From a virus (lineage: Duplodnaviria > Caudoviricetes): DNA of 59,957 nt. The stretch spans positions 1 to 59,957 of IMG/VR virus record IMGVR_UViG_3300017774_002371; one strand, given 5' to 3'. The number at the start of each line of letters is the position of its first letter. The stretch's first letter is position 1. A model generated the notes under the pieces. The model made no database searches. It was given only the letters and a program-made list of their open reading frames with translations, and was not told the DNA's origin. The translations under genes were made by a program, and so were the position numbers. Shown here piece by piece: positions 1 through 59,957 of this stretch.

Positions 1-186
1 ATCACTTAAATCTATAAATTTAGAACTTACTGGTTCAAATGCCTTGACAGGGTTGAGTGATATTTTATTGGTGATGTATGTGTCGCTGTTTCCGTCTGCT
101 CCATATATCGTTACCCTCACGGTGGGTGTTACATCGTGAGTTAACCGCGAACTAGAGTAATTATTGCGATAACTAGAGTGAAGCAT
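1..186 (-). CDS. Hypothetical protein, N-terminal part; runs off the window edge
   Basis: Read manually: ATG at 186 preceded by AGGAG, directly after the stop of 197..1933. The frame is open to position 1 (MLHSSYRNNYSSSRLTHDVTPTVRVTIYG...). Confidence 0.65.
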   Translation of the reverse strand, partial: MLHSSYRNNYSSSRLTHDVTPTVRVTIYGADGNSDTYITNKISLNPVKAFEPVSSKFIDLSD

Positions 187-196
187 AATGCTCCTA

Positions 197-1933
197 TTAC
201 GAAGCGTAGAACGAGAAGGTGATTCCTGTTCCTGTGTTGTGTGGAGCAAAACTTAATGAGTACGGTGGATAGAACACTTTAATCTTATTGATGTTGTCTA
301 CTTCGAGGAATAGTTCATCTCCGTGATACAGTACATACGATGCGGTTCCTGCGGTGGATCCGTACATGATAGCATCGGCTTCTGATATTACACACATGAA
401 TTCGTTCTGAGATGCGTTGGCTCCTGTGGCAATGCGTGAAACCTTTAGACGAACTCCTGTGCTGCAAGTGTATCCTGCGGCAGAGTTGTATTCGGTTAGG
501 TTCTTTGGCGCATATCCTGCAACATTTGTACGAGCCATGAACGACGGCTGTGTTGCGTAAGAATCAATTGCCACACTAACCGAACCGCTTGATACAGTAT
601 TTGCAAGAGTCTGCAACTGTGTGTTTACAGCATTCTTGACCAGTGAATAAATTGAGAGTGAATCAGTAAAGTCTAAAGCACCAACACTAACTGTTGGATC
701 GTAGAGAGCCTTCTTTGCAGCAATCAAGAAGTCTGTGTTGGTCTTGACTTGAGCAATGGTGGCATTCACTGTGGATGTTGGTGTGTCAAGATTAGCCAAC
801 TCAATTGGCATAAATCCACCCGAATATCCCTTGACGATTACTGGTCCGTTGGCAGTGTCTCCTGCAACCCACACGCCGTATTGAGCCTGATTGGATCCCT
901 GAACAGGCAGCGATGCGCTGTATGCTGCTGTTACGCCCACGATGGACGAGAATGTGGCACTTGCGCTCACCGTGAAGGTGATGCCGCTGTTTACGAGACT
1001 CACATTGATTGCTGCTCCACACCATCCTGCGCCAGTGGTTGCTCCCACTTGTGCAAGTGATCCGTTAGGCAATAGACCCGTTACATAAGTCGGAACAGTC
1101 TTGAGTGGAGAGGCAGCGTTGTCCAATGCTCCCTGACCGACCACCGTGACAGAATCGGTTGAGGACGACAGGTCGCGGATGTCTAAGTTTGTTGCAGCAA
1201 CAGTGACTCCACTCGTTATCGTAGAGATGTTTACATTCAGGGCGTTGCCCGTGGTGTGAATTGGTACGGTGTTTGCACCCGCACTCTCAAATCCAAACAG
1301 ACCAACGGACACAGAGGAAGCCGTTCCGCCACCGAACACCACGATGCTGTCGCTGTTGGCTGTGAGTCCGCGAATATTCACGGTTCCGAAAGTGACACCG
1401 ACAGCCGTTGCACCGCTTACACCAAACACTCCAAGATTAGAGAACGAGGACACGGTGACAGGCAGGGAACCGCTGGTGGTGATTCCTACAGGGAACCCGC
1501 CGCTCAAGCCCTGAACAGCCACATAGTCTATGGAAGCAGTCAATCCAAGAGTGGAGCCAATCATACCGCCGTACAGGTTTCGGATATCAAGATCGGTGCT
1601 TGCAACCGCCAGAGTGCCAACGGTAATGCCTACTGCCTGACCGCCAGAAACACCCACCACAGTGAGAGATGTGCCTGTGATGCCGACAATCGTGGCGGCA
1701 AGGCTGTAGTAGCCAGATGAAGCCAAATATTCGTAACGAGTCCACGAACCGCACAAGCCAACTGGAAGCGGTGTGCTGTTGCTGACATAGTTTGCGGTAT
1801 TGTCTGCACCGTAGGCAACCTTCATCAACTGAAAGTGAGCAGTTTCACCACCAGTGGGCTTGACAAAATCGCTGGCTATGGTATAAGTAGTGCCACTGGT
1901 AACAATCTGAAAGTTGTCGCTGGTTGCTCCCAT
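197..1933 (-). CDS. Putative virion structural or fibre protein, rich in Gly/Thr/Ser/Val, with internal repeats
   Basis: 578-aa ORF with GGAG SD. It has three [LV][DN]IR.L...D.[VI].V.G-type repeats and many G-x-T/S/C motifs shared with the other structural genes. Confidence 0.6.
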   Translation of the reverse strand: MGATSDNFQIVTSGTTYTIASDFVKPTGGETAHFQLMKVAYGADNTANYVSNSTPLPVGLCGSWTRYEYLASSGYYSLAATIVGITGTSLTVVGVSGGQAVGITVGTLAVASTDLDIRNLYGGMIGSTLGLTASIDYVAVQGLSGGFPVGITTSGSLPVTVSSFSNLGVFGVSGATAVGVTFGTVNIRGLTANSDSIVVFGGGTASSVSVGLFGFESAGANTVPIHTTGNALNVNISTITSGVTVAATNLDIRDLSSSTDSVTVVGQGALDNAASPLKTVPTYVTGLLPNGSLAQVGATTGAGWCGAAINVSLVNSGITFTVSASATFSSIVGVTAAYSASLPVQGSNQAQYGVWVAGDTANGPVIVKGYSGGFMPIELANLDTPTSTVNATIAQVKTNTDFLIAAKKALYDPTVSVGALDFTDSLSIYSLVKNAVNTQLQTLANTVSSGSVSVAIDSYATQPSFMARTNVAGYAPKNLTEYNSAAGYTCSTGVRLKVSRIATGANASQNEFMCVISEADAIMYGSTAGTASYVLYHGDELFLEVDNINKIKVFYPPYSLSFAPHNTGTGITFSFYAS

Positions 1934-1973
1934 TTGATTCTCCGCTGTGCAGGGTCTTGGGCTGATCCGTTTC

Positions 1974-1979
1974 TAAATA
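1974..1979 (+). promoter_or_regulatory. Candidate late (gp55-type) promoter TAAATA upstream of gp33
   Basis: Matches the core of the T4 late consensus TATAAATA and is intergenic. Confidence 0.5.
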
Positions 1980-1989
1980 GAGTACTACC

Positions 1990-1995
1990 TATGTA
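1990..1995 (-). promoter_or_regulatory. Candidate late promoter variant TACATA for the leftward structural genes
   Basis: TACATA on the minus strand, ~56 nt upstream of the ATG at 1933. The same variant recurs before gp32, gp4, gp8, gp18 and gp3. Confidence 0.4.
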
Positions 1996-2017
1996 TATTT
2001 CCGAAAGTAAGGCTGAC

Positions 2018-2233
2018 ATGGACATCAACAATCTACGATTCCCCCGTGAAGTAGAGAATCATGTAAAGAAGTACGAAGTTTCGTATATTGACGCTGTGCT
2101 GGCAGTGTGCGAACGCTACGGCATAGAGCCACAGGTGGCTGCAAAGTTTCTCAGCAAGCCCATCATTGAAAAAATCAAGGCTGAAGGGCAGGAACTTAAT
2201 CTGCTCCCGAAGAAAACGCGACTTCCTGTTTGA
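2018..2233 (+). CDS. gp33: Late-transcription coactivator (gp33-like)
   Basis: MDINNLRFPREVE...SYIDAVLAVCERYGIEPQVAAKFLSKPIIEKIKAEGQELNLLPK fits the gp33 family, and the gene is adjacent to gp32. Start moved from 1835 to the ATG at 2018. Confidence 0.85.
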   Translation: MDINNLRFPREVENHVKKYEVSYIDAVLAVCERYGIEPQVAAKFLSKPIIEKIKAEGQELNLLPKKTRLPV

Positions 2234-2257
2234 CACGCAGCAGACTTCTGCTATACT
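2230..2257 (+). promoter_or_regulatory. Sigma70-type promoter for gp32
   Basis: TTGACA (2230-2235), 16-nt spacer, then TATACT (2252-2257) with a TGn extended -10. Confidence 0.7.
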
Positions 2258-2336
2258 GTCTACATAGTCGTGACTGAACTGTTTGTCACACACATTTTAT
2301 ACACCGTACATACCGTACACAACAAGGAGACACGCA

Positions 2337-3278
2337 ATGGGATTCAAAGACCTTAAGACCGCTTCCAAGAACTCGTATCAGACTCTCGCATCCGAAATGG
2401 ACAAGATGGCGAAGAAGTCCGAGTCTTACAAGGATGACCGCTTTTGGAAGGCGGAAACAGACAAGACAGGCAATGGCTACGCGGAGATTCGCTTCCTGCC
2501 CGCACCCGATGGCGAGGATCTGCCGTGGGCGCGTGTGTGGAGCCACGGTTTCCGTGGACCAGGTGGTTGGTACATTGAGAACTCGCTCACCACGATTGGG
2601 CTGAAGGATCCCGTGTCCGAGATGAACAACCTCCTGTGGGAGAGCGGTTCCGACAAGGACAAGGCGATTGCCCGTGATCGCAAGCGGCGGCTGTCGTACA
2701 TTAGCAATGTGCTTGTAGTCAGTGACCCCAAGCACCCCGAGAACGAGGGCAAGGTGTTCCTGTTCAAGTACGGCAAGAAGATTTTTGAGAAGATTCAGGG
2801 TGCGATGAACCCCGAGTTCCAAGACGAGAAGCCGATGAACCCCTTTGACTTTTGGGGTGGAGCAAACTTCAAGTTGAAGATCCGTCAGGTGGATGGCTAC
2901 GCAAACTTTGACAAGAGCGAGTTTGCTGCTCCGTCAGCCCTGCTTGGTGGTGATGACTCTGCGCTTGAGAAGATGTGGAAGACGCAGCACTCCCTGAAGG
3001 AGTTCACCGATCCGAAGAACTTCAAGTCCTATGACGAACTGAAGGCTCGTCTTGAACAGGTGCTTGGTGGCAACATCCGCGCAACTGCATCGGACGCGGT
3101 TGCGAAGGGTGGCGCGGAGAAGGCTGCGTTTGATGACGAGGACGCTGCTCCTGTGCGTAAGCCATCCACTCCTCCACCCGCAAAGAAGCCCGCTCCCGTG
3201 AAGGAAGCCGTCAAGACCGATGACGATGACACGGAAGACGCTCTGTCATACTTTGAGAAGTTGGCAAGCGAAGACTAA
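2337..3278 (+). CDS. gp32: Single-stranded DNA-binding protein
   Basis: Motifs DDRFWK...GNGYAEIRFLPAP, HGFRGPGGWYIENSLTT, GKVFLFKYGKKIF and FDFWGGANFKLKI, with an acidic tail (DALSYFEKLASED). AAGGAGA SD precedes the ATG at 2337. Confidence 0.97.
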   Translation: MGFKDLKTASKNSYQTLASEMDKMAKKSESYKDDRFWKAETDKTGNGYAEIRFLPAPDGEDLPWARVWSHGFRGPGGWYIENSLTTIGLKDPVSEMNNLLWESGSDKDKAIARDRKRRLSYISNVLVVSDPKHPENEGKVFLFKYGKKIFEKIQGAMNPEFQDEKPMNPFDFWGGANFKLKIRQVDGYANFDKSEFAAPSALLGGDDSALEKMWKTQHSLKEFTDPKNFKSYDELKARLEQVLGGNIRATASDAVAKGGAEKAAFDDEDAAPVRKPSTPPPAKKPAPVKEAVKTDDDDTEDALSYFEKLASED

Positions 3279-3301
3279 ATCCCCTTCGGTTTCGCAGAGA
3301 G

Positions 3302-3330
3302 AGGCGCACGAAAGTGCGCCTTTTTCTTTT
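3302..3330 (+). terminator. Rho-independent terminator between the convergent gp32 and tape-measure genes
   Basis: AGGCGCAC-GAAA-GTGCGCCT followed by TTTTCTTTT. Confidence 0.85.
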
Positions 3331-5146
3331 ACATTTGAACCGTTCTGAACTGCATGGTCTTCAGCGTGGGTTCGTTGTTGCGAATCTTCAGGTCATCGTT
3401 GAAGTTGTTTGTGATATTGCTCACGCGAGTGTTAACTGCGGAGTTGTTCACCGTGGGTGCTGCGGTCGCTGTCCCCGCCGCTGCCTCTGCCTTTGCAGCA
3501 CCGAGTGCGCTTTGCTCTGCGGAATACTGCGACACCATCTTGCCTACCGTGGTGTTGGGTGATGCGGGAGCGGTGATCTTTGCAGCCTCTTCTGCTGCCT
3601 TGGTGTCTCCCACCGAGATAAGTGAACCAACACCAGGAATGGATTCAACCAAGTCATATATTCCCTTTGGTCCAATCGCTTCGGCAATGGAGTTTGCGAC
3701 AAGTTCTCCAAGATATGCGCCGCCGATGCTTCCTGCAATCGTGCCTAGTGGTCCGAGCGCGGTGCCGAGCGCACCTCCACCGATTCCACCAAGTGCGGAT
3801 CCAAGAGTTCCGACAAGGGTTTTTCCGATCTGTTCCTTTTTCTGATCAGCAGACAGATTCGGATCATTCTTTATTGATCCGATGTCAAACGCACCCATAG
3901 CGGCGGTGATGAGCGCACCCAAGCCAGGCAGACCCACAATAGCCTTTCCGATCTTTCCTGCGCTGGACTTGATTCCGCTAGACAAGGATTTTACGGGATT
4001 AAGGCTTCCAACAATATCCTTGGCTTTGCCGAACATATTACCGAAGAATCCACCTGCCTTTGATGCTGCACTGCCAACGGCTTTGCCTACACCCGTGTTT
4101 GCAATCGCGGATCCTGCTTTTGCAGCAAACCCTCCGACTGCCTTCACACCCGAAGAGATGAGTCTTCCTGTTCCACGCACGGCAGAACCAGCAAGCCGCG
4201 CTGCGCCTCCTGCCATTGACATTACGCGCTTGCCCACAGATGATCCGAGCATGGTGGAAATGGTGCTTCCCAAGAAGTCCTTTACGGTTCCGAGAATGGA
4301 CGACAGTATTCCGCCCTTCTTCTCTCCGTCTTTTCCACCTATAGCCTTCTTGACTATTCCTGCACCCTTGCCCTCAAGTTCTGCCTCACGAGCCTTCAGT
4401 TCCGAAGAATCGCTTTCTGGCGAGAACCTGCTCTCCAGCATCGTGCGGATCTTGGTGATTTCTTTGTATATTCCTGCGAGCGTGGCTGTGGTGTTTTTTC
4501 CTCCACCCATGCCAATACCAGGAATGTTTGAGGCTGCGGTGCCACCAAGATCAGCGAATCCGTCCCGTTTTCCTTTTCCGCGCATGAGATCGCGGCTGTA
4601 CCGTTGCAGTTCCTCTTCAGATTCTCTCCGTTGACGGAGGAATCCACCGACAACGCCTCCCACCACAGGAATCCGTGAAGCGATTCTTTCGGGAAGAGTT
4701 TTTCTGAACTCCTCTGCTTTTTCTTTCAAGAATCCTCGGAAGGAAGCCTTGCGCTTTAGTTCGTCCTGTATGGGTGAAATCACGGAATCAAGTTTGGCGG
4801 ACAGTACTGCCTGATCGCCCTTGGCTTTCTTGGCAAGTTCACGGATCACTTTTATTTTTGCAAGGATCTTCTGCGCTTCCTTGCTGTCTGCTGTTGCCAC
4901 ATCACCTGCCAGCCTCTGTGCTTCAAGGACGAGAGCAAGTGCGCCTTTGTCCACATCTCCCTGCGGAAGACCTATTGGCTCGGCTATGGCGGCTTCTAAT
5001 TGTGGGGGTTCTGGTGTAGCCTCTGATGCGGGAGTCACTGCCTGTGGGCGAAACTGTGGCTTCAGCGTACCAAAGCGACCGCCGATCCGCTCTTGGCGGG
5101 TAGACATCATTCTTCGGTATTCTGTATCGGTGACCTTTTTAGCCAT
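3329..5146 (-). CDS. Tape-measure / baseplate hub protein (gp29-like)
   Basis: 605 aa, helical and Ala/Gly/Lys-rich, with glycine-zipper hydrophobic segments. It lies directly downstream of the gp26/gp51-like pair and is close in size to T4 gp29. Confidence 0.65.
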   Translation of the reverse strand: MAKKVTDTEYRRMMSTRQERIGGRFGTLKPQFRPQAVTPASEATPEPPQLEAAIAEPIGLPQGDVDKGALALVLEAQRLAGDVATADSKEAQKILAKIKVIRELAKKAKGDQAVLSAKLDSVISPIQDELKRKASFRGFLKEKAEEFRKTLPERIASRIPVVGGVVGGFLRQRRESEEELQRYSRDLMRGKGKRDGFADLGGTAASNIPGIGMGGGKNTTATLAGIYKEITKIRTMLESRFSPESDSSELKAREAELEGKGAGIVKKAIGGKDGEKKGGILSSILGTVKDFLGSTISTMLGSSVGKRVMSMAGGAARLAGSAVRGTGRLISSGVKAVGGFAAKAGSAIANTGVGKAVGSAASKAGGFFGNMFGKAKDIVGSLNPVKSLSSGIKSSAGKIGKAIVGLPGLGALITAAMGAFDIGSIKNDPNLSADQKKEQIGKTLVGTLGSALGGIGGGALGTALGPLGTIAGSIGGAYLGELVANSIAEAIGPKGIYDLVESIPGVGSLISVGDTKAAEEAAKITAPASPNTTVGKMVSQYSAEQSALGAAKAEAAAGTATAAPTVNNSAVNTRVSNITNNFNDDLKIRNNEPTLKTMQFRTVQM

Positions 5147-5175
5147 TTCTCCCCCGTAGGCTCATCTTGAATAGG

Positions 5176-5370
5176 TCACAGTTGTCGTTTTCCGCTGACT
5201 TGCTCTCGTTCTTTTTTCAGATGAGCAATCAGCATTTGTATGTATACCTCTCGTTCCCAAGGCATCATCCCCTCTACTTCGGCAAGGGAGTATCCGTGGT
5301 GCTGCATGAGGTTGAAGTTTAGTTGGTAGAATGCCCCCAAGTCATTGTGACAGAGGGCTATTGAAAAAAA
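5176..5370 (-). CDS. gp51-like small hub-assembly ORF, probably expressed as a -1 frameshift extension of gp26
   Basis: Not in the ORF track. Read manually: FFSIALCHNDLGAFYQLNFNLMQHHGYSLAEVEGMMPWEREVYIQMLIAHLKKEREQVSGKRQL*. The LMQHH.YSL.E.E.M.PWER.VY motif is typical of the small ORF that follows gp26 in T4-like phages. Confidence 0.8.
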   Translation of the reverse strand, partial: FFSIALCHNDLGAFYQLNFNLMQHHGYSLAEVEGMMPWEREVYIQMLIAHLKKEREQVSGKRQL

Positions 5371-6074
5371 TCAGACACGCTCTTCAGTTCCGCTTTCGCG
5401 GGTGTCTTGCAGTGCGGACAGGTGTACTTGAACTCGTAGTGCAGTTCGGGTACAGATTGCAAGTAGTCCATGATCTTGGCAAACTGATCAGGCAGCATAT
5501 TGTCCACGAAGTTTGACAGTTCCTGCGGATTGATGTCTTTTGTTTCGTGAACCTGATCATTCAGTACCACGGACTCAATGCACTTCTTTGCGAGATCAAA
5601 AGCAATCTCCACCTCGTTTTCATCGTGATTGATGTCGTGTATGGACGGATACTGCAGCACAAGTGACAGATTGTCGGTGATCACCACCGTGCCGTCCACT
5701 GCTGGCTTTTCTCGTTGCTTGATGGTGACTTCATCAAGGCGGATCTTGATTGAGGTGTCCTTGCCGCACTTTGCACACACCACTTGCGGCTTTACCTCTT
5801 CGCCCACTGACTTTGATCGTATTTGCAGAAAGGCGTACTCTGCGTCAGCCACGCACAGTCTGCGGGTGTCTGTGGAGTTGTTCGTGCAGGCTAGGATCAC
5901 ATTCCGCATGGCATCGTTTATCTGATTCACGCTTTTTGATTGCAGCGCAACCAGCAGAACCTTTTCTTCCTTTACCACGAAAGGTCGGAACTTCGTGGTG
6001 ATGCCAGATACGGGAAGCGTCATCGTGTACTGCGGCAGAGCCGCATTCGTCAGATTCAGTGTGTTCATATTCAT
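5358..6074 (-). CDS. gp26: Baseplate hub assembly protein / chaperone
   Basis: LPQYTMTLPVSG...FRPFVVKEEKVLL, FLQIRSKSVGE, two CxxC motifs (CAKC, CPHC), and the C-terminus SDFFQ*. Confidence 0.85.
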   Translation of the reverse strand: MNMNTLNLTNAALPQYTMTLPVSGITTKFRPFVVKEEKVLLVALQSKSVNQINDAMRNVILACTNNSTDTRRLCVADAEYAFLQIRSKSVGEEVKPQVVCAKCGKDTSIKIRLDEVTIKQREKPAVDGTVVITDNLSLVLQYPSIHDINHDENEVEIAFDLAKKCIESVVLNDQVHETKDINPQELSNFVDNMLPDQFAKIMDYLQSVPELHYEFKYTCPHCKTPAKAELKSVSDFFQ

Positions 6075-6097
6075 CCTTTAGTCAACAGAGTCAAATG

Positions 6098-6103
6098 TAT
6101 TTA
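6098..6103 (-). promoter_or_regulatory. Candidate late promoter TAAATA upstream of gp26
   Basis: Intergenic CTAAATA on the minus strand. Confidence 0.55.
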
Positions 6104-6107
6104 GTCT

Positions 6108-6821
6108 TCAGCGGGGGGTGTTCATTATGGACTGTATTTTTTGAGGATCGTAGAATCCATTCACGGTTCCATCGTAACCCATCCGATTGATCTGTCCGCC
6201 GTTCGTTGTCAGGAACTGCTGTGGAGCGGGTGGTCCGACAAACTCCTCTGCTACCACCGCAGCAGGACGAGCCAATCCAATGTATTCGGGTGTATATTTT
6301 CTGAAAGCAAGAGTGATATCCTGCTTCAGGAAATCGTTGTCCTTGTCGTATGCCACTTGCAGATCACCGATAGCCTTTGGATACACTTCTTCCACATAGA
6401 AGCGGTGAGCGGGGTCATCTGCTCTCGTCATCACGGCTATTTCCAAGTTCGTCACATAGTCATCGTAATATCCGAACTTGTAGTTGGAGCGGCTGCACAC
6501 AAGATCCATCCAGTCCTCAAAGAACTTGCGCTCACGCAGATCGGCAGACAGTATCACGGATAGGGTCATCTCTCCTGCGTAGATTGGTTCATACGGCATA
6601 TTCCGCGCAGGACCGTAGAAGCGATACGGCGTGGTTGACAGCGAGCGACCAGGTATGGTAATAGAGTCGCACCGCACCATCAGATTCCTGATGAACTGAA
6701 TGTTCGTGGTGCCGAAGCCTGCTGGCGTGTTAATCATCACCTCGTAGCGGTTGCTGAAAGCCAATCCGCTTTGAGTGATGCTGTTTATCAGTTCGTTGAT
6801 GTTTGACGGAACGAATGCCAT
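6108..6821 (-). CDS. Tail-tube-like baseplate protein (gp54-like tube initiator)
   Basis: GLAFSNRYEV, CDSITIPGRSL, ERKFFEDW and VYPKAIGDL indicate the gp19/gp54 tube fold. The main gp19 lies at 48312. Confidence 0.75.
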   Translation of the reverse strand: MAFVPSNINELINSITQSGLAFSNRYEVMINTPAGFGTTNIQFIRNLMVRCDSITIPGRSLSTTPYRFYGPARNMPYEPIYAGEMTLSVILSADLRERKFFEDWMDLVCSRSNYKFGYYDDYVTNLEIAVMTRADDPAHRFYVEEVYPKAIGDLQVAYDKDNDFLKQDITLAFRKYTPEYIGLARPAAVVAEEFVGPPAPQQFLTTNGGQINRMGYDGTVNGFYDPQKIQSIMNTPR

Positions 6822-7412
6822 TTATCTGCCTCCTCGCAATACTTGGCTTCTGCTGTCTCGGTAAACCGTTACTGGTTTTGCCCCGCTGAATCGTGAAGTG
6901 TTGGATGCCACCATATCTTCCCACAGATTGAACGGAACCACTGCGGGTCGCCGTCTCATGCCTTTCCACAGATAGCGTCTGTAGCACGGCTTGAAGTACT
7001 TGAACTGTCTTCGCGCATTCAAACGGTCGTAGTCTACACGCAGACGAGTTCGCCACTCTTCGTTTGCTTTTATTGTCGGTAGACCTCGCATCACCGAGTC
7101 AAACAAGAACTTTCTAAAATCTGGTGCGATGAAGTGCAGATTCACTCCCTCAAATCCCCCTCTGTACACATCCGTTATCAACACCAAAGGGAATGTATCG
7201 TAATATGTATTTCGTGAAACAAAAGAATCGCTGACTGGTTTGTATTTGAAGAAAACCATCTGCCCGTCAAACAAGCGGTTCGGTATGGACAGTTGACCGC
7301 TGTTTTGCAGCATCTTTACAAACTGAATGTATGTCTGATCCGTGGCACCAAGCACAGAGGTGGTTTCTTCTAGTAGTGCCTGCAAGTCAGCCTTCATCTC
7401 GTCTTCTGTCAT
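6822..7412 (-). CDS. gp2: DNA end-protector protein
   Basis: GQMVFFKY, YYDTFPLV, GFEGVNLHFI and KYFKPCYRRYL. Start placed at 7412, giving an ATGA overlap with the gp4 stop. Confidence 0.85.
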   Translation of the reverse strand: MTEDEMKADLQALLEETTSVLGATDQTYIQFVKMLQNSGQLSIPNRLFDGQMVFFKYKPVSDSFVSRNTYYDTFPLVLITDVYRGGFEGVNLHFIAPDFRKFLFDSVMRGLPTIKANEEWRTRLRVDYDRLNARRQFKYFKPCYRRYLWKGMRRRPAVVPFNLWEDMVASNTSRFSGAKPVTVYRDSRSQVLRGGR

Positions 7413-7849
7413 TGGGGTTTCCTGAAGAGGTCGTCTTCGGTCAATATTTTGAACTCCCACCCTTTGGCTTCTGATACCCGTCTAGCCGCGTCCCATTTAG
7501 CCTTGTTGGTGATCCATGTCTGCACTTCCGTGATGTAGCCTCTGGTAATTCGCTTGCGCTTCTCGGGTTCGCGGCACTGCTTCTTGGGCTTGATCTCCAC
7601 CAACCATGTCTTGATGCCTTCGGCGGTGCGTATCTCCACCAAGAAATCAACAAAATACCTATGGGGCTTCTTGTCTAGCGGATTCATGTATGGAATCACC
7701 ACTTCTTCGGATGCCCATCGCAGCACATTTGCACTGCTGTCGCAGAACTTCATAAACTTCCTCTCCCACATACTACGGTAGACGATCTTCGTGGGATCGC
7801 CAATGTATTTGGAAGGGTTGTCTGGCTGAAATTTGCCTTTGTATGCCAT
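7409..7849 (-). CDS. gp4: Head completion protein (nuclease fold)
   Basis: MAYKGKFQPDNPSKYIGDPTKIVYRSMWERKFM...WASEE...HRYFVDF...LVEIKPKKQ...NKAKW is the canonical gp4 pattern. Confidence 0.93.
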   Translation of the reverse strand: MAYKGKFQPDNPSKYIGDPTKIVYRSMWERKFMKFCDSSANVLRWASEEVVIPYMNPLDKKPHRYFVDFLVEIRTAEGIKTWLVEIKPKKQCREPEKRKRITRGYITEVQTWITNKAKWDAARRVSEAKGWEFKILTEDDLFRKPQ

Positions 7850-7862
7850 ACATAAATATGTA
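7849..7862. promoter_or_regulatory. Overlapping divergent late-promoter cores between gp4 and gp48
   Basis: Plus strand has TACATA (7849-7854) and TAAATA (7853-7858); minus strand has TACATA (7862-7857). Confidence 0.55.
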
Positions 7863-7886
7863 GCCGATTTTCAAAAGGAACTGCCC

Positions 7887-9395
7887 ATGTCAGCCATACC
7901 ACAATCCCTTTTTGATCCTGCTTTCAATTCAAGTGGAAAGCCGTTCATTTCCACCAATCGGTACGGCAACGGGCGGTACAGTCAGCAGGTGTACAACGAT
8001 CAGATCGGTGATGAGGTTCTGCGACAACTAGAGGGAACTCCGAAAGTGACCCGAGGCTCCCGCATTCGCCCATCGGTTCTACGGTATCCCATAGACCTCG
8101 GAAGCGCACAAGTTCCCCATGTCATGCAGTTCAAGGTTTTCTGGCGGTGGGAAGCCAAGGACTTGCGGCAGGGATTGGAAAATGCCAAGGCGGAATCCCA
8201 AAAGAACATTCAGAATTTGCAAACGCTGTCTGGACTCATAGATGGTGGTGATATCACGCCAGAGTCGCTGTATCGTTCCCCGCTCAGCAACGAGAACATT
8301 GCTGCTCTTGAGAGCATGGTGCTTGATCCCAACACCCTGAAGATCGTGGATCCGAACGGAACAGACAGCATTGCGACCCTGTTGCAGACGAATCCTGGTA
8401 AAGCCAGGCAGATACTAGAGCAGACGATTATTTCAGAGCAGACCCGACTGTCTAGCATTGAATCGGAACTGAACAATGGCACAGGCAAGGTAGGCATGGA
8501 TGAACAGGAGCGGCTGCTTGTACAGAATCGTCTGAATGAAAACATTGAGCGAACAGGCGTGGGTGAGTCCGCAGTGAAGGGCGCGGGAGCAGGAGCGGTC
8601 ACGGGCGGATTGCTCGGTTTTCTTCTTGGTGGAGGAAAAGGTGCCGCAATCGGAGCGGCTGCGGGTGGAGCAGCAGGAGCAGGACTGGCTGCTGGCGGCG
8701 TTGCACTTGCGAAGAACTTTGCAACGGAAGCGGTATACGATCAGATGGTTTCGGTATATCTCCCGTTCTGCACGAAGGTAAACAACGAAGATTCTTTTGT
8801 CTATGAGGACAGCAATCAGGCAGCAGCAGGCGCAGTGTTTGATGCGCTTGGTGGCGATGTGTCCACTGTGGCAGGACAGGCTGTCGGGGTAGGCGCACAG
8901 TTGATCGGGGACAAATTTGCGCCAGGTGCTGTTCAGGCAGCGCGAGGCACGGTCATCAATCCGCGTCTTGAAAAACTGTTTAGGCAGAAAGACTTCAGAA
9001 ACTTCTCTTTCTCTTGGGAGTTCTATCCGCGCAACAGGACTGAAGTGGATGCCATACGGGACATCATTGAAACATTCCGTTACCATGCCCATCCTGCGAT
9101 GAGCGATCAGCAGGGAACGGCGGAAGAGAACAAAGTTCAGATCATACTGCGTACTCCTGGCGAGTTTGAAATTAGGTTCTTGTCGTCCAATCCTGATCCC
9201 AATTCCGCAGGCTTCGTAGAAAACGAATACCTACCAAAGATCGGCAGATGTTCTCTCGTCAGCATAGCGATTGACTATACACCAAACTCCATATTCAGCA
9301 CATTCGCAGACAACTCACCCACCGCAGTCACGATGACTCTCAACTTCAGCGAGTTGGGTCTGCTCACCCGCGAAACGGTAGATAAGGGCTTCTAA
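7887..9395 (+). CDS. gp48: Baseplate tail-tube cap protein, extended
   Basis: LRYPIDL near the N-terminus. C-terminal NPRLEKLF...FRNFSFSWEFYPRNRTE...IIETFRYHAHP...IDYTPN...MTLNFSEL. AAGGA SD precedes the ATG at 7887. Confidence 0.85.
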   Translation: MSAIPQSLFDPAFNSSGKPFISTNRYGNGRYSQQVYNDQIGDEVLRQLEGTPKVTRGSRIRPSVLRYPIDLGSAQVPHVMQFKVFWRWEAKDLRQGLENAKAESQKNIQNLQTLSGLIDGGDITPESLYRSPLSNENIAALESMVLDPNTLKIVDPNGTDSIATLLQTNPGKARQILEQTIISEQTRLSSIESELNNGTGKVGMDEQERLLVQNRLNENIERTGVGESAVKGAGAGAVTGGLLGFLLGGGKGAAIGAAAGGAAGAGLAAGGVALAKNFATEAVYDQMVSVYLPFCTKVNNEDSFVYEDSNQAAAGAVFDALGGDVSTVAGQAVGVGAQLIGDKFAPGAVQAARGTVINPRLEKLFRQKDFRNFSFSWEFYPRNRTEVDAIRDIIETFRYHAHPAMSDQQGTAEENKVQIILRTPGEFEIRFLSSNPDPNSAGFVENEYLPKIGRCSLVSIAIDYTPNSIFSTFADNSPTAVTMTLNFSELGLLTRETVDKGF

Positions 9396-10303
9396 TGGCT
9401 TACTTCTCAAAGTTTCCAATATTGCAGTATCCTGTTCGGGACGGCAATCAATTCAGGTTTGCGTTCGTGGCAAACTTGCTGCGCCGCGTTGGATTGAGTC
9501 AAGAACTCAAAGGCACGGACGGCGCATTCATTGAATATAACATCAAGGACGGAGAGCGTCCCGAACACATTGCGGAGCGGGTATACGGTGATCCGTCATT
9601 TCACTGGTTAGTGATGATGACGAATGACATTGTGGATCCGTATCACGGTTGGTACAAGTCGGGAAGCGCGATGGAGCAGTATGTGCAGACAAAATATGGC
9701 AACAAGTCCGTGTTCATCGGCACTACGGCTGATGGATATTTCTACCGTCAGTACATCGGCACGGGTTCCTCGCTTTCGCAAGGCTCCATTTCTTCGGATG
9801 TGATTGACTACACCCCTACGCTTTGCCGACTTACTGTTCGCGGTGGCGAGTTTCAGGAAGGAACCGCCACTATCAGGGTGAGCGGCGCAACCGCCTACGA
9901 AGTTCAGATATTCCGCGTTGATCCGTCCATCACCGCCGTGCATCATTTTGAGTTTCAGCACAGCAGCGGTATCTGTGCTGCAAACGATGAGTTCACGGTA
10001 GACCCCTTGAGTCAGCAGAACTCAAGTTTTTCGCGGGTTGGGGGCGTGATCGGCTTCACAGCAGACGAGTATCCACAGACAACGCAAGGCATAATATATC
10101 AGTCCACCGCAGGAATCGTTGATTTCTGGGAAACTTATATTGGTAGGTACATGGGCGTGTCGGGTGCCAAAGTTGAAACCTTTGCCATCAGCAACTTGAA
10201 GTATGAAAACACGATGAACGATCAGAAGAGAACCATCAAGATACTGCATCCTCGCTACAAGAGAGAAGCACTTGCTCAACTAGAGGCACTGTTGAGGGTA
10301 TAA
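9395..10303 (+). CDS. gp53: Baseplate wedge subunit
   Basis: MAYFSKFPILQY, LysM-like YNIKDGERPEHIAERVYGD..FHWLVMMTNDIVDPY, and C-terminal YE...NDQKRTIKIL. Confidence 0.9.
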   Translation: MAYFSKFPILQYPVRDGNQFRFAFVANLLRRVGLSQELKGTDGAFIEYNIKDGERPEHIAERVYGDPSFHWLVMMTNDIVDPYHGWYKSGSAMEQYVQTKYGNKSVFIGTTADGYFYRQYIGTGSSLSQGSISSDVIDYTPTLCRLTVRGGEFQEGTATIRVSGATAYEVQIFRVDPSITAVHHFEFQHSSGICAANDEFTVDPLSQQNSSFSRVGGVIGFTADEYPQTTQGIIYQSTAGIVDFWETYIGRYMGVSGAKVETFAISNLKYENTMNDQKRTIKILHPRYKREALAQLEALLRV

Positions 10304-10304
10304 A

Positions 10305-11627
10305 ATGGCAGACCACGGCAATGACATCCTATCAGCAGGAAACTATGTCCTTGACAGAATGTCCATGCATTCTCTTGTCAGCGGCAAGCAGTTGGACTTG
10401 CGAAACCTGTTCAAGAGGATAGAGATTTACGAAGACCTGTTCTCTCCTTACACCACCGCAAAGGTGTATGTGGAAGATGCCCACAACTTTCCCGAGAGGT
10501 TTCCGATCACGGGACAGGAAAAGATAGAGATAGCCTTCAAGACGGATGTGAATGCCTTGCCTATGGTGGAACTCGTGTTTCGCCTGTACAAGTTGGATGG
10601 ACACAAGATTTCCGAAAATGGCAAGTCGCAGGAGTATGTGCTGCATCTCATCAGTGAAGGCGGATACATGAACTTTTCCCAATACTGCGGTTACGCGGTG
10701 AACGGAACGGTTTCGGGAATGGTGGGAACAGTTTTCCGCAAGCACTTCCCTGAAACGGTATGGAAGGATCGTCTTGAAATCCAGCCCACGAAGGACAACT
10801 ACTCGCTGGTGCTGTCTGGTGCATACACGCCGTTCAAGGCTGTGAGTTGGCTCACTTCTCGCGCTCTTACCACGACAGGCAAAGAGTACAGTCCGTTCAT
10901 GTTCTATGAAACCCTTGACGGTCACCGCTTCAAGAGCCTGTCTTCCATCATTGAAGCAGGATCTAAAAATCCCATCACATACCTGTACACCATCGGCAAC
11001 ATCGGAACCGCAGAAGGCACAAAGCAGGAACTCGGGTTCAGCAGCGTTCTGCCCAATCGGTATCACAAGATTCAGAAACTAGAGGAACTATCACGATTTG
11101 ATGCGGCTGAAAACATCATAACAGGTCTGGTTGCTTCTCGTATGCAGGTTCACGATCTGGTAAGAAAAGAAGATCGTCATATGCAGTTCTACGAGGGAGA
11201 TGTTTTTGATTCCATGAAGAAGTTGGGCGATGTGCAGAGAATCCGAAAAGGTGATGCACCACTAGAAAATGCATTGAAGACTGGTGGAGCGTATTTCTAT
11301 ATGCCGTCTACTCCGTACACCGTACACACAAAGGGAAATCAGATCATTGACAATTTCCAAACCGAGTCGGTGTTCTTGAAGCGCAAGTATCACATGAATG
11401 CGTTCCTCACGCAGAAACTGGTGATGCAGGTTTTTGGAGACAGTCGCCGCCGCATTGGTGATGTGGTTCGCATTCGGGTTCCCAAGCCGCAGTCGGATGT
11501 CACGGCGATTCAGGATCGGGATGACAAGAACCTGAGCGGCGAGTACTTGGTGACAAGCATCAAGCACACTCTCGGTACGGCGTATTCTTGCAAGATGGAA
11601 CTGTCTAGAAACGGCATGGGGGTGTAA
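10305..11627 (+). CDS. Baseplate hub protein (gp27-like)
   Basis: IEIYEDLFSP, PITGQEKI, FMFYETLDG..FKSL and LSGEYLVTSIKH. The gene lies between gp53 and gp5. Confidence 0.7.
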   Translation: MADHGNDILSAGNYVLDRMSMHSLVSGKQLDLRNLFKRIEIYEDLFSPYTTAKVYVEDAHNFPERFPITGQEKIEIAFKTDVNALPMVELVFRLYKLDGHKISENGKSQEYVLHLISEGGYMNFSQYCGYAVNGTVSGMVGTVFRKHFPETVWKDRLEIQPTKDNYSLVLSGAYTPFKAVSWLTSRALTTTGKEYSPFMFYETLDGHRFKSLSSIIEAGSKNPITYLYTIGNIGTAEGTKQELGFSSVLPNRYHKIQKLEELSRFDAAENIITGLVASRMQVHDLVRKEDRHMQFYEGDVFDSMKKLGDVQRIRKGDAPLENALKTGGAYFYMPSTPYTVHTKGNQIIDNFQTESVFLKRKYHMNAFLTQKLVMQVFGDSRRRIGDVVRIRVPKPQSDVTAIQDRDDKNLSGEYLVTSIKHTLGTAYSCKMELSRNGMGV

Positions 11628-12736
11628 TGTCAGGATTCCTAGGAAAAGACGGATTCGTGTGGTGGCACGGCGTTGTAGAGGATGTGGGCGATCCCTTGTA
11701 TCTTGGGCGATGCCGCGTCCGTGTTTACGGATTCCATGTCCGCGACAAGACTGAACTGCCGACCGAATGCCTGCCGTGGGCATATCCCATGCAGCCCATC
11801 ACCAGTGCTGCTCTTTCAGGAATAGGGCAGTCTCCCACGGGACTGCTTGTGGGTTCCCATGTGTTCGGATTTTTCCGAGACGGCGAGGACGCACAGGATC
11901 CCGTGATCATCGGATCTTTCGGCGGTGTTCCACTGAAGGAAGCCGATGTAACGAAAGGCTTTGCGGATGGAAGCGGTCGGTATCCCGCAAAGCAGAACGA
12001 TGTGGACGACGAGAAGTTTCCTCTTGGTGTGTCCGTGATCGGAGAACAGGACACGAACCGCCTTGCGCGAAACAGCGACAAGGAGCAGATGAAGTCCACT
12101 GTCGCGGCGTACAAGACTTCAACGGTACAGAAGGACATCCAAAGCACGCCAGACATCAAGGGCGCATTCAAGTGGAGCGAGCCGTCCACTCCGTATGCAG
12201 CAGAATATCCGAAGAATCATGTTCGCTACACCGAGAGCGGACATATTGAGGAGTGGGACGACACGCCAGGCGCGGAGCGGATACACCATTTTCACAAGTC
12301 AGGATCATTCACCGAAATCGGAAATGGATGGGAAACAAGTCCAGACGGGACTCGCGTACAGCGGATCGTGGGCGATGATTACGAAATCGTACACGGCAAC
12401 AAGAAGATCCACATATCAGGCAGCGAAGGCTTGAACCTTGTCGTTGACGGTGCCATAAATCTCACCATCAACGGTGGCGGCAACATACAGATAAACGGAA
12501 ATACGAACATACTGGCAAGCAACGATGTGAATCTTCAGATTGAGGGTGCGCTGAAGGCATCAGGCAAGCAGATGGAGTTCTATGCTGACGGAGACATTGG
12601 ATTCTCGGGACGCTCCATATCTTTCATCACCGACAGCAATGTCATGGTGTTGCAGCAAGGCAAACGCATTGAAGTAAACTCTGGCAAGCCAGCGGTCACT
12701 CCGACACGGGTTGATGTAAAGGGAGGCGGCTCTTGA
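11627..12736 (+). CDS. gp5: Baseplate central spike (OB-fold plus beta-helix, no lysozyme domain)
   Basis: FVWWHGVVED..DP..LGRCRVR.YG.H...LPWA...GSHVFGFFRDG...QDP, then YPKNHV..TESGHI.E.DDTPGAERIH and beta-helix repeats (VDGAINLTINGGGNIQINGN). Confidence 0.92.
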   Translation: MSGFLGKDGFVWWHGVVEDVGDPLYLGRCRVRVYGFHVRDKTELPTECLPWAYPMQPITSAALSGIGQSPTGLLVGSHVFGFFRDGEDAQDPVIIGSFGGVPLKEADVTKGFADGSGRYPAKQNDVDDEKFPLGVSVIGEQDTNRLARNSDKEQMKSTVAAYKTSTVQKDIQSTPDIKGAFKWSEPSTPYAAEYPKNHVRYTESGHIEEWDDTPGAERIHHFHKSGSFTEIGNGWETSPDGTRVQRIVGDDYEIVHGNKKIHISGSEGLNLVVDGAINLTINGGGNIQINGNTNILASNDVNLQIEGALKASGKQMEFYADGDIGFSGRSISFITDSNVMVLQQGKRIEVNSGKPAVTPTRVDVKGGGS

Positions 12737-12942
12737 ACTACAGAGGAAGACACCGAAAGTATGTGGAAGGCTCGTCCAACTACGAGGTCTATGTGTACGG
12801 CGATGTCGTGGAGCGAAACGGTGTTTCGTATGTGTGTAATGTCACCGAGACATCGGGATACATTCCCGAAGATGCGGGTTCTGGCTTTGTAGTATTGGGT
12901 GATCGTCTTGGAACCACAGTGATTGAAGGCGGAACATATTAA
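12733..12942 (+). CDS. Small hypothetical protein, possibly a carbohydrate-binding-type module
   Basis: The TTG start overlaps the gp5 stop and has a GGAGG SD. Y.YGDVV.RNG..Y.C resembles CBM5/12-type motifs, and the protein ends IEGGTY. Confidence 0.55.
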   Translation: MNYRGRHRKYVEGSSNYEVYVYGDVVERNGVSYVCNVTETSGYIPEDAGSGFVVLGDRLGTTVIEGGTY

Positions 12943-12951
12943 GGAGTTGTA

Positions 12952-14958
12952 ATGCCAGGCAATGGAGTTTCTAGAGCATATCTTGACACGGCGGGCGGCA
13001 CGATTCAGGTCGGCAACCCAGATTTTTTCTTGGATGGCTTGCCTGTAGCCGTTCAGGGAAATCCCGTTCAGAGTCACGGCAAAAACGAACACAGCAATGC
13101 AGTGATGCTAAACGGCACTCCGAGTTTCCTGATTAACGGTATTCCTGTATGCACATCTGCAAGCCAAGCCAGTTGCGGACACCAAGCCACTGGTTCGTCC
13201 ACATTCACGGTCGGAACATCAAGCAGAGGAACGGAAAGCAGAAATCCTGGTGTTGCTCCACAGTTTTCTTATACTCCTCCCGAGACTCCGCGACCGATAT
13301 GGGTCGGAACATGGCACGCTCCCGTTTCTGGACGGACACGAAGTCTTGCAGCAGAACTATTAACCGATGCAGATTTTACCACATATGAATATGTGAAGCC
13401 ATTGATATGGCTCACTGCTCCGAACTCATCATCATCTTACATTGATGATCCTGCTCAACAGTATCAGACGAAGATTGGCACATCAACTCCCTACAGGAAC
13501 AGGATGAATGCCATAGTGAATGGCTTGAACAAACTGCCCGAAGGAATGCGAGGATTGGCTCCGTGGTACTATTGGAACGGATATCTGTACTACGAAAATC
13601 CCACAAAAAAACGCTCGGATATTGATACTTTTTTGGCAAACAACCCAACAGAGTCTCCTGGCGACTACAACACACATCCTTCGGATTATCGTGATGGCAC
13701 GAACGGCATATTCTTGTTCAACCGCAAATCAGACAGCATTCGTGGTTCTGGCTGGACACTTGCATCTATATGGGGAGCAACGGCAGTCAATCAGGTGTAT
13801 CAGGATTGGAAAGTCATGTGTTCTCTGTTGAAGACTCGTGGAGCAAACATAGACTATCTTGTTTTTGACAGCGAAGGGTTTCCTGGAAATGGATTCACGG
13901 ATTATCCTGTGGGTCAACGACAAGCAGCATTTCAGACAATGGAGAGCAGTCCTCTTGCACAGCAGGAGTGGTATGGAGCAAGACCGCTGCTCACCGTTCT
14001 TAAGCAGGACGGAAAATACCCAACAAACAGTGCAGCACAGGTTGCAGCAGATCGGCATCCGCAAAGATCACCCAGTTACATTTACTGGAACGGTGGATTG
14101 GGTTCCATACGAAACGCAAGCATGACCTATTGTTTCTATGAAACAGCAAAAGCACTCTATCCTGAAATAGGGTTGAGCAATTACGAATCATTCAAGGTCA
14201 ACGACAAAGACTGGGGATATGAACCGAATGGGCATCCCGTGTTTCAAGAAAATGCAGTCGGTGACGGATCTGCCCCATATTTGTATGCATCTTGGAACAA
14301 CGATACTGCTTGGGTAATTGATCCATACGATGATACCCGCATAATAAGAAACGATACAAACACTCAAACGAGTATTCTGCCCAAATTCACGAACAGCATA
14401 TGGAATTGCTTTTTGCTTGATGTTCAGTTGGTGCGTTCCATAAAACGAGCAGATTCCGATTCCAAACTTCGTCCCTGGATTCGTCCGCGTGGGTGGGCAG
14501 GAGATGCTGGATTTAAGGTAGGCATCACTGCTGGACAACCTACTTCTCCGCAAAGCGGCGAAAGATTTTACTATGAAGTGGTTCGTCATGCCTGTGTAAG
14601 CGGAGTAGAGCATTTTTATTGGTGGAATACTCCAAATAGTGATCCTGCAACTGATCCGTCTTATTTGCAGAGAGACTGCGAAGAGATGAATGAGATATTG
14701 ACCGAAGCCAATGACTTGCTTGGCGGCTTCTCGCCAGAAGTGGTTACGAAAAGTCGCATTTCCTTCAAGACGGATTATGTGGTAAGCGGCACGAAAGCAG
14801 CAGGCGGCGACAATGCTGGCAAGTATGTTTGGAGAATAACCCCAAAGCCTGGTCTGACGCTCATAAGCGAAACAGGAAGACCGCTCACAGTTGATTCCGA
14901 TGGTGGCGCGTGGCTCGTTACATCGTCTGTCATCATACCTAAATATTCTGTTCAATAA
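12952..14958 (+). CDS. PAAR spike-tip protein (gp5.4-like) with a large enzyme-like C-terminal extension
   Basis: The N-terminal ~88 aa has the PAAR pattern (G.PVAVQGNPVQSHG..EH...GTPSFLINGIPVC...ASCGH..TGS) with His/Cys metal ligands. A Pro-rich linker and ~560 aa of aromatic-rich globular sequence follow. AAGGAG SD. Confidence 0.85.
   Translation: MPGNGVSRAYLDTAGGTIQVGNPDFFLDGLPVAVQGNPVQSHGKNEHSNAVMLNGTPSFLINGIPVCTSASQASCGHQATGSSTFTVGTSSRGTESRNPGVAPQFSYTPPETPRPIWVGTWHAPVSGRTRSLAAELLTDADFTTYEYVKPLIWLTAPNSSSSYIDDPAQQYQTKIGTSTPYRNRMNAIVNGLNKLPEGMRGLAPWYYWNGYLYYENPTKKRSDIDTFLANNPTESPGDYNTHPSDYRDGTNGIFLFNRKSDSIRGSGWTLASIWGATAVNQVYQDWKVMCSLLKTRGANIDYLVFDSEGFPGNGFTDYPVGQRQAAFQTMESSPLAQQEWYGARPLLTVLKQDGKYPTNSAAQVAADRHPQRSPSYIYWNGGLGSIRNASMTYCFYETAKALYPEIGLSNYESFKVNDKDWGYEPNGHPVFQENAVGDGSAPYLYASWNNDTAWVIDPYDDTRIIRNDTNTQTSILPKFTNSIWNCFLLDVQLVRSIKRADSDSKLRPWIRPRGWAGDAGFKVGITAGQPTSPQSGERFYYEVVRHACVSGVEHFYWWNTPNSDPATDPSYLQRDCEEMNEILTEANDLLGGFSPEVVTKSRISFKTDYVVSGTKAAGGDNAGKYVWRITPKPGLTLISETGRPLTVDSDGGAWLVTSSVIIPKYSVQ
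14940..14945 (+). promoter_or_regulatory. Candidate late promoter TAAATA
   Basis: CTAAATA 23 nt upstream of the ATG at 14969. Confidence 0.45.
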
Positions 14959-14968
14959 AGGAGAGCGT

Positions 14969-15760
14969 ATGGCAGACTGCCCGTGCAAGCAAACCCTGAC
15001 TGATGGCGAAAAGGGAATTCTCAATTTCGGATTGACGAACGAGATGTTGCGTAATCCGAACGCAGCGGCTATTGGGTTGTATCGTCAGTTGGGTGGGGCA
15101 AACGGCGCACGGATAGAATCGCTCATACAGGCTGCACAGGTGGGGGGTTCCACTAATGCGCTTACCACCGCACTTCCCGAACTCAATCGGGTAAAAGGTG
15201 CAATTAATGTGCTTGACAACCGCGTTGATGCTTTTGAGAACGAGTGCAAGCGTTTCACGGATCCCAATCAGTTGATCAACATCATCAGTTCGTTGAGCCT
15301 GTTTGCGGAAATGCAGTGCGCTCTAGGAATAGAAGGTCTGGACATCGGCGTTGGTCTGAATGTCGTGAATCAGAACGGTCAGTTGTCCATCAACTACGCG
15401 GTCGCGGCAAATGTGGATCTTGAAAAAATACTGAATCAGTTTTCCGACAACAATCTTGGAACCGCAACCGCCGATACCGTGAGGCAGTTGCAGGAAGGAC
15501 TTGGCAAGGCGGTGGGCGCACTGGATGCTGTCAACGGCGAAATCGCGGGTCTGATGAATGCAGCAGAAGCCCTACAGAACCAGGCAGCAGACTTTATTCA
15601 AAAATATACGAGCATCAACGCGCTCGCCAATCTTATAAATGAGGCAATCACCGATCCGTGCTTCAAGTTGGGCAGCACGCTGAACGGCAGTCTTGTGAGT
15701 TCAGATTTCCTTAATGCAGTTCGGGGAGGATACTCGCCTGGATTTGGAGGCTACCGATGA
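14969..15760 (+). CDS. Hypothetical helical protein
   Basis: AAGGAG SD precedes the ATG at 14969 (MADCPCKQ...). Ala/Asn/Gln/Leu-rich, with several Cys. Confidence 0.7.
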   Translation: MADCPCKQTLTDGEKGILNFGLTNEMLRNPNAAAIGLYRQLGGANGARIESLIQAAQVGGSTNALTTALPELNRVKGAINVLDNRVDAFENECKRFTDPNQLINIISSLSLFAEMQCALGIEGLDIGVGLNVVNQNGQLSINYAVAANVDLEKILNQFSDNNLGTATADTVRQLQEGLGKAVGALDAVNGEIAGLMNAAEALQNQAADFIQKYTSINALANLINEAITDPCFKLGSTLNGSLVSSDFLNAVRGGYSPGFGGYR

Positions 15761-16419
15761 AAGATGCTGCTGATTTTTTGAGTTCTTTCAGGGACTTTGC
15801 CCTTGCATTCGGAGAACTGCTCGGGGTGCTACTTGCTGGCATAGGAATTGGTGCATGGGGAATCCTGCGTAAAAAGAAAACCATGTGGAGTCCGCAGAAG
15901 GAGCGGCGGTTCGTGGAAGCCCACACCCAAATACACGAAATGCTGACTGAACTGCGGGTCACGGTTCGCGCCTGCCGTTGCTTGATCTTTCAGTTCCACA
16001 ACGGTGGTTCATTCGCGGATGGAACCTCCATCAAGCGGTTTTCGGTGACCCATGAGTCCTGCGCCACCCCCGCGCAGAGCATGATTCTTGAATCGCAGGA
16101 TGTGCTGCTCACGCGATACATGGATATCGTTCCCATCATGGAAGAACGGGCAGGGAAAATAATACAGGTTGACACCCTACAGCCCTCCGCATTTCGTTCT
16201 GGACTTGAGATAAATAGCGTAGAATACTTCAGTGTCGTACCGCTGAAGTGCATGGACGGACTTACTCCGATGGGATTCCTGTGCTGCCACTGGTGTTCGG
16301 CGGATTCGCTGGATGGGATTGAGAAGGAAGGCATCACGCAGCAGTCGTTGGAGCAGTTGATAGAAGACAGCACACAGAACATAAACGCACACCTGTCATA
16401 CAATCAGGGAAATAAGTAA
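15757..16419 (+). CDS. Single-pass membrane protein with a GAF-like soluble domain (holin T-like candidate)
   Basis: Hydrophobic LLGVLLAGIGIGAWGIL followed by RKKK, then LTELRVTVRACRCLIFQFHNG...SVTHE...SVVPL...PMGFLCC, which is a GAF-like pattern. Confidence 0.5.
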   Translation: MKDAADFLSSFRDFALAFGELLGVLLAGIGIGAWGILRKKKTMWSPQKERRFVEAHTQIHEMLTELRVTVRACRCLIFQFHNGGSFADGTSIKRFSVTHESCATPAQSMILESQDVLLTRYMDIVPIMEERAGKIIQVDTLQPSAFRSGLEINSVEYFSVVPLKCMDGLTPMGFLCCHWCSADSLDGIEKEGITQQSLEQLIEDSTQNINAHLSYNQGNK

Positions 16420-16829
16420 TGGCACTACGGATAACGAGCAACAGCACCAAGCCAGTATTCTCTGACATAGACCCGAACTTTACGCGCAGTCCAAAGACAA
16501 ACGACTTGCTCACAGTTCGGGACGATGGTGCTGTCCGTTTGGCACTGAAGTGCCTGCTGTCAACATCTTTCGGAGAGCGGCTGTTTCAGCCCACCATCGG
16601 CGGATCACTTCGTCCGCTCTTGTTTGAACCCATTGATGCCATCACCACGATGGAAATACGCGACCGCATCTTGCAAACTATCAACCGCCATGAGCCACGA
16701 GTCGGAAATGTGCTGGTTGATGTGATTGCCAATCCTGATCAGAACTACTACACCGTCAATGTTGAATATTCCGTGATAGGCGTTGGAAAAACCGACAGGG
16801 TATCTGTCGTACTAGAAAGGCTGCGCTGA
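16419..16829 (+). CDS. gp25: Baseplate wedge subunit
   Basis: FSDIDPNF, AVRLALKCLLST..GERLFQPTIG..L..LLFEP and INRHEPRV. Confidence 0.93.
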   Translation: MALRITSNSTKPVFSDIDPNFTRSPKTNDLLTVRDDGAVRLALKCLLSTSFGERLFQPTIGGSLRPLLFEPIDAITTMEIRDRILQTINRHEPRVGNVLVDVIANPDQNYYTVNVEYSVIGVGKTDRVSVVLERLR

Positions 16830-18646
16830 TGGCTAACACGAACAGTTTCAACATTGTGGGTCTTGACTTTGATGACGCAAAATCGTCATTGAAGGCGTTC
16901 TTGCAGTCGCAGGAAACGCTGAAAGACTACAACTTTGACGGGTCGGTGCTGTCTACGGTGCTTGATGTGCTGGCGTACAACACCCACTATCAGGCGTTCT
17001 ACGCAAACATGGTGGCAAACGAGATGTTCCTTGACAGCGCGGCTCTTCGTCCATCCGTTGTCTCTCATGCAAAGACTCTTGGATATGTTCCGACATCGCG
17101 CCGATCAGCAAAAGCCGTGCTTGGCATCTCTGCCGCTGGCGCATCGGAAAGCACCTATCTTGCGCGTGGATCCGAGTTCGTGGGAACGGATCTTGCAGGA
17201 ACACAGTACCGATTCGTGCTGCTTGACACCGTTTACGCAAACTCCGAAACGCAGCAGTTTGAGGATGTAGAGGTCTACGAGGGAACCCTGCGCCGCATGA
17301 GTTATGTGTATGACCCAACGAAGAAGCCGTCTTCCGTGCTGCTCATACCGAACGACAAGATTGACACTAGCACCATCAAGGTGCGCGTGAAGGCTTCGGC
17401 AAACGACAACACAGGCATAGAGGACACATGGACATATTCGGAATCGTATATTGACCTGACACCCACTTCAAAGGTGTTCTTCCTTCAGGAGAAGGAGTCG
17501 GGGATGTATGAACTGTTCTTTGGTGACGATTTCCTCGGTCAGCAGCCAGATGCAGGAAACATCGTGATCGTGGAGTATCTTGAAACAAACGGTGATGAAG
17601 GCAACGGCATTGAATCGTTCACATCCAATATTGCTGGTCTTGGAAACATCGGCGTGGTCAGCGCATCCTCTGGCGGTGCATTGGAAGAGAGTGTTTCTAA
17701 GATCAAATTCCTTGCTCCTCGCTTCTACCAATCGCAGAATCGTGCGGTAACAGAGGATGATTATACCTCTGCGGTGATCAAGGACTATCCTGCTGCCGAT
17801 TCCGTGTATGTGTATGGGGGTGAAACGGTAACGCCTCCACAGTACGGCAAGGTGTTTGTTGCCGTGAAGCCGCGCACGGGAACCGCACTCACCACGGAAG
17901 AGAAGCGCAGTCTTGCAAAAACGCTGAAGGAAAACCGCTCGGTGGTCACGGTCACTCCCGAAATCGTGGATCCCGACTACATTGACTTGGTAGTTGATTC
18001 GCTTGTCACATACGATCCCACCCGCACCTCGTTGGGAATCGGAACGCTGAAGGCTCTCATGGTGGCGTACATCTTCACATATTCTGCCACCACACTTGAG
18101 CGATTCGGTTCAAACTTCTACCTGTCCAAACTCACGGAAGGACTGAACCGCCTTGACTCGTCCATCTTGAGCAATGACACGAAGATCAAGATCCGCAAGA
18201 CAGTGAACTTGAGCAAACTGGTGCTGTCAAAGGGATTCACCGTGGATTTCAGAAATCCGCTGTATCATCCCCACAGCGGTCACTCTACGATTGTGTCGTC
18301 TTCCACATTCTCCCATGTAGACACCGATGGGATCGTCATCAGCGATGTTTTCGTGAATGATGACGGCAATGGAATACTGAATCTCGTTGCAAAGAACAGC
18401 GGCGGCACGATCTACACCGTGTATCCGCGCATTGGAACCGTGGACTACGACAACGGAAAGATCGCATTCAACTCGGCGTTCGCTCCCGTAAGCACATCGG
18501 TGCTGTTCACGATCACCGTAGAGCCACGCAACGAGGACATCTTCGTGTTTGAGAACAAGATCGTGCGGATCAACAGAGGCTACTCTGATTCCGTGAAGTT
18601 GAGCGTTCAGTCGCAAACGAACCGCAAGCAGAACCTGAAAGCGTAA
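16829..18646 (+). CDS. gp6: Baseplate wedge subunit
   Basis: LDFDDAK..LK.FL..Q...DYNFDGS.LS..LDVLAYNTHY...ANM..NEMFLDSA..R.SVVSHAK.LGY.P, QNRAVTEDDY and PPQYGKVF. Confidence 0.96.
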   Translation: MANTNSFNIVGLDFDDAKSSLKAFLQSQETLKDYNFDGSVLSTVLDVLAYNTHYQAFYANMVANEMFLDSAALRPSVVSHAKTLGYVPTSRRSAKAVLGISAAGASESTYLARGSEFVGTDLAGTQYRFVLLDTVYANSETQQFEDVEVYEGTLRRMSYVYDPTKKPSSVLLIPNDKIDTSTIKVRVKASANDNTGIEDTWTYSESYIDLTPTSKVFFLQEKESGMYELFFGDDFLGQQPDAGNIVIVEYLETNGDEGNGIESFTSNIAGLGNIGVVSASSGGALEESVSKIKFLAPRFYQSQNRAVTEDDYTSAVIKDYPAADSVYVYGGETVTPPQYGKVFVAVKPRTGTALTTEEKRSLAKTLKENRSVVTVTPEIVDPDYIDLVVDSLVTYDPTRTSLGIGTLKALMVAYIFTYSATTLERFGSNFYLSKLTEGLNRLDSSILSNDTKIKIRKTVNLSKLVLSKGFTVDFRNPLYHPHSGHSTIVSSSTFSHVDTDGIVISDVFVNDDGNGILNLVAKNSGGTIYTVYPRIGTVDYDNGKIAFNSAFAPVSTSVLFTITVEPRNEDIFVFENKIVRINRGYSDSVKLSVQSQTNRKQNLKA

Positions 18647-18649
18647 TAG

Positions 18650-21600
18650 ATGGATCCCAAGAACATAATCCTCAATACCGAAGCCGAGGCACTGGAAGAC
18701 ATACTGTCTCCGTTTATCGAAGAGCAGTTTCCGTCTTTCATTCGCACGGACTATCGGAAACTTGTCCTGTTCATCAAGGCATACTACGAGTGGCTTGATC
18801 AAAAGGACAACGCGGGATATGTGCTTGGCAAGTTGGACACGATCTACGATTCAGACCGCAGCCTTGACGAGTTCTACTCGCACTTCAAGAACACCTATCT
18901 GCTCACCTTCCCCGAAGTGCTTGCCACCAATCCAAGCGGAAACAAGCCGAACAAGAACACCCTTCTGAAGAAGATCCGTGACTTCTACGGAAACAAGGGA
19001 ACGGAGAGCGCGTACAAGTTCCTGTTCCGCATACTGTACGACAGCGACCTTGAGATTTACTATCCAAAGGAAGACATCCTGAAGGTTTCGGACGGACAGT
19101 GGGTGGAACCAAAATCCGTCAAGACCACTTCTTCCAACGGATCGGCACTTTTCGGCGGCAACAACGGACAACTCAATCAGTATTCTGGAACGCAACTCGT
19201 TGCCAGTGCTTTCATTGAGAGCGTTGTGCAGTACTCGTTCAACGGATTGCCTGTCACCGAGTTCTTCATTTCCGACATCAACGGCACCTTCCTGCCTGGT
19301 CAGGAAGTGTATATTGCGAACGGTGACGAGGAGTGGAAGGAAGTTGCGTACTCCGTGCTTGGAGATTTCTTTGTTGAGAATGCTGGTGAGGGATACCGCA
19401 TAGGAGACACCGCGACCGTCATTGATGCAAGCGGCGTGGGCTTCTCTGCAAAGATTGACCAAGTGAGTTTTGCGGGTGGTGTCAAGAAGATCGGCATTGC
19501 AAACTCGGGAATCAACTACTCTGGCGACCTTGTGCTGAACATCTTTAGCGAGAGCGGAGCGCAATCTGCTCGGGTGCTTGCGGTTCGCAGTGCTGTCACA
19601 AACTATCCTGGATACTTTGCAGGAAATCGCGGCAAGATTTCTTCTAACAAGAAGATACAGGACGGACATTACTACCAAGACTTCTCGTATGTGCTGAAGG
19701 GCGAAGTCTCGTTTGAGATATATTTTGACCTGCTGAAGAGCATCATTCACCCTGCTGGCATGAGGATGTTTGGATCGGTGCTGTTCAAGAGCGAGTTGAA
19801 CAATGTTCTGACCTCTTCTGCCCAAGCCATATATTACGAAGTTCCCGTGATTGGGCGGTACACGCCGTACACCACTGGCACGACCATTGACCTGCGAAAC
19901 AACGGCGTGACCGCAAGCGGTTACTGGTTGGGCGCAACAGGCGACCTGTATCCGCTTGGATACAACCCGTACATCGGCAGCACCACACAGGTTGGACCAA
20001 ACGGCACCACCACCGCGCTCGGCACTGTGTTCGTGGGATCATCCTTGGGCTACACTTGGTGTTATGTTCCCGAAGGCGGCAGAACTTCACATAATCCCAT
20101 CGGCGCACCGCTCGGCAGCACCGCTTCTTGGCGGCTTGGTCACGAACGCGGACCAGAACCCAACACTATTTCTGGTCTCGTCTTGTGGTTGAAGCCCGAG
20201 AACATCGGTGTGTGCGGTGCTGTGGCAAACGGTGCGAGTGCCGATGTGTGGCGAGACGCCTCCCCGTCAAGAAATGACGCGATGCCACCGACATGGGATC
20301 GGTGGAACGGTGTGGCGCACATCACACACACCGCAAACACCACTACTGTTTGGACGCGACAGGTATACGACAACACAAATCCTGTTACTAAAATAGCCTT
20401 TGTCTTTAATGGTTTGTGTGGAGGATTCACGCAGGGAAGGCTTTGTATGGTTGGACTGAATCCCGCTTCGGATGTAGCCAATGCATCGTATATTCCTGGA
20501 AATTGGGTGTATTCAAGAGGTCCATTTTCAACTCAACCTACTGCTCCGAGAAGAATTTTTTATATAAACTATGATGCAAGCGGAAACAACGATTCGGTTA
20601 GTGAAATTTCTCCCACACTAGATGGATACGACAATTCCGTGTTTGAGATAGAGTATGTTGAACCAAACCTGATTTGGAGAAAAGATGGTGTTGTAAAGCG
20701 CGAAAGGTTTGTTGGATATGGACAGACATTTTACATGGATTCCAGTTTTTATCTGGAGACAGCAGACGCAAGTAGAACAGGTCACTCTGTAACCATCACA
20801 GAACTTTCGTACAACGGAAATCCTGTAACCCCCACATTTAATGTATCTTCAGGTATAGATGTGAGAACTTATAGAGGAGTCACCGTTGACAAACTGCGTC
20901 CCACCCTGCAAACAGCAGGATTCGGTGGTGCAACAGGCATTTCGTTCAACGGTGGAATCGTGTTTGCTCCTGCTTCCGTGTACGCGGGTGCGACCCTCGG
21001 TGGCGTGGTTGGACTCGGATACACCACAGGCACTGGCAGCAGTGCTGCTGCAATGCTCACGGGACAGCACCTATACCTCAAGCGTCCACTGAAGATCACC
21101 AATGATGCAGACATTTTCGTGGTATACAAATCCACCCGTGACGGCTTGAGTTTTGGATATGGGCTGCTTGGATCACGCAACACGAACTGTGATCTTTCGG
21201 CTAATCCATCTGTGCGGTTTGACTCGGTGCTGTTCAGTAGGTCTTACAACGAACAGGACAGAACAGCCGCACAGCAGACGAGTGCGTACTACAGCATTCT
21301 TCCCAATGGCACGGTGATGTATCCTGGCGCATCTCTACCGCCAGCAGGAGTGTTTGGGTTCCGTCCATACGGCGATCAGACAGGAGTGCTTCAGAACACC
21401 ATTGTGTACGATCCCCATGTGTCGGGAGCGTGCTTGGGCATCTGTGTCGGAGAAGCCGTTCGTGACTCTGAAAACAAGATTGATGTGTTCCTCAACGGCG
21501 ATCAGGGACTGAACAAGTCGCGCTCTACTGGACGCAGGGTTGCTTCTGTGTCTCCTCCAAACACGGAAGACTATTTGATTTCCAAGAATCTGATATATTC

Positions 21601-23488
21601 GTTTGATGCGGGTAGGACTGCTTGTGTGAGTGAGTATCTTTCTGGATTTAGCGCAGACTTGCTGCGCGACCAGAGTTTTGTTCCTACTCCTATAAATGTG
21701 TTGAAGCCTGTAGATCCTGTGTCGTTGCGTGGAGATCCTAGCAGTGATCTGTCAGCGGTTCGTGTTACTCAGCAAGCGGGTACACCCGCTTTGGGAACGG
21801 ATGAAGTTTATAAAATCACTTTGGCATCCAACGCAAACTTTTATATCGACAATAGAAACAATAATGTTGCTTGGCGGGACACTCGCACTGCAATTGCATG
21901 GACTTTTAGTGTTTGTGTTCGTAAAGTAGACGGAACCCCTCTTCCTTCTAACACAGGAGCGTACATATATGGTCTTGGCACAAACGATCTAGTCCAGGCG
22001 ACAATTCAAGACATTGGTGACGGATGGTATCGAGTGAGCAGAACCAAGGTAGGTCCATCTACCGCTGGTTCTGATACTGTTGTAACTCTATGTGGTTTGA
22101 GTTTTTTCCCGTCATTGCCAGCAGGAACAGAACTGTATGTGGGCAGATTTCAACTCCTTCCTTACAATCAGGCAGACATTGACGGTCGCGCTTCTCGTAC
22201 AACGAGCAGTTATCCTTCGTGGGCTACTCTCTACGGAAGCCCCATGAATAACTCTATACAGCGGTATTCTGATCCTTGGGGAAACATGGAGACTGTTTGG
22301 CGAGCAGAAAATCACTCTACAATAGACACGAATGCATCGTTCAATCCAAACGGTGGATTCATTAGTGGCGCAGTGCCAATCGTTGGAACAAAGAAATACC
22401 GATATTCGGTTTGGGTGAGTAGAAAAGTGCTTGGCACTGGAACTTTTTACTTTGGAGCAGCAAACGCATCTTATACCAGCAAGTTTAACGGTACAGCACA
22501 GACTAATGCATATTTCACTGCAAATAGTTCTGGATCCTCTGCGTTTACTGGGAAACAAGACACATGGATTCTTGTTGTTGGTCATGTGCATCCTTTTGGA
22601 ACTGCTACAGGAGGAAACGATCCGTATAGTGGATTCTATGTAAGAAGCGGAAACGGACTCACCTACGATCCGCTTTCTGCTGGTGCGGGTGGTGTCTATA
22701 ATGATTTGATATGGGGATCTGCTGCGACGAGTACATCCAGATTACGAGTACTGCACTACGGAGACACGGTTCCTGGTGCGGAAACTCTGTTCTTCCGTCC
22801 GCGAATTGATATTGTAGACGGAACCGAACCAAGCATTGAAGAGTTGCTTAACAACGGTGTTGGAACTGTTTACGACACTAGCCCATCTGGCGCAATCAGT
22901 TCTGTGTTGGGTCGTCCTGCCACAGGAACCAATTCGATTGTGTTTGATGGGAAAAGCACCATCATCACCACAAACTCCGATGTCATTCCGACGAACAGGG
23001 AGAAAATGACATGGGAAGCGTGGGTCAAGCCATCAACTCCAACAGATGGCGAACTTAGAATGTTTGCTGGTTCGGGAGGGCTTCCGTATTATGGCGCATA
23101 CACACTTTCTAACGCATACTTTTGGAGCATGAGTATTGGTGGTGGTCAGAAGGCTGTTCAGTGGAATGCTCCATACAACATTACCTCCCGATGGACGCAC
23201 TTGGTTTTCATTTCTGAGTATTCTGCCGCCACAAACACAACTCGTTTGCAGATGTATGCGAACGGTTCTCTGGTAAGGGAAGCAGCATTTGCTGGAGCAG
23301 AAGAGTATGATAAAAGAACTGTTTCGGTGGGTGATCGTCAGATAGGAACCCAAGGATTCTATATCCGAACTGGAATTGATTACAGATGGTTGGGAGATGT
23401 GTCAATGGTTCGTGTCTATTCTCGGGTGATGACACCCCAAGAAATTTTGCAGAACTTCAACAGCACACGCGCACGGTTCGGAGTGTAA
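18650..23488 (+). CDS. gp7: Baseplate wedge initiator (gp7-like) fused to nested LamG-like and other sugar-binding-type modules
   Basis: N-terminal QFPSFIR...FIKAYYEWL, KIRDFYGNKGTESAYKFLFRILY, IQDGHYYQDFSYVLK and HPAGMRMFG. C-terminal LamG signature TWEAWVKP...WTHLV...MYANG...VRVYSRVMT..EILQNFN..RARFGV. The gene lies between gp6 and gp8. Confidence 0.85.
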   Translation: MDPKNIILNTEAEALEDILSPFIEEQFPSFIRTDYRKLVLFIKAYYEWLDQKDNAGYVLGKLDTIYDSDRSLDEFYSHFKNTYLLTFPEVLATNPSGNKPNKNTLLKKIRDFYGNKGTESAYKFLFRILYDSDLEIYYPKEDILKVSDGQWVEPKSVKTTSSNGSALFGGNNGQLNQYSGTQLVASAFIESVVQYSFNGLPVTEFFISDINGTFLPGQEVYIANGDEEWKEVAYSVLGDFFVENAGEGYRIGDTATVIDASGVGFSAKIDQVSFAGGVKKIGIANSGINYSGDLVLNIFSESGAQSARVLAVRSAVTNYPGYFAGNRGKISSNKKIQDGHYYQDFSYVLKGEVSFEIYFDLLKSIIHPAGMRMFGSVLFKSELNNVLTSSAQAIYYEVPVIGRYTPYTTGTTIDLRNNGVTASGYWLGATGDLYPLGYNPYIGSTTQVGPNGTTTALGTVFVGSSLGYTWCYVPEGGRTSHNPIGAPLGSTASWRLGHERGPEPNTISGLVLWLKPENIGVCGAVANGASADVWRDASPSRNDAMPPTWDRWNGVAHITHTANTTTVWTRQVYDNTNPVTKIAFVFNGLCGGFTQGRLCMVGLNPASDVANASYIPGNWVYSRGPFSTQPTAPRRIFYINYDASGNNDSVSEISPTLDGYDNSVFEIEYVEPNLIWRKDGVVKRERFVGYGQTFYMDSSFYLETADASRTGHSVTITELSYNGNPVTPTFNVSSGIDVRTYRGVTVDKLRPTLQTAGFGGATGISFNGGIVFAPASVYAGATLGGVVGLGYTTGTGSSAAAMLTGQHLYLKRPLKITNDADIFVVYKSTRDGLSFGYGLLGSRNTNCDLSANPSVRFDSVLFSRSYNEQDRTAAQQTSAYYSILPNGTVMYPGASLPPAGVFGFRPYGDQTGVLQNTIVYDPHVSGACLGICVGEAVRDSENKIDVFLNGDQGLNKSRSTGRRVASVSPPNTEDYLISKNLIYSFDAGRTACVSEYLSGFSADLLRDQSFVPTPINVLKPVDPVSLRGDPSSDLSAVRVTQQAGTPALGTDEVYKITLASNANFYIDNRNNNVAWRDTRTAIAWTFSVCVRKVDGTPLPSNTGAYIYGLGTNDLVQATIQDIGDGWYRVSRTKVGPSTAGSDTVVTLCGLSFFPSLPAGTELYVGRFQLLPYNQADIDGRASRTTSSYPSWATLYGSPMNNSIQRYSDPWGNMETVWRAENHSTIDTNASFNPNGGFISGAVPIVGTKKYRYSVWVSRKVLGTGTFYFGAANASYTSKFNGTAQTNAYFTANSSGSSAFTGKQDTWILVVGHVHPFGTATGGNDPYSGFYVRSGNGLTYDPLSAGAGGVYNDLIWGSAATSTSRLRVLHYGDTVPGAETLFFRPRIDIVDGTEPSIEELLNNGVGTVYDTSPSGAISSVLGRPATGTNSIVFDGKSTIITTNSDVIPTNREKMTWEAWVKPSTPTDGELRMFAGSGGLPYYGAYTLSNAYFWSMSIGGGQKAVQWNAPYNITSRWTHLVFISEYSAATNTTRLQMYANGSLVREAAFAGAEEYDKRTVSVGDRQIGTQGFYIRTGIDYRWLGDVSMVRVYSRVMTPQEILQNFNSTRARFGV

Positions 23489-23500
23489 GGGAGCAATCAT

Positions 23501-24034
23501 ATGCCAGACGGAGACTTGTTTCTTCCACAATTAGAAAATGGATTTGCCGCAGGTCCAAATCAATATAATGCTGCGGACATCATCATTGGTCGCATTGGTG
23601 CAAACATCAGTGCTGGTGCCACTGGTAGTGGTGTGGTTGGTTCACAGGCTTGGATCAATTCCGTTGTTGCAAACACTCCATCGTACTCGTTTGCTGGTGT
23701 GATTAACGAAATCATAGCCTTTGACCGCAAACTCACGGAAGTGGAGCGGCAGCAGGTGTATCAGTACCTGTCGCACAAGTACAACCTGTCGCAAACCCTG
23801 CCCGATTCGTTTGCCAAATCGCACAACAGTGCGTACACGGCAGGACTCACCTATTGGGATATTGAACACCACCCCAACACGCAGGGTCTGTCCACCATCC
23901 CTGCGGGCATCTGCTTTGGCGGAATCACCTTGCAGGAGTTCTTCACATTCCCTGACTCGCTGTACAAGTCTGCGGGAACCGTGCTTGCCGATGGAACGGT
24001 ATTGGGTGGCGATACATATAGTAACATCGGATAA
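23501..24034 (+). CDS. Protein resembling the C-terminal half of a LamG-like domain
   Basis: GGGAG SD. IIIGRIG...SFAGVINEIIAFDRKLTEVERQQVYQYLSHKYNL is a typical LamG-like C-terminal signature. Confidence 0.7.
   Translation: MPDGDLFLPQLENGFAAGPNQYNAADIIIGRIGANISAGATGSGVVGSQAWINSVVANTPSYSFAGVINEIIAFDRKLTEVERQQVYQYLSHKYNLSQTLPDSFAKSHNSAYTAGLTYWDIEHHPNTQGLSTIPAGICFGGITLQEFFTFPDSLYKSAGTVLADGTVLGGDTYSNIG
24013..24018 (+). promoter_or_regulatory. Candidate late promoter variant TACATA upstream of gp8
   Basis: 27 nt upstream of the gp8 ATG. Confidence 0.4.
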
Positions 24035-24045
24035 GGGGAATACAA

Positions 24046-26412
24046 ATGGCGAGTTACCTGAAGGCATCCATAGAACGGTCATACGCGGAGAGTTTCCTTT
24101 CGGAACTTGAGCGCAACGAGAATCAGTACTTCTTTTTCGTTGCAAAGGGAACAACATGGGCAAACGAGAACAGCCCTTCTGCGTATTCCGACACCGTTGC
24201 CGCAGAATATCAGGTGATGAACGAGATCGTGGGCTACAAGAAACTGAATCCGCAGAACATACTGTTTGCCCTGCCCCGCTACGAGTGGACAAGCGGAACG
24301 GTGTACGATCAGTACGATGATGCGGTAGACCTGTTTGACGACACTGATCCCGCCATATTCTATGTGGTCACGGACGCAAACCATGTTTACAAGTGCCTCG
24401 GAAACAACGGTGGGAGCCAAAACGGATCAACCGTCAAGCCAAGCCAAGTCACCACAGAGCCGTTCACGCTTTCTGATGGCTACACATGGAAGTACCTTGC
24501 CACCATCAAGGAAGGCGACCTTCCATATGAACTCACGGATTACATTCCCATTGATGTTGCGTCCCTGAGCAGTGACAACGAAACGCAGAATCAGTACAAC
24601 GCACAGATTGAGGCAATCAACGGAGAGATCACCCGCATTGATGTGGACAACACCGCCACGCCAGGTGAGTATCCGTATGCATTCAACTCGGTTATTGCTG
24701 GTGGCAATACTCCATATCCAATTGAAGTCGCCGCTTTTGAGGAAATCACCTCCACCACCAAGAGGGTGCGAGTCACGGATCCGACTTCTCGGGACAGAAT
24801 CAACCTTCTCACGAACAGCACGCCAGCCAATCTTGTTGGCTATGTGATGCGCGTCAGCGCAAGCCAAGCCAATCCAGCAGAAATCAACAACTATGGTGTG
24901 ATCACCGCAGTTACATCAAGCACGAACGAATATGTGTTTACGGTGGAAAATGATGCAGTTGATTTCGTCGTGACACCCACCACAACTACGCTCCGCGCGG
25001 CAGTGGACTTCTTGCCGTACATCAAGATCGTTGGTGACGGCAGCGGGGCGTTTGCGTTCCCCACGATGAACACGGACAAGCAGATCACCTCCGTTGACAT
25101 ACAGATCAACGGCAACGGCGGCAGAAACTACAGCAAGGTTCTGGTGGAAGTCACGAGCGAGGTTTCTGCGGGAACCGATCACCCCACCCTGACGGCTGTG
25201 CTGTCTCCGAAGGGCGGTCACGGCAGCAATATTCTGAAAGAACTGAATGTAAAGGACATCATCATTATTGTTGATATCGGTGAGGAAGACGCGGAAAAGT
25301 TCATCACGGGCGGCTCGTACCGTCAGTTCGGAATAATAAAGAACCCTCGTCTGCTCGGTGGCACCGCACTGCTTGCTGGACAGGATGAACCGTACTACCG
25401 CGACATCACGCTGTACCGCGAGGACGCTATCCCCGATGCCTCTCACTTTGACGGTTCGGCGGACAACTACATCATCGGAACTGACTCCTTTGCCCTTGCA
25501 AAGGTTGACAGCATCAAGTCCGCTCCCAGTTCGCAGACGAATCGCGTCACCCTAAAAACCCTGAACTCGTCTGGACGATTTGTGACTCGTCTTGACCGCA
25601 TTCGTGATTACACGCTCACGGTGAATACCTCTCCCGATTTCTTTGTGGGAGAAACTGTGACGCAGACTGTTCCCGCAGGATCGCTCATAACCACACCGAG
25701 TGGAAGCGGCATCAGTTACGGATACGACATAAGCGTGTCTGCCACAGTGCTGAATCAGTCTTCTACTCAACTGGGTGTTCGCCTAATCACAGATGGAAAT
25801 TTTGTAAACGGATACGATATTTACGGACAGTCCTCACAGGTTACTGGAGATGTGTCCGCTGTAGCCGCCACGAACGGCGAATATGTACTTGTAACAAAAA
25901 CCAGTGGTGTAAAATCAGAAATAGTTGAAAACACAAACGAGGTTCAGCGACTCTATAAAGTCATTGAGACAGGTCAGTCGTATTTTGATCTGAACAATAC
26001 TCCTGCATATAGCGGACTCCATATACTTGAACTCGCATCAAGTGTAAGTTCACAAACAGGATTCGTTGATATCACGACTTCTCCGCTCACGCAGAACTCG
26101 TTCTCCAACGGCGACACCGTGCATCAGGGTGTCACTGGCGAGTTTGGGCATTACGCAAGGGGAACCGTGTATCGGTGGGATTTTGTAAATGCTGCATACG
26201 GTGTTCTCTATCTCACGAATGTCACTGGACGGTTCCGCGATGTTGAGACTTATGGCATTACGGGAACTGCACTTGAAGCATATGTTGTCAGTAAGTACAC
26301 CCTGCCAGAAATAGATCCAACATCAGGGGAAATACTATACATAAACAATGTCCGAGCAGTCACACGCGGAACAGGTCAAACCGAAGAGTTTAGGCTCCGT
26401 CTAGGATTCTAA
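24046..26412 (+). CDS. gp8: Baseplate wedge subunit, extended
   Basis: PRYEWTSGTVYDQY, FYVVT...VYKCL.N, DGYTWKYL, SPKGGHG, YRQFGIIKNP and C-terminal SGEILYINN...R...QTEEFRL. Confidence 0.9.
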   Translation: MASYLKASIERSYAESFLSELERNENQYFFFVAKGTTWANENSPSAYSDTVAAEYQVMNEIVGYKKLNPQNILFALPRYEWTSGTVYDQYDDAVDLFDDTDPAIFYVVTDANHVYKCLGNNGGSQNGSTVKPSQVTTEPFTLSDGYTWKYLATIKEGDLPYELTDYIPIDVASLSSDNETQNQYNAQIEAINGEITRIDVDNTATPGEYPYAFNSVIAGGNTPYPIEVAAFEEITSTTKRVRVTDPTSRDRINLLTNSTPANLVGYVMRVSASQANPAEINNYGVITAVTSSTNEYVFTVENDAVDFVVTPTTTTLRAAVDFLPYIKIVGDGSGAFAFPTMNTDKQITSVDIQINGNGGRNYSKVLVEVTSEVSAGTDHPTLTAVLSPKGGHGSNILKELNVKDIIIIVDIGEEDAEKFITGGSYRQFGIIKNPRLLGGTALLAGQDEPYYRDITLYREDAIPDASHFDGSADNYIIGTDSFALAKVDSIKSAPSSQTNRVTLKTLNSSGRFVTRLDRIRDYTLTVNTSPDFFVGETVTQTVPAGSLITTPSGSGISYGYDISVSATVLNQSSTQLGVRLITDGNFVNGYDIYGQSSQVTGDVSAVAATNGEYVLVTKTSGVKSEIVENTNEVQRLYKVIETGQSYFDLNNTPAYSGLHILELASSVSSQTGFVDITTSPLTQNSFSNGDTVHQGVTGEFGHYARGTVYRWDFVNAAYGVLYLTNVTGRFRDVETYGITGTALEAYVVSKYTLPEIDPTSGEILYINNVRAVTRGTGQTEEFRLRLGF

Positions 26413-26421
26413 GAGGAACAC

Positions 26422-29400
26422 ATGGCATACGATCCCAGCATTTTCAACATCAATCCATATTACGATGACTTTGACTCTGCAAAGGGGTTTTTGCGTGTGC
26501 TTTTCAAGCCTGGTTACGCGGTTCAGGCGCGTGAACTCACGCAGTTGCAGTCCATTCTACAAGATCAGTTGTCGCGGGCAGGCGATCACCTGTTCAAGGA
26601 TGGCTCACGAATCGTTGGCGGTGGCATTACCGTCCGCAACTCATCCTACCTCATGGTGGGTGTTGGGGTGGGAACCCCCCTCTTCGGTGTCACGGACTTT
26701 GAGCCGCTTGTCGGAGCGATTCTGACCTCTACCAACACCACAGAGACAACAAAGGCTAAAGTTGTCGGATATCTTGCTCCCGATTCACAGACAGACGGAA
26801 ATCTGATACTGATCGTAGACTTCTACTCAGGATCCGCGTTCTCTGCGTCCACGGTGAACCTGACAAACAGCCCGAACATTAGTTACACAGGCACAAACGC
26901 GCTTCCGTTGGCGACCGAGACATACGCTACGGGATCGTGCAAGGTTGTCAGTGTTTCCGATGGAATATTCTATATCAACGGTTTCTTTGTGAAGACCGCT
27001 TTGCAGCAGTTTACTCCGTATCAGATAAACACCGATGATCAGTATCGTGATCTAGAGTTTGCATCTGCTGGCGGCGAGCCGTTTGCGTTGCTGTCCAAGA
27101 AGATCGGATTCAGCGTCACGAACGACAATGTTACGGAGCAGGAAGACTCCTCTCTCCGCGATCCTGCAATCGGATCCTACAACTACAACGCACCAGGAGC
27201 CGACCGCTACAAGATCGTCTTGACTCTTGGACAGGCAGACCTGACGGAAACACCAAACGACTTCGTGGAACTACTGCGCTTTGAGAGCGGTCGCGTCACG
27301 AAGAAGGTGGAGCGCGTCACCTACGGGGAGATCGAGAACGCGCTTGCTCGCCGCACCTACGATGAATCGGGTTCTTACACGGTAAAACCTTTTGATGTGC
27401 AGGTAAAGGCAAACGACAACACGAACTACAAACTGAACATCGGCAGCGGAAAGGCTTATGTTTTTGGTAAGGAAGTGGAAAATGCGTATCCACAGGAAGT
27501 CACCCTTGCGAAGGCACGAACCACGCTCACGGAAACGGCGATCTCTTTCCCATATGCGGTAGGCAACTACATTGATGTCTCTGTTGGCGGATCCACTAAT
27601 CTGGGTCTGACATTCGCGGACAATCTGGCACAGATTGCATCGGGTTCTGCTCTTGTCAGATTCTTGGATAATACTCGCGCACTAAAGGGAACAGCCCGTA
27701 TTCACGGTGCGCTTCCTATCAGCACGAACACATATCGCGTGTTCCTGCACGGTATCAGCGGATCGGTGACTTCAGGACGAACAGGATTCATCTATCAGGA
27801 TGTTGCTACGGGATACACTCTCGGTGCATTCTTCAACTCTGCCGCAAACACCAATCTTCCAACGCTAAAAGATACGGCAAACTCTTCGCTTGTGTATGAG
27901 ATCAAGCCTGGTTATGCAATCGGAAACATCACCAGCCTAACGCTGCACGGAAAAATCGTGAGCGACGATCTCACGACAATAACTTATACTAGCGGAAACC
28001 CCGACACAGCCGTATATACGGTAAATCTTTCGTCCCATTTTAACACGCTTGGTTCAAGTGTTCCGTATCGTTTCAAGAACTATGGAACATCTACAACCAC
28101 GCAGTCAGAGATAAATCAGATCGGAATCGTGAACAACAACGGACAGTGTGCTGTGCTTTCAAGCGGAACGCTGTCTGGCAACAACGGTCAGTTCACTTTG
28201 ACTGTAACGAACTCTGCATCAAACGGATGGGCTGGATTTACTGCCGATGGGACTCGCGTCATCGTTCCCGCGATCTACTCTCCTGACTTGTCTCTCACTA
28301 GTCAATATCGCACAAAGACCAGCACTGCCACCACCGACACATTTGCAGCATTGGCAGACAAACGGACAGATACATCAGACACCGACACAACAAACCCGAA
28401 AGTATATTACGAGTTTGATCACTACGATGTGTATGCAGTCACATCAGTGATTGCAACAAACACTAGCAATAACACCACTACTGATGTCACCTCTGATTTT
28501 GAGTTGGATGATGGGCAGAAAGAGTCGTTCTACGGCTTGTCGCGGCTGTATCTGAAGTCCACCGCAGCAAGCAATTCTCGGTATTCCGCCTCCAATATCA
28601 ATCTCGGGGTTTCGTATCTGCGATTCGTTCACGGGGGTCTTACTTCTGCTCCGTTCATCGGCGCACTGTCCTACGGAACGCTACCCTATGAAAAGATTCC
28701 GCTGTTCACGAATCCAAAGACAGGCAAGACGGTATCTCTGGCAAACTGCCTGGACTTCCGTCACAGCGGATCGACCGCAGGGGCTGTCCGCATCAAGCCA
28801 TACGGCGGCAACGCGAACTTCACGGTGGATCAGAACACTTCCGTGAACTACACGCATTACCTGCCCCGCATTGACAAACTGTGCGTGAAGGCTGATCCCG
28901 ATGACGGTTCTGCTCTGTTCTTCCTTGTACAGGGTACACCTGACCTTTCTCCTGTTGCTCCTCCTGACCCACAGGACGCACTGATCATTTCCACCATCAC
29001 CGTTCCTGCGTATACTCACAACACCACTGATGTGGTGCTTGATCCCGTGGAAACGAAGCGGTTCACGATGGCAGACATCGGAAAACTTGAAAAGCGGGTG
29101 GATGATGTTGAGGTATTTGCCAAACTGTCCTTGTCGGAATCCGAGATTGAGTCGCGTTCGCTTCGCGCTCCCTCCGCTCCCACAGCAACAGAACCTCTGA
29201 AGACATCCATTTTCGTGGACGAGTTCTACGGTCACTCGGTCGGTGATGTCACGGATCCTCTGTACTCCTGCTCTATAGACTTTGAGCGTGGCGAGATGCG
29301 TCCGTTCTTTATTACGCAAGCAGTTCGTGTCACGAATTTCGCCTCCACAACCTCTGGCGTGGCTGTTTCCACCGATGGTGTGATGACGCTCAACTACGAT

Positions 29401-31374
29401 ACTGTTCCATATATTGAGAATCAGTTCTACACCAAGACGGTAAAGATCAATCCGTCCAACACGGTGAACTGGCTCGGATACATGAACCTGTCTTCAACCG
29501 TTGCTCCGTTCTTTGACACGGGATATCGTCCGCTCATCAAGACGAACTCCCTCATGGAGAACGACAACTGGCAGTCCGCCAATCCAAGCGACCTACGCGG
29601 ATTCGGAACCCAATGGAATGATTGGGAAAGCATCTGGACGGGAATAGAGGAGATTGAGGAAGAGCAGGACGAGATTCAGAAGCGAGTGCTTGAACTGCCT
29701 CGCGTCACCAGCGATTCTGCCATCCCGTCAAGAAACTCTGGCAGCAACCGCATCGGTGCAAACCGCAAGGCTGACAGCGTTAATCAGAAGACAAGCAACT
29801 TCATCAAGACTCGTAAACTGAAGAATCGCATCAAGTATCGTGTTGGTTCGCGCATCGTGGATCGTAGTGTACTGCCGTTCATTCCGCAGGCTACGATCAC
29901 GGGAACGGTTCACGGACTGAAGCCCAATGCCACTGGTCTTTCCGTGTATTTTGATGGAACCGTGGTGACCGCAGGCGTAAGCACCGATGCAAACGGCTCG
30001 GCATCGTTCGCGTTCGGCATCACTGCTGGCACATACACCATCGGAGAGAAGACGGTTCGCATCTCGGATTCAGCAGTCACTGAAAATGCTAGCATTGCTG
30101 CCGATGCGGTGTACTACTGCAACGGAGTTCTGCAACAGCGCGATAACGGGTGCATTTCGGTGCTGCCTGCTGAAGTACGGCGGCAGTCCGTGTCAAGTGA
30201 AGCGGTTTCAAAGGATCCGTTCAACCGTGACATAGATTCCGTTGAATCCACGCACTGGAGCGATCCGCTGTCGCAGACATTCTTTGTTGACAAGAAGGTG
30301 TATCCTGATGGCTTGATGCTGAAGACCGCATCTCTGTACTTTGCCACAAAGGACGATTCGCTGCCAGTCACGGTGCAGATTCGTCCCACCGTGAGCGGAT
30401 ATCCGTCACCATCTGTTGTGGTTCCGTTCAGCACGGTCACGAAGAATCCGTCTGAAGTCACTGCTGCTGCCACCTCTCCGCAGGAAACGGTGTTTGAGTT
30501 CAGCAGCCCCGTGTATCTTGAGCCAGGCGAATACGCGTTGTGCGTTCTCACGAACAGCGACAGTTACGAACTGTTTGCCGCTGATTCATCCTACAACACG
30601 AACGAGAACACCGATGCGGTGGGCGGTCGCGCAGGAAACAATCAGAGCGTTGGAACCCTTTTCGTACCACAGGGGATCGGAGCGGCGGTTGCGGACAACA
30701 GCACCGACCTGATGTTCTCGCTTGGTCGCTGCGATTTCTCGCAAACCACTACGGGATTCATTCAATATCTGAATCTGTCGTCCTGCAATGGCGCACAGGT
30801 TCTGAAGTTCTATGCTCCTGAAGTGATTCCAACCAGTTGCTCGGTGAGCCGCATCATCGGATCAAACTCGTTCATCAACAACGAGACGATCTATCCCACT
30901 GCAACGGTCACGGGTTCTCCCACCTTGCAGTACACCTTGAATCGCGGAAATCTCACGGCAGTTTCACCGATGGTGTATCTGTATGGTCTATACGGAGCCG
31001 CCATCACCATGTCCACGTTTGGACGATACATCTCTCGCGTGGTGGAACTCGGTGACGACATCCACTCCAAGGGACTGGCTGTGTTCGTGGACGAAAACAC
31101 CCCCGCAGGAACATCTAGCAGGGTGTACTACCGTTACAGCGAGACAGGAGAGGACGACATCTTCTCCAAGCCGTGGCAGACCGTTGCTCGTCAGAATCCC
31201 ACCTTTGCCAGTACATCGGAACTGGACTACCGTGAAGGATATTTCAAAGTCACCGCAGGAACCACCTTTGGATCGTATCAGGTTCGCGTGGATTCACGAA
31301 AGGACAGTGGATCTCTGGTTTCGTACTTTGGCTCACCGTCCGTGAAAAATATTCGTGTGGTGAGTTTCATCTGA
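26422..31374 (+). CDS. Large virion structural protein (DUF4815/VrlC-like)
   Basis: FNINPYYDDFD..K.F.RVLFKPG.AVQARELTQLQSILQ.Q, APGADRYKI, LARRTYDESGSY, YLPRIDKL, RFTMADIGKLEKR and DPLSQTFFV. This family follows gp8 in many environmental T4-like phages. Confidence 0.85.
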   Translation: MAYDPSIFNINPYYDDFDSAKGFLRVLFKPGYAVQARELTQLQSILQDQLSRAGDHLFKDGSRIVGGGITVRNSSYLMVGVGVGTPLFGVTDFEPLVGAILTSTNTTETTKAKVVGYLAPDSQTDGNLILIVDFYSGSAFSASTVNLTNSPNISYTGTNALPLATETYATGSCKVVSVSDGIFYINGFFVKTALQQFTPYQINTDDQYRDLEFASAGGEPFALLSKKIGFSVTNDNVTEQEDSSLRDPAIGSYNYNAPGADRYKIVLTLGQADLTETPNDFVELLRFESGRVTKKVERVTYGEIENALARRTYDESGSYTVKPFDVQVKANDNTNYKLNIGSGKAYVFGKEVENAYPQEVTLAKARTTLTETAISFPYAVGNYIDVSVGGSTNLGLTFADNLAQIASGSALVRFLDNTRALKGTARIHGALPISTNTYRVFLHGISGSVTSGRTGFIYQDVATGYTLGAFFNSAANTNLPTLKDTANSSLVYEIKPGYAIGNITSLTLHGKIVSDDLTTITYTSGNPDTAVYTVNLSSHFNTLGSSVPYRFKNYGTSTTTQSEINQIGIVNNNGQCAVLSSGTLSGNNGQFTLTVTNSASNGWAGFTADGTRVIVPAIYSPDLSLTSQYRTKTSTATTDTFAALADKRTDTSDTDTTNPKVYYEFDHYDVYAVTSVIATNTSNNTTTDVTSDFELDDGQKESFYGLSRLYLKSTAASNSRYSASNINLGVSYLRFVHGGLTSAPFIGALSYGTLPYEKIPLFTNPKTGKTVSLANCLDFRHSGSTAGAVRIKPYGGNANFTVDQNTSVNYTHYLPRIDKLCVKADPDDGSALFFLVQGTPDLSPVAPPDPQDALIISTITVPAYTHNTTDVVLDPVETKRFTMADIGKLEKRVDDVEVFAKLSLSESEIESRSLRAPSAPTATEPLKTSIFVDEFYGHSVGDVTDPLYSCSIDFERGEMRPFFITQAVRVTNFASTTSGVAVSTDGVMTLNYDTVPYIENQFYTKTVKINPSNTVNWLGYMNLSSTVAPFFDTGYRPLIKTNSLMENDNWQSANPSDLRGFGTQWNDWESIWTGIEEIEEEQDEIQKRVLELPRVTSDSAIPSRNSGSNRIGANRKADSVNQKTSNFIKTRKLKNRIKYRVGSRIVDRSVLPFIPQATITGTVHGLKPNATGLSVYFDGTVVTAGVSTDANGSASFAFGITAGTYTIGEKTVRISDSAVTENASIAADAVYYCNGVLQQRDNGCISVLPAEVRRQSVSSEAVSKDPFNRDIDSVESTHWSDPLSQTFFVDKKVYPDGLMLKTASLYFATKDDSLPVTVQIRPTVSGYPSPSVVVPFSTVTKNPSEVTAAATSPQETVFEFSSPVYLEPGEYALCVLTNSDSYELFAADSSYNTNENTDAVGGRAGNNQSVGTLFVPQGIGAAVADNSTDLMFSLGRCDFSQTTTGFIQYLNLSSCNGAQVLKFYAPEVIPTSCSVSRIIGSNSFINNETIYPTATVTGSPTLQYTLNRGNLTAVSPMVYLYGLYGAAITMSTFGRYISRVVELGDDIHSKGLAVFVDENTPAGTSSRVYYRYSETGEDDIFSKPWQTVARQNPTFASTSELDYREGYFKVTAGTTFGSYQVRVDSRKDSGSLVSYFGSPSVKNIRVVSFI

Positions 31375-31377
31375 TCC

Positions 31378-31563
31378 ATGCGCTACCGCCGCGACACCAA
31401 AACGGGTGCTGCCCTGCTCTGCGATGCGGAAGCAGTGCAGTCATACCTGTTAAAAAAGAGTCAACAAGAGCAGATAGACGCTCTGCACCAGCAGATAAAT
31501 ACTCTGCAACAGCAGATCACCGAACTGCAACAGAAATACCTCCAGGATAAACAAGGCAAGTAA
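31378..31563 (+). CDS. Small coiled-coil hypothetical protein
   Basis: RRDTKTGA..L followed by a Gln-rich heptad tail. A small gene of this type often follows the VrlC-like gene. Confidence 0.65.
   Translation: MRYRRDTKTGAALLCDAEAVQSYLLKKSQQEQIDALHQQINTLQQQITELQQKYLQDKQGK
31496..31501 (+). promoter_or_regulatory. Candidate late promoter TAAATA upstream of the fibre genes
   Basis: ATAAATA ~64 nt upstream of the ATG at 31566. Confidence 0.45.
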
Positions 31564-31565
31564 TA

Positions 31566-33524
31566 ATGGCTACGAACACTGGACCAAACGATTCCACATA
31601 CACCATACCTGAAGTTGCCCTTGGCGACAACTTCAATGTGTGGAAGGATATTACCAACACCGCCGTCTATAAACTGAACAAGGTTCGTGTTTACGAGGGC
31701 GCGTCTAGTAGCAGCATTGCCTACACAGGAACCACTGGCGGAACTTTCTCGGTTGCCCTGAATCCTACAATCAGCGATGGACTCACCTTCACAGGTGCAA
31801 TCGTGTTTGGTGCTGGTGTCACATTCAACGGTAATGTCACATTCAATGCGTCCACATTCACGGTAAATGCCAACGCCGTCACTATTGATGACTACAACAT
31901 TATTTTGGGTGATACGGCTCAAGCAAGCGATACCAATATCAATACAGCGGGTGGCGGTGGACTGCTTCTGAATCGCGGCAGCGGAAACACCGCAGAGTGG
32001 CTGTGGCAGTACAATCAGGTACACGGAATCACTGGATTCTGGCGGGCAAACACCAGCATCGGATTCAGCGGATCAACCAGCGGAATCTACCCTGCTGGCG
32101 GCGGGATACTGCCTGTTCACGGCAGCGGACTGCGGATTGACGGTGGAACCACCACTGACCACGGCTTGCAGATGCAGTTCTCTGGTAGCGGACAGACCAC
32201 TGATCGTGCCATTGATTTTGCACGATATTCGCCAGCAGGCTCCACCGTTTTCGCGGAAGTTCTGAACGGCTCCACCTACGGTGCGTATCCGTTTATGAAC
32301 ATCCGCAGCGGTGCAAACCGCAAGCAGATACGGCAGACCGCACACGGGCTGTCTTTCGGGACTCCTGTCTATGTGAATGGAAGCGGCACATACTTGCCAG
32401 CAGAAGCCACTTCGGTTGATGTTGCGGAAGTTGTCGGATTGGTGTCCAAGCGTATTGATGCGGACAACTTTGAGTTGACCTTCAGCGGTGAAATATTCGG
32501 AAACTTCTCCAATGCCATACTTGGCGGTGTTTCCACACTGAATACGGGTGGAGTGTATTATCTGTCTTCTTCCGCAGGAAAACTGTCAACATCACCGTCT
32601 GCTTCTGTTGGAACCGTTCACAAGGCGGTAATGATCGCAACAGGATCAAGCAGCGCAGTAGTGGTTCCGTTTACTGGCGGTCTGCTTGGCGAAGACATTG
32701 TGCTTTCCACAGCCACCACAATGGCAAAGACCGTGACGCAGTTGAACAAGTTCCGCGTGGGTGACGCGCTGCGGTACAAGTACGGCGTGAATACAGGACT
32801 GTCATATGATTACACTGTTGGAGGCGGCGGTTCCACTGGAGCCACATACTCATACGGAATATATGTAAAGGCTCAGGCAAACAGCGAAGCGCAAGCCGAA
32901 GTGGTCGGAGTGGTGACCAGCACAAAAGAACTCGCAATCAGCGGATCTTCAAGCGGCATCAACTACGAGTTCACGATGGTGAGTGACGGGTATTTTGATG
33001 TGTCTGGCGTACTCACAGGAGTATGCGCTACGGTTGGTGGTGTTCAGGGGAACATGGTTGGCGGCGTACAGTACTTCCTGAACTCCGACTGTGCAGGCAC
33101 CTCTCGCGCATTTGAATCCGATGTTCCGTCTCTGTCGGACTCCGTGCCGACCGTGATCGGACATGTCCGCAAGCCTCTGTTGAGCAGCACTACTCCATTC
33201 GGAGGACACATCATCTCCTATCGCGGAGATGTAAACAACTCTGGTCAGTCGTCTTTCACGGGCTACACTGGATCGTCCGCACAGTTCAACGATCTTCCAG
33301 TTGGCAGCATGATCATGGGTGTGACTGGATCTACCCTTGCTCCAAACAGGGGCGTGACGGTGTACTACCACAACACGGGTGGGTTGAGCGGAGAGTATGT
33401 GCTGTACCTCGGCGCAAGCACCGTTGGCATCACGCTCAACGGAACATGGAAGACCCGTGGTTTGGCTCTTGATAGAAACGCAACTGGAATAACTGCTTAC
33501 CATCTCTGTCAGCGAATAATCTGA
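31566..33524 (+). CDS. Putative tail fibre or virion appendage protein
   Basis: DNFNVWKDITN at the N-terminus, VTIDDYNIILG...GGGLLL, and two copies of an A.A....AEVVG[LV]V domain. Confidence 0.65.
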   Translation: MATNTGPNDSTYTIPEVALGDNFNVWKDITNTAVYKLNKVRVYEGASSSSIAYTGTTGGTFSVALNPTISDGLTFTGAIVFGAGVTFNGNVTFNASTFTVNANAVTIDDYNIILGDTAQASDTNINTAGGGGLLLNRGSGNTAEWLWQYNQVHGITGFWRANTSIGFSGSTSGIYPAGGGILPVHGSGLRIDGGTTTDHGLQMQFSGSGQTTDRAIDFARYSPAGSTVFAEVLNGSTYGAYPFMNIRSGANRKQIRQTAHGLSFGTPVYVNGSGTYLPAEATSVDVAEVVGLVSKRIDADNFELTFSGEIFGNFSNAILGGVSTLNTGGVYYLSSSAGKLSTSPSASVGTVHKAVMIATGSSSAVVVPFTGGLLGEDIVLSTATTMAKTVTQLNKFRVGDALRYKYGVNTGLSYDYTVGGGGSTGATYSYGIYVKAQANSEAQAEVVGVVTSTKELAISGSSSGINYEFTMVSDGYFDVSGVLTGVCATVGGVQGNMVGGVQYFLNSDCAGTSRAFESDVPSLSDSVPTVIGHVRKPLLSSTTPFGGHIISYRGDVNNSGQSSFTGYTGSSAQFNDLPVGSMIMGVTGSTLAPNRGVTVYYHNTGGLSGEYVLYLGASTVGITLNGTWKTRGLALDRNATGITAYHLCQRII

Positions 33525-33533
33525 GGAAAAACA

Positions 33534-35918
33534 ATGGGTTCATCACTACTACTACGGGGCGGATCGTCCACGCCAAAGAGCATAGAAGAGACTATTTCAG
33601 TAACCCACTCGTTTATTGACGGCGATGTTGTTCGCTTTGATCCTGCTGACAGCACATGGAAACTCGCACAGGCAAACACCGCAGAGAACTCCGAAGTGGT
33701 CGGCGTTGTGTCCAACGCACAGGCTGGATCATTCAAGATCACATATGCGGGATACATCAATCTTTCGCGTTATGCCGCAATCAGCAGCCCTGTGCTGTTT
33801 CTTGACTCATCGGTGGCGGGTGGACTCACGGGATCGCCGCCGAGCGCAATCGGAACGGTGGTAAAGCCTGTGTTGACCCGCTCCACGGGAACAAGCGGGT
33901 TCATCGTGATGAACTACCTTGGAACGCAGATCGGCGGATCGTCCACGGTTTCCATTGAAGAGATTCAGCCCGTGGGAACCATCATGCCGTATGCTGCGGA
34001 GGGAACGGTTCCCGATACTTGGCTAGAGTGCAACGGCGCATCTTACGGTGTCACCCAATACCCCGAACTGTACACCGCACTACTGAGTACCACTGGCGAT
34101 GCCGCTCCGAAATACGGATATGTGGCTACACTGACGGGAACGAATGTCAACGCCGCTCTTGCGGCGGGAGATTACATCCAATACAAGGCTAGTGCTGTTG
34201 CATTTACTGGAAACGGCAGTCCTTTTGCGGGAACAGCCACAAACGCATCCTTGCTTGCGATTGTATTGAGTGTGACATCAACCTCTGCGGTGGTTCAGGT
34301 CATTCCCACATACTCAGGCACGAACAAAAACTTCACAATAAACAATACCGTGTTTGCAGGTGGTGGATTTGTCAGCACTAATGAAAATGGCACAGGAAAC
34401 TACCGTGCCTATAGTAATTCAAGCGCATTCAAAGCAGTATCTCTAACCATTACCTCTACGGCTATCACTCACTTCAACACTCCCGATCTGCGTGGGCGGT
34501 TTCCGCTTGGGGTGAACACATCCGCACTGCCCTCAAGCGGTGATCTTGAAACTGATGCATCAAACAACTCGGCTATCTCTGGCATTTATACGCTGGGTTC
34601 GGAGGGCGGTCAGGAATTCATTGTTGCTAGTACTCAAGTTGCTGCGGGAGGTGGTCCATTTGTAACTTCGCGTACCGATAGTGGATTGCTTGCCAATATG
34701 CCGCCCTACACCGTGGTGCGGTACATCATCAAGGCAAGTCCGTACACCCGCGCTGCCATCATTGACGGTGTTGACATCCCATACGATCAGTTGCTCGTAG
34801 GTGATCTGCGCTCGGGTCTGCTGCGAAACGCTGGTGTGGGCGAAGACCTGATCTTCAAGACGAACACCAGCGTAGCCACCACTGGCACGGAGCGGATGCG
34901 CCTGACGAACGGCGGAAATCTGGGCATCGGAACCACGACACCCACTGCTGCGTTTGAGGTGATTGGTGGCGTGTCTGCATCGGGTGCAATCAGCGGGGGT
35001 GCAATCAGCGGTTCGCGCCTGTCGGTGTCTGGCGGAATCACTGCGGGAACAGACATTGTTTCCACTAGTGGAAACCTTCACTTGCTCAATTCGTCTTCGG
35101 CTGGTGTCGCCACAAAGTCTGGAACTCTGCACCTCGGAGTGAATACTGGCTTGGACAACGGTGCAATTGCCAACGACAAAATCGGTCTTACGGTGAAAAC
35201 CGATAAACGGGTTGGCGTTAATGGCATATATGATCCGTCCACTTCGCTTTCTGTTTTGAGCGAAGGTGGGTCAAGCATATTGAGCGGCGGTGTCCGAGTA
35301 TGGCGAAGTGCGAGCAGTGGTGTTGGAAACCGAAATACCGCGTACATGGCAATGGATGTGGACGGCAATGGAGGCGTGTTACAGGCATGGGGAGATGGTT
35401 TTAGAATCCAAACTGGTGCCACTGGATCAACTACTACCACTGCCGACCGCTTATTCATCAAAGGCAACGGCAATGTGGGTATTGGAACCACAGACCCAGG
35501 TGCGACACTGGATGTAAAGGGGACAATCAAGACAGATACGAGCATCACCGTTGGCACTGCTGTTCTTGCGGCTCCAAATGGATCGGCTCCCATGTTTGCA
35601 GCACGGGCATGGGCAACTGCAAACTGGAGCGGCTCGGCATTTACTATAGGAAACAAATCATCCAATGTTACATCGAGTGTAGGAGTAGACACTAATGCGA
35701 GAACAGTAACATTCAATTTTAGTCCACAACTACCAACATCAGATTATGTGGTTGTTGTTGGTGGAGGAAGAGACGCAGATGGACAAACTATACAGACTTC
35801 TGTTACTTCACGAACAGCAACTTCTTGCGTAATAGGCATAGAGGGTGGAAGTAATGGGAATGTACTCGTCGGTGGTTCAGGTAAGTTGGCGTATGTTTCA
35901 ATAGTAGTGTTCTTCTGA
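33534..35918 (+). CDS. Tail fibre protein with a phage tail-collar domain
   Basis: PVGTIMPYA...PDTWLECNG...YPELY..L...FNTPDLRGRFPLG, NMPPYTVVRYIIKA, two G.[LV]GIGTT.P repeats and a distinct C-terminal tip. Confidence 0.8.
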   Translation: MGSSLLLRGGSSTPKSIEETISVTHSFIDGDVVRFDPADSTWKLAQANTAENSEVVGVVSNAQAGSFKITYAGYINLSRYAAISSPVLFLDSSVAGGLTGSPPSAIGTVVKPVLTRSTGTSGFIVMNYLGTQIGGSSTVSIEEIQPVGTIMPYAAEGTVPDTWLECNGASYGVTQYPELYTALLSTTGDAAPKYGYVATLTGTNVNAALAAGDYIQYKASAVAFTGNGSPFAGTATNASLLAIVLSVTSTSAVVQVIPTYSGTNKNFTINNTVFAGGGFVSTNENGTGNYRAYSNSSAFKAVSLTITSTAITHFNTPDLRGRFPLGVNTSALPSSGDLETDASNNSAISGIYTLGSEGGQEFIVASTQVAAGGGPFVTSRTDSGLLANMPPYTVVRYIIKASPYTRAAIIDGVDIPYDQLLVGDLRSGLLRNAGVGEDLIFKTNTSVATTGTERMRLTNGGNLGIGTTTPTAAFEVIGGVSASGAISGGAISGSRLSVSGGITAGTDIVSTSGNLHLLNSSSAGVATKSGTLHLGVNTGLDNGAIANDKIGLTVKTDKRVGVNGIYDPSTSLSVLSEGGSSILSGGVRVWRSASSGVGNRNTAYMAMDVDGNGGVLQAWGDGFRIQTGATGSTTTTADRLFIKGNGNVGIGTTDPGATLDVKGTIKTDTSITVGTAVLAAPNGSAPMFAARAWATANWSGSAFTIGNKSSNVTSSVGVDTNARTVTFNFSPQLPTSDYVVVVGGGRDADGQTIQTSVTSRTATSCVIGIEGGSNGNVLVGGSGKLAYVSIVVFF

Positions 35919-36015
35919 TGAAAATTTCCAAGCATTTTTCAATCATTTTACGATAAGCATAGAGATATATGCACACAAACACCGAATCCGCATTTGAGTG
36001 ACACACGAAAGAAAC

Positions 36016-36023
36016 CATAAATA
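36016..36023 (+). promoter_or_regulatory. Late promoter CATAAATA
   Basis: 7/8 match to TATAAATA, in an AT-rich intergenic gap 19 nt before the ATG at 36043. Confidence 0.65.
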
Positions 36024-36042
36024 AGTTCGGAGAACACACTAA

Positions 36043-39000
36043 ATGCCGTATTCACACCTACCGTATCCAAGCAATCCCTCTCTGGAAGCCCTGAAGGTCA
36101 TCGCCACCGACAGGGTGATCTGGGTTTCCACCACGGGAAACGATGCAACAGGTGACGGCTCCGAGTCTAATCCGTATCTCACGCTAGACAAGGCAATGAC
36201 TGTTGCCCGCGAGTTCGTGATCACAGGAAAGGCTATACTGTACATCCGCCTGAAGCGGGGTGAGTATAACATCGTCAACAACATTGACCTGTACCACCCA
36301 CAGGGCAGCAACATAATCATTGAAGGCGATCCAGCGGCGTTTCAGCAGCGCGTCATCTGGCAGGTTGAGGGGTATTCGTGGAATCTTGAGCAGTGGGCGG
36401 GCGGCGGACACACTGCCACCATCCGTGTTTGGGATGGCTTGACCACGAATGCAAACGGACACACCCTGCACGGATTCAGCGCAGATCAAACGGGTATGTA
36501 CTTTGCGGTCACGAACGCAAACATTGCCAGCAGAAGCGGATACCGCAGCACTGCTCTAAGCAACAAGGGAGTTTACACCACACCAGCACTAAACGCGGGT
36601 GGATCGCATTCGTATATGCCGATGTTCAACGGCGACCGTTTCTTCAACCACGGATTTTCGTATGAAGACGCTCAGGGCATCATCGGAATCGGCAGAATCC
36701 ATGCAGCCACTGCCAGCGGTCAGACATTGGCGGTTCAGTTCAACAACCTGAACTACGACTGCCGCTGCCCTGGCTGGACATGGGGGGCTGGTAGTGGTGG
36801 CTTGAACAACACCATCAGTTGGGCAGGCATTCCGTCCAACTATCCTGAGCCGCAGTACTCGCAGCCAAACGGTTACTACGGAGATCCCACTTGGACTGCG
36901 GATGTAACGAACGATAATACGACATATCCAAGTAATCCGTCTGGCGTATCGCCCAACACGAACGATCCGTATGTGTTGTCCTTGTATCCTGTTGTGTTGC
37001 GCGGAGATCACAAAAACAATCGGGGAACACTATTCCTAAAGAACGGAACCATTCGCGCAATCCGAAATCTGATGTTTGCACCAGATGGTGTTCCATACAC
37101 TTCAGTAAACGGATACAATTATTCTGATGATGTTTCAACTCTTGGCTTGGGATTGACGCTCAACAGCACGCTGTCGCTTCAGTCAACCACCACGGTTCGT
37201 GACGGTTCGGGGGGAATTATTTCTGGAACAGGCTTGCAAATAGAGGATTCCACGGTAGGCATCCGCCATCTTGGTTTTCATGGAATCGGTCGTCCAATCA
37301 TTGCAAAGAACTCTCAGATTCGGTCGTTCTACGAGAACACCATTGATCCCGTGAACAACGGGGCAGGTTCTAATAGTGTGTATTTTGCACACGCAAGCAG
37401 CGGAGCAACACTAGACAACGCTCCCATACTGTATATCAATCAGTGTGAAGTTGGAATCGTGGCATACAACACCACACTGGATTTCGTGGACTCGTCTGGC
37501 TATGGTCAGGAGTATCAGCAGAACTTCAGGATGGAAGGCATCTATATCTCCACGCGGCGAAATGGCTTGCGTATGTTCAACAGTTCTCTTGCTGCCACTT
37601 CCATGTTCGTGAACAGCATTTCCGAAACTCCTGTTTGCTCATTGGTTTTCTTGTATCCCCTTTTCCCAGGCGCGACCATTTCAGGTGGTGCAAGTGCAGA
37701 CTTCAATGCATACACCAGTCCTTCCATTTATCCGTATCGCTATCCTGTGATGAAGGCGTTCATGGAACTTCCCGATGGTCAGGGTGCAAGGGAAATTGGT
37801 TATCTAAATTCGTATGTCCAGAGTTCGAGTGTTTCTGCGTCGGATATTTCTGGATTGACGGTTGGAGCAAGTCTTGTTGGACCAGATGCTCCAACTGTTG
37901 GATCAGATACTCCAACTGGATACAGATATCTTTACACTAGTATGCTGAAACTCGCTCCATTCGGACTGAGTTTCTGGAACAGAGATGACATCAGAAACGG
38001 CATCACGGCAGGAGTGGGAGGCACATTCTCCGTACGATTCTATAAGGACATGGCTCTCTCTGGTGTCTGCGCCCAGTACATCATTGGCAAGAACTCCATA
38101 CTTATATCGGGTGCTAATGGATTCACTCGCGGATGGTCTGGCATGGGAACCGCAAACAGCATCGGTTCCTCCGCAGCAAACTGCATTATTCAATTCGGAA
38201 GTTACGGCGGACACTTTATTGAGAGTCAGGGAACATATGTCGCTTCTGCGATTTTTGCAACCGAAAATTCCACCATCAACATTCTGAAGAGTCTGTGGAT
38301 CAACAACGGTGGTCACAATGCTGTTGACATTCGCAAGAACTCACGGCTGAATGTTGGTGACACTCACGCCATCTATACTGGACAGCATGACACATCTGCT
38401 TCGGGTGTGCTTGCGATTCCCAACGATACCAGATACATCAACGGAGCGTTGCTTGTGACTGGCTACGCGCAGTCTGCTGTTCGTATTGCGGAAAACAGCA
38501 GTGCAGTGATCGGAACCCTGTTCACGAAACACCCCATGCATAGTGATGGAATTGGTGCGCAAAACTATCCCAACGATACTGGAGCGGTCAGCAGTCCGTT
38601 GCAGAACTGCATCGGTGTATACGACAACTCGTCGGTCAAACTGGGGGCTGCTTTCTGCGTGGGACACATCGGAGGCAGTACCATACGGAACGGTGGGGAC
38701 GGACTCTTTACTACCATTCGCGGAACGAAAATCGGAAACCGCGTATCAAACACGGACATTGCTCTCCGAGACACATTCATTCATGTAGATCGCGGAAGTC
38801 AGTTCATTCTGCGTTCTTGGAGAGTAGGCGGATATGGTCCTGGTGGATCTTTTATGATGGATGGCGGAACAGGAGCCACACTGGGTCTTGATTACAATAC
38901 CACTAATCCAGAGGTCACGGTGTTCAATGTCGGAAGCGGATCTCATGCAGTGGTGGAAAATGTAAATGCCCTCGGCACGACAGCAGCACAGACAGTTACT

Positions 39001-39300
39001 GGCATCAGATTCTTCCAAGACCGCAGAAGCAGCCGAGATCGCAAGATTTTGACGCGAGATACGTTCTCTGCTCCTATGACAGGACTCGATAGAATTATAT
39101 ATGGAAGTCCTGCTAATTCTCGCATCTGGATGAACGAAACCAATCCCTCAACTTATGGATTTATCCAACAAGGAATAAATATCGGAACAGAAGGCTCAGG
39201 CGGATCTCAGTTCAGCCCCGCAGCCACGTCTCCCAATCTTGGATGCACTCTCCATGCCCATGTGGAGTTCGCGCGCGGCGGTTCCATAAGCACACGATAA
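36043..39300 (+). CDS. Putative tailspike or beta-helix virion protein
   Basis: N-terminal IWVSTTGNDATGDGSESNPYLTLDKA (a cap motif typical of right-handed beta-helix proteins), followed by repeated A..A.ENS.I-type coils. Confidence 0.65.
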   Translation: MPYSHLPYPSNPSLEALKVIATDRVIWVSTTGNDATGDGSESNPYLTLDKAMTVAREFVITGKAILYIRLKRGEYNIVNNIDLYHPQGSNIIIEGDPAAFQQRVIWQVEGYSWNLEQWAGGGHTATIRVWDGLTTNANGHTLHGFSADQTGMYFAVTNANIASRSGYRSTALSNKGVYTTPALNAGGSHSYMPMFNGDRFFNHGFSYEDAQGIIGIGRIHAATASGQTLAVQFNNLNYDCRCPGWTWGAGSGGLNNTISWAGIPSNYPEPQYSQPNGYYGDPTWTADVTNDNTTYPSNPSGVSPNTNDPYVLSLYPVVLRGDHKNNRGTLFLKNGTIRAIRNLMFAPDGVPYTSVNGYNYSDDVSTLGLGLTLNSTLSLQSTTTVRDGSGGIISGTGLQIEDSTVGIRHLGFHGIGRPIIAKNSQIRSFYENTIDPVNNGAGSNSVYFAHASSGATLDNAPILYINQCEVGIVAYNTTLDFVDSSGYGQEYQQNFRMEGIYISTRRNGLRMFNSSLAATSMFVNSISETPVCSLVFLYPLFPGATISGGASADFNAYTSPSIYPYRYPVMKAFMELPDGQGAREIGYLNSYVQSSSVSASDISGLTVGASLVGPDAPTVGSDTPTGYRYLYTSMLKLAPFGLSFWNRDDIRNGITAGVGGTFSVRFYKDMALSGVCAQYIIGKNSILISGANGFTRGWSGMGTANSIGSSAANCIIQFGSYGGHFIESQGTYVASAIFATENSTINILKSLWINNGGHNAVDIRKNSRLNVGDTHAIYTGQHDTSASGVLAIPNDTRYINGALLVTGYAQSAVRIAENSSAVIGTLFTKHPMHSDGIGAQNYPNDTGAVSSPLQNCIGVYDNSSVKLGAAFCVGHIGGSTIRNGGDGLFTTIRGTKIGNRVSNTDIALRDTFIHVDRGSQFILRSWRVGGYGPGGSFMMDGGTGATLGLDYNTTNPEVTVFNVGSGSHAVVENVNALGTTAAQTVTGIRFFQDRRSSRDRKILTRDTFSAPMTGLDRIIYGSPANSRIWMNETNPSTYGFIQQGINIGTEGSGGSQFSPAATSPNLGCTLHAHVEFARGGSISTR

Positions 39301-39312
39301 CGGAAAGTACAC

Positions 39313-41175
39313 ATGAATCGCAAACTCATAGTCACAAACGGCAGCGGTGAAGTGGTTCGCATAGAGAACAATTACGATTCGTCAAACTTTGTTCCTTCGT
39401 CCATCGGTGGCGGAACCCCTCTCATTGTTGACGCTTCAATAAATCCCCCCACCGTAGACATCACGGAAACCGTAATCAATACCGATGATAACGGATTTCC
39501 CACAGGAACTACCACTACGCTGACAACTCCCGTCAGCATCTCTCCCGCCACAGAGCAGATTCTCACTGGCAGCATCGTGGGACAGTTCAAGATCGGTGAG
39601 CAGATGGTGCAGTCGCAGTTCATTCCTGTTTTGGTGAATGGACTTGCGCTGTTTGGATCCACCGCCGCAGAGTATCTTCCCACCATCGGAAGCATTGGTG
39701 CATCTGGAGCCGATCTCGGCAATCGCGCCTTGCAGTTCAAGGGATCGTACCTTGACACCGACACAAAAGCAGCAGGTGTGCGGTTGCCGTCTTTCTCAAC
39801 CACATCGTTCCCGTACTTCACCGCATCAGGATTTCTTTACTTTCAGACAGAACCAAGCAATAACTACGATCCAATCCTAGTCACGCGAAGTGCGGACGGC
39901 GTGAATGCCAGCACGAACGACTCGTTCCGCTTGGAATACGATACAAGCAGCAATCAGTTGCAGTTCCACTACTCCACCGCCAGTTACGCCAGTTCGGGTT
40001 ATGAAAATATTCTGAATGTGAGTCCTGCGAACGGAGTGACGGCGAACCAGTGGCATCAGTTTGCTATTGCTTATTCCAATCAGGGTGGCTCTGCTGCAAT
40101 CGTCTCGTATTGGAACGGAAACCGTCATGCACAGGCTACGGGTCTGTCGGGAAACATCAGAAACAGCACCGCCGCCTTCATGGTTGGCAGTGGCGTGTCT
40201 GGAGACAAGCCCTTGAAGGGCTGGCTTGAGCATCTGATGATCAGTGCTGGTGGAGTGAGTCTTGCGCTTCGTGAGTTCACGCACGGACTCACGGCTCCTG
40301 TTTCCATAAATCAGTTTGCTGGCGACTATACCGTATATGCCATGAGCATGAACGGACCGCTCGGCAGCAATCTTTTCCCTGTTATAAACGGAAACCGCGT
40401 TATTTCTACGCACACATGGACAGAGCGCACCAATCCGCGAATCGGTGCAGGAAACATCGTGCGTGAGGAGTTGGCTGTTGGTGGAACATCTGGAATGTTC
40501 GTTGGAGTCTGCGGCGGTCACACAGTTTCTGGTGGCAGTGCAGGATACCTGTTTGGCTACGACAGCGGGGCTTGCATGGTCATTACTGCGGTTCAGGATC
40601 TGAACGGAGTCACCGCAGCCAGACAGATCAAGCAGGCACTTTCGGATTTCTCCGTGCAGTACCTTCTTGGATCAACAACGATGAACGGAGTTTCAGGAGG
40701 CTCTGGAGATTTCCAAAGACTGCTGGCTGTTGGACAGGTGGGGTTCTGTGGTGACAGATTCTCGTTCTTGCCCATAGATTCTAATGTTGCTTCGCTGAAG
40801 ACCATATACGACAACATCACCATAAACGGAAGCAGTGCAAGTTATTCCATAGCCGATTATAATGGAACGATCTACACATTCGCAAGTGGTGGTGTCAAGG
40901 CACTGTATCAGGATGTGGTGGAGTACCGAACCACCACACAGACGGTGTTTGGATCGGTAAAGACCGCAATATCCACGCAGACATCTTTGGAAAATGTTCG
41001 TAAGATAGGTGGTGTTTCTGCTGAAGGAACTGTTGCTAAGATTGCTTCAGCAATCGCTGACAATGGCTTCCTGCTATTGAGCGGAAAGGCAAAAGCCACA
41101 AAGAAAACCAACACTCCAGAACAGCAGAACAAGCCAAAAAATATCCCACAGGCGTATCTACCCCTTGATGATTGA
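39313..41175 (+). CDS. Virion structural protein with a LamG-like domain
   Basis: GNRALQFKG, FRLEY, NQWHQFAI, YWNG and FMVGSG...LKGWLEHLMIS. Confidence 0.65.
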   Translation: MNRKLIVTNGSGEVVRIENNYDSSNFVPSSIGGGTPLIVDASINPPTVDITETVINTDDNGFPTGTTTTLTTPVSISPATEQILTGSIVGQFKIGEQMVQSQFIPVLVNGLALFGSTAAEYLPTIGSIGASGADLGNRALQFKGSYLDTDTKAAGVRLPSFSTTSFPYFTASGFLYFQTEPSNNYDPILVTRSADGVNASTNDSFRLEYDTSSNQLQFHYSTASYASSGYENILNVSPANGVTANQWHQFAIAYSNQGGSAAIVSYWNGNRHAQATGLSGNIRNSTAAFMVGSGVSGDKPLKGWLEHLMISAGGVSLALREFTHGLTAPVSINQFAGDYTVYAMSMNGPLGSNLFPVINGNRVISTHTWTERTNPRIGAGNIVREELAVGGTSGMFVGVCGGHTVSGGSAGYLFGYDSGACMVITAVQDLNGVTAARQIKQALSDFSVQYLLGSTTMNGVSGGSGDFQRLLAVGQVGFCGDRFSFLPIDSNVASLKTIYDNITINGSSASYSIADYNGTIYTFASGGVKALYQDVVEYRTTTQTVFGSVKTAISTQTSLENVRKIGGVSAEGTVAKIASAIADNGFLLLSGKAKATKKTNTPEQQNKPKNIPQAYLPLDD

Positions 41176-41190
41176 TGAGGAGTGAAATTA

Positions 41191-41454
41191 ATGAGACTCG
41201 TACACTATGGAACAGATGGCGACATCACCGTAAACGATCACTCCTATCGTTTCTGTGATTTTTTCAAACTAGAGCCTCACTACGCAGCACCCTATGGGTT
41301 TCCAACGCGGGTGTACGAGCGGGGAGTACAGCACTTCATCACCAATGGACACACGATGGTGCATCTGCCCCTCATTGATCCTGAATGCGACCGCATATGC
41401 AACCGAGAGGGTGAACTGGCACGACTGGTTGTCATGCTTCGCGCAGAAGAGTAA
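41191..41454 (+). CDS. Hypothetical protein
   Basis: GAGGAG SD is 8 nt upstream of the ATG at 41191. The ORF fills the gap before gp13. Confidence 0.6.
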   Translation: MRLVHYGTDGDITVNDHSYRFCDFFKLEPHYAAPYGFPTRVYERGVQHFITNGHTMVHLPLIDPECDRICNREGELARLVVMLRAEE

Positions 41455-41467
41455 CTTGCGGGTCTTC

Positions 41468-41473
41468 TAAATA
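41468..41473 (+). promoter_or_regulatory. Late promoter TAAATA upstream of gp13
   Basis: Intergenic CTAAATA followed by an AAGGAG SD. Confidence 0.65.
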
Positions 41474-41489
41474 CTCCAAAGGAGACACG

Positions 41490-42254
41490 ATGGCGAAGCC
41501 TACCACACGACAAGAGTTCAAGGAATACTGCCTCCGCGCTCTCGGTGCGCCTGTCATAGAGATCAATGTGGATGACTCCCAAGTGGAAGACCGCATTGAT
41601 CAGGCTATTCAGTACTTCAACGACTGGAACTCGCTTGGTATGCAGCGTCAGTACTGGAAGTATCAGATCACGCAGCAGGACATCAACAACCAGTACATTG
41701 ACACGAACTCCCTTGATCCGAACGGACCGCAGATTGCAAACATCACGCGAGTGTTTCAGATCGGCTTCAACTTACAGATCAACAACATCTTCAATATTCG
41801 CTATCAGATGGCACTGACGGACTTCTACGGACTCCGCACAGGCAACATGAACATGAACTACTATGTGTCCACGATGCAGTACATTGAGATGTTGCAGCAA
41901 CTGCTTGACCCCGAGAAGCAGATTCGCTTCAACAAGTACAAGAACAAGTTGCAGATAGACATGAACTGGACGGATTTTGCGCCTGGTCAGTTTGTTCTTG
42001 TTGAAGGATTTGCTATAGTTGATCCTGCGGAGTACAGCGAGGCGTGGAACGATCCCATGCTGAAGAAATACGCCACCGCCCTAATCAAGCAGCAGTGGGG
42101 TGCAAACCTGTCCAAGTTTGAAGGCATTCCCATGCCAGGCAACATCACATTCAACGGTCAGCGTCTGTATGAGGAAGCCACCACAGCAATACAGTCCATC
42201 GAAGAGGAAGTGCTGCTGAAGTACCAAGAACCACCTGACTTCATCACGGGATAA
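41490..42254 (+). CDS. gp13: Neck protein
   Basis: MAKPTTRQEFKEYCLRALGAPVIEINVDDSQVEDRID.A.QYF and LKKYATALIKQQWGANLSKF. Confidence 0.96.
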   Translation: MAKPTTRQEFKEYCLRALGAPVIEINVDDSQVEDRIDQAIQYFNDWNSLGMQRQYWKYQITQQDINNQYIDTNSLDPNGPQIANITRVFQIGFNLQINNIFNIRYQMALTDFYGLRTGNMNMNYYVSTMQYIEMLQQLLDPEKQIRFNKYKNKLQIDMNWTDFAPGQFVLVEGFAIVDPAEYSEAWNDPMLKKYATALIKQQWGANLSKFEGIPMPGNITFNGQRLYEEATTAIQSIEEEVLLKYQEPPDFITG

Positions 42255-42256
42255 CC

Positions 42257-43141
42257 ATGACAGTCAATCCGTATTTTCGCAGGAACAAGAAAGGTGAGCA
42301 GTCGCTCATCGAATCACTCACGACCGAGGCGATCAAGATCCACGGTCACGAGATGGTGTACCTTCCACGCGAGAAGGTGACGGAAGACATGATTCTCGGA
42401 GAAGAGGTGTCTGAGTTCTTGGATGCGAATCGCATAGAGATGTACCTTGAGAATGCCGAAGGGTTTGAAGGCGATTCAGAAATGTCGCGGTTCGGTCTTG
42501 ATGTAAAGGACACCGCAGTGTTCATCGTATCCCGAAAGCGGTTCATGGATGTGATGGGACACCATCCCGAAATACAGAAGAACGGTCGTCCGCGTGAAGG
42601 GGACATTATATTCTTTGACTACCCGTACTCCATGATGGAAATCAAGTTTGTGAAGCACGACAACCCGTTCTATCCAGGCGGTGATCGGTATTCGTTTAAA
42701 CTTTCTTGTGAAGCCTTCAAGTACTCCAATGAGAAGATTGACACTGGCGAGTCCGAACTGGATGCGGTAATGAACATTGCATCGGATTATCTCGTTGGTA
42801 TTACTCTTGGAAGTGGTTCTGGAACCTATACTCTCGGAGAAGAGGTGTACGCGGGAAGCGTAGTAGACAAACACGCCTATGGACGGGTCAATGACTATAC
42901 TGTTCCCGTGGTTGGATCAAAGTCTGCGCGAGTGAATATGCAAGAGGGAACATTTGAGGTGGGCGACATTCTTGTCGGACTTGTCAGCGGTGCATCATAC
43001 GCAATTGCTGGTATCTACGAAACTACGATTCGTGCAAACCACCAAGATCAGCAGGACAACGAGAGTCTTGAACTGGAACAGCGGCGCGACAACATCTTTG
43101 ACTTTACTGAAAATGATCCGTTCTCGGAGGGTGAATACTGA
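42257..43141 (+). CDS. gp14: Neck protein
   Basis: NPYF...EQSLIESL..EAIKIHG..M.YLPR, RPREGDIIF, FVKHDNPFY and FDFTENDPFSE. Confidence 0.95.
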   Translation: MTVNPYFRRNKKGEQSLIESLTTEAIKIHGHEMVYLPREKVTEDMILGEEVSEFLDANRIEMYLENAEGFEGDSEMSRFGLDVKDTAVFIVSRKRFMDVMGHHPEIQKNGRPREGDIIFFDYPYSMMEIKFVKHDNPFYPGGDRYSFKLSCEAFKYSNEKIDTGESELDAVMNIASDYLVGITLGSGSGTYTLGEEVYAGSVVDKHAYGRVNDYTVPVVGSKSARVNMQEGTFEVGDILVGLVSGASYAIAGIYETTIRANHQDQQDNESLELEQRRDNIFDFTENDPFSEGEY

Positions 43142-44010
43142 TGTTCACGAACTTCTACAACGGCTCCATTCGGCGCATGGTGGTTGCTTTCGGCTCCCTG
43201 TTCAATCAGATTTACATTGACAAGGCAGAGAGCAGCGGAACCAAAACGATGCTTGTACCCATTTCGTATGCTCCCAAAGAGAAGTACAAGGTGCGCCTCG
43301 CGGGTGATCCATCATTCACCAATCCCAATCAGATAGTCCTGCCGCGCATGGCTTTTGAGATCACTGGATATGTCTACGATTCTGCCCGCAAGCGCAACAG
43401 CCTGAACCGCCATGTGGTTCGTCCAAGCACCAACAATCCAAGCGGAGTGGACTACACATTCGCGGAAGTTCCGTACAACATTGACTTTGCTCTGTACATC
43501 TATGTGCGAAACATGGAAGATGGATTGCGTATCGTGGAGCAGATACTGCCGTTCTTTGCGCCAGAGTTCGTTGTCTCGGTGAACTTTGACGATATCAACC
43601 GCAAGGTGGATGTTCCCATCTATCTGAACTCGGTTTCATCGGAAGAGGACTACGAGGGCGACTTTGAGACACGCCGCTCCATTATCTTCACCCTGAACTT
43701 CACGATGAAGACCTACCTGTTCGGGGCAAAGAAAAACTACAAGGAGATTCGCGTGGTTCAGGCGGGTCTGTGGAATGCGGATGTGTTCGGAGACAGTTTT
43801 GTCGGGGGTGTCACCTATCTGCCTGGCAACACTACGGACACCCCAAACTATCTCAGCGTGATCACTGGCATCAGCGGTCCGAGCGGTGCAAGTTCCAACG
43901 CGAACATTTACGATCCGTATGCAAAGGTGTATCAGCCGCAGAGCGGTGGCGGTACAACATATGCAACTGGCATGGCTTCGGGAGGCGTAACCGTAGATTG
44001 GAATCTTTGA
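43141..44010 (+). CDS. gp15: Tail sheath stabiliser / tail terminator
   Basis: FYNGSIRRMVVAFGSLFN, VPISYAPKEK, LPRMAFE, VPYN and IVEQILPFF.PEF. Confidence 0.95.
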   Translation: MFTNFYNGSIRRMVVAFGSLFNQIYIDKAESSGTKTMLVPISYAPKEKYKVRLAGDPSFTNPNQIVLPRMAFEITGYVYDSARKRNSLNRHVVRPSTNNPSGVDYTFAEVPYNIDFALYIYVRNMEDGLRIVEQILPFFAPEFVVSVNFDDINRKVDVPIYLNSVSSEEDYEGDFETRRSIIFTLNFTMKTYLFGAKKNYKEIRVVQAGLWNADVFGDSFVGGVTYLPGNTTDTPNYLSVITGISGPSGASSNANIYDPYAKVYQPQSGGGTTYATGMASGGVTVDWNL

Positions 44011-44020
44011 AAGGTAGACC

Positions 44021-44530
44021 ATGAGTGGATTTGACAATATTGAAAAGGCACTTGGCGTGGAGCCAAGCAAGCCCCTCACTGGCGAGGGTATTCCTCAAAA
44101 CGCAATCGTTGCAAAGGTTGACCCCGTTCCGCTCACGGACGAGCGACTTGAGAAAGACCTCAAGACCGACTATCAGTTGGTGCGCGACAACCTGAAGGAA
44201 CTTGTTGACATGGGCAAGAACGCCCTTGACGGCGTGATTCAGGTGGCACAGGAAGGCGACTCGCCCCGTGCCTACGAGGTTGTGGCACAGATGATCAAGA
44301 CCCTTTCCGAAACCAATCGGGAACTCATGGACTTGCACAACCGCGTGAAGACCATTCGCAAGGTGGATCAGAGCGTCACAAACAATAACAGCACCACGAA
44401 TCAGTCCATCTATGTGGGTTCCACAAAGGAACTTCAGGACATCATCAACTCTGCTCGCTCTTCTACCAAGGCGTTTGACAATCGCCCCGATGTTCGTGAT
44501 GTAATCCAAGGTGACAAGAACAATGAGTAA
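44021..44530 (+). CDS. gp16: Terminase small subunit
   Basis: DYQLVRDNL..L...G..AL......A.E.DSPRAYEV...IK and N..IYVGSTKELQ. Confidence 0.93.
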   Translation: MSGFDNIEKALGVEPSKPLTGEGIPQNAIVAKVDPVPLTDERLEKDLKTDYQLVRDNLKELVDMGKNALDGVIQVAQEGDSPRAYEVVAQMIKTLSETNRELMDLHNRVKTIRKVDQSVTNNNSTTNQSIYVGSTKELQDIINSARSSTKAFDNRPDVRDVIQGDKNNE

Positions 44531-46193
44531 GAAAAGCACGAAGTATCTCGGAAACTCAAACCTCAAGGCAGCGGGAGTCAATGTAAACTTCTCGCCCGAG
44601 CAGATTGAAGAGTATGTGAAATGCTCCCAAGATCCGCTGTATTTCATCAAGAACTATGTGAAGATCGTGTCCCTTGACAAGGGCTTGGTGCCGTTTGAGC
44701 CGTATGACTATCAGGAGAACATGATCCGCACCATTCACGAAAACCGCTTCGTGATCGGCAAACTGCCCCGTCAGACAGGTAAATCCACCACGATCATCGC
44801 GTATCTGCTCCACTATGTGCTGTTTAATCAGAGCATGAGCGTGGCGATTCTTGCAAACAAGTTGACCACGGCACGCGAACTGCTTGGGCGTTTGCAGTTG
44901 GCATACGAGTACCTGCCCATGTGGTTGCAGCAGGGCGTGGTGGAGTGGAACAAGGGATCAATCGTACTAGAGAACGGCTCTAAGATTCTTGCATCAGCCA
45001 CATCATCGTCTGCGGTGCGTGGTGGATCGTTCAACTACATCTTCCTTGACGAGTTTGCGTATGTGCCGCAGAATGTCGCAGAAGAGTTCTTCTCGTCTGT
45101 GTATCCCACAATTACAAGCGGTCAAAGCACAAAGGTCACGATCATCTCCACGCCCAAGGGCTTGAATATGTTCTACCGCTTTTGGGTGAACGCGAACAAG
45201 AAGCCTGGCGAAGAGGGCAAGAACGAGTATGTGCCGATGGAGGTGCATTGGAGCGATGTGCCTGGTCGTGACGACAAGTGGAAAGCACAGACCATTGCCA
45301 ACACCAGCGAAGAGCAGTTCCGCACCGAGTTTGAGTGCGAGTTTCTTGGCTCCATGCACACCCTTGTGCATCCCGAAAAACTCAAGTGCATGGTGTACCG
45401 AACTCCTGAATACTGGAACGGTGAAGGGCTGCGGGTATATCAGAAGCCCATTCCCGATCACAAATACATCACCATCGTGGACACGGCGCGGGGACAGGGA
45501 CTTGACTACCACGCCTATTCCGTGATTGATGTGTCTGCCATGCCGTATCGGGTGGTGGCAACATTTCGCAACAACGAAATGCCGCCCATGTTGTATCCCA
45601 ATGCCATCTACCCCATCTTGCGGCAATACAACAATGCGTACTGCCTGATTGAAGTAAACGATATCGGTGGTCAAGTTGCAGACATCTTGCATGATGAACT
45701 TGAATACGACAATGTGATCTATGTGTCCATGCAGGGGCGCAAAGGACAGGTGGTGAACGGCGGCTTCGGCAGCAAGGGATCGTCCATGAAGGGGGTAAAG
45801 ACCTCCACGGCGGTGAAGCGCATCGGCTGCTCTATTTTGAAAAATCTGGTTGAAGACACCAAACTCATCGTGGAGGACTTCAACACCGTGGACGAGTTCT
45901 GCTCGTTCGTGGCTAAAGGCGACTCCTTTGAGGCAGAAGACAACCACCACGATGACTTGGTGATGACTCTGGTGCTGTTTGGATGGCTCACTACGCAGGC
46001 ATATTTCAAACAGATCACAGGCAGCGATATCAGAAAAGACCTGTACGAGGATCAAATGAAGGTATTGGAAGAGGAAATGACACCGTTTGGTTTTGTGGAG
46101 GACGGCAGTCCAAGCAACACATTCACGGATGGAAGCGGAACCTCTTGGCGGCTAGGAGCAGGGGAAAACCTAGATATGGGGTGGAGTTTCTGA
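44523..46193 (+). CDS. gp17: Terminase large subunit
   Basis: YLGNSNLK, Walker A PRQTGKST, Walker B IFLDEFA, ISTPKG, and nuclease motifs VDTARG and HDDLVM. Confidence 0.98.
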   Translation: MSKKSTKYLGNSNLKAAGVNVNFSPEQIEEYVKCSQDPLYFIKNYVKIVSLDKGLVPFEPYDYQENMIRTIHENRFVIGKLPRQTGKSTTIIAYLLHYVLFNQSMSVAILANKLTTARELLGRLQLAYEYLPMWLQQGVVEWNKGSIVLENGSKILASATSSSAVRGGSFNYIFLDEFAYVPQNVAEEFFSSVYPTITSGQSTKVTIISTPKGLNMFYRFWVNANKKPGEEGKNEYVPMEVHWSDVPGRDDKWKAQTIANTSEEQFRTEFECEFLGSMHTLVHPEKLKCMVYRTPEYWNGEGLRVYQKPIPDHKYITIVDTARGQGLDYHAYSVIDVSAMPYRVVATFRNNEMPPMLYPNAIYPILRQYNNAYCLIEVNDIGGQVADILHDELEYDNVIYVSMQGRKGQVVNGGFGSKGSSMKGVKTSTAVKRIGCSILKNLVEDTKLIVEDFNTVDEFCSFVAKGDSFEAEDNHHDDLVMTLVLFGWLTTQAYFKQITGSDIRKDLYEDQMKVLEEEMTPFGFVEDGSPSNTFTDGSGTSWRLGAGENLDMGWSF

Positions 46194-46219
46194 CCCACTT
46201 CGTGAACCCTTCAAAATAA

Positions 46220-46225
46220 TACATA
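46220..46225 (+). promoter_or_regulatory. Candidate late promoter variant TACATA upstream of gp18
   Basis: Intergenic, followed by a leader hairpin (AGTCAA-AGAA-TTGACT, 46239-46254) and an AAGGAG SD. Confidence 0.5.
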
Positions 46226-46276
46226 CAAGCAGAAGCGCAGTCAAAGAATTGACTTCTTCACGAAGGAGAACTACAA

Positions 46277-48283
46277 ATGGCATTTAGAGTAAGCCCTGGC
46301 GTAAGCATTAAAGAGGTTGACCTGACCACGATTGTCCCCGCAGTAGCCACCACACCTGGCGGTTTTGCGGGTTACTTCCACTGGGGACCAGTTGATGAGA
46401 TCGTCACGGTCGCGCAGGAAACCGAACTTGCAAATATTTTCGGAAAGCCACAGAACGACAACTATGTGGACTTCTTTACTCCCGCAAACTTCCTGTCTTA
46501 TGGAAACAACTGCCAAGTTGTGCGCGTGGTTGGTTCAGCGGCAAAGAACTCCCATGTCACGAAGAGCGGAACCACGGGAACGGGTATCGCTACTCTCCTG
46601 ATCACGAACGAAACCAACTTTGGAGCCAGTGCGGGTCTTTCAGGTTCAACGCCAGCAGCAAACGGTGCAGTACTGTTTGCTTCCAAGTATCCTGGTGCGC
46701 TTGGCAACTCCCTGAAAGTTGTCATCACTAGCGGAACAGGCACGACAGGCGGGACTCTCGCCGCTGCTGCTTCGCTCGGAAACACCACTATTCGCATCAC
46801 CAAGCCCGCTGGAACAACCTCTTCATTCAGCGTTGGCGATGAAATCACATTCTTTGATGGTACTAGCGTTACTGTCAGTGGTGTATCTGGACGCACTCCG
46901 TCAAGCGGAGATGTTTTCGGTGTAAGCGGTTCTGCCTCGGGAATCACGCTGACGCTTTCTGCCATGCTTACCAAGGATCAGGCTAGTGGAATGACCTACA
47001 CACACAAGAGTGTGTATGCGAAGTATGTGGGGGCAAACTCATATACGACACCATTTGCTGCTGATGCTGGTGGATCTGGCGATCAGATCAATGTGCTTGT
47101 GTTTGATAAGGACGGCACATGGACTGGCACTGCAAACACTCTGCTTGAGAAGTTTGAAGGACTGTCTCGCGCAAGCACTGCTCGTAAGTTTGACGGGAGC
47201 AGCAACTACTACCGCACCGTCATCAACGATCAGTCTGAGTACATTTGGGCATTGCAGCAAGATGTTCAGGCTAACACAGCCTTCCTTGCCACAAAGACCG
47301 ATTGGACACGGATTGGTGCTGCTTTGGCATTTGAAACATTCGTTGCTGACGATGTGACCGTTCTTGGCTTGACTGGAGCGGCTTCCGCCATTCCAAATGA
47401 CTCCGAGCGTTGGTCGAGTGGATGGAGCAAGTTTGCAGATGCTGACGAGGTTGATGTGTCTCTGCTGCCAACAGGAAACGCCAGTTCAACACTGGAAACC
47501 CTGATCGTGCAGAATGTGTGCGAGAAGCGTCTGGACTGCATGGCATTCTGCTCACCCGCACAGACGGATGTAGAGAACAAGTTGCCGTATGAAGCCTTGA
47601 ACTCGCTCAAGACTTTCCGCGACAGCACCCTTAACATCAACTCGTCCTATGCAGTCATCGACAGCGGTTGGAAGTATCAACTTGACACCTACAACAATGT
47701 CATTCGTATCCTTCCGTTGAACGCAGACATCGCAGGTCTGGTTGCTCGTACAGAGTTCACGAACGAGGCTTGGTTCTCGCCCGCAGGTTTCAACCGTGGT
47801 CAGATCAAGAATGTGGTCAAGTTGGCATACAACCCCTCGTCCGAGGCTCACCGTGACGAACTGTACACCCGTCAGGTGAACCCCGTGGTGTCGTTCCCAG
47901 GCGAAGGCACGATCCTGTTCGGTGACAAGACCGCACAGACGCGCCCAAGCGCATTTGACCGCATTAATGTCCGCCGTCTGTTCATCATCCTAGAGAAGGC
48001 GATTGCCACCGCTTCCAAGTTCTTCCTGTTTGAGCAGAACGATTCGTTCACTCGCGCACAGTTCAAGAACCTTGTTGTTCCGTTCCTCAAGACGGTTCAG
48101 CAGCGGCGTGGCATCACCGACTTCAAGGTGGTGTGCGATGAAACCAACAACACAGGTGAAGTAATCGACCGCAACGAGTTTGTGGCTGACATCTTCGTCA
48201 AGCCAACTCGCAGCATCAACTTCATCCAGTTGAACTTTGTCGCCACTAAAACTGGCGTAAACTTCAGCGAAGTCGGGGCTTGA
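46277..48283 (+). CDS. gp18: Tail sheath protein
   Basis: SPGVSIKEVDLT, WGPVDE, WFSPAGFNRG, GDKT...SAFDRINVRRLF and KPTRSINFIQLNFVAT. Confidence 0.98.
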   Translation: MAFRVSPGVSIKEVDLTTIVPAVATTPGGFAGYFHWGPVDEIVTVAQETELANIFGKPQNDNYVDFFTPANFLSYGNNCQVVRVVGSAAKNSHVTKSGTTGTGIATLLITNETNFGASAGLSGSTPAANGAVLFASKYPGALGNSLKVVITSGTGTTGGTLAAAASLGNTTIRITKPAGTTSSFSVGDEITFFDGTSVTVSGVSGRTPSSGDVFGVSGSASGITLTLSAMLTKDQASGMTYTHKSVYAKYVGANSYTTPFAADAGGSGDQINVLVFDKDGTWTGTANTLLEKFEGLSRASTARKFDGSSNYYRTVINDQSEYIWALQQDVQANTAFLATKTDWTRIGAALAFETFVADDVTVLGLTGAASAIPNDSERWSSGWSKFADADEVDVSLLPTGNASSTLETLIVQNVCEKRLDCMAFCSPAQTDVENKLPYEALNSLKTFRDSTLNINSSYAVIDSGWKYQLDTYNNVIRILPLNADIAGLVARTEFTNEAWFSPAGFNRGQIKNVVKLAYNPSSEAHRDELYTRQVNPVVSFPGEGTILFGDKTAQTRPSAFDRINVRRLFIILEKAIATASKFFLFEQNDSFTRAQFKNLVVPFLKTVQQRRGITDFKVVCDETNNTGEVIDRNEFVADIFVKPTRSINFIQLNFVATKTGVNFSEVGA

Positions 48284-48288
48284 TAGCC

Positions 48289-48294
48289 TAAATA
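48289..48294 (+). promoter_or_regulatory. Late promoter TAAATA upstream of gp19
   Basis: Intergenic CTAAATA followed by AAGGAG. Confidence 0.65.
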
Positions 48295-48311
48295 AGTCCA
48301 AGGAGTAATCC

Positions 48312-48923
48312 ATGCCAGTAGATCCTACAAACAATATTTCGGGATTTGTAAACGCCTTCGCTGGCGGTGGTGTACGCACGAATCTGTTCCTAGTCACGGG
48401 AAACATCCCTGGCTACTCCAACAACCGTGCCATCTCGTTCCTGTGCAAGGCTGCACAGATTCCCGCGTCCTCGCTCGGCACCATTGAGGTTCCGTACCGT
48501 GGTCGCCGCATCAAGTTGCCTGGTGACCGTACCTTCCAAGACTGGTCGATCACGGTCATCTCCGATGCAAACATGAGCCTGCGGTCGGCATTTGAATATT
48601 GGAGTGCGATTTTCAACTCCCATGTCTCCAATGTCACTGCCCGCAACTTCATGCAGTTCATGCCCACATGGTCGGTGACCCAACTGTACCGCGATGGTGA
48701 AGCCATGCGTACATACAACTTCATCGGGTGCTTCCCGAGCGAAGTGGGTGCAATCGACCTGTCGTTCGAGAACAACGACAGCATTGCAGAGTTCCCCGTC
48801 ACCCTCAACTACTCTTGGTGGGAGGCTGCTGCTGGTGCCGCAGTTCCTGCCACAGGAACAGGTCAGGAGAACATCCAATCCCTGCTGCAACAGGCTGGCA
48901 TCAACATCGGTCAGGGCTTCTAA
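48312..48923 (+). CDS. gp19: Tail tube protein
   Basis: GGVRTNLF, FLCKAAQIPAS.LG.IEVPYRGR.IK.PGDRTF.DW and FPSEVGAIDLS. Follows gp18. Confidence 0.96.
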   Translation: MPVDPTNNISGFVNAFAGGGVRTNLFLVTGNIPGYSNNRAISFLCKAAQIPASSLGTIEVPYRGRRIKLPGDRTFQDWSITVISDANMSLRSAFEYWSAIFNSHVSNVTARNFMQFMPTWSVTQLYRDGEAMRTYNFIGCFPSEVGAIDLSFENNDSIAEFPVTLNYSWWEAAAGAAVPATGTGQENIQSLLQQAGINIGQGF

Positions 48924-48950
48924 AGTCCCTTTTGACAGGATTCTTTATTC

Positions 48951-50603
48951 ATGGCAATCAAACTATTTGGCTTCACGCTCTCAAAGGACGAAGGGACTTC
49001 TTCGGAGGAATCCAAGAAGTCTCTTTCCTTTGTACCGCCCGACTACGATGACGGCACGGTTCCCATTGAGGTGGGTGGATATTTCGGAGCGGTTGTTGAC
49101 TTTGACGGCACGATCAAGTCCGACATAGAACTCATCCGTAAGTACCGCGACATGGCTCTCCACCCCGAGGTGGAGTCTGCCATTTCAGATATCTGCAACG
49201 AAGCCATCGTGTACGATGACACCTTTACCACGGTAAAGATTGACACCACGCATTTGAAGCAGTCCCACTCCATCAAGGACAAGATTGAGGCAGAGTTTGA
49301 GGAAGTGCTTGCCTTGCTTGACTTCTCGCGGCGCGGCTACGAGATTTTCCGCAAGTGGTATATTGACAGTCGCCTGTACTACCACATCATTGCGGATGAC
49401 GGCAACAAGAAGAAGGGCATCAAGGAACTTCGTCCCATTGATCCCACAAAGATCCGCAAGGTTCGCCGCATCGTCAAGAAGCCGCTTGACAAAAACAACG
49501 CTGCTGGCGTTGGCATACAACTCGTCACATCGGTTGAAGAGTTCTATGTGTACAACGAGCAGCAGCCGAACTCGTCCACGCTGCAACTTGAGGGATTGAA
49601 GATTTATCCCGACTCCATCTGCTTTGTACACAGCGGACTGTTTGATGGATACCACAAGAAGATCATCGGCTATCTGCACAAGGCTATCAAGGCTCTGAAC
49701 CAACTCCGCATGATTGAGGACGCAGTGGTGATCTATCGCATCACCCGCGCTCCCGAGCGGCGCGTGTTCTATGTGGATGTCGGAAACCTGCCGAAGCAGA
49801 AGGCAGAGGAATATGTGCGCGGCTTGATGCAGCGGTATCGCAACAAGTTGATGTACGATCCGAACACTGGCGAAGTGCAGGATTCGCGCAAGCACCTGTC
49901 CATGCTTGAGGATTTCTGGATGCCACGGCGCGAAGGCGGTCGCGGCACGGAGATTCAGACGCTTGAGGCAGGACAAAACCTGTCCGAGATGGACGATGTA
50001 AAGTACTTTCAGAAGAAACTGTTTCAGTCTCTCAATGTTCCGTCCTCGCGTCTTGAGGAAACCACGGGGTTCAACCTGGGCAAGGCTTCCGAGATTTCAC
50101 GCGATGAGGTAAAGTTCTTTAAGTTCATTGAACGCCTCCGCATGAAGTTCGCAGAACTGTTTCTTGAACTGCTGCGCGTGCAGTTGGTGATGAAGGGCAT
50201 CATTAAGGACAGCGAGTGGGACGAGATTGAAGACCGCATTGCGTTCAAGTTTGCGAAGGACTCGCACTTCTCCGAATTGAAGGAGAGCGAGATTCTGAAG
50301 GATCGCTTGCAGAGCGCACGGGACGCAGAGGATTTCGTGGGCAAGTACTACTCCCGCGAATGGGTACGCAAGAAGATCCTGCGTCAGACCGAGGACGATG
50401 TAGAGCAGATTGACAAGCAGATAGAGGCAGAGCAGGCTGCTGGTCTGATTGCGCCTCCTGGTCAGGACATGGGCATGGGTCAACCCATGCCAGGCGAGCC
50501 ACAGCCTGCCCCTGCTCCTGCTTCCATGAACAGTGGTGGCGAACAGCCACAGGTAACGATAGGTGAAATCGTCCCTGCGGACGAAGAAGACATGAACGAT
50601 TGA
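48951..50603 (+). CDS. gp20: Portal protein
   Basis: YRDMALHPEVESAI.DI.NEAI, NQLRMIEDAVVIYRITRAPERRVFYVDVGNLPK.KAEEY and EDFWMPRREGGRGTEI. Confidence 0.98.
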   Translation: MAIKLFGFTLSKDEGTSSEESKKSLSFVPPDYDDGTVPIEVGGYFGAVVDFDGTIKSDIELIRKYRDMALHPEVESAISDICNEAIVYDDTFTTVKIDTTHLKQSHSIKDKIEAEFEEVLALLDFSRRGYEIFRKWYIDSRLYYHIIADDGNKKKGIKELRPIDPTKIRKVRRIVKKPLDKNNAAGVGIQLVTSVEEFYVYNEQQPNSSTLQLEGLKIYPDSICFVHSGLFDGYHKKIIGYLHKAIKALNQLRMIEDAVVIYRITRAPERRVFYVDVGNLPKQKAEEYVRGLMQRYRNKLMYDPNTGEVQDSRKHLSMLEDFWMPRREGGRGTEIQTLEAGQNLSEMDDVKYFQKKLFQSLNVPSSRLEETTGFNLGKASEISRDEVKFFKFIERLRMKFAELFLELLRVQLVMKGIIKDSEWDEIEDRIAFKFAKDSHFSELKESEILKDRLQSARDAEDFVGKYYSREWVRKKILRQTEDDVEQIDKQIEAEQAAGLIAPPGQDMGMGQPMPGEPQPAPAPASMNSGGEQPQVTIGEIVPADEEDMND

Positions 50604-50613
50604 GAGGTACACC

Positions 50614-50778
50614 ATGCTACAGTCATTTGAAGATTTCCGCGCAGCCGTGTCATCCGCCTTGAAGGACAAGGTGGCGCAGCGCATAGAAGCGGAAAAAGAG
50701 CATATTTCAAACCAACTGTTTCATGCAGTTGGCGCAGAAACCACCGAAGAATCCCAGTCAAACGAAACGGAAAACTAA
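50614..50778 (+). CDS. Small prohead core protein (gp67-like)
   Basis: Not in the ORF track (54 aa): MLQSFEDFRAAVSSALKDKVAQRIEAEKEHISNQLF..., with GAGG SD. It occupies the slot between portal and protease. Confidence 0.6.
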   Translation: MLQSFEDFRAAVSSALKDKVAQRIEAEKEHISNQLFHAVGAETTEESQSNETEN

Positions 50779-50781
50779 ATA
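50776..50781 (+). promoter_or_regulatory. Late promoter TAAATA
   Basis: CTAAATA overlaps the upstream stop codon and precedes an AAGGAG SD. Confidence 0.55.
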
Positions 50782-50805
50782 ATCGTGTCTGTAAAAGGAG
50801 AACAC

Positions 50806-51207
50806 ATGGATACCCACAAAAAGATTGCAAAGGCACTGGTCAACAAGAGTTTTGCCGAAGCCAAGGAATTGGTCTTCAAGTCGCTGTATGCCAAGGCTTC
50901 GCTTGCTATGGACGAGGCTCGCTTTGCTGTGGCTAACGCCGTGTTCAACGAAGCCAAGACCGCTCCTGACACTGGCGTTCCCGCTGGTGCAAGCGAGGAC
51001 AAGTTCAAGGCTGCTCGCGCTACGATCAAGAAGGCTGGCTACAAGGCTAAACTCGGCAAGGGCGTTCCCGCTGGTGCGATGAAGGAAGAAGCCGAACTAG
51101 AAGAAGCCAAGAACAAGAAGATGAAGGAGTGGACTCCTCGCTTGGACAAACTGATGAACAACCGTGACGCTGTTCGCAGCAAGCCTATGAAAAAGGCTAA
51201 AGACTAA
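50806..51207 (+). CDS. Prohead core protein (gp67/gp68-like slot)
   Basis: Lys/Ala/Glu-rich, between portal and gp21. SD AAGGAG precedes the ATG at 50806. Confidence 0.6.
   Translation: MDTHKKIAKALVNKSFAEAKELVFKSLYAKASLAMDEARFAVANAVFNEAKTAPDTGVPAGASEDKFKAARATIKKAGYKAKLGKGVPAGAMKEEAELEEAKNKKMKEWTPRLDKLMNNRDAVRSKPMKKAKD
50974..51077 (+). repeat. 17-nt direct repeat GGCGTTCCCGCTGGTGC, two copies, encoding GVPAGA
   Basis: Identical copies at 50974-50990 and 51061-51077. Confidence 0.8.
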
Positions 51208-51848
51208 TGAAACTCATCACCGAAACAGTTCAGGACATCAATATTCTGACCGAAACCAAAGACGGTCAGAAGCACTACTTCATTGAAGGCGTGTTCATGC
51301 AGGCTGAAGCGAAGAATCGCAACGGTCGCGTGTACCCTATGCCTGTCATGGAGAAGGAACTTGGTCGATATCAGAACGAATATGTAAAGACCAACCGCGC
51401 TATGGGCGAACTCGGTCACCCCGAGGGTCCAACCGTGAACCTTGAGCGCGTTTCCCACCTCATCAAGGACTTGCGCCTTGAGGGAAACGATGTATACGGC
51501 AAAGCCAAGATCCTTGATACGCCATACGGCAAGATTGTCCGCAACCTTATTGACGAGGGTGTCAAACTGGGCGTTTCGTCCCGTGGCATGGGCAGTCTGA
51601 AGGAGCAGGACGGGGTAAATGTCGTGCAGGAAGACTTCATGCTCGCTGCGGTGGATGTGGTCGCTGACCCGTCTGCTCCCAATGCATTTGTCAACGGCAT
51701 CATGGAAGGACGGGAGTGGATTTGGGATGGTGGAGTCCTCAAGCCTGTAGAGGTTGAGAACTACAAGCGTATCATTGAAAAAACCTCTTCTCGCAATTTG
51801 GAAGAACAAGCCATGCGGCTGTTCAAGGACTTCATTTCAAAACTCTGA
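51207..51848 (+). CDS. gp21: Prohead protease
   Basis: MKLITE, IEGVFMQAE.KNRNGRVYP, GELGHP, GVSSRGMGSL and DVVADPSAPNAFV. Confidence 0.98.
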   Translation: MKLITETVQDINILTETKDGQKHYFIEGVFMQAEAKNRNGRVYPMPVMEKELGRYQNEYVKTNRAMGELGHPEGPTVNLERVSHLIKDLRLEGNDVYGKAKILDTPYGKIVRNLIDEGVKLGVSSRGMGSLKEQDGVNVVQEDFMLAAVDVVADPSAPNAFVNGIMEGREWIWDGGVLKPVEVENYKRIIEKTSSRNLEEQAMRLFKDFISKL

Positions 51849-51854
51849 CGAGTC

Positions 51855-51860
51855 TAAATA
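51855..51860 (+). promoter_or_regulatory. Late promoter TAAATA upstream of gp22
   Basis: Intergenic CTAAATA followed by AAGGAG. Confidence 0.65.
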
Positions 51861-51884
51861 CTCTCTAGAAGGAGATCAACAGTC

Positions 51885-53081
51885 ATGGCTAACGAAAAGA
51901 TCGAAGATGTCATCAAGAAGGTAATCCTGGGCGAAGGCTTCCTTGCGGAGAACGCCGAGGAGCAGGATATCCCCGAGGGCGAGGACACCTCCGATGAGGA
52001 AGCCATCGCTGAAGAGGAAGTCTACGAGGACGCAGAAGAAATCGTAGAGGAAGAAGAACTCGAAGAAGCCAAGGACGAAGAGTCCGAGGAAGAAGAGGAA
52101 GAGGAAGAAGAGGAGGACGAAGAAGAGTCCAAGGGCAAGAAGAAGATGCCTGCTTTCCTCAAGGGCAAGTTCGGCAAGAAGAAGGAGAAGGTTGAAGAAG
52201 CCGCCTCTGACTATGCCAGCACCAAGATCGCCCACGATGTGAACAAGAAGGGTCAGAAGATTGCCGAGCCAACTGGCGATGCCAGCGGCAAGAACAAGGG
52301 AACCATCAAGGCAAAGCCATCTGCTGCCAAGGCTGAAACCAAGATTCCTGAAGTCAAGCCCACCGTGAAGGAAGACATTGCTGTTCTTCTCAGCGGTCAG
52401 GAACTCTCTGAGGACTTCAAGACTTCTGCTGCCACGCTGTTTGAGGCTCATCTGAACGAGCGCGCTCGTCAGATCGAAGAAGAGGTTCAGGCGAAGTACG
52501 AGGATCTGCTTGAGCAGCACACCGTTGCCGTCACCGAAGAACTCGTTGAGCGCATTGACGAGTACCTGAACTATGTGGTTGAGGAGTGGATGCAGGAGAA
52601 TCGCCTTGCCGTTGAGCAGGGACTCCGCACCGAGATCACCGAGAACTTCATTGGCAACCTCCGTTCGCTCTTTGCCGAGTCGTACATTGAGGTTCCCGAG
52701 GAGAAACTTGACCTCTTTGAGTCCACTGTTGAGCAGGCGGAAGCCCTTGACGACGAACTACAGAGCCAGGTTGAGAAGAACATTGAACTCTCTGAAGAGG
52801 TCGAGCAGTTGAAGTGCGAGATCGTGTTCCGCGAGATCGCAGAAGGTCTGACCGACACTGACAGCGAGAAACTTCGTCGTCTTGCCGAAGACCTTGAGTT
52901 CGATACTGTTGAGCAATTTGCCGAGAAGTTGGGTGTTCTCCGTGAGAACATCGAAACCATCGGCACTAGTGCCGAGGAAAGCACCGAAGAGGAGTCCCTT
53001 GAGGAGTCCTACGAGGAAGCCACCGAAGCGTCCCCGCTTGTCGAAGCATATGTGCGTTCGATGAGCAAAAGAGAAGAGTAA
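51885..53081 (+). CDS. gp22: Prohead scaffold protein
   Basis: Highly acidic, with ELSEDFK..A.TLFEA and IDEYLNYVVEEWM.EN.LAVE.GLRTEI.ENF. Lies between gp21 and gp23. Confidence 0.94.
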   Translation: MANEKIEDVIKKVILGEGFLAENAEEQDIPEGEDTSDEEAIAEEEVYEDAEEIVEEEELEEAKDEESEEEEEEEEEEDEEESKGKKKMPAFLKGKFGKKKEKVEEAASDYASTKIAHDVNKKGQKIAEPTGDASGKNKGTIKAKPSAAKAETKIPEVKPTVKEDIAVLLSGQELSEDFKTSAATLFEAHLNERARQIEEEVQAKYEDLLEQHTVAVTEELVERIDEYLNYVVEEWMQENRLAVEQGLRTEITENFIGNLRSLFAESYIEVPEEKLDLFESTVEQAEALDDELQSQVEKNIELSEEVEQLKCEIVFREIAEGLTDTDSEKLRRLAEDLEFDTVEQFAEKLGVLRENIETIGTSAEESTEEESLEESYEEATEASPLVEAYVRSMSKREE

Positions 53082-53134
53082 TCTTCAAGTTAGTTTCTTT
53101 CAGTCTCTAGACTGTTACAAATAAGGAGTAGGAA

Positions 53135-54577
53135 ATGGAAAACAAGTTTCTAACAGAGCAGGCTATCCGCAAGTGGAAGCCCGTTCTAGATCACAAGGAC
53201 ATGGCTCCGATCACGGATGCCCACAAGCGTGCTACGATGGCTACCCTTCTGGAGAACCAGGAGAAGGCTATCAAGGAGCAGATGCTCGTTGAAACCAACA
53301 CTGTTGGTGGTGGTATGTCGCCTCTTGCTGGCAGCGAAAACGCCAACCTCAAGGGCTACGATCCCATCCTCATCCAACTTGTTCGTCGTGCCATGCCAAA
53401 CCTCATGGCTTACGACATCTGCGGCGTTCAGGCTATGTCGGCTCCGACAGGTCTGATCTTCGCAATGCGTAGCAAGTACGATGCTCAGGGCGGTTCTGAG
53501 GCTTTCTACAACGAGCCATCGGCTGCTTACGCAGGTTCTACCGCTGCTCCGAACAACGGCAGCACCGCTGCTCCCGCAGGTGGTCCTGGTAAGGGAACCA
53601 CCGCTGCGTTTGGTCCTGGCACTGGTGTTGATCCGTTCTTCGGCTACGCTGGTACTTCGACCAATCCCACCACAGACAGCGGCTTGACCGTTGGTTCTGG
53701 TGTTCAGACAACCGTTGGTGAGGGACAAGGTCCGAACCTGATGGCATTCAGCATTGAGCGCGTTGCTGTTCAGGCTGCAACTCGTATGCTTGGTGCAAAC
53801 TACAGCATCGAACTTGCTCAAGACCTCAAGGCTGTTCACGGTCTTGATGCCGAGACAGAACTCGCCAACATTCTCAGCACTGAAATCCTTGCTGAAATCA
53901 ACCGCGAAGTCGTTCGTACCGTCTACCGTTCTGCCAAACTCGGAGCGCAGCAGACCGATCTGTACTACAAGACGGTTGTTGGTGGTCTGAGCAGCGGTTC
54001 GGCTTACGGTGGCGTGTACGATCTCATTCAGGACTCGGATGGTCGTTGGAGCGCGGAAAAGTTCCGTGGTCTGATGTTCCAGATTGAGCGTGAGTGCAAT
54101 CAGATCGCCAAGGATACCCGTCGCGGCAAGGGCAACTTCATCATCTGCTCGGCAGATGTTGCTTCTGCCCTCGCAATGGGTGGCTTCCTGAACATCAGCC
54201 CCGCGCTGAATGTCAGCCTTGATGTTGATGACACTGGCAACACCTTTGCTGGTACCCTCAACGGCAAGATCAAGGTCTACATCGACCCCTATGTCGATGT
54301 TACCAGTGGAACCGCTCCCAACTTCGTCTGCGTTGGATATAAGGGAAGCAGCCCGTATGACGCGGGTATCTTCTACTGCCCGTATGTCCCACTACAGATG
54401 ATGCGTGCTGTTGACACCACGACCTTCCAGCCCAAGATGGCGTTCAAGACGCGCTACGGCATGGTTGCGAACCCCTTCGCTGAGGGTGCAACACAGGGTC
54501 TGGGTGCGCTCAGCGCACGCAAGAATGTCTACTACCGCATCTTCCGTGTGGACAACCTCCACGGCGTTGCATCGTAA
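53135..54577 (+). CDS. gp23: Major capsid protein
   Basis: KWKPVLD, LLENQE, DPILIQLVRRAMPNL.AYDICGVQ, ELAQDLKAVHGLDAETELANILSTEI..EINRE, YDAGIFYCPYVPL and FQPK..FKTRYG. Confidence 0.99.
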   Translation: MENKFLTEQAIRKWKPVLDHKDMAPITDAHKRATMATLLENQEKAIKEQMLVETNTVGGGMSPLAGSENANLKGYDPILIQLVRRAMPNLMAYDICGVQAMSAPTGLIFAMRSKYDAQGGSEAFYNEPSAAYAGSTAAPNNGSTAAPAGGPGKGTTAAFGPGTGVDPFFGYAGTSTNPTTDSGLTVGSGVQTTVGEGQGPNLMAFSIERVAVQAATRMLGANYSIELAQDLKAVHGLDAETELANILSTEILAEINREVVRTVYRSAKLGAQQTDLYYKTVVGGLSSGSAYGGVYDLIQDSDGRWSAEKFRGLMFQIERECNQIAKDTRRGKGNFIICSADVASALAMGGFLNISPALNVSLDVDDTGNTFAGTLNGKIKVYIDPYVDVTSGTAPNFVCVGYKGSSPYDAGIFYCPYVPLQMMRAVDTTTFQPKMAFKTRYGMVANPFAEGATQGLGALSARKNVYYRIFRVDNLHGVAS

Positions 54578-54600
54578 TAGACTGCACTAAACCTTACGAT

Positions 54601-54627
54601 GGGGGAGGGGGAAACCCCTCCCCTTTT
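54601..54627 (+). terminator. Rho-independent terminator after gp23
   Basis: GGGGAGGGG-GAAA-CCCCTCCCC followed by TTTT. Confidence 0.9.
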
Positions 54628-54633
54628 CGTTTC

Positions 54634-54639
54634 TACATA
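54634..54639 (+). promoter_or_regulatory. Candidate late promoter TACATA immediately before gp3
   Basis: Lies between the terminator and the ATG at 54645 (5-nt gap, no SD). Confidence 0.5.
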
Positions 54640-54644
54640 CTGTT

Positions 54645-55172
54645 ATGGCAAACACCTTCACATTCGCGGACATCCCCGAAGATATCAAGGATCGGTATCC
54701 TGAGCGCATCAACGCGATGCTGCCCACCTACTACAGGTTCAGCATATCGCGTCTGCCCAATACGATGTACTTCTGTCAGAGCGCGTCCCTGCCCACCATC
54801 ACGATGAGTGAGGTGCAGATGCCCAACCCGTTCATGCCCATCAAGGCTCCGTCCAAGATGGACTTTGACGAGTTGAGCATTTCATTCATCGTGGACGAAG
54901 AAATGAAAAACTGGCTTGAGATATTCAACTGGATGCGCTCCTGCACGAATGTGGAGGACTACGAGGAGTTCCGTGGCACAAACACGCACACCTGTACGGC
55001 AAACCTTGTGATACTGAACAGCAAGAAGAATCCAAAAATAAATGTCACATTTGAGGGGCTGTTCCCACGAACGCTTGGTTCCATTGATTTCAGTTCCACA
55101 GTGATTGATCCTGAGCCATTTCAATGCACCGCCACATTCGCGTACAGAAACTACAATATTGAAACCATGTGA
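54645..55172 (+). CDS. gp3: Tail tube terminator / tail completion protein
   Basis: FSISRLPNTMYFCQSASLP, FIVDEEMKNWLEIFNWM and F.GLFP..LG. The gene follows gp23 and precedes uvsY. Confidence 0.85.
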   Translation: MANTFTFADIPEDIKDRYPERINAMLPTYYRFSISRLPNTMYFCQSASLPTITMSEVQMPNPFMPIKAPSKMDFDELSISFIVDEEMKNWLEIFNWMRSCTNVEDYEEFRGTNTHTCTANLVILNSKKNPKINVTFEGLFPRTLGSIDFSSTVIDPEPFQCTATFAYRNYNIETM

Positions 55173-55179
55173 TTCTTGG

Positions 55180-55207
55180 TTGACTGCCCTTCTCCGTGGT
55201 GTAGACT
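55180..55207 (+). promoter_or_regulatory. Sigma70-type promoter for uvsY
   Basis: TTGACT (55180-55185), 16-nt spacer, TAGACT (55202-55207). Confidence 0.5.
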
Positions 55208-55225
55208 ACGCTCACGGAGAAAAGT

Positions 55226-55660
55226 ATGACCCTAGACGATATTCGCAAAGAACTACAGCGCGACATGGTGTTGGACGATGCGGCTCTTGACATTGAGTCG
55301 CTGAAGATTCCCCAACTCCACAGCAAGTACCTGAACTTCCTCATGGACGAGCGGTTGGCACTGCGGAAACTGGAAACAGACTACCGTGTGCTGCTCCGTG
55401 CCAAGTGGGAGTACTATACAGGCAAGATGTCGCAGGAAGAACTGACTGCGCGGGGATGGGAACCGTTTGCGCTGAAGATCCTACGGAACGATCTTGACCT
55501 GTACCTTGACTCTGATGCTGATCTGATCAAGTTGAAGCAGAAGTCCGACTTCCAAAAAGAGAAGATCGCCTTGCTTGAGGAAGTCGTGAAGGAACTGAAC
55601 ACGCGCCATTGGAAGATCCGCAATGCAATTGAGTGGAGGCGATTCACCAATGGGCAGTGA
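55226..55660 (+). CDS. uvsY: Recombination mediator
   Basis: D..LD...LDIESLKIPQLHSKYL, KWEYYTGK, YLDSDAD and R.WKIRNAIEWRRF. Confidence 0.93.
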   Translation: MTLDDIRKELQRDMVLDDAALDIESLKIPQLHSKYLNFLMDERLALRKLETDYRVLLRAKWEYYTGKMSQEELTARGWEPFALKILRNDLDLYLDSDADLIKLKQKSDFQKEKIALLEEVVKELNTRHWKIRNAIEWRRFTNGQ

Positions 55661-56189
55661 TTTTCTACAGACAGACCCTGATAATTGGTGGATTGACAAA
55701 ATGTATCTGCAAACGGCTTTCGCGGTTGCACGACACAGTGTGGATCCGCGAACTCAAGTTGGAGCGGTTCTTGTTGTTCCTTCTATGGGAGTATTGCTGT
55801 CTGCTTGGAATCATGTGCCACAACAATTACATTCGGTTGGCTATCCACGAACACCCGAAATGAAAAACTACTGCACAGAACACGCAGAACGAGCAGTAAT
55901 ATTCAAAGCATTGAAAAATGGACTGCGAACGGACGGACTCACCATGTATTGTACATGGGCTGCTTGTTCGGAATGCTCTCGCTGTATTATTGAGTTTGGG
56001 ATAAAGCGAGTTGTTACTCTTTCTAGATTGGTTGATCGCACAGATGAACGGTGGAGTGATTCTATTCGCAATGGATTGGAAATGATGGAAGACGCAAGAA
56101 TACAAGTTGTTGGATGGAATGGGACTCTCGGCACTAAATACAGTATACGATTTGGTGGATCCGAAATCACGGATGAGGATTTGAAGTAA
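55650..56189 (+). CDS. dCMP deaminase-like zinc-dependent deaminase
   Basis: A..S.DPRTQVGAVLV, EHAERAVI and MYCTWAACSECSRCIIEFGIKRVV give the HxE...CxxC signature. Confidence 0.85.
   Translation: MGSDFLQTDPDNWWIDKMYLQTAFAVARHSVDPRTQVGAVLVVPSMGVLLSAWNHVPQQLHSVGYPRTPEMKNYCTEHAERAVIFKALKNGLRTDGLTMYCTWAACSECSRCIIEFGIKRVVTLSRLVDRTDERWSDSIRNGLEMMEDARIQVVGWNGTLGTKYSIRFGGSEITDEDLK
56135..56140 (+). promoter_or_regulatory. Candidate late promoter TAAATA upstream of uvsW
   Basis: CTAAATA 49 nt before the uvsW ATG. T4 uvsW is late-expressed. Confidence 0.45.
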
Positions 56190-57692
56190 ATGTTTGACCT
56201 TGATGTGACCGAAGTTGATTCCGTGAATGTTCGTGTGAACTGCGACCGTGGTATCGCTCACGAACTGTCGGACTACTTCACCTTCAAGGTGCCTGGCTAC
56301 AAGTTCATGCCTGCATACCGTTCGCGCCTGTGGAACGGTGACATCAAACTCTACAACATCCATAGCCAACTGATATACGCTGGCTTGGTGGACTACATCA
56401 AGAAGTTCGCGGACGAGCGACAGTACACCGTTACTTTCCCTGCGAAGAACGAGATCAACATCACTCCCGATGCTGTAAGAAAGTTTATGCAGGATTTCTT
56501 ACAGGTTCATGTTGGTGGCAAGAAAGTGGACGCACACGAACACCAAGTGAATGCAGTACATCACGCCATGCAGCAGGAGCGGTGTTTGCTCTTGTCTCCC
56601 ACAGGCAGCGGAAAGAGCCTCATCATCTATACCCTCCTGCGCTACTATTTGGACAAGATCCCATCGGACAAGAAGGTGTTGATCGTGGTTCCAACCGTGT
56701 CTCTTGTAGAGCAGATGCTGTCCGATTTCACAGACTACTCTTCCGCCAATGAGTGGAGCGTGAAGAGCAACTGCCACAAGATCATGTCGGGTGAAGCAAA
56801 GAACACCGACAAGCGGGTGGTAGTGTCCACTTGGCAGAGCATATACAAGCAGACCGACAAGTGGTTTCAGCAGTTCAGTGCCGTGATCGGTGATGAGGCT
56901 CACCTGTTCAAGTCCAAGTCGCTTACCTCCATCATGTCCAAACTCAAGACCTGTCCGTATCGGATAGGAACCACGGGAACCCTTGACGGTACAAACACCC
57001 ACCGCTTGGTGCTTGAGGGGCTATTCGGTCGCGCCTACGAGGTGACGAAGACAAAAGCCCTGATGGAAAAACAGATATTGAGCGATTTGAAAATAGATTG
57101 CTTGCTGCTTTCGTATCCTGATCTAGACCGAGAATCCGTGAAACGCGCCAAGTATCAGGACGAAATCAAGTGGATCATTGGCTCACCTCGCCGCAACAAG
57201 TTCATTGCAAAAATGTGCGCGTCCCTCAAGGGCAACACCCTTGTGTTATTTCAGTTCGTTGAAGATCACGGAAAGGTGCTAAATAGTCTTGTGAGGGATT
57301 GCATTGGTGAGCATCGTAAGGTATTCTTCGTGCATGGTGGAACAGAAGCCGCCGACCGAGAGGAGATCCGTAAGATCGTGGAGAACGAATCCGATGCCGT
57401 CATTATTGCCTCATACGGCACATTCAGCACAGGCATCTCCATTCGCCGCCTCCACAACATCATATTCGCGTCACCGTCCAAGTCCCGCATCCGCGTACTA
57501 CAGAGCATTGGGCGGCAGTTGCGCGTATCACAGGACAAGACCACGGCGCGTCTGTACGATCTTGGCGATGACTTGTCTTGGAAGACATGGAAGAACCACA
57601 CACTTCGGCACATGAACGAAAGAATGCGTCTGTATGAAGCAGAAGGATTTGACCACAAACTCGTCAAGATACAGTTAGGAGAAGACCTATGA
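56190..57692 (+). CDS. uvsW: SF2 DNA helicase
   Basis: ELSDYFTFKVPGYKFMP.YR...W.G.I.L, SPTGSGKS, DEAH, TGT, ASYGTFSTGI and QSIGR. Confidence 0.97.
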   Translation: MFDLDVTEVDSVNVRVNCDRGIAHELSDYFTFKVPGYKFMPAYRSRLWNGDIKLYNIHSQLIYAGLVDYIKKFADERQYTVTFPAKNEINITPDAVRKFMQDFLQVHVGGKKVDAHEHQVNAVHHAMQQERCLLLSPTGSGKSLIIYTLLRYYLDKIPSDKKVLIVVPTVSLVEQMLSDFTDYSSANEWSVKSNCHKIMSGEAKNTDKRVVVSTWQSIYKQTDKWFQQFSAVIGDEAHLFKSKSLTSIMSKLKTCPYRIGTTGTLDGTNTHRLVLEGLFGRAYEVTKTKALMEKQILSDLKIDCLLLSYPDLDRESVKRAKYQDEIKWIIGSPRRNKFIAKMCASLKGNTLVLFQFVEDHGKVLNSLVRDCIGEHRKVFFVHGGTEAADREEIRKIVENESDAVIIASYGTFSTGISIRRLHNIIFASPSKSRIRVLQSIGRQLRVSQDKTTARLYDLGDDLSWKTWKNHTLRHMNERMRLYEAEGFDHKLVKIQLGEDL

Positions 57693-58540
57693 GAGCAAGA
57701 AAAAAGCAAGAACTCAAAGTCTTCAAACTGCGTAGCGGCGAGGAGATCATTGCAAAGGTCGCGGGAAAGACAAAGGACAAGATCCGTCTGCACCGCCCCA
57801 TGCGGATACTGAACAATGTGCAGACAGATCCATACAGCGGAACCAAGCGTCATGTGATATTCTTCTCGGATTGGCTTGGCAGCACATCAGACATCACCGC
57901 CGACATTCCTCTGGACTTTGTTGTGGTGGAACTGCCTCCCGATCCTGACATGATATCTCTGTATGATCGGCAGACGGAGTTTGATGACCGTGGCGGTGCG
58001 CCACCGCAGCCAAAGCAAACCGAATCTCCGTTTGGTGAAATGAGCGAAGAAGAGGTTCAGAAACTTTCTGACAAGGTGGATCAGGAACTTGAAAGGATGC
58101 TCAAGCAGTTGGCTGAAGGCGGCTTGACGGGTGGGGAAAAGCCACCGTTTCCGCCATCGGCATTCCTGCCAGCCATTCCCGATTTCCCCCCTCCCCGCGC
58201 ATCGGATGGTATCCTGTTCTCCGTAAGTATTCCAAATGAAGTGATGCAGAGTTGGGTTGAGAGTGGATTCATAGATTATCTCATGGACTCTGTTCAGGAT
58301 TTCGTGAATACCGAGTTCATGGAAAACCTGATGAACGATGATGGGGACGAGGTTCCGAACAAGCCGAAGAAAGCCAAGAAGAAGAACAAGCGCGAGAAGA
58401 TTTCAAAGGACGAGTGGACGGAACCCACCGATGACCTGAAGAAGAAGCCCAACTACGGCAACAACCACGAAGACTGGTCGCCCTATTTGAAAGATTATTT
58501 GGATAAGCCCGAGCCTCCGAAAAATGAGGAAGAGGGTTGA
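57689..58540 (+). CDS. Hypothetical protein with a small N-terminal beta-domain (Sm-like pattern) and an acidic, Pro-rich tail
   Basis: VFKLRSGEEIIAKV...LHRPMRI. The gene sits in the conserved slot between uvsW and gp55. Confidence 0.65.
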   Translation: MRARKKQELKVFKLRSGEEIIAKVAGKTKDKIRLHRPMRILNNVQTDPYSGTKRHVIFFSDWLGSTSDITADIPLDFVVVELPPDPDMISLYDRQTEFDDRGGAPPQPKQTESPFGEMSEEEVQKLSDKVDQELERMLKQLAEGGLTGGEKPPFPPSAFLPAIPDFPPPRASDGILFSVSIPNEVMQSWVESGFIDYLMDSVQDFVNTEFMENLMNDDGDEVPNKPKKAKKKNKREKISKDEWTEPTDDLKKKPNYGNNHEDWSPYLKDYLDKPEPPKNEEEG

Positions 58541-58565
58541 CACAATACCGTTCGTGATGGATAAT
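58537..58565 (+). promoter_or_regulatory. Sigma70-type promoter for gp55
   Basis: TTGACA (58537-58542), 17-nt spacer, GATAAT (58560-58565). Confidence 0.55.
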
Positions 58566-58585
58566 GACCCTGTGAAAGGATTGAG

Positions 58586-59176
58586 ATGGCAAAGAAGAAG
58601 AGTGACCACTACATAGACAACCAACAGTTTTTTGAAGAGATGCGGGCGTGGAAGACGCTTGTGAATGCAGCAGACAAAGCAGGGGAACGGCACCCTCCCG
58701 TGACGCATTACATTGGTGAGTGCTTTATGAAGATTGCGGAGAACCTGTCCCGCAAGCCGAACTTCATCAACTATCCCTATCGTGACGAGATGATCTCGGA
58801 CGGCATCGAAAACTGCCTGCTGTACGCATACAACTTTGATCCATCCAAGTCCAAGAACCCGTTCTCGTACTTCACGCAGATCATCTACTATGCTTTCCTT
58901 CGCCGCATTCAGAAGGAGAAGAAGCAGGCGTACATCAAACTGAAGAAGATTGAGATGAGCAATGTGGATTCGCAGATGAAGAAGTGGTTCCGCGAAAACT
59001 TCCTGAAGGTGGGCGACAACTTTGAAACCCTCCCCACATTCCTGACGGAGAATGACATACAGTCGTTTGAAAAGAAGACGGGGGACACGGAAGAAGCCCC
59101 AACGACCAAGCAGTCAAAGCCAAAGACTGCTGCGAAGAAGGCAAAGAAGCCTGCAAAGAAAGGCAAGAAGAAGTGA
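58586..59176 (+). CDS. gp55: Late-transcription sigma factor
   Basis: HYIDNQQF, YIGECFMKIAENLS.KPNF.NY.YRDEMISDGIENC..Y..NFDP.KS.NPFSYFTQI.YYAFLRRIQKEKKQ. Confidence 0.97.
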   Translation: MAKKKSDHYIDNQQFFEEMRAWKTLVNAADKAGERHPPVTHYIGECFMKIAENLSRKPNFINYPYRDEMISDGIENCLLYAYNFDPSKSKNPFSYFTQIIYYAFLRRIQKEKKQAYIKLKKIEMSNVDSQMKKWFRENFLKVGDNFETLPTFLTENDIQSFEKKTGDTEEAPTTKQSKPKTAAKKAKKPAKKGKKK

Positions 59177-59957
59177 AGATCGCTATCGTGACTGATACGC
59201 ACTTCGGTGCGCGTAATGATTCCCCTGTGTTCATGGAACACTTCATGCGGTTCTTTGACCGCGTGTTCTTTCCGCGTATCCAAGCGGAGGGAATCACCAC
59301 CATCATTCACATGGGCGATTTCCTTGACCGCCGCAAGTTCGTGAACTTCCTCACGCTGAACGCCGTCCGCAACGGTTTCGTGAAGCGACTTGAGGAAAGT
59401 GGTGCGGTCATGCACTGCATTCTTGGCAATCACGACATATTCTTCAAGAACAAGAGCGAGGTGAACTCGCTTCAGGAACTGTTCTCCGACAAGTTTATCG
59501 TCCACGAAAAGCCTGTCACTCTTGACTTTGACGGACTGCCTATTGCGCTGCTGCCGTGGATCAACAAGGAGAACGAAGCGGAATGCCTGAAGTTCATCGC
59601 AGAAACTCCTGCCGACATTCTGTGCGGACATCTTGAACTGAACGGCTATCAGGTTCTGCGCGGAACTCCTTTTGACGGGGGAATGAGTCCCGAACCTTTC
59701 AAGCGATTTTCCGCTGTGTATACGGGACACTTCCATACTCGCCACTCCCGCGAGAACATCCACTACTTGGGATGTCCGTACCAAATCACCATGAACGACT
59801 ACGGTGACAAGAAGGGATTCCACATTCTTGACACCGAAACCCGTGAGTTGGAGTTCGTGAAGAATCCGCATACGATCTTCACGCAGATCCGCTACGATGA
59901 CACCGATGCCAGCGAGACTGTTCCTCTGTCGGTAGAGGAAGAGCGCACTCGCGGCAA
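59173..59957 (+). CDS. gp47: Recombination endonuclease subunit (Mre11/SbcD-like), truncated by the window end
   Basis: Not in the ORF track. The GTG start overlaps the gp55 stop: MKIAIVTDTHFGARND...HMGDFLDRRK...GNHD...GHLEL...GHFH. Confidence 0.95.
   Translation, partial: MKIAIVTDTHFGARNDSPVFMEHFMRFFDRVFFPRIQAEGITTIIHMGDFLDRRKFVNFLTLNAVRNGFVKRLEESGAVMHCILGNHDIFFKNKSEVNSLQELFSDKFIVHEKPVTLDFDGLPIALLPWINKENEAECLKFIAETPADILCGHLELNGYQVLRGTPFDGGMSPEPFKRFSAVYTGHFHTRHSRENIHYLGCPYQITMNDYGDKKGFHILDTETRELEFVKNPHTIFTQIRYDDTDASETVPLSVEEERTRG

Follow-up and report, generated by a model that had tools for sequence, protein, structure and literature searches.

What does the spike tip of a phage tail do with some 580 residues beyond its PAAR cone, and how did they come to be there? 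PAAR proteins that bear effectors are usually regarded as an innovation of type VI secretion systems (T6SS) and extracellular contractile injection systems (eCIS). Published descriptions present the PAAR tips of phages as small cones that stand alone (PMC7824862, PMC12407873) and those of jumbo myoviruses as stand-alone proteins that are not fused to effector domains (Iyer et al., 2021, PMC7824862), and the viral share in a PAAR census is given as 0.36% (PMC8651086). In the window, by which we mean the whole stretch of 59,957 nucleotides of viral DNA analysed here, the gene at the gp5.4 position of a T4-like baseplate module is a single open reading frame of 668 aa (12952..14958, +), with an ATG start and no internal stops in the open reading frame listing. 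Its product, in four parts, begins with a PAAR cone, continues through a Pro-rich linker into a (beta/alpha)8 barrel and ends in a beta-sandwich. The part beyond the cone (about 580 aa, residues 89-668) is called the cargo below.

A preliminary description of this stretch had read the PAAR domain as running without a stop through the linker into the cargo, and the frame holds. Contigs from four public freshwater runs, belonging to four studies, cover positions 12700-15100 with substitutions only and no indels, and two of them (80,219 and 16,145 nt) each span this entire region in one piece. Because the contigs of all four studies are free of indels, a missed stop or frameshift after the PAAR domain is very unlikely; the check used assembled contigs, not raw reads. 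Full-length PAAR-cargo homologues occur on several further contigs, and the frame is kept in fused homologues at 96, 76, 69, 40 and 24-29% identity. The extension had also been described as more AT-rich than the flanking genes, which it is, modestly (GC 0.45-0.47 at 13250-14750 against 0.50-0.56 in the flanks).

The surrounding genes form a phage baseplate operon. Phage gp53, gp5, gp25, gp6, tail-cap and fibre genes are the neighbours of the locus, and none of the T6SS or eCIS genes (VgrG, Hcp, TssA-M) is found among them. Upstream lies a gp5-like central spike protein of 369 aa (11627..12736, +), with an OB domain (Pfam Gp5_OB at residues 40-168, E 7e-27) and a C-terminal beta-helix. No Pfam lysozyme family matches this gp5 at E<=0.01, and the PHROG hub/tail lysozyme profiles match it only N-terminally (14-136 of 868) and C-terminally (505-647 of 855). 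In tblastn searches, gp5 matches some phages in one piece and others in two pieces that flank an insert. Between gp5 and the PAAR gene is a small open reading frame of 69 aa (12733..12942, +) with a weak likeness to CBM5/12 (Pfam CBM_5_12, E 2.4e-5, 24.7 bits, just under the cut-off of 26.2), which is kept in most related loci (53-97%) at an unchanged position. Downstream of the PAAR gene are a conserved gene of 264 aa (14966..15760, +), which belongs to no Pfam or PHROG family and directly follows the PAAR gene in relatives without the extension, then a conserved baseplate-module gene of 220 aa (15757..16419, +), and then gp25 (16419-16829) and gp6 (16829-18646).

Residues 1-88 (12952..13215, +) are a complete PAAR cone with His/His/Cys-Gly-His ligands, just as had been proposed. 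Pfam PAAR_motif (PF05488) matches residues 13-76 with 33 bits against a cut-off of 27, a PAAR profile reaches 37.6 bits in a search on DNA, PHROG 281 matches the PAAR part at E 3.8e-15, and the solved PAAR tip of phiKZ, gp163.1 (PDB 6p1z), to which the cone is closest, aligns with residues 5-88 at E 1.6e-14. H42, H47, C75 and H77 are invariant in our PAAR alignment (A6) and are aligned with phiKZ gp163.1. This putative ligand set matches the metal site of T4 gp5.4, given as three His and one Cys (PMC12407873). A 'phospholipase' label found under the phiKZ-like PAAR matches belongs to an 88-aa PAAR gene only and not to an extended PAAR. The PAAR gene adjoins gp5 on its downstream side, and a complex prediction for the two proteins was weakly supportive, with a score of 0.35 (best control 0.02) that may reflect only likeness to complexes of this kind that are already solved; its runs agreed on at least 68% of contacts, with a partner pLDDT of at least 80. 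Solved complexes attained the mark used in this prediction in 51 of 78 cases and mismatched pairs in 2 of 108, but with a score of 0.60 or less it was attained by only five of the 78 solved complexes and by all four mismatches that passed. One PAAR match was found on the window record and one on each of four of the five related records, the fifth, a 13.5-kb fragment, having none. Our profile search detected no second PAAR on any of these six records, all of which are fragments; as the window record amounts to 33% of the genome, a second, stand-alone PAAR may be encoded elsewhere in it.

Beyond the cone, a Ser/Gly/Pro-rich linker (13216..13296, +; residues 89-115) that is absent from stand-alone PAARs carries the Pro-rich run NPGVAPQFSYTPPETPRP at residues 98-115. 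It leads into a barrel (13297..14721, +; residues 116-590), delimited by an AF2 model, fold matches and conservation, and then into a connector, the beta-sandwich (residues ~609-668, from AF2 strands and conservation) and the stop codon (14722..14958, +). The AF2 model of the cargo, built on an alignment of 53 sequences (A3), has a pLDDT of 84.9 and a pTM of 0.89 and contains eight strand-helix units. Its start is poorly defined (pLDDT <50 for cargo residues 1-5), and the strands of the sandwich, at cargo residues 508-566, have a pLDDT of 91-97; W627, R628, G652 and W654 in the sandwich are invariant or nearly so across the cargo family. An earlier fold with a six-sequence alignment (A2) was unusable (pLDDT 42.6) and has been superseded by this model.

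The top structural matches of the model are all TIM-barrel glycoside hydrolases, which bears out the suggestion that the extension is a domain of this kind. With VIA-align, the best were members of GH42 (Z 13-15.1; 4uzs at Z 15.1, rmsd 4.7 and 377 aligned residues, and 4ucf at Z 14.5), GH164 (Z 13-13.9; 6t5o at 13.9) and GH35 (Z 12-12.7; 7kmn at 12.7). Chitinase 3fnd (Z 11.2) and the hyaluronidases 2atm (Z 11.0) and 1fcq (Foldseek E 3.9e-4) ranked below GH42, and there were further matches to Cwp19 (5oq3; Foldseek E 1.2e-4, Z 11.1-11.4), imaginal disc growth factor (1jne; Z 10.9) and the cortex-lytic enzyme SleL (Z 10.7). Foldseek gave 25 PDB matches at E<=1e-3, of which those listed are TIM-barrel glycosidases or their relatives, with low TM-scores (0.2-0.39). 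Since the TM-scores are low and Z values of 11-15 are common to many TIM barrels, no GH family can be assigned. The nearest ESM Atlas clusters (GH42-N-like, GH_cat and GHL10) are leads only, and the BFVD library of viral folds gave weak GH-like matches only, three of them at E<=1e-3 with TM-scores of 0.22-0.26. The model, a TIM barrel plus beta-sandwich, is not the trimeric beta-helix fold of depolymerases, of which the sole example in the BFVD list is low-ranked (E 0.05, probability 0.23).

Sequence searches place the cargo in a large family. At least 353 representative proteins match it at E<=1e-3, and 51 at E<=1e-30. The cargo itself has no match in Pfam (E<=0.01), PHROGs or NCBIfam (E<=1), and none of the 53 aligned members matches a Pfam GH family at E<=1e-3. 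Against PDB sequences the single protein matched nothing, and the best match of its profile (E 0.013) was an unrelated repeat protein. In tblastn against 50,697 phage records only the PAAR part was matched, in 65 records, and scans of genome contigs (alignments A2 and A5) and of metagenome contigs (A5) yielded no relative. Homologues include fusions to glycan-related domains (CBM_4_9, heparinase II/III C-terminal and SLH), and four subgroups have N-termini that resemble signal peptides by eye, which is the sole basis for calling them bacterial and secreted. Searches and model together show the extension to be a divergent representative of a large family that lacks curation and has a (beta/alpha)8 fold of GH type. 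In other phages the family occupies other positions: it is fused to a neck protein (P0126), lies inside the protein at the gp7 position of the baseplate wedge (L014), is encoded between gp15 and the small terminase (L012), all three being positions on the virion exterior, or is a protein in its own right, with its gene placed between those for gp5 and a stand-alone PAAR (L003).

The candidate acids in the barrel are D261, D306 (13867-13869) and E308 (13873-13875). The pair D306-x-E308 directly follows a predicted barrel strand (cargo residues 201-204, AF2), and 48 of the 53 aligned family members retain it, the apparently secreted bacterial ones included; an acid pair of this form at a strand end had been pointed out from the letters. 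Strand ends also carry the conserved residues W121, N410/Y411, Y445, W509 and N559, and the window cargo has D306-S-E308 together with Y445 and W509; this placement of residues in a pocket rests on the secondary-structure string of the model, not on 3D geometry. The pair is not universal in the family, because E308 is replaced in a second PAAR-fused clade, where the motif reads D-x-P-P-G-E/D. The residue is Pro in L013, L015, L012 and P0023, with an acid three residues on, and in the neck-fused P0126 the two positions are N and V; on these substitutions, some members of the family may be non-catalytic. E542 and H546, invariant in all 53 members, were provisionally rejected as catalytic residues, both being placed by the model about nine residues into helix alpha-7.

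In clan GH-A, the acid/base Glu ends strand 4 and the nucleophile Glu ends strand 7, and GH18 and GH56, which are HexNAc-directed TIM barrels with a substrate-assisted mechanism, have D-x-E where strand 4 ends, together with aromatic residues on strands 6-8. E308 follows strand 4. After strand 7 (LRPWI), the family alignment has no conserved acid, the conserved residue there being W509. As no conserved strand-7 nucleophile shows up in the alignment, a single-acid or substrate-assisted mechanism is likelier than the double displacement of clan GH-A.

Is the fusion a peculiarity of one phage? The preliminary description had proposed a search for the same PAAR without its extension, and such forms were found readily. 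Among 61 viral loci with the same PAAR subtype, 54 have, at unchanged synteny, a stand-alone PAAR of 77-90 aa, which is shown by this survey of sequences to be the majority form in syntenic relatives. These proteins end exactly at the PAAR boundary, with F-x-V/I-G and then a stop, and the gp5 of these phages is 45-82% identical to that of the window. The PAAR is extended in the remaining seven loci, always by a member of the same cargo family. No GH-like gene was found near the 54 stand-alone PAARs within the fetched flanks (<=4.5 kb), which makes an unfused arrangement like that of L003 uncommon in the subtype. On a gp5 tree of 39 rows, the fused label needs two changes and starred branches force two, and the inferred history needs at least two gains or losses of the extension.

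The barrel also differs between close relatives. In comparison with L008, a 92%-identical relative, nucleotide identity falls to 43-78% at 13321..14700 (+) and is 88-100% before and 92-98% after this segment; dS is ~2.3 in the barrel against 0.08-0.28 in the flanks. At the protein level, the PAAR is 100% and gp5 98% identical to those of L008, and the cargo only 69%; against L015, the values are 72% for the PAAR, 80% for gp5 and 24% for the cargo. Divergence from L008 confined to the barrel indicates that phages which are nearly identical elsewhere have swapped this part of the gene as a cassette. Its dN/dS of ~0.12 implies purifying selection. Neutral mosaicism, with no selection for retargeting, could also account for the exchange.

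The reading that we favour, with somewhat more confidence than doubt, is that the 668-aa protein is the spike tip of a freshwater T4-like myovirus and carries a module that binds, and probably cleaves, a glycan of the host envelope. To an ordinary 88-aa PAAR cone, a flexible Pro-rich linker and a GH-like module of ~550 aa would have been added in the same frame. As one PAAR would cap the gp5 beta-helix trimer, we infer a single copy of the module per virion, on the tail axis and under the baseplate. There its target would be a variable envelope polysaccharide of the host (capsule, EPS, O-antigen or S-layer glycan), bound and probably cleaved at the spike's point of impact, before or during sheath contraction. 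The catalytic centre of the modelled barrel is likely to be formed by the acids that end strand 4, D306 and E308, with D261 close by, and swapping of barrel alleles would retune specificity. The occurrence of the same domain at neck and wedge makes a glycan module of the virion surface likelier than an injected effector. A globular domain of 60 kDa beside the tip might hinder piercing of the membrane.

An unlikely reading, and yet the strongest of the competing ones, is that a peptidoglycan-degrading enzyme is carried into the periplasm on the spike tip and replaces the lysozyme missing from gp5, in which case a function of T4 gp5 would have shifted to the PAAR protein. The fold matches include two peptidoglycan-active TIM barrels, Cwp19 and SleL, and the D-x-E on strand 4 resembles that of the HexNAc-directed GH18 and GH56; T6SS PAAR proteins, moreover, transport large domains across outer membranes. 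However, the best fold matches are GH42, GH164 and GH35, with no lysozymes. The extension is not required to compensate for a gp5 without lysozyme, because the 54 syntenic relatives with a similar gp5 have only the bare PAAR. Peptidoglycan varies little, whereas the barrel varies more than any other part of the module and behaves as an exchanged cassette; neck and wedge proteins, which stay out of the periplasm, bear this domain as well.

Slightly less probable again is a non-catalytic, lectin-like TIM barrel on the tail axis that recognizes a glycan of the host surface, acting perhaps as a trigger or for positioning; the knob found on certain podovirus tail needles would be a parallel. Receptor-binding parts are typically exchanged as cassettes and diverge far more than their flanks, as the barrel does, several phage members have an altered D-x-E, the strand-7 acid is not conserved in the family, and catalytically dead TIM-barrel lectins, such as imaginal disc growth factor, are among the fold matches. 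Against this, the window protein and most of the family, apparently secreted bacterial members included, have both D306 and E308, and the clades without E308 retain an acid three residues later; an active site would agree with the low dN/dS and with the conservation of numerous polar and aromatic side chains where strands end.

That the module is an injected effector, a functional copy of a T6SS toxin that attacks a glycoconjugate in the cytoplasm or periplasm of the host, whether to take over the cell or to act on competitors, is very improbable. Its architecture is identical to that of T6SS specialised PAAR effectors, but no immunity-like gene is evident, the next genes being conserved baseplate-module genes that also adjoin bare PAARs. 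The domain is found at virion positions that are not injected, its homologues in bacteria are either SLH-anchored or, judged by eye, apparently secreted, and no PAAR was detected in homologues outside the window's own clade among 150 listed representatives (phmmer, E<=1). An artefact, in which two genes were joined by a mistake in sequencing or assembly or in a chimeric contig, can practically be dismissed: the sequence is itself a metagenomic contig, to which assembled contigs rather than raw reads were aligned, but the assemblies of four studies are independent and indel-free and fused homologues down to 24-29% identity preserve the frame on many contigs.

If our preferred reading of a glycan-directed spike tip is extended to the whole group, a bolder and distinctly tentative proposal can be made, which we think rather less likely to be right than wrong. 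The PAAR tip would be a docking point for exchangeable glycanase cassettes in T4-like freshwater myoviruses: a single axial active module, from a previously uncurated GH-like family without a strand-7 nucleophile, would cut host-specific polysaccharide where the spike strikes and would be a determinant of host range, gained at least twice and present in an unfused 'cargo' form too. The specialised-versus-cargo logic of T6SS would then have evolved independently in these phages.

In the literature searched we found no description of a phage PAAR-glycosidase fusion, although the supplementary tables of the PAAR census (PMC8651086) might list extended viral forms. The locus is a natural phage PAAR with a large enzyme-like domain that is swapped as a cassette, and as such a natural template for loading cargo on the spike tips of phages and tailocins; clear comparative evidence indicates that the domain joined a stand-alone ancestor on more than one occasion. 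Should the module be an active glycanase, it would place a phage depolymerase where none was known to sit, as one monomeric copy on the axis of the tail, offer a new handle on the host range of abundant freshwater T4-like phages, and provide an entry point to the large GH-like family that lies outside the Pfam, NCBIfam and PHROG versions searched.

How does this tip compare with known systems? Among its closest counterparts are phiKZ gp163.1 and T4 gp5.4, through the end-to-end 88-residue alignment with gp163.1, the His/His/Cys/His ligands and a gene downstream of gp5; these proteins, of ~88-100 aa, stop where the window protein adds 580 residues. In T4, an enzyme of lysozyme fold is inserted in gp5 and present in three copies. 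The likeness to T4 gp5 lysozyme and other tail-associated lysins lies in an enzyme on the central spike complex of a contractile tail, but here gp5 lacks the enzyme and one TIM barrel is on a monomeric tip protein. Over nearly the whole model, the best structural matches are enzymes of clan GH-A with a C-terminal beta-sandwich (GH42, GH164 and GH35), and in the cargo too an acid follows the predicted strand 4; the cargo differs in having no sequence membership in the clan, an identity of 8-12% and no conserved strand-7 acid. Tailspike and tail-fibre depolymerases offer a proposed functional analogy, that of a virion-borne, polysaccharide-directed module swapped among related phages. In their classical form, depolymerases are trimeric spikes with a beta-helix, several of which are placed around the edge of the baseplate, whereas the module described here would be one axial TIM barrel, a monomer. 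In podoviruses of the Sf6 type, with a non-contractile tail, the tail-needle knob is trimeric and TNF-like; the resemblance is that of a variable globular domain at the very tip of a membrane-piercing device.

The comparison with T6SS had been anticipated in the preliminary description, which saw here a phage analogue of a 'specialised' PAAR effector. In such effectors, C-terminal domains are covalently attached (Shneider et al., 2013, as cited in later papers). The architecture agrees: a cone (residues 1-88), a linker and a large enzyme-like domain (residues 116-668) are on one polypeptide, here encoded in a baseplate operon. The window protein differs from the T6SS effectors in this phage operon with no evident immunity gene, and in a glycosidase-like barrel that is also carried on neck and wedge proteins. 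Finally, the 'cargo' mode of T6SS has its parallel in L003, where the domain is a separate protein beside a stand-alone PAAR.

The PAAR-cargo gene (12952–14958, + strand) is a single unbroken ORF of 668 aa on a viral record of 59,957 bp whose completeness is estimated at 33%. Residues 13–76 match Pfam PAAR_motif above the cut-off (33 bits vs 27, and 37.6 bits in a second search), PHROG 281 also matches the N-terminus, and the solved phiKZ spike-tip protein gp163.1 (6p1z) aligns to residues 5–88 (E 1.6e-14). Furthermore, all five PAARs aligned within the window's subtype keep H42, H47, C75 and H77, the same three-His-one-Cys pattern as has been reported for T4 gp5.4 (PMC12407873). A second PAAR was sought on the window fragment and none was found, leaving this as the sole one there. 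The linker, NPGVAPQFSYTPPETPRP, and the Trp/Tyr/Asn-rich remainder are both present as the preliminary description had it, and GC is 0.45–0.47 across 13250–14750 vs 0.50–0.56 in the surroundings.

A missed stop or frameshift after the PAAR domain, a concern raised in the same description, is very unlikely, given gap-free contigs and full-length homologues. Contigs (not raw reads) from four public freshwater metagenome runs, belonging to four studies, were aligned to 12700–15100, and none has an inserted or deleted letter there. Two (80,219 and 16,145 nt) cover the interval entirely with 88 substitutions and zero gaps, one of 2,081 nt has 75 substitutions and zero gaps over 13129–15100, and four from one run are identical to the window where they cover it. 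Full-length homologues are known at 96%, 75–76%, 69% and 40% cargo identity, with others on additional viral contigs. In one freshwater run, X12, the assembly within the PAAR domain (13008–13158) breaks into several alternative contigs of 41–103 nt, with longer contigs on both sides, which suggests co-occurring variants in that sample.

The gene is placed within a T4-like baseplate module. It is preceded by genes for a tail-tube cap-like protein (7833–9395), a gp53-like protein (9395–10303), a PHROG-350 tail protein (10305–11627), the gp5 spike (11627–12736, +; OB domain and beta-helix) and a 69-aa ORF (12733–12942, +) whose TTG start overlaps the gp5 stop. Directly after it come a conserved 264-aa protein gene (14966–15760, +), a conserved 220-aa gene, gp25 (16419–16829), gp6 (16829–18646) and a 1612-aa gp7-like protein (18650–23488, +) with a Laminin_G_3 (ConA-like lectin/glucanase) domain at its end. 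The nearest gp6 proteins among cultured phages are those of Pelagibacter, Methylophilales and cyanobacterial myoviruses (33–38% identity). Pfam and PHROG profile searches found no lysozyme domain in the window's gp5; in tblastn it matches in one piece in some cultured phages (Vibrio nt-1-like, Acidovorax ACP17 and a Variovorax phage) and in two pieces around an insert in Cronobacter S13, Aeromonas phiAS5 and Melnitz.

The 69-aa ORF has a near-threshold match to the carbohydrate-binding family CBM5/12 (E 2.4e-5; 24.7 bits vs 26.2). Most related viral loci have it in the same slot, after gp5 and before the PAAR gene, at 53–97% identity; being conserved at a fixed place, it is a genuine small gene of the spike region. 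No family was found for the 264-aa protein, its sole match being a weak PhaP-like one (E 3e-4, far under the cut-off); nearly every related locus has its gene 3' of the PAAR gene, but L003 gave no tblastn match. Large baseplate and fibre proteins are encoded on the + strand at 18650–23488, 26422–31374, 33534–35918 and 39313–41175, and include a 1,650-aa protein with DUF4815, a 794-aa protein with a phage tail collar domain and a 620-aa protein with another Laminin_G_3; Pfam matches none of three more large ORFs (788, 652 and 1,085 aa).

The cargo itself (residues 102–668) has no match in Pfam, PHROGs, NCBIfam, PDB sequences or 50,697 phage records. A six-sequence profile searched against 1.84 billion representatives recovered 353 proteins with E<=1e-3, of which 153 reach <=1e-10 and 51 reach <=1e-30; the proteins are 66–4,412 aa long, and most match profile positions ~160–557. 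In 53 members the shared domain has no Pfam family. Single members carry a PAAR, T4 neck protein, SLH or CBM_4_9 domain as partner, and long members additionally carry CBM_4_9, heparinase II/III C-terminal and RCC1 domains. Judged by eye, four subgroups (~460–590 aa; among P0051–P0128) have hydrophobic, signal-peptide-like N-termini and are presumably secreted bacterial enzymes; the phage-like subgroups lack this look.

Folding from six sequences was unusable (pLDDT 42.6) and was superseded by a fold from a 53-sequence alignment (pLDDT 84.9, pTM 0.89), in which a beta-sandwich (cargo residues 508–566) comes after eight strand-helix units. A Foldseek search of the PDB returned 25 hits with E<=1e-3 and low TM-scores (0.14–0.39); the matches listed are carbohydrate-active enzymes with a TIM barrel (GH36, GH35, Cwp19, GH56 hyaluronidase, alpha-agarase, GH13 and PslG). 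VIA-align (48,161 representatives) placed GH42 at the top (4ucf, Z 14.5, 394 aligned; 1kwk, Z 14.1), then GH164, GH35 and GH5, with PgaB, GH18 chitinase, Cwp19 and a hyaluronidase lower (Z ~11). A second structural comparison again gave GH42 (4uzs, Z 15.1, rmsd 4.7, 377 aligned). ESM Atlas neighbours, taken as leads only, were bacterial clusters without a name and others called GH42-N-like, GH_cat and GHL10, and the BFVD viral fold library gave no close match. On this model, the cargo is predicted to be a TIM barrel of GH type; its family is uncurated, and it is not assignable to a known GH family.

Conserved residues at or just past the predicted strand ends are W121, D306/E308, N410/Y411, Y445, W509 and N559; others are D261, D301, H428, R495, E542 and H546, and in the beta-sandwich W627, R628, G652 and W654. 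Of the 53 members, 48 keep D306 and 48 keep E308, and the modelled barrel probably has its acid centre on strand 4. A second group (L013, L015, L012 and P0023) has D-x-P-P-G-E/D at this site, the neck-fused member P0126 has N-x-V, and the aligned members share no conserved acid past strand 7.

The domain also occurs elsewhere in related viruses. In L003 it lies within a 1,438-aa protein without PAAR (7212–11528), encoded after gp5 and followed by a stand-alone PAAR of 95 aa (11592–11879) whose subtype is not the window's; the 1,438-aa protein, with no Pfam or PHROG family, has an unknown N-terminal ~260 aa, the GH-like domain and an unknown Trp/Tyr/Asn-rich domain of ~600 aa. The upstream gp5 there is 598 aa with a long Ser/Thr/Ala-rich tail. 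The L013 PAAR-cargo protein has ~600 additional residues. In L014 the gene that follows gp6, in the gp7 position (2722–7659), encodes a 1,645-aa protein whose residues 1071–1564 are the domain; L012 has a 524-aa copy between gp15 and the small terminase subunit (2486–4060); and P0126 is a fusion to a T4 neck protein (PF11649, E 2.5e-41). Thus, judging from these placements, the family appears to be a recurrent exterior module of T4-like virions.

With regard to origin, scanning IMG/VR with an alignment of PAARs gave 61 loci with PAARs 39–100% identical to the window's. The PAAR ORF is 77–90 aa from match start in 54 and extended in seven, and all seven extensions match the cargo profile. The 54 stand-alone loci share the order gp5, 69-aa ORF, PAAR, 264-aa gene and 220-aa gene; their PAARs terminate at the position of window residue 88, in most the 264-aa gene begins a few bases past that stop, and none has a cargo-family gene in the flanks covered (at most 4.5 kb). 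On a midpoint-rooted gp5 tree with 39 rows (identical sequences and rows with less than 85% coverage of gp5 left out; the L013 contig has no gp5; L003 is on a long branch), two changes of the fused label are required, and well-supported branches force two, with the caveat that recombination may make gp5 history differ from that of the PAAR locus. One fused group is the window clade (four rows, support 100/100); the other, L046 (the L015 contig), is nested in stand-alone forms (100/98), and the cargo subfamilies of the two are 24–29% identical. The comparison shows the fusion to be the derived state. In L001 (2930–7499), the gp5/small-ORF pair is separated from the PAAR-cargo gene by four extra ORFs (119, 214, 211 and 964 aa); the 211-aa protein weakly matches a virion structural PHROG, and neither Pfam nor PHROG gives a match for the 964-aa one. 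The gp5–PAAR interval looks like an insertion hot spot.

The barrel itself has also been exchanged. The 11.2-kb baseplate module of a near-identical relative, L008, is 91.7% identical overall to the window, with nucleotide identity of 88–100% to ~13320, 43–78% over 13321–14700 and 92–98% from 14701. dS is ~2.3 in the barrel (residues 119–583), against 0.11 in the PAAR and linker, 0.28 in the C-terminal sandwich and 0.08–0.26 in neighbouring genes, and barrel dN/dS is ~0.12. These values show the barrel to be an old and functional allele, brought in by recombination between conserved arms, and not a segment that is evolving fast or decaying.

How the module is mounted can be suggested tentatively. 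Docking of the PAAR part on the gp5 C-terminal trimer is weakly supported: the predicted complex, which is like complexes already solved, scored 0.35 (best control 0.02), a mark that 51 of 78 solved complexes attain, as do 2 of 108 mismatches, but that only 5 of the 78 attain at 0.60 or under. We propose that each virion would carry one module on its tail axis, tethered at the side of the cone, where it would bind, and probably cleave, a variable envelope polysaccharide at the spike's strike site, and that barrel swapping may retune specificity. Because the acid motif varies among family members, a non-catalytic lectin is a serious rival. A peptidoglycan lysin is less preferred, because most syntenic relatives (gp5 45–82% identical to the window's) do without an extension on their PAAR, no element of the baseplate module varies more than the barrel, and the domain also occurs on virion parts that never enter the periplasm. 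For these reasons we prefer a role at envelope polysaccharide.

We found no published phage PAAR-glycosidase fusion in the literature searched, where the viral PAARs counted in PMC8651086 could include extended forms. Jumbo myovirus PAARs are given as stand-alone in a comparative study (PMC7824862), and a PAAR domain inside a predicted jumbo-phage tail fibre has been mentioned (PMC12173070). The architecture, a PAAR with a cargo domain, is of a known kind; here it occurs in a phage, with a GH-like module of an uncurated family as the cargo.
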